A stretch of DNA of 64,000 nucleotides, taken from NCBI GenBank assembly GCA_907165135.1, contig OU015567.1, positions 1,860,001 through 1,924,000 on the forward strand, in the 5' to 3' direction. The translations under genes and the position numbers were made by a program. Shown piece by piece: positions 1-64,000 of this stretch. The notes beneath the pieces were generated by a model. The model was not told where the DNA came from. It did no database searches and saw nothing but the letters and a program-made list of their open reading frames with translations. Every line of letters begins with the position of its first letter. The stretch's first letter is position 1. Source of the stretch: Oikopleura dioica (lineage: Eukaryota; Animalia; Chordata).

Positions 1-393
1 ATAAGCCCAGTGAGCACTGCACCAGTACTGATTTTCTCACGCCACCTCGCGCGCTCCAAGGAAGAAAAAAATTTCCTTTACTTATTTTTGCTTCAGTTTT
101 AGTTTATTCTTAGGTTTTTTAGTATGGAGAATTCGAAAATCACCGTTAAAAATGGCTCAGATGAGTATTTTTCATAATTATCACATAATAAATTTTATAG
201 TGTTAAAATTTCTTTCCCCAATGTCAGCACTAAATATCAATTTTACGGAAAATGTAAAAGTGCAGTTCGAAAGAGAATGGTGAACTTAGTATAATCTGAT
301 ACTTTGAAAAGATTATCTCGAGAGGAAGGCCAAATCGACAAAAATTGTACACTTCGGGTAAGGGGGTTCTTTAGGCAGCTTCGCGTATAGGGG
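1..393. mobile_element. Right part of a piggyBac-type (TTAA) MITE, same family as 63033-63565
   Basis: Ends CTTCGCGTATAGGGG followed by TTAA (394-397). Shares AGAGGAAGGCCAAATCGACAAAAATTGTACACTTCG and other blocks with the full copy at 63033-63565. Confidence 0.8.
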
Positions 394-1433
394 TTAAGGA
401 AGGTCTTGTAATTTTGATTCCAGGTGATTACGAGTTGAAATCAAGGAAGAGAACTCTATTTTTTCTAGTGGAGACGAAAAAGCTAAAATCGTATGATGCG
501 GAAAAATCGAAATTATTTGCTAATCATGGTTTCGGAACTTGGAGGCAAAAGAAAAATTATGTTGTTTATGGGAGCATTTTCTGGATCATCGTCATGATTC
601 TTGCGAACATCATCAATTTTGAAAGGACAAAATTTCGACCTGGAATTGGATCCTTTTGCGTGAGAGAGTATAAACAGTGCACAGGGATGTACATTTTGAA
701 GTTCGAGTACAACTCGTGCTCGAGTCCATTGTACAGTTGTGCAAGCATATACAGTGATGATTATGGCATTTTCAACTTTCCGGAAAAGATCATTTTACCG
801 AATGAGAAAAGAACAGCTGTCAAAGAGGTCTTCACAGACGAAGAAACAGAGCTGAATCGAAATCTTTGTTTCCAGACTGCTGGTTTATCAAGAAATCTCT
901 GTGAAAACTTATGTTTCCAAGGTCACTTAAGTTATTATGAAGATGAAAGATATTTGACCAAGACTTATGACCCTTCTGGATTTATTGATCAGGCTCCGAC
1001 TTATAATCACACAAAGAATATCGAGTGTTTGGCGATTTGCAAGTACGCTTCTGGGATTCAAGACAGGGACGATTGCCCGCTGGAAAAGCGATGTCGAGAA
1101 GGCTGTCCGTGCAAAGGGTACAAGTGCGTGAAAGACTACCCGAGAGATGACATTGTTTTAATCAGAAAATATCACAAATACGATCAAGTTGCATTTCACG
1201 ATGAGGTCGGCTTATATAAAATGTCACCAAGTCCGTTTGTTATTAAAAGGATCCAAAGTCAATATCTTCGACATTTTATAAGTAGGGTAAACTTACAAAA
1301 AAATCAACTTTTAAACGGCAAATGGTAAGGGAATGAAACTTGGCCAGATGATAGATGGTCAAAAACGACTTTTCAAAATTTTTTTTTGGGGAAGAATCTC
1401 TATTGTTTTTCATCCCTTTTTCGTCCATTTCCT

Positions 1434-1740
1434 TCTAAAATTTTTTAGCAATAAGATAGAAAAAAATGAAGGCAACCAATAGATTCGCCTTGAATCACTG
1501 ATTATTTTCCACTAAAAAAATTTAGTAATCGGCCTCACATGACTTCAGAAAAAGGAAAAGAAGCTGTAAGTCTTTGTTATTGTCTTGGAGGACCCCCTTG
1601 GAGGACTTTATCTGCTGGAAGACCCGATTTTTAAAAAATTTTTTTCAAAGGCCAAATCTACATTTTGGCCGAATATTTTGGCCTTTTTTGGCCGGAGGAA
1701 CCTGGAGGACCCCTCAAATTGAAAACAAATGCTGGAAGAA
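1434..1740 (+). repeat. Left subterminal repeat of the hAT element (GGAGGACCCC motifs)
   Basis: Reverse complement of 11325-11515, with paired GGAGGAC motifs followed by TGCTGGAAGA. Confidence 0.85.
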
Positions 1741-1783
1741 TTATTTTTTTTTCATTTAAAATAAATATCAAATATTTTTTAAT

Positions 1784-2155
1784 TCAATTTATTATATTAT
1801 GTCGGTAAGTAACGAGGCCTTCTTGATCACCATCGTAGTTTTTGTTGAAATTGTCGAAGTCGAAGTTGTAGTAGAAATCATCGTTTTGTTGCAACTCCTT
1901 GTTGTTGAACTGGGAAAAGGCTAAAAATAAATTAATTTTGTTTAAAATATTCTTTCATATCTTACCATGCAAATAGCCTCCAGCATAGCAAAGACCTCCA
2001 AACACCAGAATCAACCCAACTGGGAAAAAAAATTTAATTAAATTAACAATATTAATCTTACTCATCAAAAATTTCTTCATTTTTGCCGGTTTTTTTTTCT
2101 CTTCCTCTTCTTCTTCCAAACGACTTGTAGTCGAAAAAAAATCGTCTTCCGACAT
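1784..2155 (-). CDS. Small two-exon single-pass membrane protein (cargo inside the hAT element)
   Basis: MSEDDFFSTTSRLEEEEEEKKKPAK...FFFPVGLILVFGGLCYAGGYLH, then a GT-AG intron (about 1921-1965), then AFSQFNNKELQQNDDFYYNFDFDNFNKNYDGDQEGLVTYRHNIIN*. Confidence 0.6.
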
Positions 2156-2313
2156 TTTTGAAATTAAGAAAAGAAAGAGAAAAAATGATGCGATGCCAAA
2201 AAATCTAGAAAAACAGCGTCCCCGCAATCTGGAAAGGTTTCGGCGCTTTCAAAACAAGAATTACATCAGTTTCGTTTCTAGAAAGGGAGCGACAATAACA
2301 TAAAGACAAACAT

Positions 2314-3090
2314 AGTGACACCCTTATTTTGAAAATGGAAATATAGTGACACCCTTATTTTCAAAGATAAATATAGTGACACCCTTATTTAAAGTAAAAT
2401 TTTGATACTGCGACACCCTTATTTTCAAAAAGCGGAATTCAGTGACACCCTTATTTTCAAAAATCGAAATACAGTGACACCCTTATTTTCAAAAATCGAA
2501 ACACAGTGACACCCTTATTTTCAAAAAGCGGAACACAGTGACACCCTTATTTTCAAAAAGCGGAACTCAGTGACACCCTTATTTTCAAAAATCGAAATAC
2601 AGTGACACCCTTATTTTCAAAAATCGAAACACAGTGACACCCTTATTTTCAAAAAGCGGAACACAGTGACACCCTTATTTTCAAAAATCGAAACACAGTG
2701 ACACCCTTATTTTCAAAAAGCGGAAAACAGTGGCACCCTTATTTTCAGTAAGTGGAAAACAGTGACACCCTTATATTCAGAAATCGAAACACAGTGACAC
2801 CCTTATTTTCAAAAAGCGGAACACAGTGACATCCTTATTTTCAGAAAGTGGACCACAGTGACATCCTTAGTTTCAGAAATTGAAACACAGTGACACGCTT
2901 ATTTTCGAAATTCGAAACACAGTGACACCCTTATTTTCAAAAATCGAAACACAGTGACACCCTTATTTTTAAAAATTGATACACAGTGAGATCCTTATTT
3001 TCAAAAAGCGGAACACAGTGACACCCTTATTTCAAAAATCAAAACACCCTTGTTTTCAGAACAAAAATAAAGTGACACCCTTATTTTGAA
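2314..3090. repeat. 32-bp minisatellite, roughly two dozen units (ACAGTGACACCCTTATTTTCAAAAA(T/G)CG(A/G)AAC)
   Basis: AGTGACACCCTTATTT recurs at 2441, 2473, 2505 and onward with a 32-bp period. Two alternating variants (AATCGAAAC / AAGCGGAAC). Edge units are degenerate. Confidence 0.95.
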
Positions 3091-4057
3091 AATGGACATA
3101 AAATAGAAATTAAAATTAAAGCAAAGAAGCTTCCTTTTTTTTGACATATTATATTAAAAGTCAGAACATTATTGAATTTGAATTCAGCTTGAAAAGCAAG
3201 TCAAGTCAGGCGAACAAGTCGGCGATTGTTCCATCTTCGAGTCGATTAATTAATATTTGCGTTGCTTTGTCAAATATCTTGTCTAAATTATTGTGGTATC
3301 ATTATGTATATTTGTCAGCTTACGCATAAGATCCAATTCAAAATTCACTTGCGTACGATCAAGGTACCAGCCGTGCGATCCACCTGACTCACGTTTATGC
3401 AACTCGTTAAAGTAATCTGAAATTATCGAGCATAATTTAAACAACCAATTAGAAAGTCATCAATAGACAATAACTGACCCATGCAAATCACTTCGAGTAC
3501 TTGAAAAAGGTTTTAATATCTGTCAATAAATACTGAATATGATTCAATAGATAAAAAACCTCTCCTTCAATACTATTAGTTGTTTTTGATTCTCGAACTT
3601 CCGGATTTTCATGATCAACATAGAATGCGGCTTCAAGGTATTCGAATCTTCGATCTAGTTATCGGGTTTCATAGATAAGTTCAAAGTCAGATTAAAGCAA
3701 GTGAAACCCTTCCAGTAAACGTAAGCAACCCTTGAACAACGGAATACTGCTCATCATAGATTCTAAGGATCAAAATTTTGATTTAGCAAAGTCACTTGAT
3801 TAAGGTTTTTTTTTATTTTGTTGAAAGCATCCAAACTTAGATCCCTTAAAACTGTGCTTTCTTAGATTGAGTAAAGTTTTCGTGAGAAACGGGCGCGCTC
3901 GGTGTGGTCGTCCTATCTTAAGGAAGACGGTCGAGCGTAATGGCTTTTGAAGGAGTTGATCAAATTATATCAGACATTCCTACAGAAAAAAAAAAGCAAA
4001 TTTATCACATCGTTCCTTTTTTATCCCATCTATTTCCAGCATATTCGCGATCCAAGG

Positions 4058-4469
4058 CTGGGTCTCGAATCCATGGCATTTTGTTGGAGCACGCCGTGCT
4101 CTTGGGCGCCAAAAACTCCACGCGCCCGGAGCTGAAAACCGGCTGCTCCACGCGCTGGAGCAGCAAAAGTGACGGGCAAGAAAGTGAGGGGCTTATGCTT
4201 CATTATGAAATATTGAATATAAATTGTTTCAATCATGAAAACTTGATGAAAACGCAGGTGATTGAGTGCTGCGCGCAAACACTTTTTGGACGCCCGCGCT
4301 GTGCCTTCTTTGTCACCGCTGCTCCGGCGGCCGGATCATGCTCCAGCCGCTGGAGCTCCGCCCTGCTCCAGCCTCGTGGAGCTTTTTTCGCACTTGCCCC
4401 GGGGCGCGGAGCCGCGAGCGCCCGAGAGCAAACCCTGCTCCAAAAAAACGCCACGGATTCGAGACCCAG
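4058..4469. mobile_element. hAT-type MITE (8-bp TSD), nested in the large element
   Basis: About 34-bp imperfect TIR CTGGGTCTCGAATCC(A/G)TGGC...GGAGCA. TSD ATCCAAGG at 4050-4057 and 4470-4477. Confidence 0.9.
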
Positions 4470-4693
4470 ATCCAAGGTGCAATAACAAAGAGTCTCTCAA
4501 AAATGTGAATGCAAATAAAGACAGCCGTTAAAGACAGAAAAATGAGATTTGCATTCCGATTTTCAGAGACTCGTTGTTCTTCAAGGAACGAGCACGTCTG
4601 ATGATCTATAGAAAGTTTTTCCACAGTTTTTTTATACACATAAAAGCTCAATATGTGAGATAACAATCCTCTGATCATCACTGAAAAGGCAAC

Positions 4694-4895
4694 CAGGGTG
4701 TCACAATTAGATTGGAATCCAATTTGGAACCTTGTCCATTTGGAATTGGATTGGAAATTGGTTGGATTTCGGGTCTTTCCAATTGGAAAATCGAATCCAA
4801 TTGGAAAATTGGAATCAAATTGTTCAATTGGAATTTGAATTGGATTGGCAGATGGTTGGATTGACCAAAAAATTTTTTCTAATTGTGCCACCCTG
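4694..4895. mobile_element. MITE with CAGGG termini, 7-bp TSD and internal (TTGGA)-rich repeats
   Basis: TIR CAGGGTG(T/G)CACAATTAGA. AGGCAAC at 4687-4693 and 4896-4902. Confidence 0.85.
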
Positions 4896-5363
4896 AGGCA
4901 ACCGACACATCTTTTTCTCGATTGAACCGACGTACTTCAGCTTCGGTATCTTTGCATAATGGTGCAAACACCTTGATTTCAGCTGTGAAAGAAAGGCTCG
5001 AAATCTGATTTTTTCAGTTGAGCCAAAAAAAAGATCGACACCAGTTTTTGGAAAATTGGAGTGATCCCTCAAACCAAAATTTCGAGCCTTTCGAGAGACA
5101 ATATTTCCAAATCGGGTGAACTTAGAAGAGATTAAAATATCAGTCTTCGAGGGTTTTTCTTATTCAATAAAAAGATGAATTTTAAACTCCAAAGCTGATC
5201 CCTCACGTAAGGATCAGTAAGGGCTCTGGATTTGAGCATTGAAAAATTAAGAAGCATAAGCGGGTAAAGCTTTTGCATAATATCTTAAAATTTAGCAAAG
5301 CAAATCCAGATCCCTAAATCAGCAAAAGTCAGTTTTCTCGGGTCATATTTAAAAAATAATATA

Positions 5364-5972
5364 CAGTCGTTACGCACAATTCCGGAATTTTTTTCTCAGC
5401 GAAATCTTCGGAATTGTGCGGATTTCTGAAGAAAAATTTTCTCCTCTCAAAAAATAAGTTTTTATGGGGTCAATCTCAGAAATGCCTTTTTGATAGACAG
5501 CTTTGACTTCATTGAACCTTTTGTTATTCTCATGCTACGATCACGAGATTATTTATTAAATATGTTCAAATTCTAGTTTTGGGCAGTAAGGGAAATGGGT
5601 TGATGACTAGGTTCGTGGGACTAGGTTCGTGGGTTTTTGAACAAGCAAAATGTAGGATTTTATATCCCAAATGAGCCTAGTCTTCACGAACCTAGTCCCA
5701 CGAACCTAGTCATCAACCCATTTCCTTTACTGACCTAAAATGGGGAAGATACAAAAAAAACATATAATAATTCAAAATTCACGAACCCAGTCACACGAAC
5801 CATTTTTTCCGACATGGCATCGACGAACCTAGTCCGACGAACCTAGTCCTCACAAACCTGGTCATCGGTCTCGATTTTTTGTCGGAAATCTCCTGAATTG
5901 TGCGATTCGAAATTTTTCGGCTCACCCCGAAATCTCCGGAATTGTGCGTTCCGGAATTGTGCGTAAGGACTG
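5364..5972. mobile_element. Tc1/mariner(pogo)-like MITE with a nested hairpin repeat
   Basis: TIR CAGTC(G/C)TTACGCACAATTCCGGAA at both ends, TA on the left (right flank is TTA). Internal inverted repeat 5584-5732 built from CACGAACCTAGT units that continue to about 5865. Confidence 0.75.
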
Positions 5973-6489
5973 TTATAATATATTTATTGCATAATTGATT
6001 ATTTTTAAGTGATACTGTATTTCCGACCCGAGATCATTGTTAGTTCCACAGCTTTCAATTAAATCAAAAACAGTTTTCTTAATTAATCACAAAATTGTGA
6101 CTAAGCTTATTCAATTCAATTTTTGAAATCAGCCTGTGTGACAATTTTCTCCATCGCTTCTGAAAGACTTCAGAAAATCTTGAATACTGCTTAGGGTCGA
6201 CATGAGGCTTTTTCCCTGCTCTGTGGGAAAGTCTTCGATCCTTCACAGAATGAGAAAATGCTTTTACTTTCTGGCATTCTTTTATCATTCACTCTTCCTA
6301 AACTCACTTTTTCTCCAGCGGCCTCGCTGAGATAAACTCAGTGCTACGAAAAAGCGATCAGAAGATAGCGCATTATTCTGAAAGATAAATTATTCTTTTA
6401 GATTCATATTTGAATTATATAAAAACACTTTATTTTGATTTGAGAATATAAGAATGAAAGAAAATTCAATAATGCAAAGAAATTTTGAA

Positions 6490-9400
6490 TTAATCACATT
6501 CGTCTTCATCGATTTCGCCCTTCTCTATGACGTTCACATTATTCAAATTTTCATTTCGCTTATCGGCTAAAACATTCTGTTTGTTTCTTTGATTGAGATC
6601 TCTTCTTATTTTCGAGACGCTTTGTGAGCGATGCTTAGTGCGGTTCACGTGATTCTTTTGTTTGAGCCTCAAATTGACTCACGATGCGGAAGAAAATTAT
6701 TAATTAGAACATATTTTACGATTAAAAGAGACTTTTTAAAGAAAGATCCTTCCTTGAACGAAGCATTAAAAACATTAATTCATCTTTTTCTTCTTTTGTT
6801 TCTATCTTCTTCAACCAGTTAGTCGTTTTTGAGAGCTTTGCCAAAGACACAGTCCATAAATTATGGTTACAAAAGGATGAATTCGAAAAAAATTACAATT
6901 TAAATAAATATATCTTTTCTGAAATTCTTTCCTTATGGCTGTGTTTCTGAATTCTGTGTTCTTCACCAAGGAAAAGGCACGCTCCCTATAAGATTTAAGT
7001 AAGTTAATTTCAAGATTCAGTTTCATACGAAATCCTATTGTCAACGCTGAGAAATTGTCCATCCGATAAAGCGAGTTTTAAAATTTCTCTTGCTCCAAGT
7101 TGATCTTTTCGCAGGCCCTTGTAAGGATGATGGTTTATTTAATAAGAAGCTTGCTTACATACCTTCCGACACTGATAAAGATCTCAGACTCTGCAGCATC
7201 AATTGATTTTCTTGGTGAAGCTTTCACAAGATTTTCGTAAACATGCCAAAATGCCACAAACTCTTGATTGTCTTCTTGTGACGTCTTATCAAGCAAGCGC
7301 TAATGACATCATTGAAAAAAAAACTTATTTTATTTGGTTTACTTTAATAATGTTGACTTTCTTCTGGCCTCGAATTTCTTCCAAAATTAATTTTGTTTTT
7401 TCGTATTCTTCCTTGATCTCTAAGTAAGTCAAGGCCAAACCCTTAATTAAATGATGTATATTTGCAGTTTGAATTCAAATGCAAGAAGCAAAATAGAAGA
7501 TTTCGACGCGCAACATTTAGAAAAAATATACATCCTTGCCTCCGTTGCCCAGATAAAATTATTAATCAACTTGTAAACCAGTGTGATAGAGCCAAGAAAT
7601 AATTTCAACTCGAATTTTGTTGAGGATGACAATTCTTTTAAAATATTCTTTGCATAGTCGTTTGTTGTCTCGTGTCGTTGAAGAACTGGTATAATACTCG
7701 ACTCGAAAATCAAAAGATTTTGAGAATTGACCGCGGCCACTCCATGCCTTCGTAAAGTTCTTATTGATTTTCTTTTTGAAGAAAAAAGAATTCAAATGAA
7801 AATACAAAATTGATTTAGAACTTTACTTGACCCGATGTCTTGAAATAGAGATGTGCAAACGCAAACTTATCAGTGCACTTAACTGAAGCGCTTCGAACTG
7901 ATTGCGAAAAATTTAAAATGTCAGATAGCAAATCCCTGTCTGTCAAAAATAGATTCGACGATCGGCGCGGACCATAATGGTCTTCAATTTGAGAGTAAAG
8001 CTCTGCTCTCAGATCAGAGCGACTATGAGCTTCGCGAGGTTTCAGAAACATATTATATTAAGCAATTAAACAGAAAAAATAATGCTTTCAAACCTCAACA
8101 GACACTTGTCGATTCCCAAATATGACTTTCCATCAAAGTTAAAAAACGAGTGGTTTCTTGCATGTTATAGACGTGGAAAAGGGCGAAAAGCCGCGTGCCC
8201 GCATGGAATACTCGAAAAGCTCGATTTCAATAGTGAGAAAAGCCGCGCGCGCGAGGAGAAATGTGGAATTTTCAGAAGAGAGAGAAGCCGCGGTTGTGCA
8301 CGGAGAACTATAAATGCGCGGTTTTAGTAGTGAGAAAAGCAACGCGCTTTTTATAAATTGTTTTTTATTTCTAAATCGCTTGCAATTTTCGTTTTAATCT
8401 TTTAACTTTGCTTTTAACCCATTTAACATCTTTGCCACAGCATTATCCGATGTGATACCATATTTGCGCATTTCCTTCGAATTCAAAAATCTTGAGTACA
8501 ATCGCTTGTACATAATCGCTTAATTGCAAATTGTACTGAACAAATCAATTGCCAGTTTTTACCTCCATGATGCTTTGATAGGCTTTGAAATTTAACTCAA
8601 AAGTTATGATATATATTTTTAATGATTAAAACCCTTTCGCATTGTGCATCCAACTTGATGAAGATTTCTCGCCCCAGCGGCTGTTAATTCCGTTATCAGA
8701 AGCTCATTTGCAGAATAAGGGATCACAAAAAAAAATGAAATGTTATCATATTTTTGTTATCCCTGCCTTTAACCTGCGCACGACAACTGAGTCAAGGACT
8801 TTGCAATTTGTGAGAAGACCATAAGTCAGTATAAACAAAAGATTTAATAAAAAGTCGGGTTCTAGGTTCTCTTTAAATATGCGAAGCCCAAGCTGTCACT
8901 AAAATGACATATAGAATAAAATTAAAGAGTTTATAAAAACCTCAGAATAAAATGAATCTTTGGAACAAGCTCTGACATGATATTCAAATTTCGTAGCTCA
9001 TCCATAACGCCAGTTTTGATTTCTTCAGATTTTCCACCATGAAGTTTAAAAAGGGATAAAAGAAGGGAATTTCCATCTTGATCAATCAAAGATAAACCCA
9101 TAAGCGGGACTTGACGATTTGATAAAAAAGAGCTCATAAAATGTATCGTGATTTTGAAAGGAAACAAGGATTTTCTTGTTAATTATCAATTTAAACGAGA
9201 ACCATTTAATGAGCTCTAGTTGTCGTTGCATCAGAAATTTGGTTACTCTCACGAGAAAAATTAAAATAGTTTAATTCAAATTCATTATTTAAAAGTGCAA
9301 CCCCGGTCCATCGCCAATGTTATCGAAGTCGCATCGTTCAAAAACTGATTTCGTTGTGGGACCAATAGAACGGGAATGACTTGTTAAAAATGACAGGACT

Positions 9401-10599
9401 CAATTAATTTAAATCATAAAAAGGAAAGACACGGCTTTCAAGGAAATGAAAAGCCAGGGAAGAGAGAAAGCGGCCTTTAAGACAAAAAAAAAATTTGAAA
9501 ACCAAAGAAATGACAATATAGAAAGCTAAGAAAAGAAAAACTGTGACACTTAAAAGCTGTCACTTTGCTTTTACCAGCGAGTTTATAAAAGTGCTGCTTT
9601 GGTTGGGTCAAAACAAAATTCTTGTTGATTTTTCGCGCTGAAAGTAGTCCGACCTTTTCTTGGTACAAAATAGTCATCGTTTTTTCTCAGATGATGCAAA
9701 CATTGATTGACGTCGATCAAATGTTTTAATAAGCTTATTATAGCTGGAGTCGATGTACCATCCATTTTTGCACATACGAGTAGAAGCTGCATTTGTGGAT
9801 TCCAAATCCTTCTTGACCCCTGTTAAGGTTTAGATATTGTCATTATATTTGAATGAACGCTCAAAATTTTGTTTAAACCAGTTGCCTGTCCTCTTCTGTC
9901 CTTTTCGGGATCATAACTTTCTTTTGGTCTCTCTATCTTCGTAAAAAAATCAGAAAATGAGCTTAAAATAAATAAGTTTAGAACAGAATTTTCAAAAGTA
10001 CCATCCGTCGGCGGATCCAGTAAAATCAGTACCAAAAATTTCATCTTCACTCTCATAGTCCATGTCATCTTCAACAATATCAGTATCCTGGAACTCGACT
10101 GACATATCAAGTGCTGAGTCTCTTCTTGTCTTTTCAGTACAAAAAAAGGCTGACGTTTTTGAATATGGTGTGGCAAGAATATCGAAGATTTTATGTCGAA
10201 TCCGTTTTTCGTAAAAATACTCGTCAAAAACAGAAACTTCTATTTGTTCACGTGGCCACAACATTTGTCGGCTTCGTCCATTCTGCTGTTTAATCGAGCT
10301 AAATTTTTTTCGAAAACAAGATAAGTAATAAAAATATACTCGAAGACGAAGCTATTGATTGCAGAGCTTCCAGCTGAAGTGCCTTTTGCAGAGGCACGTA
10401 CGTAATTCTTCCAATTAACTGCTTTACCCTCATAAAAATGTTTTGATTTTTGTTCCCAAACTGCCTCAGTTGTTATTTTTTGCTCGAAACATGCACGTTT
10501 TATCACATCCAATGTTAGTTCACACGAATTATGCTCAGTGCAAAAAGCGAGAGAAATGAATAAAAACAAAATAGCCATTTTTCTCTTATATTCGCCCAT
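6490..10599 (-). pseudogene. Intron-rich, decayed hAT-like DDE transposase of the 10.4-kb element
   Basis: Motifs in order on the minus strand: FLNDATSITLAMD (D at 9306-9308), LMGLSLID...KIHFIL|SDS (D at 8895-8897 across a 42-nt GT-AG intron), CRAQVK..ANELLITEL...QVGCTM (Cys at 8646-8648; the His of CxxH is not directly seen), VDNRIS|ERAFSLVK (E at 6982-6984 across a 43-nt GT-AG intron), SLAKLSKTTNWL. About 110 bp interrupts the exon after SDS. 5' and 3' ends are approximate. Confidence 0.75.
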
Positions 10600-10769
10600 G
10601 GCTCAGAAAGAACAAAGCGCGCCTACGCTCTTTAAATAACAGAATCAGCAGAATAAATCGATTTCAATAATCACGTTGTTTTTCTGTGTTAACCCCTGTT
10701 TAATAAGAGTTTCTCAATTTTCATTGAAAAAACCGTAAAAGAAGTCTCTGACTGATTAGAATAGATTTC

Positions 10770-11040
10770 CGTGGCCTCCGCTTCGGGTCGGCTGTGCCCT
10801 GTTTTTGAGAGAATCGAATACATTGGCGTTGCCTCCCCTTCGGGTCGGCTTCGCCCTGTTCCTGACTGAATTATCTGGCTACCCCGTATGGGTTGGCTTG
10901 GCTCCCTCAATGACTGAACTAAATATGCTTGTATGGCCTTTTCTACGGGCTAGTCTTGCCCTGTCTTTATCCGAATAGAGTATGCTTAGTTGACCTCTCA
11001 TGCAGGTCGGTTTGGCCCCCTTCATCACTGAATTTAATGT
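10770..11040. repeat. Degenerate ~57-bp tandem repeat (about 5 units) inside the right end of the hAT element
   Basis: GCCTCC.CTTCGGGTCGGCT..GCCCTGTT at 10773 and 10831, followed by more diverged units. Confidence 0.7.
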
Positions 11041-11064
11041 GATTTATTTCTTATTTTTTTGAAT

Positions 11065-11515
11065 GTTGGTCTTCCACTGATGTTGTGTCTTCCAGCATAA
11101 GGGGTCCTCCGGGGGTCCTCCGGCAGAAAGTGACCAAAGTTGGCTGAAAGTGGCAATTTCTAGCCAAGCTAGACATATTATTTCAAAATTTAATTTTCGT
11201 CTTCCAGCTGATGGTCTTCCACCAGGGAGGTCCTCCGGGGTCCTCCGGCCGAACTAGACCAAAGTTGACCATAGGTGGCCATATACTGGCCGAGCACGGC
11301 CATATATTGAATATTTATAATATTGGTCTTCCAGCAGATAAAGTCCTCCAAGGGGGTCCTCCAAGACAATAACAAAGACTTTCAGCTTCTTTTTCTTTTT
11401 CTGCAGTCATGTGAGGTCGATTACTAAATTTTTTTTTTGGAAAATAATCAGTGATTCAAGGCGAATCTATTGGTCGCCTTCATTTTTTTCCATCTGATTG
11501 CTAAAAAATTTTAGA
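11065..11515 (-). repeat. Right subterminal repeats of the hAT element
   Basis: Three GGTCTTCCA...GTCCTCC(GG/AA)GGGGTCCTCC blocks (about 11101, 11226, 11341). 11325-11515 is inverted relative to 1434-1624. Confidence 0.85.
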
Positions 11516-11957
11516 TTTTTAGCACTTTTACACGGCTCTAGAATGACGTCATTCATATTTTTTCATTAATTTTTTTATCTGATGTTGATCAGCAACCTTC
11601 AAAGAGTATTCTTGCCGAAAATGAGCCCTGTAGGATGTCCCTTTCAAAAGCTCATTTTTTGTAAGTTTACCCTATTTATAAGTCATCACGGCACTTTCTG
11701 CTCAGTTTGGTTCGAGGGAGCTCATTTTATCCTCGTTGCATTGACCAGTCAGTCTCGATCAATGTCAGGCAACACTGATATTGAGGTCTACAAGATGCTT
11801 GACTCAGGCGAGCTCCACTTCCTTCAACTTTTCCAATTACGAGAGCCAGTATTATTTTCATCAAGATACAAAATTTGTGGCACCGGCCTATATAAAAGCC
11901 TATTCGATATAGTGATGGGGCTCTTAAACTTGACTCTTTGCGAAATGGGGCACATTT

Positions 11958-14900
11958 TGTACGTGTTTCTCACAGTACATAAGTTGGATAACTAACTGCG
12001 TTTACTGTATTCGCGAGCTGGATACAAGTGAGCGACGAAGTTTGTATAAAAAGAGCAAGTTTATTGTTGAGTCTCTGAGCGTAAAATAGTAGAGTATATG
12101 TGTGTTGTGTCTCAGTGAGAAATAAGATCGTTTATATATGGTTTTCGTAAACCGTGGTGAGCTGTTAGATCGTGGTGAGTGACTATTTCGTGAGTTGTGA
12201 GTTGATCCTAGTCCATGGTGAACTGTGCTTTCGCGGTTCGCGGCGGAGCGTTTGCGCGTGGTGAAATGCGCTTCGCGAGTCGTGAATAGCGCTTCGCGGG
12301 TCGTGAACTGCGCGCAGCGCGGCGCGGTGAACTCAAGTGGCGGATGACTAATGAGAAACACTACATAATTCCTCCTCCATTTATTTTTAGATCGTTTGTC
12401 TTTCTGGTAGAGGAATGTCCTGTGTTTGTGAGTCCAAGATATCATCAAGGATGTTTGTCCATAATCAGTGATTGTTGTAAAGGATCGTTTTCCATTTGGT
12501 TGTCAGCATCAATGGCGGCTGTCGAGCAAGATCAACCGGAACGTAGTTGATTATTGAGTTTTCGCTTTCGATGAACTGTATTTCTGAACGATCCGAGGTG
12601 TTTGTTGATGAATCTTTTAACCCAAGGTGTTTCAGGTGTTCGTGTATTATGAAGGTGACCTAAGATTTCAGAAATCGTCGATCGGCATTTCGATATTTTC
12701 AAGTCTTTTCAGAAGCTCTTTTTGGAAGTGGAGGCTAAAGGGTGTCCATTTTTCGATCGACCAATAAGGAGCTAGAGCGCCGTTACTTCTTTAATTTCTA
12801 GAATTTGGAGGCCAGCATACTCTTCCCTCTTCTTTTTGAGCATTTGGATCTTCTGAGCGAGCATCTTGTATGAGCTGATTGTTTGAGCAGATGATTTCAT
12901 TAGTGAGCATATTTGAGCAAAATCGTCTTTGAGCAATATTTCATGGGCGAGCAGGATCGTAGTCGGAGTCTCGATAAGAGTGAGCTGTATTGTATTATAT
13001 AACGATTTCATGAGCTTCAAAATCGTTGGTGAGCAGCTTGATAAGAGTGATTTTCGCTGATTGAGAGGACAATTCCGTGAGGCTCAAAATTGTCTATGAG
13101 CAACTTGATAAGAATCAGCTGAACTGATTGAGAGGACGGTTCCATGAGCGTCAAAATCGTCTATGAGCTTCATTGCAGGTTAATTGTTAGAGAAGACATG
13201 AACGTCGAAATCGTCTTTGATAATGAATTGAGCAGACGGTCCCATGAGCGAGCAGAAACGTCTTTGAACAACTTGATCTCGATCGTTTGAGCAGATGAAT
13301 CTTCGAGCGAGCAGAATCATCCTTGAGTAACTTGATTATGAATTATCTGAATGTGACAAAGCAACTGCACGCATTGCTTCACATCTTTAGAGGAGTGGAC
13401 CAAGGTTCAGATAAGCGGTGTTCATCGTGTGCGCAATTGATAAACACATTAGCTGGGTCATGAGAACACAAGTCCAAAGAGGCCTGTATGAAACTTCTGC
13501 ACAGCAAATGAGCGGAACTGGATTCCCTTTGATCATCAGCGGGGATTACTTCGAGCTCTGAAGTGAGCCATTCCAGTGTGCATAAACATTGCCGAAGTTT
13601 TTGATCCAATAAACGAGCTTCAGGTATACCTTAAGAACAGGACTTCGAAAAACAGATGTCGAGCGAACTTCGTAACCAAGTGTGAATAGGAGCAGGAGCA
13701 AGAGCTTAATGGTTTGATTTACATCGTCGTGAGCGAAGGCGATGTTTCAATTTCGGAGCTTGAACTTGAAGTCCATCATCTCTATCAACAGGCTCATGTT
13801 GATCTTTATGAGGGCTTCTGATACTTTGATCTTCTTTTCGTATCATTATGAGCAGGAGCTGGAGCAAGATCTTGATCGAGCTGATCTTCTTCCGCTTTAG
13901 GATCCTCATTTTTATTGAGAACAAATTTTGTTTGATTTTCAGCCATTACAGTTGGAGCGGTCGGATCAGGCTGGTATGTCGCAGGTGTAAGCGGGCATTT
14001 GACAAGGTAACTTTCCAGAGAAATGATCTGCTTTCCCGCAGAGAACAGATGTGTAGATCTCGAGCGCAGGGCAATTTTCTTGTGTCTTTTAGGAGCTTCT
14101 GGTATTGTTGATCTTCGAAGTTGAGCAGAGCAGAATGAAGTGTTATCATGTATTGATTTATTTTTTTGATGAACGATTCCAAGATGTGGACGGCAGCTTT
14201 TTTGAGCGGAAACGGAACATGAAATTGTCGTCCAAATACACATTGATTGCTTGGTAGTCCATAATGGCTTCCATGAGCGATTCGTTACGAGTTGAGCTTT
14301 GAGCTTTTGATAAAATTGATGGTAGATATTTATCGCATTTTCCATTTCATCTCGAGTAGTTAACAGTTGTTCTGATGTGTCGAATTCGGAAAATTGTCGG
14401 TCTTCGATGAACGATGGTCGAAGAATATTGAGCGGTTAACGTCGAATACGAGTTCGAGATAAACTTGAAATTGAGCGAATTGTTTAATCTTCGTTTTTGA
14501 TCAATTGCTTTATGTGACTTGGAACATAGTCTGAGTGGATAAATTTGCATTTCGAGCCGTATTTGCATGATCTCCGTTTCACGAAGCTGATACAGAATCC
14601 ATCGATCTTTGATGTGTCGATTCTGGTTTGTTTTCGATTTCTTTCATTTGGCTTCAAATGATCCTCAGTATGAACTTTCTGGACTTTGATCTTCTGGTTC
14701 CGGATTCGGTCCTTGGTGTTTTTGTTCTTCTTCAGATGTGATCGTTGTTTTTGTCGAACATAATCATCAATTTCGCACCAGTCCGGAGAATATGAGTCCA
14801 AGAGGGATTCTTCTAAGTTTTCACGTTCTTTTTGATCTTGCAATTTCATCAAGGCCATAAGCTCTGCAAGTGTCGTTGCTCTAGCAGAGGCGAGGATCTT

Positions 14901-15653
14901 GGTAACATCCAGACGGTGATTCTTATAAGCGAACTTTTGATCCATACCAATAGCGTCATCATTCGGTAAGTAATTGATGATTTCACCATTATCGTGGAAC
15001 ACAAACTTTCGATTTTTGGCGAAAACCCCCTCATCCAATTTATGGATGTTCAGAACAATTGATTGCTTCTCTATAATTGGATGCTGTGGCGGAAACGACT
15101 GATTCAAATTTTCAAAGATCGTGAGCAGTTCTTGTCGGTTCAGATCAGCGGCAAGTTTGAAATATCGAGTCATGTTTCTTAACAGCAGCTCTCTTCGATC
15201 GTTAATCTCTACATGGGCGAAGCGTTTTCTTCAGTCACCAAAATATGTACGTGTTTCTCACAGTACATAAGTTGGATAACTAACTGCGTTTACTGTATTC
15301 GCGAGCTGGATACAAGTGAGCGACGAAGTTTGTATAAAAAGAGCAAGTTTATTGTTGAGTCTCTGAGCGTAAAATTGTAGAGTATATGTGTGTTGTGTCT
15401 CAGTGAGAAATAAGATCGTTTATATATGGTTTTCGTAAACCGTGGTGAGCTGTTAGATCGTGGTGAGTGACTATTTCGTGAGTTGTGAGTTGATCCTAGT
15501 CCATGGTGAACTGTGCTTTCGCGGTTCGCGGCGGAGCGTTTGCGCGTGGTGAAATGCGCTTCGCGAGTCGTGAATAGCGCTTCGCGGGTCGTGAACTGCG
15601 CGCAGCGCGGCGCGGTGAACTCAAGTGGCGGATGACTAATGAGAAACACTACA
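11958..15653 (-). mobile_element. Non-autonomous LTR retrotransposon (3.7 kb)
   Basis: 408-bp LTRs at 11958-12365 and 15246-15653 (TG...CA, one substitution noticed). 4-bp TSD ATTT. PBS TGGTGAC next to the 5' LTR. PPT AAATGGAGGAGGAA next to the 3' LTR. No RT or integrase motifs seen. Confidence 0.93.
14484..15173 (-). CDS. Gag-position ORF with a CCCH zinc finger
   Basis: First ORF after the PBS (229 aa). CISFVKRRSCKYGSKCKFIH fits C-x8-C-x5-C-x3-H and follows a basic region. Confidence 0.7.
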   Translation of the reverse strand: MTRYFKLAADLNRQELLTIFENLNQSFPPQHPIIEKQSIVLNIHKLDEGVFAKNRKFVFHDNGEIINYLPNDDAIGMDQKFAYKNHRLDVTKILASARATTLAELMALMKLQDQKERENLEESLLDSYSPDWCEIDDYVRQKQRSHLKKNKNTKDRIRNQKIKVQKVHTEDHLKPNERNRKQTRIDTSKIDGFCISFVKRRSCKYGSKCKFIHSDYVPSHIKQLIKNED

Positions 15654-17181
15654 ATTTGCCTCGTTGCGCCTGTTTAGTTTAAAATCCCCGATAAAGAAAC
15701 AAAACAGTACGTAAAAGAAGAAAGAATTTTCTTTTGTCCAAATACACACTTTGCTTCTGATTGCTACTTTATTGATGCTAGTAATGAAAACAAGGATTTT
15801 GGTTAAAATCTTTTCTTCATTTTAAGATCATCTGAATCAAAAGTATTCAACCAAAATTTCAAGTTATATTTACGCAGTCTCGGGTCATCAAGGCTAGGAG
15901 CAGTGATAACTCACGATGGTAATGGAATATCGACGATGAAATTGAATGGATATTTTGTAAGCTCGGTTGTACGAAAACAAGGATTAAAATATATTTTTAA
16001 GACGATCGTAAGCTACAATTCTCTGTTAAGTACAATCGAAATTGATAAATTTTTGGGAATGAAAAAAACTGTTCCGGAATGGAGCTACGAATCTGTCTAT
16101 CGATCATCAACTTACCGTTCAAAGAAAGACAGATATGGGAATGTCATCGAAGGATCGTTCTTTCTAGCCGCTTTGCCAGACAACGAGGGAGTCCTCTTAC
16201 TCACGTCAAACTTTGATATTCTTTCATCGGTGGATAGAATAACCATAAATCGTATTTATAAGAACAACTGGTTTTACGTCGTTGTTTTTAAAATTCCGAA
16301 GATAAGAAATCGACTTGTCGATATAAGGAAATGGCTCGAATCGACTTAGTTTAGACAACAAAACTATGGACCATAGTTCCGACCATTTGACAGCTTTCTT
16401 GATACGGCTTTCATCCTTCAGGGAAAAATCTTCGTCGATCGAAAAATCGAGACTTGCTTTGGAAAATTTTATGGACAAAGATGCGAAAGAGTCTTGGTGA
16501 CTGGGTCAGAAATATTTCTTCTTGATTACGAAAGAAAAACTCATATGAAGCAAGAATTCCAGATCGATCTCCCTGAAAACTACGCCTATGAGATGACCGT
16601 GTGAATAAATGAGCTTCCAGTTCAATTTTTTATTCATTTAATGGCATATGAATATGTCTAAAATTGAGTAGTCTAAGAACATTTTCCGTAGAAACATTCA
16701 CTAGTCAGTTGTTCGCGCTGTTCGTTGCAAAGAGATGCATCCAGTCCCTTTTAAATAAGCTTGAACGAATGAATGGCCAGTATTTTACCTTGCAATGGAA
16801 AATACTTTCAAGACACAATTTAGCATCTTCTTTGGCTTCACAAAAATTGTACGCGTAAATGCATTCGGAATTCCCCGAGAAACAGGAGACTTTGAATTCA
16901 CTGTCGATGATCGTTTTGTCGAATCCAACCCATGATTTCCAACCTGCTTCGAGGATTACTTCTCTGGCCTATTGTGAAAGAAAAGAATCTGCAATCCATT
17001 GCCTTTGGCGTCACTTGGACAGCCTCGAGTTTTGTCTGAAAAAATTCCCAAATGGCCTACTGTCGCCCTAAAAAAGAAGAATTTCGCGCGTCTGATTTCC
17101 AACAGATGCAACAAGCCTACCAACCTTGGTCTGTCGCTGATGTAGTACTGTCCAGACTCGTTGTAAATGACATTGCCATGT

Positions 17182-18438
17182 TTACTCGATGGCCAAATTT
17201 GGCGATATTCGCCAGGGAGAGAAGACAGATGTGAGGAGCGAATGTAAATTCCATATTTCGAGTTTTGTTGGTGTGTGGATCCTTTCACTGTAAGGACCTG
17301 AATTAATTATCGATGAGGAAAGACATGATTGTACAAGCAAGACCTCGCAGCAGTCGCAGGATGTGTGGATGGGGATAGATTCTTGTGCTTTCGCATCAAA
17401 GATGGATGACAATTTGTTCGGGCAGTTTATTGAGTTTTCTGAAGAAAAATGTCATTAACTTATTCTTAAAGACGAAAAACTGTACTTGCAATGAGAAATC
17501 CTCTATTCTTCCCGATCGATTTGACCGATCCAATCATCCAGTTTCCCTCCTTGCTTGCCCAAAGAGCAAAGGCGCGATTCTTCCAAATAGGCCTATTATT
17601 GACTGTTTTCCTCAGCCTCGAATACGTCCCTGATACTCTTGAAAATCTATCAAGGCGGATAGAGAATGAGTCACAGCACGATTCTTGAGCATCTCTCGAT
17701 GAATGTTCTTGTCTGGAGCGAGTAGCCTTGGAAAACTCCTCGCAGTATTTTGTGTTGATTGTTACGACATCTGATGTCACCGCTGCCATTCCTCTTAAAG
17801 ATTTACCATTTCTCTAAACAAAAAGGAAAATCGATCTTGCCTAAGTTGAACAGTATTCTCCTCCCCATCAGTTTTCGTTGATTTCCGGAGGGCGATAAAT
17901 TTTTCCGTTGATTTAAGAATGAATCGCTTCACGTAGACCGGGTCTTGATTCAGGAAGAAAAAGCATTCATATTCGCCGTCGGAGTCATCCTCGAAAATAT
18001 TCGCGTATGTCTTCTTTTCGTCGTAAAATGAGCTCATATCGCAGTATTGAGCTTCTTTCGGACATCGCCATTGAATCTTTTACGCAGATTTCAAAAAGTT
18101 TTCGATATTCACCACCAAAAATTAAAAAAAAAGATCTGCTTCCTGAGTGAACATTGGTAGTTTCTCGAATTTCACAACCATTGCAATATTTTTGACCTTC
18201 TCCGTTCTCCAAACTACTTCCTCCTCAACGATCGGGTCGATGTTGAATTCACTCGAGTCCGAACTTGACGATGAAAAAGCCATATTAACATAGCTCTGGT
18301 AACTTGGATCATGAAAAACTGGAGAAAGGGTTTAAAAAAGGGATGATCCGAGTTCCTCTGAGTCGTAGAATGGCGAATTTGGTGCGGCTTTATTGTTGTA
18401 AAAAGAAGTTTCGCGAACATATTCGATTCCTGGCACAT
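17182..18438 (-). CDS. Multi-exon gene(s), unknown function, with a Cys/Trp module (CC...GTY...NNRPIWK...WMIG...G...CP)
   Basis: Consecutive minus-strand ORFs separated by short intron-like gaps. May be more than one gene. Confidence 0.4.
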
Positions 18439-19202
18439 CTCGGTACTAAGAAAAAACCATAAAGAACTCCTTCAAATAGAAATTTGGTTAAAAATATCTA
18501 CGATAACGTGATAAAATAACAAAAGCAAAGTCAACACCATGAAATGAAAGTTCATTCTGAAACTCCAGCAGTTACTAAAAGACAAAAATGATGACATAAA
18601 ATATCACTAAAAGATAAAAAGTCTCGTACTGTATTTCTCTTACATATTGAGCGTCGATAAATCTTCCGAGAAAGAAAAATAAACCAACTCTACTCTGAAC
18701 CATTCCTACCAAGAAATGATTGATCTCTTCCTAATGATTTTCGGTTTTCATCTCTTTCAAAAGTGAGAGAAGGTGTTTGTTCAACAATCTTAGAAAAGCC
18801 ATTCTGATATTTGCTCCACACAGTTTTAGAGTGGCTGTTATTCCGGAGTGATGTCTTTTCGGGGAAGTACAAATATGAAATTTAAAAGCTGAATTCGCCG
18901 AAATATCATCAAGTTTTTTATTAAACTTCAATAAAAAATAGACTTTATTTGTCAAAAACAGAAAAAATCGATATTTTCTCGATTCCTTGAATCGTAATTT
19001 TTCTCACTCGAATGTTCTTCAGTATTCCATTTGTTCGGATGGATCTGAGAATTACCATAAAAATGACTCTCCAGCGTTCGAAACGAATCTTTCCATTGAT
19101 TTTCCTCATCCTGCGCATAAATCACACCTGGGCTTGGTCCATAAAAGCGCGCCTAGAATCACCAATCCATCAGATAAATCGTAGGATATCATATTTTGCG
19201 AA

Positions 19203-19595
19203 ATGATGAGCTTTTTCGGCCTCTTTTTGGTCATTTCTTCCGCTTTGGGCAGCTCCTGCAACATGAAGTTTTGCAAGGCCTGTGAGCACCTTGAGCGAAA
19301 CAACATCATGAACAACTGGTGCCTCCAGCGATCTAGCTGCTGCGAAGTCTACAACGATCGATTCAGCGGATTAACTGGAGCAACTGACGAAGAAGACAAA
19401 CTCGATCCTGTTAAAATTACGACCACTGCGGATTTTTTCCAAGAACGAGATGATTTCTCTGCATTCGCGCTTGTTTGCATTACTGTATCTCTGCTTGCGT
19501 TTGTTATCATGATTTTCATGCTCGAAAGAATTGTCAAGGCTTCTCTTGGAAATTCATCGAACAGATGTGCTCCGCGAAGTTTTTCGCTTTATTAA
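19203..19595 (+). CDS. Small type I membrane protein with signal peptide and 6-Cys ectodomain
   Basis: 130-aa single ORF: signal peptide, CNMKFCKAC...WCLQRSSCC, TM segment FALVCITVSLLAFVIMIFML. AATAAA downstream. Confidence 0.7.
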   Translation: MMSFFGLFLVISSALGSSCNMKFCKACEHLERNNIMNNWCLQRSSCCEVYNDRFSGLTGATDEEDKLDPVKITTTADFFQERDDFSAFALVCITVSLLAFVIMIFMLERIVKASLGNSSNRCAPRSFSLY

Positions 19596-19810
19596 ATATA
19601 GAAAATGACAACAGCTCTGGGAACACTACTGAATTTTCTTCAATCGAATAAAATCATGTGCTACAGTAATTAAACGGGCTCAGAAAGAGAACAGGACCTC
19701 TGTTATTTACTTTTTGCTCCGCAATAACAGCCGAGGAAATAAAATTTTCTTCAGAATCTCAAAAGGATCTCGAATTGGCTTATTGAAAAAAAATGAAATA
19801 AAAAAAATAA

Positions 19811-22800
19811 TTAAATTTCGAAATCTCTGCCTAAATTAACTCTTTGAATCCAAGATTCGTAATCATCCGTGTAACCCGGAAAGATATAAATGAAGTCGCC
19901 GATCAAGATCGCTGTTGGTTCATCCACAGCCTTAAAATCGAAAAAAAAACTCTAAAATTCGACAAATTACTTTCGTAAGAATTCCAATTTTTGACCATTG
20001 ATTCTTTGACAGACAAAATATTTGATAAAGTTTCTCCCAACTTTTGTAGTCCAAACCTCCAACAGTAAGCATCGAGCCTGACGGCATGCTGACGACATAA
20101 GTATAAGAGATAATTCTAGAAACATTCAGAAATATAATTGTTATTTTAAATCAAACTTGGGATGAGGAGGGAGTGGTATCCAGCCCTCTTTCGTCAGTGT
20201 TTCAACTTCACCTTCGTTTTCCCAGCCTCCGACAACTGTAGGCTGATTGTTGTAGAGGCCAAGACCACCTGAGTCATGTCGCTTTTCTGTTCGCTGAAGT
20301 TTTTTCGCTTTTTCTCCATCAAATTCTTCACAGGATCTCTCTGATTTCCAGTCAAAGCAAACCATCGCTTTTAAGTTTAATAAAGTAACAACACCTGCTT
20401 AAAAAATACCTTTGCTTCCTCTGTCTATGTCTGGGCTCGGCAATTTGTGTAGAAGACTTGAGGCAAGGTGTGAAAGACTTAAGGACCCCCCCCCCGTCAG
20501 CTTTTTTCGAATAATCAAATTTCGGAATTTTAAAATTTTGAATCCGGACATTGATTCTATGGGTCAAAAAACGATTTTGAGGCTTCATTTTTTGGGGGTC
20601 TTTCTCGACTCCTTCACTCCCAAGATCGCATTTGAAAATTTTAATTTTGCTCGAAAAATGACGAATTTGCCCTAATTTAGGCAAAAATATTGATTTTTCT
20701 TGGTCAAATATTCATCCTATCAAGTTTTTGAAGCAAGTTTAACCTGAGTACTCATGACCTCTAACCCTAACCGAAAATCTGTTTTTTTTTCAATTTCCAT
20801 TTTTTGAAGGGAAGAGCTGACGGGGGTCCTTAAGCAAAAGCCGAGTAGCTGATTATACAAAAATAGAATTGTAACAGATTCAAAAGGTTATTAGGCAAAG
20901 TCATTAGCGGCTTTGTTATTTTTAAAAATCCGCTACGCGGCTTTTCAGTTTAGTCGCTTAGACCCTTACTTAGGTTTTTATGGATTGCCGAGCCCAGATC
21001 AAAACTCATCGCATCATGTCCATGACGATATTCAGCATTGAGTTCGACTTGCAGTGTAGTAAATCTGCATTTGTCTAGCCGTGCAATCTTTGAAAATATC
21101 TGCTTTTCAATTTTTTATCTTATATTTTATTACCCTATGACCGTCAACATGGCCTCCAAAAATGTGTAGCTGATCTTTGACGAGTGCAAATCTTGAGCGG
21201 TGAACATATGCACTCACCGCATAGTCAATGTCTTTTGGGGTTTTGAGGAACAGTTCTTTGTTGAGACTTCCGTCGCCAAGTAATGCGTATTCTTGAATCT
21301 TGTAACGACCCTCTTCGTCAGGAATTATGACGCTAAGTTGAGTTGGTTGGTCAGTAAAAAAGATAAAATCCTCGATCTTCGTGCGACGATCGAATTTGAA
21401 GATCCTGATTCTTTTGTCAATTTTATTTGAAAGGCCGGATATCTCAATCTTCGTCTTTTGGGGACGATTCATTTTGAAGAGCGTAAGATTCGAAGAACTC
21501 ATAGTCTTCAGTTGAAGTTGGAAAATTTCCACGGCCTCTTGAAAAGCGTCGATAAGAAAGCTTTCGAAATAATCGGAAGCCATCATAATCGTTCCATTTT
21601 GTTTAATGCTGACTTCGAGCAAAGTTTTTCCATCAAAAAACTGCATTTCAATTATTTTTAGCTGTTTAGTTATTGCCGTCTTGTTCATAGTTAGCTGAAA
21701 TTCGAAATTTTCAGTTCCATTTAAAGACAATTCCAGAGTTGAAATGTGATTGAATTTTTCAAGCGAGCCAAACGGGTGCTTCGGGACAATTATTTTCGGG
21801 TACGGTCTTGTCATGGACGTAGCGGACATAGGGAATTTCAATTGTTTAGCAGCATTCTTTGCAAAACCGGGAAAAACATCGTCGTGGAATGAGAAGAAGG
21901 GATTGCTTGTGACGTGCATTTTCTTAATCGACGTTTTCTGATAAAAATCGAGCTCAATTCGTTCGAAGTTAAATCTGATCTCAAAGGTCGCGTCGAATAC
22001 GTAGTTTTGGATGAAGATTTTTTCGTTGTTGACAAAGCCATTGACAAAATACTCGCATTCATCGTTGTTGTTCTCCATTGTGTCTGTATAGAATGTGTCG
22101 TCTTGAGAGAACAACTTCGAGAAGCAGACGGACATTTCTTCATACTTGACGAGTGAGCCGATCCACTCGCTGCCGAGAGTGAGAAACTGTCCTTCTGCTT
22201 CGAGTAGCAAAGCGTACTGGGTGTTTGAAAGCTTGATGTGCCTTGTAACGAGAATGAGCATTAATCTGTCAACTCGGCTCGGCAACCTATAAAGAAAACC
22301 TGAGTAAGGGTCTTGAAAAACTTAAATGAAAAGCCGCGTAGAAACTTTGCGGCTTTGTTCTACTTTAGCAGCGTTTCAACAATAGCCTGACTCAGATTTT
22401 CTTCACAGGTTGCCGAGCCCAGTCTGTCAACATCGATCTTATAAGGATTAAATGAAGAAAAGTCTTTGTCGAAAAATAGACTCGATGAGATAAACGAATG
22501 AAAATTTCAAGGAAAATCTTGCGTTTTTTTTTAAATTTTAATCCGTTCCAATGGAACCACATGAACAGGATCCAAATCGTTATATTCCGCCATCAAAGAT
22601 ATTTCATTTTTTCTCCATCCTTTTTCAAGTTCTTCGCTTCTTCTTATTCTACTCAGGGCAACTGTTGTAGACAGTTTGATCGAGCGCTCACCCATCCTGA
22701 CACTCATCAGATAGAAGACACCTTTGAAGCTGATAGAAGACATCTTTGCGTTGAAATGATTACTAGCAATAAAGCCTTGAGCCTCTTCAAAGCGTTCCAT

Positions 22801-24857
22801 GTTGTATTCTGGAGCATAATAGAAACATTTATCAGACCTTTGTGTTGGGGAACTTTTCACGATCAATATTTGACATTTTGTTGAAAGCGAACAAAGAAAT
22901 TTAGACCGTTTTCAGATGACGACAACGGGAAAAGTTTGCACGCCGTCTTCTTTGAGTGGGATCTCTATTTGATGGGTTCCAATTGAAGATCCGAAGTGAA
23001 AGACGAAGAAACCCCTTTTAAAAATAAAATTATGGTTTTATAAAAGGGGATAAAATTTTTAAATAAATTGTTGAAAATTTCAATGCTAAATTGAGCTAAT
23101 TTAAGGGACTCTTTTCGGAGCAGAATAAGTCCCTTATTTGTAGGGGAAATCACTTATAATTCGACTTTTTTCTGGGCTTAATAGGGTGGGCATATAATAC
23201 AGATTTAGAAAGCCCAAGAGCTGGCGATCATTTTGACTATTGAAAGTGGGGGGTGATTTCGTACCCTGAGGGCGTTAAGGTACCCCTGAAGTCCCAAAAT
23301 CTGGCCAATTTCGGAAATGTGAATTTTCGGTTAGTTAGGGCTTCGAAAATTCACATTTCCGAAATTGGCCAGATTTAAGGACTCCCTCAGAGTACAAAAT
23401 CACCCCTACTTTCAATAGTCGAAATGATCGCCAGCTCTTGGGCTTTCTAAATCTGTATTATATGCCCACCCTACTAAGCCCAGAAAAAAGTCGAATAATT
23501 AGTGATTTCCCCTACATATTTGTAAGAAATTACTTCAAATAATGTTATTTTATACTCCGACTGTACTTACAGTGCATGATTTCCATTGGGAAAAAACTTG
23601 TAACGGGTACCACTTTCGTTTAAAATCATTAAATTTCCCTTTGCATCAACAAGGTAATGCTCCCCAGTGAGAAAAGTCGCACCGGTTGACTTTAAAGTTT
23701 TTCGCATTTGTTTAACTCGTATCTCCAAAAAGATGCTAAAACCGTTCGTGAGAGTAAAATTTGCAACTAGGAATAATCGGGGTGTTTGTCTCTTTTTCAT
23801 TAAAGTCGGTAAAAATAAGTGTAAAATTTTTTTGCTTCGAATTTTTGTTCTCCCAGCGGCCAGTTATCAATTCAAAATTATATTTCTCTTCTTTTTCGTG
23901 GCATTCTTGTTCATTCGTACTACGCTTTGATCTATTTTTCTCTTCTATTCGAGTATTTAAAATCGCTTTTTCAGCATTTTCTTGAATTTTCAACCACGGT
24001 GTCGCGGTCATTGAGGTCCAAAGAGTTGCCATTTCTGTTGTTGAAAAAGTACGGGGCTCTTCAGTCGTTGAAAGAAAACTGATTGTTTCTTCCTCTTCAA
24101 GGTTAAAGGTGGGAATCAATTTCTGCGGCGAGTTATTCTTTTCGCACTGATAATGAGGACAAGGACATCCTTTAGCACAGTATTGTTCAGTAGGGCAAAC
24201 AGCTCCGGCGGAATCAAATGATCGCGTGAGTTCGAAACAAATTGATTCACAGGGGGAAATCGGGTTGTTCCTTGTCGATTCGAGTACGAGGGTCTTTGAA
24301 CAAAGATGGCGGCAGATCTTTGTATCGTAAAACTTTTTCTTTTGGCAGCGAAGGAGATTTATTTTATTTTCTTCCTCAGTGAATTTTTCTGCTGGCTTTT
24401 TCTGTCGCTCAATCTGAGAAATTCGCACAGGGAGTTTGAATTGCTTAGTTTCGTAGCATTTCTTCATCAGATGGCCGCAGTAGTCCATGGTTTCTAGCCG
24501 AATACATTGTTTGTAGTTTCGATTGCAAGTAGAAGTCAGAAAAGTCGTGACGGCGCGAGATTTTTCAAGAGAGATGAAGTTTGCTAAAAAAATTATTTCG
24601 GTCATTTTTTAAAATTTACTTAGAAGCATGATCGCCACCCAAAAGAGACTCCCAAGCCCGACATAAGTCCATTTCTGCTTGTTTGTCGCGAATCCATGCT
24701 CAGACAAGCTCAGGTTTTCAGTGATTTTTTTCTTCAAAGAAGGCTTTTTCAAATCTTCCTCTTGAGTCAAGATACTGCGGGTAGTCAAAATTTCTTCGGG
24801 GAATAAGTAAACTTTTCTTCCCTTTTTTCTCAAAGTTCCAACACATTGACAGTCCAA
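19811..24857 (-). CDS. Large multi-exon TM + Cys-rich + kelch-like repeat protein (paralog of the split host gene), interrupted by MITEs
   Basis: HGFATNKQKWTYVGLGSLFWVAIM matches HGFGTWRQKKNYVVYGSIFWIIVM of the 414 ORF. CPTEQYCAKGCPCPHYQC. C-terminal kelch-like blades (QLHIFGG, GLYNNQPTVVGG, MLTVGG). Stop at 19811-19813. Confidence 0.75.
20431..20997. mobile_element. MITE with CTGGGCTCGGCAA TIRs hosting a nested TTAA MITE
   Basis: 13-bp TIR of the same family as 22273-22422. No TSD recognisable. Confidence 0.65.
20483..20829. mobile_element. Kolobok-type MITE (TTAA TSD, GG...CC ends)
   Basis: TTAA|GGACCCCC...CGTCAGCT and AGCTGACGGGGGTCC|TTAA. Confidence 0.85.
22273..22422. mobile_element. 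150-bp hAT-type MITE inserted in coding sequence
   Basis: TIR CT(C/G)GGCTCGGCAACC. 8-bp TSD TCTGTCAA at 22265-22272 and 22423-22430. Confidence 0.9.
23139..23516. mobile_element. Fold-back MITE (near-perfect 378-bp palindrome) in an intron
   Basis: TGTAGGGGAAATCACT...AGTGATTTCCCCTACA with arms pairing almost to the centre. TATT on both flanks. Confidence 0.9.
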
Positions 24858-24965
24858 GCACTAGTTGAAGATCAATTGAAGGTCAAAATCTCTCAGTTAC
24901 CTCAATTCTTTTTTGAAAGATTAAAACGGCTTGTTTTTCTTTTTTTCTTCCAGCTTTCATTTCAA

Positions 24966-25660
24966 GTTGTTATTTCTAAGAATGAAAAATACTCCAGGGG
25001 AAGAGATGATTCTCTGTGAACTTGCGCCCTGCTCCTTGCGTGTGATAAAAAACTGTCAGTCTAATTCCGACTTGAAATACCGTCTGTCTTCTCTGCCATT
25101 TCGTTGTGCGAACTTGGTTAACCTTTCACCTCAGATCGAACTCGATACACTTTCTGGAGTGTTCGGAGAGATAGCTTCGGTAAAATTTGTTAAATTTATT
25201 CAAAAAGATCAGGACGAATCTGCTGCAAGAATTTTTTAAACTCAAAGAATTCTTCGGACGTCATTTTTGGCTGTCGGGAGTCTTCGTTGTCTTTCAGTTC
25301 ATTTTGGTTGCCGAAAATAAACCAGGCAAAAAAGCAGAATTCCTTGAAATCCATCATCCCTTCTTCGTTCTCATCAACCCTCGCGAGCAACTCTTCTGCT
25401 TGATCTCCAAGCTCTTCAAATGATGAATTAATTACTGCCGTTTTTAACCGATTTTGCTCACCTTTCTTCAAAAATCCGAAAAATTTTGCTCTTGAAACCT
25501 TGCCCTCTTCATCGGCAATACTATTGAATGCATCCAGAAAAAGAGGAATTCCAGCAAGAAGAGGGTGCTCCATTTTTCTCTTTGGTTAGTACGAGTCCTC
25601 AAATGACTCTTCTTAGGCGACAATGCTTGGCTTAATTGTAAAATCGTTTCCGGTAGCATT
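24966..25660 (-). CDS. EF-hand calcium-binding protein (upstream exons may lie near 27000-27330)
   Basis: IADEEGKVSRAKF and VDENEEGMMDFKEF EF-loop-like motifs in ORF 25196-25573. Confidence 0.6.
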
Positions 25661-26056
25661 GAATTCAGAAGTCGTTTTCGTGAAAAATGTAAACTAAGCC
25701 CTCTTCAATTGGATTTCAATTAAAGAAAAAAGGATGATTCTGCGGTTAGATAATTTCAAATTCGCCCCCCTCTCGTTGCAAATCCAAACAAGCTCCGTTT
25801 TTTTCTCATGTTGATCTGCCATCCCGCGTTTACAAACAAATGACCAGGGCATAAATATTTTCCGATGAGGCTCGAGTTTTCAACGTGGTGGCGTCCATAA
25901 CAATAAATTATCATTTATGAAAACAAATTTCTATTGTTGATTTTTTTTATTTGGTGAACTTGTTTCAATGGCAGTTTTTTGTTAAAATGACATGTTGTGA
26001 CGCATCAGATCCAAATACTGAATAGAGTCAAAGTTAAATTGAAAAAAAATATTTAA

Positions 26057-26841
26057 GGATATAGCCTTGAATATTGAACTTTCGTAGCGCCGAATCCCTG
26101 TTACGAATTCATTCATTTTTCAAATTAACCCTACCTAAAATTTATCGTAGATTTCGAAAATGACCTTATTTTTAGTACTTTCTATGGTGTTTGTACCTAA
26201 AAATCGCCTTTAAAATAAAACAGACCGTCGTTCTCTGAAAATTTCCATTAATAAGGTAAATTTGGATTGATGATATGAAAGATTGAAGCCTTATCTCCAA
26301 TCTAGCGGTGGATTTTGTAAAAATATTGAAGATTATGGCTTCTACTAACTGGTTTATGATTGTACTTCGAAATGGAGAGTGGCGCGCGCTGCCAATCAGA
26401 GCGAGGGGAGAATCTCAGTTAGATTTCGTCCAAGCTGTCGACAAAATTTCTCGCGTAAAATAGGATGAGCGATGGCTGAGTGAGATTTTCCCCTCGCTCT
26501 CATTGGCTGCGCGCGCCACTCTCCTTTTCGAAGTACAATCAAAAACCAGTTCCTAGAAGCCGTAATCTTCAATATTTTTACAAAATCCACCGCTAGATTG
26601 GAGATAAGGCTTCAATCTTTCATATCATCAATCCAAATTTACCTTATTAATGGAAATTTTCAGAGAACGACGGTCTGTTTTATTTTAAAGGCGATTTTTA
26701 GGTACAAACACCATAGAAAGTACTAAAAATAAGGTCATTTTCGAAATCTACGCTGCATTTTAGGTAGGGTTTCTTTGAAAAATGAATAAATTCGTAACAG
26801 GGATTCGGCGCTACGAAAGTTCAATATTCAAGGCTATATCC
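26057..26841. mobile_element. Kolobok-type MITE with very long (~350 bp) TIRs
   Basis: TTAA|GGATATAGCCTTGAATATTGAACTTTCGTAGCGCC...GGCTATATCC|TTAA. Related to 50973-51706. Confidence 0.92.
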
Positions 26842-27543
26842 TTAATAAAATTTTTAAATTAAAACAAAAATTAAAAAACAAAATTTCAAGTTCGAAAATA
26901 GTTTTCGCAAAATTTTTGTTTTTAAATTTCAAAATTCCGGTGACTTTGACAATCAATTTTCACAAAATTCAATTTAAAAATTTTTCAGGACTCTTTCCTC
27001 GCCAAGATCAAGGTCTAAGCCATTTAAACTCGCCGAAAAAACTCCGTCGTCTTGATATTCTTCCGGTTGAACTGACCTTGTCTGTACCAATTGCTGATTG
27101 TACCATTGTTGAAGCTTTTTTGGCTCTTTTAAGTTAGAAAATCATAATTGTTTAAAAGAAATTCGAGCCGTACCCAAGGGGCTGCGGTGCAAACACTGAT
27201 CAAATAGGAAAATCTCATCTTTTAAAAAATCTTGTCACACTTTTTCTCTTCTTCTAATTTCTAAATCATTGGTGCTTACTTTATATGCAGCCGCTGGAAT
27301 ACCAAATAAGCTTCTTATTATATATTTATCCATGGCGCTGGTAGGGATTTGCCTTGACGTGCACTCTCGTTTTTTAATTATAAGGGTTTATTTCCTGATA
27401 ACCGGACTTATCAGGGCTCGATTGGTTTAAAAAAAATGAAAATGAAAATCAAGGATTTTCAGTCCTGGAGTGACTTGGAACAAGAATTTCAATAAATTAT
27501 TATGTATTATAATTTATATTCAATATCGTACAATTGATTGCGG

Positions 27544-27730
27544 CCGGCACCGACCAATCCGACCTGATCGGGTGGCCGGTCGGTCTTGTTTCGGATAAAA
27601 GGAAGCAAAAAATGACCTACCGACCAACCACCGACCGACCAAAGACTGACCGACCCGACCACGAATCAGATGAACTCTTGAGTCACCTGACCGACTCCGA
27701 CCTTGGAAAAGGGAGGTCGGTGCCGACCCT
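27544..27730. repeat. CCGAC-rich degraded MITE
   Basis: CGGCACCGACC...GGTCGGTGCCG inverted pair with many CCGAC(C) units. The left terminus is incomplete. Confidence 0.55.
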
Positions 27731-28178
27731 AGGGAAAAGCCTCTTTAGCAGTTACCTCCATCTCTATCCCGGATTTTTCGTCTGAGAAGCAGATGACGGG
27801 TGGAAGTTTAAATGACCTGTACCCTGGTATTATACAGGCTGCATGCCAGAAATCCCCATTTTCGTCTTATTACTCCAGCGAAGAGATAAGTCAGAAAGGA
27901 GAAGATATAAGAAGAACTGATTAGATAAATCTTGACCCCTCTACAACTAAAAGGTTTTTATGCCTTTTTTGGAACAGGGAATAACCCTTGAAAAGTCGGT
28001 TTCAATGTGTTGTTTATCGAAAATCCAAACAGTCGACCACCATGGCGCGCTGGAAGCCACGCTCCTCATAAAGCTTCGACCGACGGTTTCTACTCATTAC
28101 GGCTATTCCGATAAGGAATCCGAAAGCAATCACTTTTTTTCCTTTTTTATATTTCGAGGTTGATAAATTTCTGAAAAA

Positions 28179-29693
28179 ATGAAACTTTTCGCCGCTACAG
28201 TCGCCGCCGCCGTGGCACAGGGATTCAAAAGATCGAGCCAGCAGATTGAGGAGACTTTTGTCATCGTCCCAGAAGGGTAAGATCAAGAGATATCAAAATA
28301 CTTCCAGAGAGCAAAAAATACCTTGCCAGAGATTGAAGTAGATCTTGAACTTTCCTCGTTTTTTATTGAAAGCTATAAGAAGTGATGTCCTTGACAAACT
28401 TTTATTCGAAAATTCTAGATATGGAGGAAGCTTCGAAGGATTCAACGCCACTCAAGTCGTCCTCGAAAACGCCGAAGACGATCTCTTCCGAGAATTCGAA
28501 GACGAGTTTTACGCCGTCGATATTGATCAAATGAGCCGATCTCAATTTACAGAGGAAGAAAAGAAAATGATCCGAAAGTTCAAGGTACTTTTTTCTTTCC
28601 TTCTTTCCCTAATCGAGGAATTTTAGCTCATCAAAAACATGATTGTCTACCTCCAGCAGATCAAGCTCTTCGGAAAGTTCTGCTTCTACGGCTGCTACTG
28701 TTTCGCCAAGGGCCCAAGAAATCTCCTTGTCCCAGGAGGAAACACTGCTCCCATGGACGGTGCTGATTCGGCTTGCAAACGACATCTTGTAAGTTCATAC
28801 AGTCATAGAAAATTGAGAATAACGAAGGCTGACATGAGCCGAATCTCAATAGAATGAGAAACATGCCAACATGATTTTCATCAAAACAAAACATAAGTTA
28901 CATGAACTCGATAGAGCTACTCAAATCAACTGACTGTAATTGAAACCTGTATTGAAGAAAACTTTCTTTTTGTTTTAAAGAAAGAGCTTTCTATTCTATG
29001 ATTTATTTCAAAAACAGCTTGAAAAGGGAAAACTTAGATGTCTTTTTTCTTTAAATTTGCTTACGGGGGAAAAATAATGATCACTTATTCAAAACCTAGC
29101 AATGCAACGAGTGCTCGAAATTGGACTTCGGCGAGACCTGCTCCGCAACTGATCCTTACAACTTCATCGCTAAGCAAGATGAAGTCACTGGAATCGCATG
29201 GATCCAGGTAATTCAATCTTCCTTCTTTCAAACATCGTAACTTTCAAAATCCAGTGCGTTGATGAAGAAGGCTCCTGTGCCCGAGCTCTTTGCGAGTGCG
29301 ACAAAGCTCTTGCCTACGATCTCTCCGATGCCGAACGCGAGTGGAACATTCTCCATCACGCCAAGTGGGGTAACTTCGATCTCGAGATGAACTGCGTTCG
29401 AGTCGGAGGTGGTGGAGCTGACAGAGGCGAACGATTCAACGAGCCTTCTGCCATGGAATGCTGCGGAAAATACCCAAGGTAAAAAAGACTTCTGATTGGT
29501 TTCAAGCCCCCATATGACCTCATTCAAAACCGCTCATTTCAGACGATACCCATTCCGCGCTGACGACGGCTACGGAAACATCAAGCAGTGCTGCGTCTCC
29601 GACACCGGCTACGGCAAGAGCTACAACCCAATGCGACTCGAATGCTGCGCCCGCGACGGCAGCTTGAAGGGCATCGGCTCCTGCGACGAATAA
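28179..29693 (+). CDS. Secreted phospholipase A2-like protein (probably non-catalytic)
   Basis: Signal peptide, YGCYC Ca-loop motif, DSACKRHL|QCNEC helix, CARALCECDKALA and a Cys-rich C-terminus. GT-AG introns. Confidence 0.85.
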
Positions 29694-30462
29694 AAAGGGT
29701 TAGAAAAATCCATTTTTTATTCAAAAAGATCTGAACTATCCTGTACAGCCCGTGTTATCACGGATCATCATTCATTGTCTAATTATCGCTTTTGTAATAA
29801 AAGATTCACTTCTACTTGAACTACTTGTCTTCTCGATAACTACCTGGTCGACTAAAAAAGCAATTTAATAATTTGCTTTGGTAATGAGTCATTAATAATG
29901 ACCTTTTTGCTTTTGGGCGAAGAAATGAGTAAAAAGAAATTTAATTATTTATGATCTACTTTCTTCGTAGATAATTTCCAGTTCACCAACTCCAGCAGCA
30001 TGTACCGAACTCGTGCAGATGCGTCACAAATAATAGGCCATCAAACATACAATTGTATAGTAGGGACAAAAGAATAATGTTCCTTACAGAACGAACATCC
30101 TTATGATGATAACATGATCACTGATTCACTGAGTAATTTCAGCGTGTTTGTCGCTGTTCGTGATATATTGAACCTCTTTTAAGTTTCTTTGATGTCTATT
30201 CTAATTTAAAATCGATCTTCAAACATGAATCAAACTAACCCTAACCCTAACCCTAAGGCTAGAAAAAATCCCCCTCTCTACGAAAATATATACGCCCTAT
30301 CTTAGGCGTACAATTTCCTTCGTTTTGCTCAACCCCTATTTTACAAAACTTATTAAGAAACATCATTGAAAAGAACATTATGTATTTTATTGAAAAGTTT
30401 TTGTTAGCAGAAAACATCATAAGCGTTAATCGAAATCAAACTCAAGCTGCTACAGCTTATCT

Positions 30463-31374
30463 TTATTCGTCTCCTCTGTAATTCATGCTGAGTCCAAGCC
30501 AGAAAGCCAAGAAGCCACTGATTGAAGCCAAAACATCCATGGCGATGAGCATGTCGACGTGCTTACTCGGCCAGCCAGTTGTGGCACCGTTCATGAGCAT
30601 AAACGACATCACTCCAACATGCGAGAAGCAGAAAGCAATCAGCTGGAGAGGACGGACAGTCGACCAGAATCGCCGGCACTGGCTGGGTCGAAATTCAAGC
30701 GGCATCCAAAAACCGGAAGTGCCAAAAGTGGCGATGGCCCCAGTCAGCTCCCAGGTCCAAGTTTTTCCGTTGCCGTTGTCTGAAAAGACGGCGGATTATT
30801 TTTCCTTTTCAAAACTAAGTTGCGAACAATGATGATTGTTTTGAGGATTCTCTTCAGAAACGTATCAAAAATGCTGAGAAAGGCAAATTGCCTATCATCA
30901 AAGGTCTGACAGAGTACGCACTCTTAGCAACGCTTCTTTTGTGTATTTTTTATCAATAAAAATGTCGGTTTGCAAAGATAATAGCTTCAAAGTTCAAATT
31001 TTGAACTCTTGAGCATGATATCGATGGAAATCTGTCTACCCGCCGATTTCAAACAAAATTTTTTTTCTACGATTTGCATTTTTCGATGACTAATTTTCGT
31101 TATATTCCACTAGAACTCCTAGTGAAAGCCGAGAAGCCGCTTGCGGCTTCAAACAAAATATAAGTAAAAAGACAGGCTTTACGCAGTTTTAGTTTCTTCG
31201 ATCTCCAAGCTCTTTGAATATTCAAATTTATGAATATTTATCTACTGTTGTGAACTTACCGAAAGTGTAGTGATTCGCAAAAGCAAGCGCGAACACGACC
31301 GCATTGAGGACAGAAATCGCGATGGCGAGCGTGAACTCAAGTTGACGGCAGCCAAAGAATTTCGAAGTGGCCAT
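30463..31374 (-). CDS. Small multi-pass (about 4 TM) membrane protein
   Basis: Exon 1 MATSKFFGCRQLEFTLAIAISVLNAVVFALAFANHYTF, GT donor, then exon 2 with further hydrophobic helices to the stop at 30463. Confidence 0.65.
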
Positions 31375-31708
31375 TTTTGATGAGCTCTCTTTTCGAAATG
31401 AGCGTCGCTCTAAAAAAACGCTGCTTTTATCGTCTGATCTAACAAAGAGTGGGACGCCTAGTCAGCGAGGGCGGGCTTAAATTACGCGCGTTACGCTCGA
31501 AATCGTAAAGAAATTTCTTTAATGGTTGGCAACTACCAGCCGTGAATAGGTCGACTTCTTAGGAATGCGGTTTTATACTACCGATTAATTCACTTTGAAT
31601 TATCAAATAATTTCTTTGTAAGTTCGGTTATTTTCGATTGACCTAATTGTTTGACCGTGAAAACTGTCAAAATTTTATCATGAACACTCATTATTTTCGA
31701 AAAATCTG

Positions 31709-31824
31709 TGTCAGAAGTGGGATTCGAACCCACGCCTCCAATCGGAGACCAGAACACTCGGTACGCTGTTACAGCGCAAGCACAGGCTTGAGTCTGGCGC
31801 CTTAGACCACTCGGCCATCCTGAC
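31709..31824 (-). tRNA. tRNA-Leu(CAA) with a 32-nt intron (31755-31786)
   Basis: GTCAGGATGGCCGAGTGGTCTAAGGCGCCAGACTCAAG-[intron]-TTCTGGTCTCCGATTGGAGGCGTGGGTTCGAATCCCACTTCTGACA. Long variable arm and a downstream T-run. Confidence 0.95.
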
Positions 31825-31930
31825 ACGGGAACACGCCCCCATTTTATCCGTCCGTATAGTTCAGAATCTCTGACCTCAGGTGACCTCAAGTGACCTGAAA
31901 ATTGACCCCTATCTTAGTACCTAAGATTAA

Positions 31931-32612
31931 GGGACCCCCGTTTTGGCCATCTTTGACTGGAAATTCAGCCGATTTGCGCGTATGAATTTCGGCGGACAAT
32001 AGCTCTTCGGAAAGCTTAGATGCTATCCGCTATTCTCTAGTACAGAGAAGTCTTTCGCTCAAGGTAAACCTACCACTAGGAGGGGGCAAAGTTCGAGAAT
32101 TTCGAAAAAACGCCATTTTAGGCCATCTTTGACTCGAAATTCAGCCGATTTGGGCTTAGATAGCCACCATCCTCGGCTAGATTTAGATAGACCGAAGCCT
32201 AATCTTCAATCTCTAGTACAGAAAAATAGTTTGGTCAAGTAAGTAAAAAATTTTCTTAAGAACAACCGATTGGGGCCATTTTTGGCGTTTTTTGGAGTTT
32301 AAATGCTCTCTAGCGCCAACATTTGGTTCAAAAGTCTAGTGCGGTTACAAAATTCTGAATCAGCACATTCTAAGCTTTCGATAGATCCCTCATATGTCTT
32401 ATTTCGATGTTATTGAAAAGTCGAAAAAATTACCAATTTTTACGCTAAGTATGAATTACATGCATTTTTGCAATTTTCGAAGGCTAAAATTTCAGGGATA
32501 GATGTTCGTAAATGGGTCATATAACACATCAAAATGATCCTCAGATCACGAGAAATCTAAATATGTCAGATATAACACCCTATGAAAGACCTGAAAAAAC
32601 AGGGGGGATCCC
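31931..32612. mobile_element. Kolobok-type MITE
   Basis: TTAA|GGGACCCCCGTTTT...AAAAACAGGGGGGATCCC|TTAA, with an internal direct repeat GGCCATCTTTGACT.GAAATTCAGCCGATTTG. Confidence 0.8.
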
Positions 32613-33187
32613 TTAAGCTACGCTATTTTGCAATTTTTCGAAATAATGTAATCATGGAGGAGAATTATAGATTTTAATTCTTTTGAAAAGAAGCCAAAAA
32701 AAAAACTATCAACTATCAATCATTTTCATTTTGACCAAAACAACTGATTAACGACATGCCATATTAAATTTAAAAGGGAATGAGTTATTTTAAAATTATT
32801 TTTCATATCAAAAGAAAGTTGAAATTGCAATTGTCAAGTTATTCAATCTTTATTAATTATTACTCAATCAAAAAATGATCACTAACTATAACAAAGAATT
32901 CGCGTTTACAACTTGTACTTGGTGTAAATATCGCTTGGCGGAGGAAAAGCTAATTCTGAAAACTCATCCCTCCCCGAAGGCAGTTTAAATCCCTCTCAGC
33001 GTTTTCTGCCTTCGCGGCCCTTCCTCCTATCCCCGCGTTTGCTTCAAATTTCTTATCACTTTCATAATTTTTCCGGACAAAGAATAGAAAAAAAATCATT
33101 TAAATTGCAAGTTGTAAAAATTGGTTTAACAACCTCGCCATTGTTTTCACGAGGAACCGGGATTAGCAAAAGAAAAAAGAGAAAAAT

Positions 33188-34229
33188 ATGAAGCTTTGGC
33201 ATATTATCTACGCCTGTGCCGTGGCAAGACGAGTTTCTAGAGGTATGAACAGTGATTTCACTTTCGTTTTTTTTTTTCAAATAAAACAATATCGTTTATT
33301 TTTGATTCCAATTTTCATATTTTTTTGCAACTTTTCTTGAAATTTTCGTGGATTTGAGAGTTTGATTGAACCTGCTCGCTCTCAAAAATTGTCACCATCG
33401 GAAGCCAAACGCTCTTTTTGCTCTTGAAAATTTCAAATTTTGTCAATTTTTAGGACCGCTTTTCTTTCTTTTGAATTTTTAAAACTCGCCCGAAAATTTC
33501 AGCTGTCATTCTTTTTTGTTTCAGAAGAGGGGGTTGAAGGAGAGCCAGCAGATATTCCCGACGATGATGTTGCTGAGGGAGTTCTTGACTCTGCTCTTAG
33601 TGATGAAGATAGCTACGATATGTCCGATTATTATGAAGAATACGAGGGCAGGTAAGACAGCATTTTTCAATAGAAATTGAAGCTGGAGAAATCACTTTGT
33701 AAAAATTTTTTTTCCAGTGGCACTTGGTTTGATACCTTCAAGGGTGTGGGAAGCAAATTCATGAACATCTTCGGAAATGACGATGTGGACGATTTCGAGT
33801 ACGAAGGATCCGCCATTGTTGAAGATTGGTAAGTCATTAGTACGATTGAATCGAGGGAAACATGTGTCTAGGTGGAATACGTTCAACAACGAAGATTACG
33901 ACAAAAGTCTTTACGAAGACGAGGAAGATGCTAAATACGAAAGGGTTACGGCTTACCCCTTCCCGCATTTGAACGAGCAAGGTCATGCGAATATGGCTGA
34001 TTACAGATACAGGGACACGCTTGATGAGTACTTTGATATCTTCGTCATTGTCCTTAGGTATTTTCTTCCAATGAAAAACATGTCTAATTTATATTCCAGC
34101 GGGTCGATTTTATTCCTCCTCGCGTGCGCGGGATATTCGAGAGTACGAAACGTCAAATATCTCAAAGAAAAATACGGCAACACTCAAGACGAAGGCGAAT
34201 CTGATGGTCTACTGACATCAAAGAATTAA
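33188..34229 (+). CDS. Asp/Glu/Tyr-rich type I membrane protein
   Basis: Signal peptide MKLWHIIYACAVA, acidic exons, split TM (IFVIVLS|GSILFLLACAGY), canonical introns. Confidence 0.7.
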
Positions 34230-34444
34230 TTTTTAAACAAACCCGTGGCAAATGCACAATCCGTTCACAATCACCTATAAAACAATAGTTTCCAATCATC
34301 AGTTCGCCTTACTTTTATAAAAAGCAAGGCTTGTAGTTTAAAATATTTTCTCTGCGCACTGTTATCCCGTATTTACTCATCTTCAAAAGTGTTATATAAG
34401 TCCTAAGTGCGTTTTTTGATGGATCGAAAATTCAGACTGAAAAA

Positions 34445-35179
34445 ATGAGCAAATTATCGAGTACTTGTCTTTTTGCTGCGGCTTCCGGAGCTGTTTTGGA
34501 GTTTAATCGGCAAATTGTAAGTCGACGATAATGATAAATTTGTATGGCTATTTGTCTAAGAATGTAAAGAAGATAATCTGCGTAGTTCAGTGAATAGAAA
34601 ATATTATTTTATATATTTTCAGTATTTTTCTAAATTTTATGGTTTTTCATTTTAGCCCCTTCAAAAAGAAATCATCCGAGATAACGGCAAAGACATCTAT
34701 CAAGACTACGAGTCAAAGGTAGAAGCAAATCTTTCTCTTCAAATGTCAAAAATAATTAAGGATGGCAACTACAAATATCACGCCGAGATGCACTTTTCGA
34801 GTGACAACAACAAGGACGGAGTCCCAGATGTCCAGTTGCCGCCATTTTCTTTTGGCAGCATGGATGAAGAGCTCAATTCTGTAAGTTTTGATGCGCGAAT
34901 TTTTCGTGATAAAAATTCAAGATGATGAAATCAGCGTTCAAAATCGACAGCGCTTTTGAAAAACTTCCCGAGCGCTTCGGCCTCAAAAGCTCCATAATCG
35001 GCGAAATGGAAAAAGAAATCGAGAAAATTGAAAAGAACATCATCCAACAAGTCGAATACGAATCCTCTGCAGACTACGAAGAAGAATCCTCTGCCGATTA
35101 TGAGTCCCCAGAGTCAAAGACTTATGATCTCCGCATCTCAAGTTCTCCAGCTTTTTGGAGCTTCTGGGGAAGAAAATAA
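34445..35179 (+). CDS. Secreted acidic protein, unknown function
   Basis: MSKLSSTCLFAAASG signal peptide, four exons with GT-AG introns, and a YESSADYEEESSADYES repeat. Confidence 0.7.
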
Positions 35180-35688
35180 GAATCGAAAACAAAAACTGTT
35201 CGTATTTAATTCATAAAAATCCAAAAAAAAAACATGATTTTTGACAAATCATTTTCGTTCCCAAGCCAAAAACAAGGCAAAACCCAACTTCAAAGTAAAA
35301 AAAATCGCTGTTAAAAGCAATCCTTATTCACTGTTACGCCCTTCTTATCCAATATCTGTTTCAACCTTTTTCAACTTTTAAAATATAAAATACCGACCAC
35401 TGTTTCTTTGACGCCAATAAAACACAAAAATTCAAACCCAGATAAGGTTTTATTGATTTTTACTTTTCCCTTTGATAAGTTTAACAGCTTTCTTAATGAT
35501 AATAATCGCCCAGTAGATAAAAAGAATGTCAAGAAAGAGGCAGGTTAGGCAAGATCCAATTTTCCAGAAAAACGGGATCTCATCATTACCAGCATTCAAA
35601 ATGACAGGGAGAAAAGTGATCCAATAATGGGGCATTGGGAAAATTCGACAGCAGAAAAATACAACAGCGAAGCTTGAAAGTATGTAAA

Positions 35689-38593
35689 TGATAGGTCAAG
35701 AATGCCTCCACTCTATTGTGGTCCTGCTCTGCTCTCTAGTCTAACTGTAGCCTCTAGATAACACGGAAAAGGGTAGTTTTGGTGTTGTATTCCAGTTAGG
35801 TGAACACTGACTTGTACACTGAATTGTGTTATGGTTGCACAGACTGAACGCAGTGGAAAAGCGGCGGGCGCCTCCAGATCTCTATCAGATCTAACGGCTT
35901 CTTGCTGACCTAACAGCTCCCCAGTCTTCGAAGTCTTCTGACGATTGGAGACTCTAGAAGTGAAGAAAGAAGTGTAGAGATGATCCAGCGGAAGATGTCC
36001 AATAGGAGTAGAGATGAAAGCGGTGCTGAGCCAAGCGTTTCAATTTCTGATGCGCGTTGATAAGATCGAACCAAGCGAGTAGAAAATATGCAGTCAATTG
36101 GCCAAACAAGAAGGTTTACCTTGGTTGGGCACTCATGTTTTGGAACAATGAGTGGCGCGTTAGCGACTTGGTTTGAGCATAGTTCCAGTTGGCTGATCAG
36201 AACCTGTTGCCAATCAAAGGCGCAACTTTGACGGAGGTTTTGAATATCATCCAGCTCCCCAAACTTTCGGCAAGGCATGAAGTTGGAAGAAGGTTCTAGA
36301 TGAAGCAGACGGGCGGTTTCGCATCGCGTCCAGGTAAGCATCCCCAAGTACATATTTCTTCTCCAATGAGCATTTGAAGTCCAGGAAATGTCGACATCGA
36401 CGAGAAGAGTACTTCGGATTATCGCGGCACTTGAATTCTCGCTAGTTTCGGACCAGTGCGCGTCCAAAAATTTCGGCGAGCTGAAGCTCTTTTGAGCCAG
36501 AGGCGCTCGGGCGTAGCTGCAAAAAGCAACAGAAGTAGCATGGTCGAGCAGTTCACTGTAGCTATCTTCAGACGAAATCGACGAGTCAGCACTTACATCA
36601 GCTGGCTTTTGCTCGGATTCCTGAGTTGAAGTAGGGTCGGCGGCGTGTCTGTTATGCGACTTTTGAGAAGATTCTGGATCTGGCGAGTTCAACGGGAAGT
36701 GCGTGTGAATCGCGACCAGAAGTTCCAGAGTGGTGTCTGTTTGAGCATCAAGAAGCAGCAATCTCTCCAAAATACTCGTGGCCAAAGACATCTTCGCGGC
36801 AACGGCTAGAATTAAATCTGCTTCATGTTGTCGAGTCGAAGGGTGCCACAGAACAAAGACATCATACGCCTCTTTTACCATTGAGGTAAAATCTTCGACG
36901 CTTTTACGACTGATCAAGTCGTATTGAGATGATGATTCCAAGCAGTTGAAGATTTCCAGACGTTCATCGTGGTTGAGACAAGCCTCACTTACAGATTCAT
37001 GAGCGCTTGCGTCGATGGTGCGACGTGTCAGCCGAATCAACCTTTCGCCAACATCGGCGGAAGTGGAGAAAACGGGAGGTAGCTCGCGGGAAACGATGGC
37101 GTCGAGAAGGTCCGATTGAAGTCGACAAGCGTATTCGAAGTCGGCAGTATCGATGAGTTCATGGGGGTGCAGAAGTACGTGCGTCATGAGTGCAGATGCG
37201 CAGTGAACTTTTTGGCGGTGAGCGAAACCAGGCCAAAAAATTTTGCCGTTAAGATCGCATCATGAGCAGCAGCGTAGTCGGCGAAATGGGGGCGATCAGC
37301 AATTCCAACGGATTTCTTCGCGTTTGAAACCCAGCGGACTTGTGGAAAATAGTGGTCGGGTTCTTGGGCAATCGTGCGCTGGCGAAAATCAGCGGCGGCA
37401 GAAGAAGAGGCTTTCTACCTGTGGAGAGCACTGAAGTTGATTCCAAGTCGAATTACTTCGAGTGGCGCGATTCCGCGTCTTTTTCAGCTCCAGCTGTTTC
37501 GGGCGACGTTGAACAAGTAAAGAGGAGTTCAGCAACGGCGGTGATGAGTTAAAGTTGACCCAGCTAGGCGGGCTAGAAGATAACAAGTCGGGCAGTACGT
37601 CTCGGGAAGTTTGAGTCGACCAGTACGAGGCAGTGGTAGAAAGGGCGCTTCCGTTGGCGTCGTTGTTGAAGTCGAAGGTGTTGCGAACAGCGCGGTCACT
37701 GTTGGCCTGGTCGTTGGCGTGATGAAAAGAGCGGTCGAGTGTACACGAGACTTGATTTACCTCAAAGAAGCGCTCAAGTTTTTGAAAAACTATGAGCGGC
37801 GCGTTGTACGCGTCTTTGGGTCGTGACTTTACTAGCAGAAGTCCATCAGCAACAATTCGGTTGGTCCAAGCAGAAGTAGCGGTGTTGGCGGGAGATGTTG
37901 TGATTGCGCGCGGGAGTTGGCGGAATCAGCAACGGCAACGGTTGTTTTTGACCTGGCGCGCGAAGGTTGGGCCAAGTTGACTGTGGTGCGGCGGTCGACA
38001 CGTCAGCAAACAGTCGAAAACAAGTTCGTCTAGGTCCAGAGTTGAGCGGCAGAATTCCGGTAGTGCTTAACTTGGCGGCAGAATCGATGAAGTCGAAACA
38101 AGTACCTGCGTTGACCCCGAGTAATAAACTGATTAAGTTTATTTACTCCTTCAGGGGCTTTGTGACGAGCAAATTCAGGCAGTTCCGAGGTAAGAATCAC
38201 CGTTCGTGGCGGAGCAAGTATCAGCAGAAATCCAGCGGTTCAAAGGTCTCCAGGAGTCTCCCAGATCGCGTAGTGGCCGAGTGAAACCAGGCGATCGAGC
38301 GTGTTACTTATCGTGAAGTAGTCCAGTGTCCGGCGAAAGCAAATGAGCACATCTGTTGTCACCAGTTGATAGGTCAAGAATGCCTCCACTCTATTGTGGT
38401 CCTGCTCTGCTCTCTAGTCTAACTGTAGCCTCTAGATAACACGGAAAAGGGTAGTTTTGGTGTTGTATTCCAGTTAGGTGAACACTGACTTGTACACTGA
38501 ATTGTGTTATGGTTGCACAGACTGAACGCAGTGGAAAAGCGGCGGGCGCCTCCAGATCTCTATCAGATCTAACGGCTTCTTGCTGACCTAACA
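35689..38593 (-). mobile_element. Non-autonomous LTR retrotransposon (2.9 kb)
   Basis: 227-bp LTRs at 35689-35915 and 38367-38593 with no difference noticed. TG...CA ends. 5-bp TSD GTAAA. PBS TGGTGAC. Short PPT-like CTGGGGAGC. Confidence 0.93.
35910..37187 (-). CDS. 425-aa orphan ORF of the LTR element
   Basis: Long uninterrupted ORF whose stop lies in the first bases of the 3' LTR. No RT, RNase H, integrase or CCHC motif recognised. Confidence 0.6.
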   Translation of the reverse strand: MTHVLLHPHELIDTADFEYACRLQSDLLDAIVSRELPPVFSTSADVGERLIRLTRRTIDASAHESVSEACLNHDERLEIFNCLESSSQYDLISRKSVEDFTSMVKEAYDVFVLWHPSTRQHEADLILAVAAKMSLATSILERLLLLDAQTDTTLELLVAIHTHFPLNSPDPESSQKSHNRHAADPTSTQESEQKPADVSADSSISSEDSYSELLDHATSVAFCSYARAPLAQKSFSSPKFLDAHWSETSENSSAAIIRSTLLVDVDISWTSNAHWRRNMYLGMLTWTRCETARLLHLEPSSNFMPCRKFGELDDIQNLRQSCAFDWQQVLISQLELCSNQVANAPLIVPKHECPTKVNLLVWPIDCIFSTRLVRSYQRASEIETLGSAPLSSLLLLDIFRWIISTLLSSLLESPIVRRLRRLGSC

Positions 38594-38628
38594 GTAAATA
38601 TTGACGATCCTAAGGTTGGTGCCCTTAA

Positions 38629-39022
38629 GGGGTAGAACTAGGTTTTTCGAAAAAAGCCGATTCTAAACCGGCGCTCAAAGCCAGGAGAGCTTAGATTTTC
38701 AAATTCTCTCTTCGGTTTAAGAATAAACAAACTTAGATCGTACAACATTTTTCTTAAAATTTTTTTTCGTTAACACATTTTGGCGCTAGAGAGCGAAACG
38801 TCAACCCACCTCTTCAAAAATTGCAATTTTAGCGTATTCGCGTCCTCAAATTTATCGAGTCACGTGACTAGCCAAATTTTTAAAATCTCATTTTAAGATT
38901 GTTTAGCCATTTATCTAGCATTATTTTTGAGGAAATTGCGTAATTATAAGCAATAACAGGTTTTTCTTAATTAAAGTGCCTCCCGAAAATCACGGTTTTT
39001 CCGAAAATCTAGTTCTACCCCC
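38629..39022. mobile_element. Kolobok-type MITE in a TLC-gene intron
   Basis: TTAA|GGGGTAGAACTAG...CTAGTTCTACCCCC|TTAA. Confidence 0.88.
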
Positions 39023-39608
39023 TTAAATGCTGATTTACCTTATGCTTATTGCATCATTAGCTTGGGTTGAAAATATTGTAGAAATCCCGGAAAGAAACAT
39101 AAGATTGACAAGAGGCGTTGAAAGTTCAGAAGTTAGTCGATAAATCGCAAAGTAAGAAAGAACATCCCATTTGAGAGTCATAAAAAATCCAAGTAATCCG
39201 AATAGATGATGGCCGAAAATCGGCCATTGTTCTTGAGGGTTATCTTTAAACTCTCTGAAAGAATCATCTGCAAAAGAACCTGATAAAAACAGTACTTGCA
39301 GAGGCAAACTTTTAGCAAAGAAAGGATTTTACAATCTGGTTGAATCGTTTCATCGATCAAATATTGGTAAAATTTGTCGTTTTCAGCCATTTTCGCGGCG
39401 GTAAAATCATCGAACAAATAATATCCAGCCAAAGATAAACCCAGAACCAGAGTTTCAAAGGCAAAAAAACTATTTCCACGGTCAAAAATATGACACTTTT
39501 TGACGAGAAATTGAAAATGTGCTCTGACCAAGTCCTAAAAACTAATGAAAGAATGAATGTTGAGATTCGCGAGCTTCCACTTATCGGATTTTCAATAAGT
39601 TCTTCATC

Positions 39609-39772
39609 AAGGGGTCTGGATTTTGCCCGAAAGTGAAAAGCGAAAGCGAAGCGAAGGCGAAATTTTTTAAAAAAATTTTAGTGAAGGCGAAGCGAAGCGA
39701 ATTAAAGCGAATTCGCTTCGCCTCGCTTCGCTTCGCTATATGGCGATTTCGCAAAGCGAATCCAGACCCCTG
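39609..39772. mobile_element. MITE with (C)AGGGG termini, 7-bp TSD and (GCGAA)n core, in a TLC exon
   Basis: AGGGGTCTGGATT...AATCCAGACCCCTG. CTTCATC at 39602-39608 and 39773-39779. Confidence 0.85.
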
Positions 39773-40034
39773 CTTCATCGAATAGCAAAGCCCAAAGAGA
39801 AAATAATGAAACAACTAGAAGTATGGGAAAAATATAGGAATGATGCCGAAAAATATTGCTTACCGAGAGTCATGAAAAACGAGTTGATAATTTCGGCTGC
39901 TTTAAATCTTGTAAAATAATCAGTTTTCTTGAGTCTCAAACAATTTTCTCTTGATAGAAATGTAGGAACCAATCCAAAAACAGCGTAGACTTGCAATAAG
40001 GTAAGAAAACACATCTGCAAAGATCAATTTTTAA

Positions 40035-40695
40035 GGGGGAGGTCGTCGGAAATTTTTTTGTCGATTTTCAAATTTTTGATTATTTTTTTGAATTCTCCAT
40101 AAAAAAAGAATCACTTTTGGTCTCCAGCTTTTTTTGATTGGATAAACTTTGATATAGAAAATTTTCGATTTTAGGTCATTAAGTCGAGATATTTCGGAAT
40201 TTTAGAATTTGTTTTTTCGCACTTAAACCAATAAAACTTAATTTTCTTATGAATTATATATTTTTCTTATCAGATTAGAACTGTTAATATCAAAAAATTA
40301 CGGGTTTTGGCAATTTTTTGGAAAATTTCAAGAAAAATAAGTGAAAAATAACGATTTTTAGCAAAAGCGACATTTTTAAATCGGCCGTTACGACCTTAAT
40401 TACCATTGCAAGCCTATTTTTCTTCCACGTTGGCCTCTAAATCTTCGTCTGAAGAGTATTTTCCATAAGTAAAATTTTTAAAATTTTCGAGGATTTGGCC
40501 GAAATCCTTGTTAAGAGTAGGGTCATCTTTAAGTAAAATTTTCTCCAACATCACATATTTTTTTGTCAATTTTTCCCACGTTGGCCCCTCCATTTAACCC
40601 TTTTCTATCAGACAAAAAACGAATAAAAATTTTTCATAATAAATTTATGGAGTTATGCTTGTTAAAAGCACCTCTAAAAACCGACCACCTCCCCC
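40035..40695. mobile_element. Kolobok-type MITE in TLC intron 1
   Basis: TTAA|GGGGGAGGT(C/G)GTCGG...CCGACCACCTCCCCC|TTAA. Confidence 0.88.
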
Positions 40696-40963
40696 TTAAT
40701 GTTAAAAAAGCAAAGAACTTACCAATAAAGTAATTTCAATTGTGAACATCCCTTGAAAAATGTTGTTGTTATCTCTTGAAGCTAATTTTCAATGTAAGCC
40801 ACTTCCTGTCGGCGTCAAATTATTAAAAAAATATGTATCCTTTTCTCAAAATTGAATTTCGATAAATTATGACAAATTTTTTTTTCTAGAATTATTGACA
40901 AAGGATGAAAAAAATCAATTTCGAATTCAGTTCTCAAATTTTTGACAACGTAAAAGGCAGAAA

Positions 40964-41272
40964 ATGGATTGTTCTACTCGATGCTGCGAAGGTAAATTTA
41001 TTCCGCGAAAGGGTCTAGCAAGTGGAAATTTTTAGCTTCCTGCGAAGGTTGCGTCTCTTGTCCGCCAGGATGTGATCCTTGCAAATGCTCTTTGGATTCT
41101 TGCAAGAAAGTTTGCCAAGGTAATTTTTTTATCAAAAAGGGCCACCCCCTATTTCTTCTATTCTCAAGGCTGCCGAGACTGTCCTCCAGGATGTGACCCG
41201 TGCAAATGCTCAAAATGCTCCGCAAATGGCTGCAAATGTTCCTGCTGCGCTGCAACAAACACATCCGCCTAA
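40964..41272 (+). CDS. MT1: Metallothionein, Oikopleura MT1-type (3 exons)
   Basis: MDCSTRCCE|ASCEGCVSCPPGCDPCKCSLDSCKKVCQ|GCRDCPPGCDPCKCSKCSANGCKCSCCAATNTSA*, with the duplicated CxxCPPGCDPCKC unit. Confidence 0.92.
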
Positions 41273-41357
41273 AAACATATTTGAGATCTTTTTTCTTTTC
41301 TAAATTTTATTTTTTTCTGAAAATATATGCTTTTCTTTTCTAAAAAAATAATGATAT

Positions 41358-42071
41358 TTAAGGGCATCCTCTTGCAAGGCTTTTTTTCAAGTCTGAATAG
41401 AAGAGGGTTCCTTTCAGGCGTTGAATTTTTGAAAAATATTCATCCCTTATCCTCGTATAAATCTCGTTTGTCGAACAAACTTTATAAGTTTCATATCCTG
41501 GTATTTCGTCAACGCTTATGAAGACATCCGGGTCTTGCTCGGGCTCAAATCTGCAAGAAACTCCAGCTATGTAATAGCATTTCCAGTCGTTCATCAGATT
41601 GTTGCCCCAATAATTAAACACCAAACAGTCTTCTCCTCCATTCCAGTTGTCTGGCTGACCGGAGGACCATTTCAAATGCATTGATTCTATAAAAAAAATC
41701 CAAAGAAAAAGACAAAATTTTGATAAACCTCGAGAAACCGAAAGCCAGGTCCCTTCGTTAACAGAATCGGATCCTCCTAGCCATGTTCTTGTTGGGTTTA
41801 GCTCCAAAAACTATTTCAAATTTTTGATTTTTAAGAAACTTTTGATCTTACTTCGTCAAACTGCGATTTATCTTCAAACCAAGCGAGTTCTCCTCCTTTA
41901 TCTTTGCAGCATTCAACGGCCTCATCCCATGTTTTCAAGACTCCAGGATACTGCTCGAATTCCACTCGGTTATGTTTCGCTGTTATTAAAGTCAAAAAAT
42001 TAAAAAGTAATTCATTCATGCCAAAATATAGAAAAATGAAAAAAGAACAAGTTTTACCGAAATTTTGTCAT
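41358..42071 (-). CDS. C-type lectin domain protein
   Basis: KTWDEAVECCKDKGGELA, TWLGGSD..NEGTW, WSSGQPDNWNGGEDC, MNDWKC. The QPD motif indicates galactose-type binding. Confidence 0.88.
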
Positions 42072-42323
42072 CTAAAAATAAAAAAAGCGTGAATTATTAA
42101 TCATAAGGAGAATGTCGATTAACACGTGCGAAAATAAGTTTTGTTGTTTTTCATAACAAAATTCTTTGTTCAATATAAAAAATGGGAAAGGCCGAGTAGG
42201 GTCGACTTATGACGACATCTTGTTCTCTAGCTTTTTTTCTTCCTCAGCCTTAACGGCGTCGTAAAAGTCTACATTACTTTTTTCAGTGGAAACGAATGCG
42301 TTCATGCTCTTTCACTCATCAAA

Positions 42324-43933
42324 ATGGCAGCAGCGCGGCCGGTCGTTTCGGTCTATTCTAGAGATGGAAAACCAACTGAAGATACTGTCAATCTTCCAGC
42401 TGTTTTCAAGGTTAGTTAGGTTTTGCAGGATAACTTACTGTAATCGCTTGTGAAGGCTCCTATTCGAACAGATATCGTTCAATTCGTCCACACAAATCTG
42501 AGCAAAAACGCAAGACAACCGTATGCCGTCTCAAAGGTAGCTGGGGAGCAAACTTCTGCCGAATCGTGGGGAACTGGCCGAGCAGTAGCTCGAATTCCCC
42601 GAGTTCGTGGCGGCGGAACTTCGCGATCTGGAGCAGCGGCTTTTGGAAACATGTGTCGCGGGGGGAGAATGTTCAACCCGACCAAGACCTGGCGCAACTG
42701 GCATCGTCGGGTTAACATAACTCAGAGGCGATTTGCGACGGTTTCTGCTATCGCCGCTACTGGTATTCCTGCTCTCGCGATGGCCAAAGGCCACAGGATT
42801 GAAAGCGTTCCTGAATTTCCTCTTGTCCTTGAGAGCGCGGTTGAAAGCATAAAAAAGACAAAAGAAGCGGCAAAAGTATTGAGAAACGTCGGAGCTCTAG
42901 AAGACATCAGAAGAGTAAGGGAGACGAGAAGATTCAGAGCAGGGCGAGGAAAAATACGAAATCGAAGACGAGTTCAGAAAAGAGGGCCGCTAATAGGATC
43001 GGATGATTAATGACGATCGGATATGCCGGAAATAATAACTTTTTTTCCACCTTAGTTTTTATTCATTTTCATGTCTTTTTTTTATCGAAAGTCGTAAATT
43101 ATCCCTTTCAAGTGTACAAAAACGACGATGGAATCGTGCGCGCGATGAGAAATCTTCCTGGTGTCACGCTGCTTCCGGTTGATCAGTTGAACCTTTTGAA
43201 ACTGGCTCCTGGAGGTCACGTCGGCCGGTTTACCATTTACACGCAGGCTGCTTTCGAGGCTCTTGATCGGGTCTACTCAGCGAAGAACAAGAAGGGTTTC
43301 TCGATGCCTCGCTCGACTGTTTCGAATCCAGACCTTCAACGAGTCCTCCAAGCTGATGAAGTCAGAGCAGCCTTGAAACCAAGAGGTTTTGCATCAAAAC
43401 GAACAACAGTTAAGAAGAATCCGTTGAAGAACATCAAGGCGATGCTCAAATTAAACCCCTACGCGGCGGTAGAAAAACGGGCTCGCTGGAAATCGGCAAT
43501 ACGCAATACGAAAGAAAAGGGGAAAACAGACGAACAGGACAAAGATGAAGATGAAGAGATGGAAATCACGATTCTGCGACCGAATGTCGTTGAGAACGCT
43601 CCGTCTCTTCGAAATAAAGAAAGTGAAGATGACGAAATGGATGACTTTGAACTAAAAATAGCACAAAATTCAGAAGTAAAAAGCGGCCTTCGGGAAAAAG
43701 AGTCCTCAGACGAAGACATAGAAGAAATTGATATCCATTTCACCGGAAGTACGCAGGTCAAGAACAATCGTCCAGGAAACGAATCTTCTGATGAGTCATC
43801 ATCAGACGAGGATGATTTACCGGAAATTTCAATCCAGACGAATACTGTAGTTGAAAGCTCGATGGTCAGGTCCAGGGTAGTGAAAAAACGAGTACAAAGA
43901 AAAAAGTGCCGCTTATTTGTCCAGTATGCATAA
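42324..43933 (+). CDS. RPL4: 60S ribosomal protein L4 (uL4) with an unusual acidic C-terminal extension
   Basis: [17 protein letters not shown]|[60 protein letters not shown]. Introns at 42411-42456 (GT-AG) and 42997-43112 (GA-AG). Confidence 0.93.
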
Positions 43934-43973
43934 TTCTATACTTTCTTCTGAAATTCGTTTTCATTCAAATCAG

Positions 43974-44905
43974 AGCGAAATGGTTTTTCATGAAGAAAAT
44001 CGCTTTCTTAGTTTGAGTTTTGCCGCGGCAACTTGTCTCCCTTTTTGTTACTGCTTTTTTACACCCCGTAAAAGTGACGATGAAATATTTCACGATGTAA
44101 TCGTTGTTCTCGACGGATCGGATTCCTTCAATAGGACTTTCAATTCGGAAGCTTTTGATGTGGCACAAAAATTGGTTTTTGACGATTTGGCTCCTCGACT
44201 TGCTGAGAAATTTGGCAAGAATTGTGGGATGAGTCTCGTTCAGTTCTCTGGGATCAAAAAGCTGACCAAATCATACGTTCCGGGTAATAAAAAAGGCTCT
44301 GTTCTAGAGTCAAGTCTTTTTTCTAGGTTCTGGTGGAAAAGCAGATTCATCAGGAGTCCTAGCTCACTGGCAAATTGAATGCGATCACGTGCACCCCTCC
44401 AACGCGAAAATAAATCCAGAGAGTAGCTCTTTCGACGGAAATGGCCAGTTGTTTTTGTGTCTTCAAGATTTGAGCTTGGAGAATTTCATCACGGATTTGG
44501 ACAAAATGCTTCCGATAAGCAAAGACAGAGAAAGAAAGCAATATCTTCTGGTCATCACTGACGACGGTAATGAAGTTGAGGCCAACTTTGTTTATGAAAT
44601 TGTTTTCAGAGTGGGATATGAACGGGCTTAGAACACCGGAAGGAACGGAAGCTACTGAAGAAGAGGTAAAAAATGACTTCTGGTTGTTGTTCCATCACTT
44701 GAATTTTTTAAAGGTGACCGCGCGAGCAAAACAGCACTACGAAATCTTCCCAATCATCGTTCGTGACAACCGAGCAAGCAATAACAACGAAGAATTCATC
44801 TCAACTCATCTCGCTTCTCGACCAGAAAATGTTCAGAAGGTCTTTTCCAACTCTTTTGAAGAGAATCTGACTGCTGCTTTTGAGAAAATTGTCAGTTCGA
44901 TTTGA
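43974..44905 (+). CDS. VWA-domain coding exons (separate gene or spliced to the RPL4 tail)
   Basis: DVIVVLDGSDSF (MIDAS DxSxS), SLVQFSG, LLVITDD. Short GT-AG introns. Confidence 0.8.
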
Positions 44906-46300
44906 CGAAAAATTACGTCGAAAAAATACATTGCTAGGAAAATGAACTTTTTATTCGTCTGGTTTTCCGTAGGGAATGACGCAGCTATTCGAGATTTTGA
45001 GCTTCGGGAGATATCGTCTTCGAGCATTGCTAGAAAAGAATTTCTTGTCAAATATATTTTTGAGAAAGTACCTGAGCCAGTTTTGAATCTGAGCCTTTTG
45101 CATTCCGGTTTTCGCGGCAAGCTCATTTTTCTCATCTTGAAAATTGTCACTTTATCTTTCAGAAAAAACAAGGTACCTTCGGAGGGATACGGATGGTCGC
45201 AGTTCAGGAAAAGCCAGAGAAAAAGAGCTGCAGTTTTGTCTTTTCTTGAAAACGATTTCAATTTTTATGCGATTTTGAAAAAAATAATGTTTGAAATCGC
45301 TCCCTGGAATCTTCGAAAGGCTCGTTTTTCACAATTTGCGAGATGACAGCCGACATCTTTGTTGAGCGTTCTTTCACGATTGCCTTTTCAATTCCATCAG
45401 AGGCAGAAAAGAGCGCAATACTACCTGGAAGAATGTATGAATCTTTCGAATATGGACAACATCCGTGAGCTGTTTGCAAAGATTGACGATCAAAAAGTCG
45501 AACTTAATTTCAGAGTATTCATGTTTGCAGCTTTTTCGAATTTTTGTGGAAGAATGAGTACTTTCCTGTGTAGCACATCCAACAAAAAGGTCGTACAAGT
45601 ACGATTCATTGTAGTCAGAGCAAGATCTTTTTCGAAAATTTCGGCAAAACTCGAAAAAGAGCGGGACGGAAGATTCCCCCTTGTTGATGATGCTCTTGAT
45701 CAGCCTTTTCGCAAGCTGGGCTTTTTTCAAAATGTCAGAATATGCCTGAAGTGTTTGAGCATCAGTGAACTGAAAGAAAATGAAGGAGAGACAAGGGATG
45801 AGTATTAGTAATATTATATTACGATGGTGAAATTGGTTGTGATATCTTCAGCGAGGTCGACCACGGAAGCAGCGATTGTCATAAGAGGATGGCTGAAAAT
45901 TGCAATTAAAGAAACACCATAAATCCGTTTTCGGATAAATTATTGGGGAAAACTGAAAATTTCAAGGGTGATGATTATAAGCCAGTACTACCGCACTCTT
46001 GATAAAAGTCGATTAGTGACTCGATTTGAGATTATTCTTACACATGGAAAGCAAGTTCCTCATCAATATAGCCCCCATTTCTCATCTTGGGCAAATTCGC
46101 TATTCCAAAGAACAAATCTCTTGAATTCATTTTCCTCGTTTTCCCTCTGTTTTTCTCTCACTTAGTCTAATTCAGAATATAATCACTTTCTTAATAAAAT
46201 TTTACGCTCTACCGATTTCAGAACTTTATTATCCGCCTCACTGACTTCACAAACATATTTATTGAAATTCATTTCATATTTCATATAATAATTTATTCGC

Positions 46301-47980
46301 CTAAATATCTGTACAGGCATAACGGTGAATCCACGAAAATGAACTGTTCTCGTCGGCGAGTTTTTCGCAGCAGGCATCGTCGATCTCCTCGCAAATATTG
46401 AAAAAGGGAATCATTTCTAGAACCGTTTCTTTGTAAAGTCGGTCCCAGACTTGGGTGAAATTTCCGTATTGAACTCGAACATCGGTTTTTCGCGAAGTTC
46501 CTGAATCAAATTATTTTCAGCGAACTTTTTGAAAAGCGCTACCTTTTGAACTGTTTAAACAATGTTTGATTGGCTTATCAAGACAAGGGAATCCCTTTTC
46601 TTCTTCTTTGTAAAATTGAAAATGCTCCTTGTCAACTTCGAGAAAGTCCAGCAGCTTTCCCCACTCATGATTTGGGTTTTGAACGAGATTTTCGCCGTCG
46701 ACAAGGTGAAAGTTTTTAGCGCCAACGATGTCCACAAAGGGTTTGCATTGATTTGCGTAGTCAGCGAAACCCATGGGCAGGTCGTGTTCTTTGATTTGCT
46801 TTTGCTTTTCGGTGAATGCTTCAAACGCCTAGATTTTTTTTATCAAGAATTTCGAGAGAAATCGATGAGCCTTACTTCTTCGATTGTTCCCTTGAGACAA
46901 CCCTTGGTTCCGCATTTCTTCCCTTGGCTTTTCATTTGCTCCGTTCTTCGCTCTTTCATCCTACAAAAACCTTTAATCATCTCCCTCCATTCTGTCCACT
47001 CACGAGAGCTGGGAGTACGCTCTTTTAACCGGATCGCAAGCAATGCCAATAATCTTCACTTTCGGGTTCAGGGCCTTCATCGCCTTAGCTCGCTTGATTC
47101 TCACTTCTGTGCTTCCGCCGCCACTGTATTGCGGAGATTTTTCAATGAGAATTTCGTCGTCTGCTGCTAAGGGAACTCTGCGCATGTAGTCTTCTTTGAT
47201 ATCTTTCAACTCGTATTGCATATTTTTGAAATCAACGTCGCTCATGAAATCCGGATTCGGAAAACTTTCTGTCTTTTCGATGATCCGGTCGACGATTTTG
47301 TCCGTTGAGAAAAACTTTGGCTCGGATGTTCGAAAAGTAACTTGAAGGATGTGATGAAGAGGAATGAAAGAAGAGAGAGCTTACTTGAAGGATGGCAGTC
47401 GAGAAAGTCGAGGGAGCCAGTTCCACACTTGGCGAATCCGATTCCAATCACATCTGGGACTCTTTTTTGCAGCTTCTTTGTCGACTGAAATCATTATTAT
47501 TTTATCTTAATATTTTTCTCTTTCTTTTACCTTTCGAATTGTCATTGGACAAGCATGATCCAACACACTTCCATTAAAATAAGCAGCATCCCTTCCAGCC
47601 TCTCTCAGGACATCAGTGATGACCAGATTCGATTTGACTCCTGCAAAGTCTTCTGGAGGAACATTCATCAAAATGTAATTTCGGAGACTTTCCAGGTCGT
47701 CGCCTGTGAGATTTTGTTTGACGCCTCCATAAGTTACTTCAATCGAAGGCTGACTTGAAGAAGCGGAAAAGATGCTTTTGCGGATGAAGAGATCGCGTTT
47801 GACTTGAATAAGGCTTTCCTAGAGTTTTTCATGAGTTTTCATGAATATCAGAGGTTTTCCCTTTGATATTCAAAGTTTAAGGATATCCCGAAAAAACGCA
47901 CACCTGTGCGAAAATTGCATATTCAATAAAATTTGAAATTTGCTCGCAATAAAAAAGGCTCAAATCTGCCCAACGGCATA
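46301..47980 (-). CDS. Heparan-sulfate 3-O-sulfotransferase-like sulfotransferase
   Basis: IGIGFAKCGTGSL (5'-PSB), EPKFF, IEKSPQY, DPVKRAYS (3'-PB), VDGENLV, KGFPC...CL..SKG. The start is uncertain. Confidence 0.85.
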
Positions 47981-50243
47981 AAGAAAACATAAGCCACTCC
48001 GACCACTAGAATAAACCGGCTCAAACCGAGGGCAAACTTTCTCCTTTGAAAAAGATCTCGAATATTTAAAACTCCATTCCTGATAACAATAAATAGCACC
48101 AAAAGGATTAAGGCAGGTCTTCTTTTTGCACCAGATAAATCTAAAAAAAAATTATTAAAAAATATATTTTTGAAATTTTTTTTCGGTGAAAAGTAATTTT
48201 CGAAGATTTTTTTTTTCTATTTTATATTTGAAATAAATTCTTAATAATTTTGTACGTACATCTTTTACTTATTATATCTTTTCCCTCTAAATTGAGCTTC
48301 TTAATAATTTTCGGTCTGGATTGCCCATCTTCTCCAAGCAAGTTTTCATTTTCATCATTATCCGCCATCTCGTTTCTCTATCTCCTCTGATCCGAAAATA
48401 AGCCGCCTTGGACAAAGTTTGTTTACTAGTAGTCTTCTCGCAATATTTTTGCTCTCTACGTCTGCCCTGACATTTTGGGAGGATATCTCCAGGCTTAGGC
48501 ACGATTCTCAGCCAAGATTCTTTCAAAACTTCGCCACAATGGAACTTTCTGTCGCTTTTTCTCTTGAAATAAAGACACGATGCGTAACCCGGCGCAAGAA
48601 ATTATTGAGAAATTGCCGCGGGGTATTTAGGTATTTTCAATACGCACAAATATAGACCAGGAAATTCCGGTCGTTATGTAACAAGGTCACTTTCATCGTA
48701 AAAAATCGTCGCGGTAGTTTGCTATTTGATCAATTGACAATTGATGAATCATTGTTCAACTAAGGCACATAAGTGGCAATGCCATTGTTCTTTAGGCTTT
48801 CATTGTATATTTTTTATATTTTAAAGAAAAGGGCAGTTTGTTGATTATTGCGAAGTTTTGGAGTTTGAAGAGATTCCAGTCAGTTTTCTCATCCTCTCGG
48901 CTACTTGACGTCTGGTAGACAGCGCTCTTGATACCTTGTTCAAATCCTTTTAAGTTTGCTTTAGCGCTAGAATTTCTTTGAGCGAGTCCTGTGTGTGACG
49001 ATATCAGACTGAATCGACAAGCTTTTTGGTCGGGGAATGCCGGATAGTCGTCGTTTTTCGTCGAGATATTCTACTTTTTGAACTCGAAAAGATGTTTCAT
49101 TCGAATCTAAAATTTTTTCTCAACTTGAAACTCAAACAAGAAAATCAAACCTCTTGGGGAGCAGCTAGTTGAAGCTCGTTGATTCAGATTCACAACGAAT
49201 TCTCTTGAGATTCCATTTTCTTGCTGAATAGAGAATGTCAAGAACGGTGATTTCTTTTCAGCAGCCTTTGTGGTTAACAACTTCCTTACCTTGCGACGGA
49301 ACTTGTCTTTTTTCCTGCCGAGTTTACTCTAGAATGAGTGTCTTACCACTGGTGAATGAATAATTGAGACCTGAATTGCCCCAGTCCACTCGATACTGGG
49401 GTCGGCGAGGAGTGAAAGGCACCAGAAAAGCGACCGCATTAAAAGAAAGTCCGTGCAGATTATCAGAAGAACATGGATTCTTTGTTTTTTGGTTGAATTC
49501 AATCGACTCGGAGCCTTTCAGATCGTGTCTTTCTTTCAATAATTTTCCCAATTTAATTTTTTTTTAAACAAAAATTTCGGGAAGGTGTCTGGAACAAACG
49601 AAAAATTCGAAAAATTTTGCGACAAAATTTTAACCAATCAGAAGCCCGGATTCGGCTCAACGGCCAATCAGCACCCGTGAAGCCGCCCACGCAGAATTTT
49701 TCAAAATTTTTTGGTGACCATGATTTTCAACATTTCCTATATCTTCTAAGAATGGCTTCGACTGTATTATAATTCATAAAGTCATAGAAAACTAAACGCT
49801 TTTATCGAAAATTAATCAAAACAAAAACCTACTGTGCATAAACATTCCATAATTTTTGCCCAAAACAATTGCTGCCATAATCAAATACGTGAAGAATTTT
49901 TTCAGCTTCTTTTGCATTCAATTATCTCTTGTTCTTTTTTCAGCCTCTTTCAATTTTTATTTCTCGTTCACTTTAGTTTCTTCTTTCGGGATAGTTGATA
50001 GACACATGGCTTGAATCTCCATGTCCAGTGCGCTTAAAATATTCATATAAAGGGTTGAATATTTTATGGAAAAAGTAGCAGCACTCAATCACAAAGCTTC
50101 TAGTTCGAGTCATGGACTTATATGAGCTTTCAAACTTATAGAATTAGCTCTGAGTACGTTTAATTAAAAAGAAAAAGCGAAGGTATGTAATTGAAAGTGT
50201 TTATTCACATAATTACAGTGCAAAACAGTAGCAGCAAGACATA

Positions 50244-52230
50244 TTATGCCGACAACAGCTCATTCCCCGTCTCATCCACTACTTTTTCTTCGACCAAATA
50301 TTTTTCTTCTTCAAGATTTTCTTCATCTTTTATTGCTTCTTTTCCTGATTTTTTCTTCTTGGCGACGAATAGAACCACTCCACTGATAAGCGCGATGCTT
50401 AAAAAGCTGGAAAGCAGATATGTTGATGATCCAGAATTATCTTCAACAGTTATTGACTTTGAGATTTATAGATTTCTTACTTTCAAAGATTTCTAAATAA
50501 GAATTTGTCGGGAAAGAGCATTGGCAAGGGTCATCCACTTCACGTTTTGGTCGGTAGACCGGGACAGCTGTTGAACTTGAATTTTCATCGTCCGAATAAA
50601 TGTAGTAGTCCTCATTGTAGTCATAGTCAACCTCATGGTTATTGCAACCAGGACAGGGTAGGAACTCGAGCCAATGACCTTCGCATGAACTAAGAGCGCT
50701 AGGAAAAAAAGAGTCATGATTTTTTCATCTCATCTCAATATTATCTCTAAATTCAAGAGCTTACCCTTCTTGGTCCGTCATGCAAGTCCGAGTTCGTTGT
50801 GTAAAAACACTGTCATTGTCACAATAGCCAGGCTTAGACCACTCTGACCAAGAACCAGGAATTGCTGATGATCGGGAAGAGGAGCAACTCATGTAGACTT
50901 CTGATTTGCCGTGAATACAACTTCCTCCGTGAATTCGATAATTTTTGATTTTGCACTAGAATCTTTGCTTAAGGATATACCCGATAAAATTGAACTTTCA
51001 TAGCGTCGAAATGCGACGTAGGATCATTTATATTTCAAAAGCAATTCTACGTTAAAATGCACGTAGAACTCAAATCTGGTACTTCTTTATATTTTCTCAC
51101 TTGAATTTTTCTCTTTAGAGCGATTTCAAATCTTACTCTCTCGATTACTCGAAATTTTTTGTATAAATCGGTCGAGATTTTTCGATAGATAAGTTCTTTA
51201 GACAGTTATCTACAATTTTGATGGTTTACTTTTCGTTAATTCCGAAGAAAACGGATTCTAGAGCCATTTCATTGAGGGCTACTCAACGCGTAAAAGCTCT
51301 ACAAAGCGGCGCGCTGGGAGCTCACTCACTCGACTCCTCTTTTCCGAGAGAAAGTGCGTGGTTGAGCGCACCGCTCTGATTGGTAGCACGCGAAAAAACG
51401 CGCAGAGAAGAAAATCACTAGAATGGAAATTCGATCGAGTTTAAGAATTTGATCCCATCAATTTTGTAGCTTAGCATCATTGCAATACAGAATACTGTTC
51501 AGTTTTAGCGATTTAGTGGAAAAATTTCGAGCAATCGAGAGAGTTCGTTTTCAAATCGCTCTAGAGAGGAAAATTCTAATGAAAATATCTAAAAAAGTAC
51601 CAGAATTGAATTCTACGCACAATTTTAAGTAGGATTGCTTTTGAAATAAAAATGATCCGACTTCGTATTTAGGCGCTATGAAAGTTCAATTTTATCGGGT
51701 ATATCCTTAAAAATTCATCGTTGAAATCAACAAGGACTCACCTCATCCAAACTTGAAGCATCGCCACAATCAGAGCCGGACATTGAATATTCCAAATCAC
51801 AACTATTTGTTGTTTCTGTTGCATTTCCTGGATAGTTATCTCGTGTTCCAATAAATTCTGCATTGTCAAAGCCTAGATTTTGGCAAAGAAGATCGGCGAA
51901 TGTTTGGTCAAAGGGATGAGTCGATGAACCTTGGCAAACAAGACCCCAGTGCGGAGGATCTCCGAAGCCGAAATCGTAGCCGCCGAAAAGAAGACCTAAA
52001 ATGTTCTAGAGATGGATGTTTTCGAAAACCATTATTTTACTTTAATAGTTCAGAAGTTTTAATGATTTTCAGATTCAAATAACTATGAAACACAAGTTTA
52101 ACCAAATGTACCAAATAAAGGATGCAGAGAAATTCAAAATTATTAATGCAAAAGCATAGAAATCTATAAATTAGAGCCAATTCCTACCCGAGTCAGCATT
52201 TTGAAGTCGAAATCTAGGTTTCCCCTCCAT
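50244..52230 (-). CDS. Membrane protein with SRCR-like and TSP1 domains
   Basis: WGLVCQ..FDQTFADLLCQNLGF (SRCR), GSWSEWS..C...QRTRTC (TSP1), TM LLSSFLSIALISGVVLFVA followed by KKKK. Confidence 0.75.
50973..51706. mobile_element. Kolobok-type long-TIR MITE in an intron
   Basis: TTAA|GGATATACCCGATAAAATTGAACTTTCATAGCG...CGCTATGAAAGTTCAATTTTATCGGGTATATCC|TTAA. Confidence 0.92.
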
Positions 52231-54388
52231 TTTCTTCTTTTTCAATCTAAGAAGATCAATTGAAAATTCTCATAATTTTATTTCTCTGACTAATTTTTCG
52301 TCGTCCTCTTCTTTTTTGTTGACTGGCGTCGTAAATCGCGGAGGCGCACTGAAATACCCTTTTGTTTTACTTCACAAATAACGGACTCGCAAAATTGAAA
52401 CACCTTATTTCTTACCGATTCCAAATATGACGCCCGTCCTTTTATTTTCAAAAGAACTCGTGATTCAGCGCGTTGATTCGTCTCTTTTTATACTTGATAT
52501 AAAAAAGAGAGAGTGAATATTTGTTGATGGAATGAAAAAAGTCGATATGAGTCGCTGATTCCGGTCATTAAATTGATTGAAAAGGCCAACTTGCTCGACA
52601 CTGGAATAAATGATGATTGGGTTTTAGATCGACTCAAGGGCAAGTTGTATTCTGCTGACCGAAGTCATTTTATTTAGAATTTCCGCATATTTTTATAAAA
52701 TTCTACTACAAAAGCGGGAGACGGAAGATTTGGCGATTGGTGGACGAACAAAAAATTCGACTCCGGGTTAAATTTCTGCAGAGCTGCTCAGTGAGCGGCG
52801 TAATTTACCATCGTGCGACATAACTCTGAGGGAAATTAGGTGCCTTACGTGCAGTCGATTCAGAATTTGTAAAGTGCATCTCCCCGGGGCAGCTTCACGA
52901 TGATCAGCGCCAACAAAAAAGGGTCCCAAACAAACCACCACCACGTTACTGAACTACCACTTCACTACCTTTAATTTTCTAATTTTCTGTTTTCTAAATC
53001 ATCATCAAAAATCTTAAAAAAGAGCAAAAAAAAAACTAAGAGAAAAGAAAATCTTCTGAGCTGGAAATCCTAGATATGCAGCGTGCGGCACACCCTTAAT
53101 TGAATAAGGAACGCGAGAGGGAAAGAGAGGGGGTAGAGATTAGGTTTTATCGGAGATTAACTTTTATCGAGCTTTTCTTGTTTTGGGTTGTATAAAAATG
53201 AAAAACAAAACAACCAAATTTTAATAAAGAATCTGAGTCGAAAGGAAATCTGACAGGGCTGGAAGCTGCGCGCGGCTTTTTGAGTTTTTGCCGAAGTTTT
53301 TCTTTTAGGGAGAAGTTCTACCAAGTATTGATAACGATCAGTTTTATTAGTGGAAATTAGTTTTGAGGGTTTTTGGTAAGAGAACGGGAAGATTATCCAC
53401 TCTTCCGAGCGCGTGATCCGGATTAGTAGAAGAATAAAGTTTTAATCGGAAGAAAAGAGAGAGAGAATGCTTGTCCCCCTTTTCTCCTTTTTTTCTTTGG
53501 AATCGAGAAATTCAAAATTCGAGGTTTTGATCTTCTAAAATAAAGAAATTGAAGAGCGCCTAAAATCACAAGAAAAAAGAGAAACTCTAAATTTTTGAAA
53601 GGAAGATGGAGCCAAGTGGGTAATTAGCCGCGACGCATTCCACACGTCAGATTTACTCACGTGACGTTCATGTGCAAAAAATTCCAGAGAAATGCCCATT
53701 CGAAGCGATTTTTCCTCCTTGAAGATATGGAGAATTTCCGAGCGAATTTTATCAACCCCTTTTCGACCCTCTTTTTAACCGCTTCTTGAGAGCGATTTTT
53801 TATTTTGGCAACTTCTTGCTGACAAGTTGCCGAGTCAAAAAAAAAACTTGATGATAAGGTGCGCTCGGCGGGATACTGGCGGGTGATGCTGCTGATATTG
53901 ATGATAAATTTCGTTTTGCCCTTTTTCGAACCGGGTATTTGATGTTACATAATTTAAAAAATACGAAAAGAGAGCCAGAGAGATAGAAATAATCTGAGAT
54001 GAAAAAAGTGTAGGAACAAGTGGTTAAAAATATTTTGACAAAGTTTTGGAAATATTACAAGAATGGGATATTTTATATAAATAGTGTCGCTTTGATAAAA
54101 ATCCCGTTTTCGACGCGATACCCTTAATCTGGACTTGGAAACCGTAAATCAAGGAAAAAAGAATACTTTTCGATTCAACGTTTTTCTTTTCTTTTGGATA
54201 ATCAAATATTTATAGAAAAGCAAAAAGTCGAATTCCGCTACTACTTTTCTGAGACCTCTATTTTTAGAGGTGTCAAGCAATGATGATGTAAAAATATGAT
54301 AATTCCCCGTTTAGAATGTAAATTGACCAAATGCCGATTCAAAAAGTAGCTCAGGGAGTTGAAATTAGCTGATCCCGCTAATTCAAAA

Positions 54389-57300
54389 ATGGGACATGCT
54401 CAGTCCAAGCGCAAGAAACAACGCCAGGTACGCCCTTAATCCGCCTTTACATTGATTCTTCAACAAAGTCAAATGATTATTAAAAGGGTCGAGCTCGCCG
54501 AAGAATCGAACACGTGACACATGAGCAAACACGCTACTCTCTACAGAATCAGGAAAATCAGACTTCCAGAACTGAATTACAGCGAAATGAAAGGTAAAAA
54601 ATTGCAGTTAGGACGAGTGGGAAAGTTTTGTTCTTCCACTGCGGAAAGGAGTAACTTTATCTCCGTCCGATTATGCGGCGCCTCAAGGTTGACATAAAGC
54701 AACACTTTATTTAGAAAGCTGCATAAATATATAGCTAACAAATTGTTTCGAAAATAAGAGGATTAAAATAACGACAAGCTTAGTTTTAAATTTACCGGTT
54801 TGTAGAAAAGCGATTTTTATTAAATAAAAGTAATTTATTTAAATAATAAATAATTTATTTAATTTTTATATAATTAAAAAAAAGGTTCAACAAACTCAAA
54901 AATGCGTATTTTTAGTAGTAAAAAATGCTTTATAAAATATTTTTTCAAGGTAAAATCTCTTTTCAGAAGATCTGCTGGAAAATCTGGAAGATGGAGAGAA
55001 CCGAGTCCGGAGAAAATCGACACACTTGAACGGCGCCAGCGCGAAGCTGTAAATAGAACGAAGCGTAATCGCAGTCATTCAAGAGATTCTAGAGGAAGAA
55101 GTCCTAAACGTCATTCCAGATCCGTAAGTTTCTAATTTTTTATGAAAATTGTCTGATAGACAGTCTAATAGACAAAAAACCCTTAATGAAAATTTCTCTT
55201 GGTAGAATATTATGTAAGAGCATGTAAAATGTCAGACGAAGCAGAAATCTGTGCGGGAGAGGGTCGGTTTGCTGCGGTTTTAGCGCCGCGTGAAATCGTT
55301 GATCCGCGATTAGCTGATGATATCAATGTCCGAAATAATCTTCCCTTGGGCATCCGGGCATAATCCCTGCTTGAATATTTTTCCCCAATTGATATATATT
55401 TTTTAAACCGGGAGGAATTGGAATTTCGAATTTGACAAAATGTAAATTGAAAATTTGAAAATTAAGAACCTCGAAAATTCAAAAACGCAGCTGCAACCAC
55501 AGAAAATGTCGAGCGAGAAATTTCAGACTTTGGCGCAGCGGAATTCGGAAGCGCAACGAGGACGGAATTGTAAGTACATGGCGCGAAACATAAGTTAACA
55601 TTCCTCAGTTTCGAGAAGATCTGGAACTTGGTTTTGCGTTGTTCGTTGTCGCTCGGAGCCGCCCTTAGATCGGCAAAGTAAGGTCAATCTCAGAGCGCCG
55701 AGAAAATCAGCGAGTGCTAGTCCGCCGAGAAAAGTGAGAAGGGAACTTGAATTGGCGCCGTTTTATCAAAATGGATTGAAGGTAAGCAATCATTTTTCAG
55801 GCTTTGTTAGTTTTCCCCTAACCCTAAGTCTGACTCTCATCCTAACCCTAACCCTGATTTTAGCCTTTTGAAAGCCAAAAACAACAGTTCAAAAAACCGT
55901 CGAATGTGGTACAGAATCATCCGCGAAAAAGCGCGGAATCCTCCGCGACAGCCGTTCCCGCTAGAATGACAAATTATCGGGAAGAAGAAGGCTTAGCGAG
56001 GGTAGATCGCTCATTTCAACCGCGAGACGGGACAGAAAACGTGATCAGCGCGGCGCAGCACGACGAAATTGGCATTTCCTTCGAACAGGTACCAATTTTT
56101 ACAAAATTTAAAAAAGAGAGCTCATTGCGTTCCGTTTTGCCAACTAATTGCCTTTACCAGGTGGAGCCGAAACTCTTTCGATTATTCGGAAGCTCGGCGA
56201 AGAGCGGCCCCATTCCTCAAACAAACAGAGTGGCTCCACGTGCACTTCGGCGCAGCTTTCCAAATCTTACCTCCCAAACGAGCCGGAAGGAGCACGACCT
56301 CAAGCCAAAGCAAAATTTCATCTCTCGAACAGCAAAAGACAAATCAGGTAAACGTCAAATTAAGGGTATCACTTTGTTAAAGTCGTTCGATTTAAGTTTC
56401 CGAAACACGTCTTCAAAAACTCGCCGCTCAGCATTTTCCAAAACCGCCAATTCCTCCTCGAAAACAGAAGCTTTCTGAGCTCGCGCACTTAGTCCAACAG
56501 ACATCGTAAGGCTCTCCTTTTTGAATCACCCCCTTATTTCTCTTCCAGACCAAAACTGACCAAACACGAGCCCGCCTATCAGCAGCAAGCAAACATAAAC
56601 CACAACAACCAAAATCACAATTACGGCAGCGTGGAGACCCTTAATTCTCTCTCAAGTCAAAGTGGAAGCTATCACTTGCCGTCGAGCGCGAATTTCTCGA
56701 CTCTACCGGATCGTTCTCTTGCAGAAAGTCCTCATGCAGTGCATCTCTCGGATTCGGCAAAGATTTCAGCGTACTCAGATGATTCTGAAGAAGGCGATGA
56801 TGATGATGATGCTCTTCAAAGTATAATACTCTCTATCATCTTTTACTTACAAAAAACTCTAGTTCGAACAATACCTCAAATACCTCCCCTGACAGTAGCT
56901 GAGAAAAATAACGATCCAGGAGAATCCAGATACAGTCCGGAAATTGGGAGAAAGAATTTATTGTGGTCCAATCCGGCACCTTTTGGATCTCAGCCACTTC
57001 AAAGAGGTATTTCAAAAAACCATAATACCTGTATAAATTGGATATTTCCTAATTTTTTTTAATGTTGGCAATTTGACAATTCAATTGATGTAAATACATC
57101 AATTTGTAATTACAAGCTTAATGTTTAGCAATTACCATTCTAGTGATTCGATCAGTCCAAGCTCCCATTCAAAAGCCTCAAAATCTTCACTGGCCGCCAG
57201 TCAACGAATTCAAGCCAGTTCAAAAATTTACCCCCGCTGGACGCTACCAGAAAAACAGCATAAACTCACCTCCTCCAGTTCCACTTCGGCCGCCTCAAAT

Positions 57301-57949
57301 CAATCATCAACGAAACGGTCTTCATGAATTTTCTGTCTCACCCGAACGATTAAGGCCATCTACTGTGGCAAGAGAAAGGCCAAGATCGGAGGTGCAAGAT
57401 CGTGTGTATAAGGATATTATATTCGATAACACGGAAAGATCTTCAAATCTGGTAAGTTCTTCTTTCATTCCTAGACCGCTATTTTTAGCCCATGATCTCA
57501 CCTCAGTGGTTATTTTCAGATTAAATCAGGCCTTCCGAAAACGCTACGTCCCTCGATTGAAGATCTCGTTTCCATTTTGGCCGAGCCTATTCCGCCGCGC
57601 AGTAAAAAGTCTCACAGATTCCAAAGCTCGGATTTCCCATCCGAAGAGAATCTGATTAACGAGCTAAAAACGGAGAAAAAACGACCCGGGATCTTGAAAA
57701 ACGCGAACACCCACACTTCTTCAAGAGTCGTCGAAGTGCTCTACCACGAACCGAAATCAAGGAAGACTCCAATTCATCAGGTAAAAATATCCACTCGTTC
57801 GAAATCTCTAGAACTCATAGCAGAACGATTCTTCCCGCTGGAGCGCTCCATACGACCCGCCAATTTTTCTGGGAGAGGATGACTTTGGAAATAACTGGAT
57901 AGACCTCACACAACCTGCTAGAAACTCTTACCTCAATGATGACTATTGA
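54389..57949 (+). CDS. Multi-exon low-complexity Ser/Arg/Pro-rich protein with an N-myristoylation-like start
   Basis: MGHAQSKRKKQRQ followed by a GT donor, a chain of short exons and a stop at 57947-57949 with AATAAA. Confidence 0.55.
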
Positions 57950-58087
57950 AATTATAAATAAACAACGACGAAATGCCTATTTTGTCATTTTTTTATTTCA
58001 GAAATTTGCCGAAAAGTTATGTTTGATCAACTTCATTCTGATTTCATTTGAAGAACTTCTTGGCAGACAAGATTCTATAAATAATAC

Positions 58088-58855
58088 TTACTCTCTTAGA
58101 ATAGCCCTTTTTCTTACCAAAAACTCTCCATAATCAATCTCGCCATCGCCGTTAACATCAACAGCGTCGACCATTGTTTGAACCTGTTTTCGCGTAAGGA
58201 AGTGGCCGTATTTGGTCATCCATTCCTTTCGAAAACATTGACTTTCTCAAAAGGAAAAGAAATAATCACCTTGAGCTCATCTCTTGAAATCGAGCCAGAT
58301 CGGTCCTTGTCTTGTGAAAGGAAAGCGTTTTGGACGCCGTTGACTCCCTTTCTCTTGACCATGATGACCAAAAACTCGGCGAAGGAGAGCTTCTTTTCTT
58401 GGTCGACTTCGATTGTGTCCATGATTGCTTCGAGGAATTTTTCAATCGCGACGGGGTCTTTAGCGAAAAGGTTGTTCAGGGAATCGACAGGGACTGAATT
58501 GCCGAGACTTTGGAAGGCTGCTTTGTTTTCTGAAGAGAATTAAGGAAAATTATTGGCAAAAAACTTTACCAGCATTGCTGAAAGAGTTGAGAATAATATC
58601 CCTCTCGGCGCTTGAAACCTTCAAAACCGAAGCAAATCTTGATGAAAGTCGAAGCGCTGATCGAATTGGCAACATCTTTCGTTTTCTTCTATTTTTTCTC
58701 TTCTTGTCTTAAAAACAAGCTTTTGAGATCTGACCCTTCGACCTCGAGTAACCGCGGGTTCCTCTTCTGGAACTAGGTTACACCCGCAAAGATTTAGCAA
58801 GCTCAGCAAAGTGAGGCGAGCCTTGGTCAGAAGTTACTCCTAGAGGCCTTGGCAT
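58088..58855 (-). CDS. Calmodulin-like EF-hand protein
   Basis: DKDRSGSISRDEL and DVNGDGEIDYGEF loops plus a degenerate DQEKKLSFAEF. Confidence 0.8.
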
Positions 58856-59235
58856 AGCCAGAGGGGCTCTATAAAATTAGAATTCTGAAAAACCTTATAT
58901 AAGTCGTTGATAACTTAAGGTTCTTGACTTGAGCATGAAAATCGAAACTCTCAGTAGAAAAAACTAGCTAGATTTTCGTCTCCCAAGAACTCGTAGTATC
59001 AATGAAGATTGTTTATCATTTATTGAAAATAAAAATGCAGAATGAAAAAGACAGGCTCCACACAGAAATAAAAAAGAAGGTAAAAACTTAAATCGCAACT
59101 GGGTTTTCCGCAATCTTGGGACTCATTTGCTTCCAAAGAGAATAATAATTACAAAGTAAAGAGTCTTAAAGAACTCGAGTACTGAAGTACAGGCTTTGAT
59201 GAAGAATTGGTGGCGGACAATTTAAATTTGATGCA

Positions 59236-60484
59236 TCAGCTTTTTGCGTTTTCACAAGCTTTTTTCGCTTCCTGAAAAAAATGTTAAAAATGCTAAAGAA
59301 ACCAACATCTTTCTCACCTCGTCGGAAATAAATCTGACTAAATGCCTCTTTCTGTCCATTACAGAAGCGCCATTAAAAAACGAAACTTTTTCATCTTTGT
59401 TGTAAGCCTCTTTTGCGCTGACAACGACTTTTTCCGTCCCACTTTTCGGTCGCCAAACGAGCACTTGAGAATTATTCGCCGAGGGTTTTATAAGCGCAGT
59501 TTTCTAAAGTGTTTATATTCCAGAGCCGAAGAAGCAGTACTTACGGGAATGATATTTCCTCCACTTTGGATTGAAGGTTTTTCTTGTTTGACTGGAACAA
59601 GTTTTCCCCGCTCCCCGAGGTCTTTGGTCGGATCTACCTCGATTTTAAGCTTGAATCTCCATCTAAAAATCATTTTTTTTTTCGAGAGCTGAAAAAAAAT
59701 CTAACCTGACAGTTTTAAGCACAATTATCTTTCCAGTGCTTTCATTAACAGCGGCAAGCCACGTGATAAAGCTTTGATCTCTCATAATACTCGTCAAATG
59801 AACATTTTCTCGCTCGGAAACTGGAACGTCCCAGGTTACAGAAGGATGGAAATTGTCGTTCATCCTGACAAGAAACATAAGTTCTCTAACATATGCTCTC
59901 TTTGTTTGAGAGTGGAAATTCTTACTTGACATTCAGCTCGGAGTAGGACGGGCAGGGACCTTTTATCGTGGCGATCTCGGACCCTGATCCATACCAGGGA
60001 TAACTAACTCCGTCGGAATCGGAAACAAAAGCGATCTCGTTTTTTATCAAGGCTGGAATTTCCCAACTTGAGCAGCCCAGCTCTCCGTAAGTGTTGACAA
60101 ACTGCATTTCCGAACAAGCTACAGTAGACGAGTACGTTAAATTATCATGAGAGAAAAATATTCTAACCTTGAATCCATCCGACCGTCCATGTCTCGTTTT
60201 TCATCACTGGAGGAAAAATAACTGTGGCGTCGGCGAGAAAGTATGGTGACTAAACGGTACGTAAGTAGATCGATTTTTCGAAACAAGTTTGACCTTATAT
60301 CGGAGGACGATTTTGGACTCTTCCTTGATTTCAGTCGGTTTGTCTTCAAGCACAGCGGAGAAATTCGTGATGATGATATTCGACTAAAGAATTTTGAAGA
60401 CTTCGTGAATCCAAATTGACATTGAAAAACTGCATTTTATGTTACCTTTTGAACTGGTTTTATTTTGCAGCATTTTGCCCCCAT
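59236..60484 (-). CDS. FAM78: FAM78-family protein (the ORF is open further upstream to about 60805)
   Basis: IVLRYK|SPYF..ETWTVGWIQ|ACSEMQFVNTYGELGCSSWEIP..SDSDGVSYPWYG..MNDNFHPSVTWDVPVS..RDQSFITWL..VLVWRPK. Confidence 0.88.
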
Positions 60485-63032
60485 TCGCTTTGCCGGTCCT
60501 TTTTTGGCGACTTTCGGAGACGATTTTTTTGTCGACGAGGAACTCGCTGATTCTAGTTCTGATTGCTTCTGGTTTGCTTCTTTTGGGCTTTCTGATTCGG
60601 TTTGGTTGGTTTTTGGGAGCTTGTGCTTCGAGCTCTGACTTCTGGCTCTAGATTTTCGAGGGGTCTCGCTTTTCTTTGGGCGGAGAGTTTTATAACTTCG
60701 CGCTTCGGACTCAGAATCCTCGGAAGTTAGGGATGAATCGGAAGTGAGGAATTTGTCTGCTTCTTTCTGAAAAAATTGCTTTCTTGAAATTTTCGAGAAG
60801 ATCATGATCGATTTCTTGACTGAAGAGAAACTCTAGAGATGCGTCTTCAGCAAGAAATCTAGGGATAAGGAGCAGGTACTGTATCTAGGGGGTTTCAAAA
60901 GCGACTTACGCGGATATTTTCTTCCAATCTGACGAGAATCGGCGGAGGAACTGCAAAAGTGGAACTGGCTGGCTCGTACTTCTCTGTCGCGAATCGCCCC
61001 ACTTCCGGTTTCAAAAAGCTTAAAACATCCATTTTCAAAAAAATGAAATGACGATGAAAACAAATCCGAAGCTATATGGAACTGATACTATCCATTCTTA
61101 TCTTTTCACTTTTTTAGAAGAGGGCTAGCTATGACGATATTCATAAGATTTTAATATCGCTAATCGAAGAGTTCGTTTTGTCAAGTTCCCAGGGATAGCT
61201 TACCAGACTTCAGAGTTGGAGCTGCGATTCGTCGACTTTGAGCTCGATGAGTTGACCGAGCACGTCGAAATCGAATTGCTTGATGAACAAGAAGGGCTGG
61301 GGCTTTTTGAGAAGATAAGAAAGGCCCTTTCTGAAAGGAGGACTTTTGTTCTTTGATCTTTTCCTTGGGCAGTTTCTGGAAGTTGACGGAATATTGAATT
61401 GACTTGTTATTCCAGCAGCAGATCTCGATGTCCCGGGTTTCAAGGCTTTATTCTCCTCGCCGACCGTTGGCTCAGGAACAGGAGACAACTTAACAATATA
61501 CTGTAACAACTCATCACGAGGAGCAAGCGAGTTTTTCCTTGAGAATATATTTTGCGAAGTGCTAGTTTTGACTAAGTCGCGGGAAGAGTCTCCCACGCTA
61601 CTTTCCATTTTCATGCTGGGAGGGACTGAGAATGCAACACCCAAAGTTTTAATTACTGAAGTTCCCTGAAGCGATGTGAATCTCAAATGAGACTAAAAAA
61701 TCGTTTTAGCCCGAGTTTCACATCATTCCTTTTTTAACAGAAGTCATAACAATTTTTTGTCAAATAAAAATCCGTTTTCAAATTAATAAAATTGGTAAAA
61801 TTCTAGAGTCAAGACATCTGTGCCTGAAGCGTTTCATTCTCATTAAAACGATTAGATTGGCCTTGGTCTGAAGAAGTGGTGGAAGACTCCGCTAAAAAAA
61901 GTAGTTTTAATCGACTTTGAAAAATTATGTTTTTCGTGACCTAGGCCATCGCGAACCGTGGTTATCTTTCTCTGAATTATGGATTTATAAATCTTTTCAT
62001 AATTTCTGTTAACTTCCCCCCCTCCTGAATGATAAGTTGGTAATCAACTTATTTGCTAACTAAATAATAATATAATAACTTATGTATAATCTAAGCTATT
62101 AGAACTAGAGATCCCAGTGCATCTTTTTTACATAATAAGTGAGTAGAGTATAATTACTTCTCGGGTATTACGTAGTTTTACATAAGAGGGAGAATATATA
62201 TATAGTAGATTGGAGCTCCTAAGATCATGAAGCATGATAAGCATGCTTACACCGGACATTCAAGCCTCCTTTTTTGCCTTATTTGCCTTAAAAATCGTTA
62301 AAAAGAACAGATAATTGTCCGGCTCGAAAAGTCATTTTTTTAGTCAATAAACCCTTCCTTCATTTCCCCTTCCTCCCTCTTGCTTTGCTGCAATTTGAGT
62401 TTTTTGTTTGAAGGAAAAGACGTTCTGCTCTCGAATAGGTTTTCAATAATTACTGAAGCGATTTATTATTTTCAATAACTAGGTATCGCAGCTCTACTCA
62501 GTCGTGACGAGTATTAAGTAAGAAAAGAAAATGGAACTGGTGAGAGTCTCGTTTATTCTTTCTATTTAAAACGACTGATACCAGGGGCTCATTTTTATTC
62601 TTCCGCCAGAAGTTGAGGCTACTTTTCCACACCTTAGCATCAAAATTATTGATTTTATTCCCGACAATAGCTATTCTTTCGCTACTTTTCGCCGTTCGTT
62701 TTATACTTCTGAGTCCGAAATATTTATCCGCCAATCAATTTTTTGATTATGAAATCAATGTATTTCGGTGATCGACAGGTACAGTTGTAACTTGCGATTA
62801 AAGCTGATACTGTAACAACTGTGCATTATTAGCTCATCCTGCTCTCAAGCCGAGAATTTCACCCTGAGTGAGATACCTTCTACTTGGTGTCTAGGAAGGG
62901 CTATAACACCGCCGCCGACGGAAAAAATAAGGCTGGCTCTCTGATTTGGCATTGAAGTCAGAGGTTGATTTTCGAAAGACCTGCCCTAAAAAAATCTAAT
63001 AAAATTTTCGAATTTTAGGAAATTATTTTTAA

Positions 63033-63565
63033 CCCCTATAAACGAAGTGTACAATTTTTGTCGATTTCGGGTTATTATCGCCTGCCAAACAGAACTGGTA
63101 AATCGGAACGATCTGAAAACTTAAATGAGTATTTGCACACGCATTACGCACCTCCCTAAAAAGTTTCAGCCTGATAAGACCCACGAGTACTGCGTGAGCA
63201 CCGTTTTTCTCACCTCCACCTGCGCGCTTCAAAGGAACAAAAATTTCTATTTATCTTTCAGGCGTCTCTGAGCTATTGTTTTTAACTTATTTAGAGGTTT
63301 TTAAGTATGGAGAATTCGAATCTGGGATCTTTGAAAAGATTGGATGAAGATTTTTAATAATTTCGACATAATTAATTATATAAGAAAAACAAATTCTAGT
63401 GCGTAGTATAGTTTTTTTAGAAAATCTAAAAGTGCAGTTTGAAAGAGAATGTTCGTTTATGTATAATTTGTGATTTTCAGGAGATTATCTCAAGAGGAAG
63501 GCCAAATCGACAAAAATTGTACACTTCGTCTAAGGGGGTTCTTTAGACTGCTTCGCTTATAGGGG
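63033..63565. mobile_element. piggyBac-type MITE
   Basis: TTAA|CCCCTATAAACGAAG...CTTCGCTTATAGGGG|TTAA, with an asymmetric subterminal inverted repeat CGAAGTGTACAATTTTTGTCGATTT. Confidence 0.9.
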
Positions 63566-64000
63566 TTAAGAAATCTGATTTATTAAAAAATAAACGTTAG
63601 TATTTTCTCACCGGCTGCTGATCCATGTTTTCATCAGCGTTAATTTTTGTTTCTTATCTCTGATTCTCGAAGAGTCCTTTTTTGTCTTCTCTTTAACGCT
63701 GAAAGAGAGGGCCACATCCACTCACTCAAACTGTGAGAATTACTCAGCCCCCATTTTTTAATATCCATTTTAATGCACATTTTTGCGAGATTCACTGCCG
63801 GCTGAGCCGGCTCCCTGATTTTTCATGCGTTTCTGTCAAATTTCAGAAGAAAAAATAGAGAGCAAAAAAGAAGACTTCAACTCAAATTTATGATATTCAA
63901 TTAAATTTGGTTTCAATACCTTTTTTACTCTTTTTTCATGCTTTCAATTTCGAATTTGAGCATCTCTTTTTCTTAAAAATTGTCGGTTTGGCTGCTGTTT

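Follow-up and report, generated by a model that had tools for sequence, protein, structure and literature searches.

A 10.4-kb hAT-like transposable element inserted in a coding exon of Oikopleura dioica

The element and the interrupted host exon

A stretch of 64,000 nucleotides from chr2 of the Oikopleura dioica Okinawa assembly (the window) was found to carry, inside a coding exon, an element of 10.4 kb whose features are collected in Table 1 together with those of the flanking host gene.

Table 1. Positions of the element, its contents and the flanking host sequence in the window
Feature	Position	Strand	Details
Host ORF, left part	414..1282	+	multi-copy Cys-rich family, 38 genome matches
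Left target site duplication	1275..1282	+	TTTATAAG, exact match to right copy
Left terminal inverted repeat	1283..1302	+	20 bp, starts TAGGGTA; GT at 1287 a possible splice donor
Left end	1283..1740		contains arm 1434-1624 and degenerate GC-rich units
Gene C	1787..2155	-	three exons, ~94 aa, apparently intact
Tandem array	2308..3047		32-bp unit, 23.2 copies, 85% matches
Gene B (putative)	3206..6380	-	multi-exon ORF, both ends approximate
Nested MITE 1	4058..4469		412 bp; TIR start CTGGGTCTCGAATCC; 8-bp TSD ATCCAAGG; splits gene B exon
Nested MITE 2	4694..4895		202 bp; CAGGGTG termini; AGGCAAC flanks (7 bp in register); splits gene B exon
Nested MITE 3	5363..5973		high-copy; 25-bp TIRs; TAT flanks; internal inverted repeat 5577-5739
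Divergent DDE transposase gene	6496..10599	-	~19 exons, many GT-AG introns of 40-46 nt
GC-richer single-copy stretch	8055..8415		~360 bp, between two homologous transposase blocks
Right end	10744..11674		57-bp units 10744-10870; ~125-bp units 11103-11339; arm 11325-11515
Right terminal inverted repeat	11655..11674		20 bp; AG at 11664-65 a possible acceptor
Right target site duplication	11675..11682	+	TTTATAAG, exact match to left copy
Host ORF, right part	11683..11916	+	second interruption at 11917

The terminal inverted repeats (TIRs) were identical over 20 bp and diverged from base 21, and the inverted subterminal arms matched over 191 bp with 95.3% identity; with the target site duplication (TSD) of 8 bp shared by both ends, this bears out the perfect TIRs, exact TSD and inverted subterminal repeats of about 190 bp that a preliminary description of this DNA had reported. 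With up to two mismatches allowed, the TIR occurred 34 times in the genome, compared with 3 times for a reversed control, and once per strand in the window, so the match between the two ends is not due to chance. The possibility that these arms form a nested foldback element was rejected, no direct repeat being present at 1434/11515. The degenerate GC-rich units of the left end resemble the ~125-bp units of the right end.

Read from position 414, the host frame passes through R (1269), H (1272), F (1275) and I (1278), forms a serine codon from AG at 1281-82 and T at 11683, and continues as HHGTF from 11684. As the frame is continuous over one TSD copy, excision keeping a single copy would restore it, and the in-frame rejoining of RHFIS with HHGTF proposed earlier is confirmed; the host exon was formerly continuous. 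The left part of the host ORF matched no confident Pfam family. At 11917 the ORF is broken a second time, by a small element containing an LTR element, and the host allele bearing the 10.4-kb insertion would be null.

Related elements and a sample lacking the insertion

Exact 8-bp TSDs were found at 11 of 13 TIR pairs, all differing from each other and all with a central AT; among the siblings alone the figure was 10 of 12, with extension to 9 bp in none. All 11 targets fitted the consensus NNYATDNN (Y3-A4-T5 in 11/11, T2 in 3/11, A7 in 2/11). The search for further copies with different TSDs, which the preliminary description had suggested, thus returned ten siblings, each with its own exact duplication, all non-autonomous and 0.4-4.8 kb long. 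Six siblings (L015, L020, L021, L022, L030 and L031) had TAGGGTG termini in place of TAGGGTA. One sibling, L014, shared both ends of the present element (99% identity over 1283-1624 and 98% over the final 235 bp of the right end) around an interior filled with repeats, and the repeat arms of the ends were common to many repeat-filled elements of 3-5 kb. Given the sizes of the siblings, and with no second full-length cargo-bearing copy in the assembly, the suggestion of an undescribed family of large gene-carrying transposons was not supported.

The element is absent from another sample. In run X5, from a different study, depth was zero across 6000-10799, and in a contig of 538 nt from that run the alignment began exactly at 11675, preceded by 262 non-element letters. 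Orthologues of the host exon from marine metagenomes (L068/L069) had one uninterrupted frame across the site, with 11 residues compared with 12 here. An empty allele and a contiguous exon, both of which had been put forward as things to look for, are supported by these data, and the insertion is recent. Together with the shared TSD, these observations establish the element as one mobile unit with hAT-type ends, as first claimed. The interior (6000-10700) was single-copy in the assembly, and in three runs the interior had roughly double the contig depth of the right junction.

Transposase gene, passengers and nested repeats

The main gene, at about 4.1 kb, makes up ~40% of the element. From a homologue set seeded with a window piece, a search profile was built on ten homologues without any window sequence, and when it was run against 2757 window fragments, three minus-strand pieces came top, in profile order (E 2.5e-5, 4.5e-7 and 0.049); genome-wide, the same profile gave E 8.6e-4. 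The clade has 30 profile matches in the O. dioica genome and also occurs in marine metagenomes. Contig L060 was collinear with three window exons (E 3e-5, 1.5e-7 and 7e-9), and at locus L056 six homologous blocks followed one another as they do in the window, leading up to a terminus with 72% identity to 1290-1384, so that this gene and this type of end are paired at a second locus too. The analysis found no intact transposase flanked by matching TIRs, and among the other clade loci only L056 adjoined a related end. The Oikopleura annotation lists two of these transposases as ordinary genes.

In a fold model of the homologue P0006, Hermes was the best match (Foldseek E 1.1e-6, ranks 1-9); the homologue prediction had a pTM of 0.37 and a VIA-align Z of 8.6 to Hermes, tied with integrases. 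The gene is thus homologous to a DDE clade whose predicted fold is Hermes-like, and with moderate confidence, as a homologue and not the window protein was folded, we predict an RNase-H-like DDE fold with a helical insertion. PF05699 was not detected in the window, its pieces or the homologues, and for that reason the element is filed as hAT-like; its absence across the clade may reflect divergence. Pfam searches of the 5' pieces and of P0001 and P0006 found no BED zinc finger, a domain common but not universal in hAT transposases.

Catalytic residues were placed near 9308 (D1), at 8898 (D2) and, as a candidate E, near 6984, the last being in frame only given a read-supported extra A at 7079. 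The CxxH site at 8648 reads C-T-M-R in the present copy, which has lost the His retained in L056, L057, L060 and database homologues. Nearly every junction had some in-frame parse; i6, i8 and i11 required GG/GA donors, i16 had no parse, and the sole parse of the GC-richer stretch used a GG donor and dropped conserved residues. A promoter scan of 8000-8450, with a bacterial model, gave counts at chance level. O. dioica uses non-canonical introns, so some of these apparent splice lesions may be real introns, and since the apparent frameshifts at 6348 and 7079 proved to be assembly homopolymer errors, with a read-supported extra A at each, further lesions may be errors too. The present transposase copy is nevertheless probably inactive. 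Its first exon starts with a hydrophobic, signal-like stretch, as does that of L056.

Two further ORFs, genes B and C, lie inside the element. The two introns of gene C, 42 nt (2061-2020) and 45 nt (1965-1921) long, are of the GT-AG type, an AATAAA lies at 1793, and the predicted product of the gene is a small membrane protein with an acidic N-terminus, one hydrophobic segment and a D/N/F-rich tail. No relatives of it were found in the genome or databases, the blank in the homologue search being a weak one owing to the length limit of that search. Gene B, which is interrupted by all three nested MITEs, is probably a decayed multi-exon orphan pseudogene: it reads through 134 codons without a stop over two MITE excision joins, lacks an in-frame parse at 3 of 6 other junctions tested, and has a hydrophobic, signal-peptide-like start provided the extra A at 6348 holds. 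Exons and flanks were searched singly, and junctions were checked for frame alone. No relatives of gene B were found, with one exon searched in the genome and the others by Pfam/Atlas, an Atlas search with one exon being blank. The tested exons of both genes gave no host parent in the genome or databases, and 6000-10700 had no DNA-level parent in the genome. Pfam on 20 window pieces, Rfam and a PDB sequence search were likewise blank. Both genes may be or may once have been expressed.

The nested MITEs and tandem array account for about 2 kb. MITE 1 has a copy at 97-98% identity on contig C2 (4.42 Mb), and MITE 3 has dozens of genome matches at 79-93%. The size of the element comes mainly from its own intron-rich, damaged transposase gene, two orphan passengers and nested transposons, not from recognisable host genes. 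The earlier view of the interior as several ordinary genes is accordingly not supported, and what survives of it is that non-transposase ORFs are present, their host origin being unsupported.

Origin of the element and comparison with known systems

We consider it likely that this is a once-autonomous, divergent hAT-like element whose interior has decayed while its ends stayed intact, and which was mobilised in trans with genes B and C aboard. Its ancestor would have been an autonomous member of a family with TAGGGT termini, an 8-bp TSD and a central-AT preference. With age, the interior would have gained three MITEs and the tandem array, and the transposase would have been left without its CxxH His and a number of its splice sites. 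Since the ends stayed intact, a related transposase encoded elsewhere could have bound and moved the element, the whole 10.4 kb being cut out and pasted into the host exon with 8 bp duplicated and the two genes carried along as passengers. Movement in trans is probable given the loss of the CxxH His and several splice junctions, and the clade above may include the transposase responsible. An 831-aa ORF in L018 was rejected as the autonomous transposase: it had RT-like motifs and a GIY-YIG domain and is a nested Penelope-like insert. The genome's PF05699 transposases showed no similarity to the element interior. The P0006 contigs L061-L066 lacked the TIR and look like alleles of one locus instead of independent insertions.

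It is unlikely that two non-autonomous hAT ends carried off a block of ordinary host genes, as in Pack-type capture. Neither gene B nor gene C resembles a transposase, C looks intact, the first transposase exon has its signal-like start in both loci, and a single-copy interior is expected for a cut-and-moved block; however, the gene that takes up most space encodes a DDE transposase, which also occurs near a related end at another locus, the tested exons of B and C (one B exon in the genome search) have no parent or paralogue, and capture could be true for at most ~2.3 kb of the 10.4 kb. Somewhat harder to sustain is an element still autonomous and active, with non-canonical introns at the odd junctions and a tolerated His-to-Arg change. 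D, D and a candidate E, the many canonical short introns with parses at almost every junction, and an interior depth such as a second copy would give are consistent with this, whereas the 360-bp interruption, the junction without a parse, the single copy in the assembly and the lost His, from a motif that Hermes and Kat1 require to form hairpins (PMC4763223), argue against it. A Mutator-like (Pack-MULE-type) identity is very improbable: the homologues gave weak Pfam MULE matches (E 6e-4 to 8e-3, below cut-off; PF10551 scores of 17-21 bits versus a 27.6 cut-off), ISCth4 was Foldseek rank 10, PF05699 is absent and the subterminal inverted arms are long, but TSDs are 8 bp and never 9, the short TIR starts TAGGGT, Hermes ranked top, and the named Atlas neighbours (scores 0.82-0.85, leads only) were mostly hAT families. 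The notion that the ends are independent small MITEs flanking ordinary chromosome, suggested by their widespread repeat arms, is already refuted by the one TIR per strand, the one TSD bounding both ends, exon halves 10.4 kb apart that are contiguous in orthologues, and the missing interior in X5.

The decayed element moved in trans, as favoured here, is a clear case of a recently moved transposon two to three times the normal hAT size in an animal genome that ranks among the smallest, and it illustrates how introns, nested MITEs, arrays and passengers can add length while the ends remain intact. It does not demonstrate that host genes were moved wholesale. A transposase clade missed by Pfam and a distinct target preference (NNYATDNN) are brought to notice, and both are of use for transposable element classification and Oikopleura annotation. 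A bolder reading, which we hold to be doubtful, is an undescribed hAT-related lineage with central-AT preference and a transposase without standard hAT Pfam domains, whose multi-gene full-length members are still mobile at 10 kb and can be removed from host exons by splicing at sites in the TIRs. Its passengers would be membrane or secreted proteins, the transposase possibly bearing a fused hydrophobic leader, and splicing could leave a 7-residue in-frame scar; if the TIR splice sites work, the element bears on intron gain.

A literature search on large cargo hATs in animals and on larvacean MITE-introns found nothing direct. With introner-type DNA transposons the element shares its exonic insertion and an end GT-AG pair that, by frame arithmetic, would leave an in-frame scar of 21 nt; it differs in its 10 kb compared with a short element, and three sibling subfamilies have TIRs without the AG. 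The host fragments carried by Pack-MULEs can be traced, and these elements, like other MULEs, have 9-bp TSDs and long TIRs, unlike the 8-bp TSD and 20-bp TIRs here. Like Pack-MULEs and ToxhAT/ToxTA, the present element exceeds 10 kb, contains several genes as well as nested elements, is low in copy number and moved by means of intact ends; here, however, the main gene is that of its own transposase, and no parent was traced for the passengers. ToxhAT/ToxTA, with a TA TSD, has been reclassified as Tc1/mariner (PMC12506042).

Closer likeness is found to Hermes and the hATs of the Ac and Buster groups, in the 8-bp TSD, a 20-bp TIR within the 5-27 bp hAT range (PMC3517528) and, as predicted for the clade, an RNase-H-like D-D-E core with helical insertion and, in the homologues, CxxH, Hermes being the best structural match of the homologue. 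The element differs in its 10.4 kb versus under 4 kb (PMC3517528), in ~19 exons and passengers, in the lack of a detected BED finger or PF05699, and in a target of NNYATDNN versus nnnTAnnn for Buster (PMC3517528) and nTnnnnAn for Hermes/Ac (PMC8721813). The hATm elements have TAGGGTG...CACCCTA termini, 8-bp TSDs and, in hATm-6, TIRs of 417-575 bp (PMC6004678), and compared by termini, TSD and domain they resemble the present element in terminal bases (6/7, and 7/7 in sibling subfamilies), TSD length and long inverted terminal regions. Positions 2 and 7 of the TSD are T and A, respectively, in most hATm consensuses (PMC6004678 Table S3), a preference in contrast to the Y3-A4-T5 found here, and hATm-6 carries PF05699 (PMC6004678), for which the present clade scores nothing. 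In its NNYATDNN target, unlike those of Ac, Buster and the listed hATm elements, and its missing PF05699, the element differs from the described hAT groups checked.

Boundaries and derivation of the insertion

The window (G000:C5:1,860,001-1,924,000) lies within the repeat-rich short arm of chr2 of OKI2018_I69, here contig C5 (PMC8008620), and searches covered the 64.28 Mb, 19-contig genome. As the preliminary description had claimed, the two ends of the 10.4-kb element are identical across 20 bp, the 8-bp TSD TTTATAAG is exact on both sides and the host frame is restored once 1283-11682 is removed; the inverted subterminal repeats, put at about 190 bp, have inner arms of 191 bp with 95% identity. 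At up to 2 mismatches the TIR matched the genome 34 times (control, 3). The proposed search for copies with other TSDs was productive, with exact and mutually different 8-bp TSDs in 11 of the 13 TIR pairs examined, the element's own included. The siblings measure 0.4-4.8 kb (1.0 and 5.5 kb for the two pairs lacking an exact TSD), with interiors mostly of ~55-57-bp repeats. One sibling, L014, differs from the element by 3 substitutions in ~336 bp at the left end and 4 in 235 bp at the right, and because both its ends are near-identical the ends have been active recently.

In sequencing run X5, from another study, depth was zero across 6000-10799, and a contig alignment begins exactly at 11675, the first base of the TSD, preceded by 262 other letters. 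This has the pattern of a candidate empty allele, the 262 preceding letters being known by count only. Two marine-metagenome orthologues of the host gene (44-47% identity) keep a single frame through the site, with 11 residues versus 12 in the rejoined host, and the insertion is therefore the derived state. The siblings with their TIRs and TSDs, the X5 depth gap and the uninterrupted orthologues bear out the claim of a single moving unit, and we conclude that the element is a real, recent insertion of one large hAT-like unit.

Contig depths of interior and right junction were 208-235 versus 94, 63-71 versus 38 and 7-9 versus 4 in runs X1, X2 and X3; an interior at about twice the depth is what a second copy elsewhere would give, contig depth not being a copy number. 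Two interior variants exist, ~0.5% apart.

Transposase and passenger genes

The interior, previously read as several ordinary genes, is chiefly the element's own transposase gene. At the DNA level 6000-10700 is single-copy in the genome; protein search with one minus-strand piece of the interior found three further loci. One, L056, holds six homologous blocks in conserved order, heading to a terminus related to the element's left end. The others, L057 (C1 5.36 Mb) and L058 (C5 1.33 Mb), are 94-97% identical clade transposases, annotated as ordinary genes; both carry D, D, CxxH and E motifs, and with all motifs present are candidate active helpers. A profile built from relatives of such loci in a 1.84-billion-protein library placed window segments 9383-9288, 9182-8934 and 7791-7450, in order, at the top of 2757 fragments, and the same three exons have a collinear match on an unrelated contig, L060. 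Genome-wide the profile matched 30 places; the Y-specific contig C3 (2.9 Mb) holds 14 of them, about half. For a database homologue, P0006, the predicted structure shows helices following an RNase-H core; its best match was Hermes (E 1.1e-6), then ISCth4, VIA-align being less decisive. Pfam searches of transposase pieces and homologues did not find PF05699 and gave only sub-threshold MULE scores. We class the element as hAT-like, with placement in hATm left as unproven.

Many transposase introns are canonical (40-46 nt) and D1 and D2 are retained. An extra A at 7079 in all three read sets brings a candidate E into frame, which marks a homopolymer error of the assembly at this position; reads likewise add one A at 6348 (two runs), frames being affected at both places. 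The CxxH site reads CTMR, versus CSLHHG in L060 and CTMHHG in L056, two core junctions work only if GG or GA serves as the donor, the gene is broken up by a stretch of 360 bp and no parse was found for one junction; for these reasons the enzyme appears dead or weak, and the element would have been moved in trans. In Kat1 hairpin formation is blocked when CxxH is lost, and Hermes is crippled by mutation of His268 (PMC4763223). The first transposase exon opens with a hydrophobic, signal-peptide-like stretch, also present at L056:2800-2555; this is odd in a nuclear enzyme, and the stretch may represent a separate gene upstream or a non-coding leader.

The claimed cargo stands in that non-transposase genes B and C are present, but their capture from the host is unsupported; exon-by-exon searches, spliced models being compared as single exons one at a time, found no relatives of either. 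With two MITEs excised gene B has 134 stop-free codons, equalled in 8 of 20,000 simulations; its other junctions fail, and it is therefore probably a pseudogene.

Features of the element and its surroundings (window positions)
Feature	Position	Strand	Length	Remarks
Transposase gene			4.1 kb	
First transposase exon, hydrophobic opening	10599-10340			
Gene B	~6380-3206	-	3.2 kb	interrupted by three MITEs (1.2 kb of the span)
Gene C	2155-1787	-	0.37 kb	two introns, both canonical; ~94 codons open; a single hydrophobic segment; poly(A) signal
Array			0.74 kb	
Ends			~1.4 kb	
GGGG...CCCC element	11917-15689		~73 bp	3-bp TSD (GAT)
LTR element	11958-15653			nested in preceding; LTRs 99% identical (300 nt compared); 4-bp TSD ATTT
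Further MITE-like inverted repeats	241-401; 23136-23519; 26043-26855; 50969-51710; 63031-63573			one upstream of host ORF

The host gene

A null allele is likely here, since a further insertion interrupts the host allele from 11917 onward and the gene is one of a multi-copy family. The second interruption, by the GGGG...CCCC element, falls in an exon that is continuous in the marine-metagenome orthologue L069, and GT 11912 with an AG near 15678 would be in frame around it. For the hAT-like element, splicing that rescues the host frame is possible on paper: by frame arithmetic, TIR-borne GT 1287 with AG 11664-65 would leave 21 in-frame bases and no stop, and GT 1282 with AG 11704-05 would remove 24 bases. 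The TIR AG is absent in three sibling subfamilies, which favours a chance origin of these splice sites. At L035:2243-3438 (C1 ~1.1855 Mb) the closest host paralogue carries an insertion as well, ~1.2 kb long and unrelated to the element, whose ends are TAGGG/CTGGGG-like and which lacks a clean TSD; it lies in the same stretch of exon, only a few codons away from the matching site.

Target preference and related elements

Elsewhere, an 831-aa open RT-like and GIY-YIG ORF (Penelope-like) is nested within a non-autonomous sibling (L018:2187-4682, C4 8.247 Mb), and on the Y-specific contig two identical TIR variants face each other across 25 kb (G000:C3:2878121-2903207).

All 11 TSDs have Y3 and an A4-T5 core, and none has C at position 6; AT makes up 7.9% of window dinucleotides. 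The Buster target consensus is nnnTAnnn (PMC3517528), as against A4-T5 here, and the T2/A7 preference of Hermes (PMC8721813) likewise differs from Y3-A4-T5. With hATm the element shares its TAGGGT start, the signature of those termini (PMC6004678), whereas most TSD preferences listed for hATm differ from that of this family.
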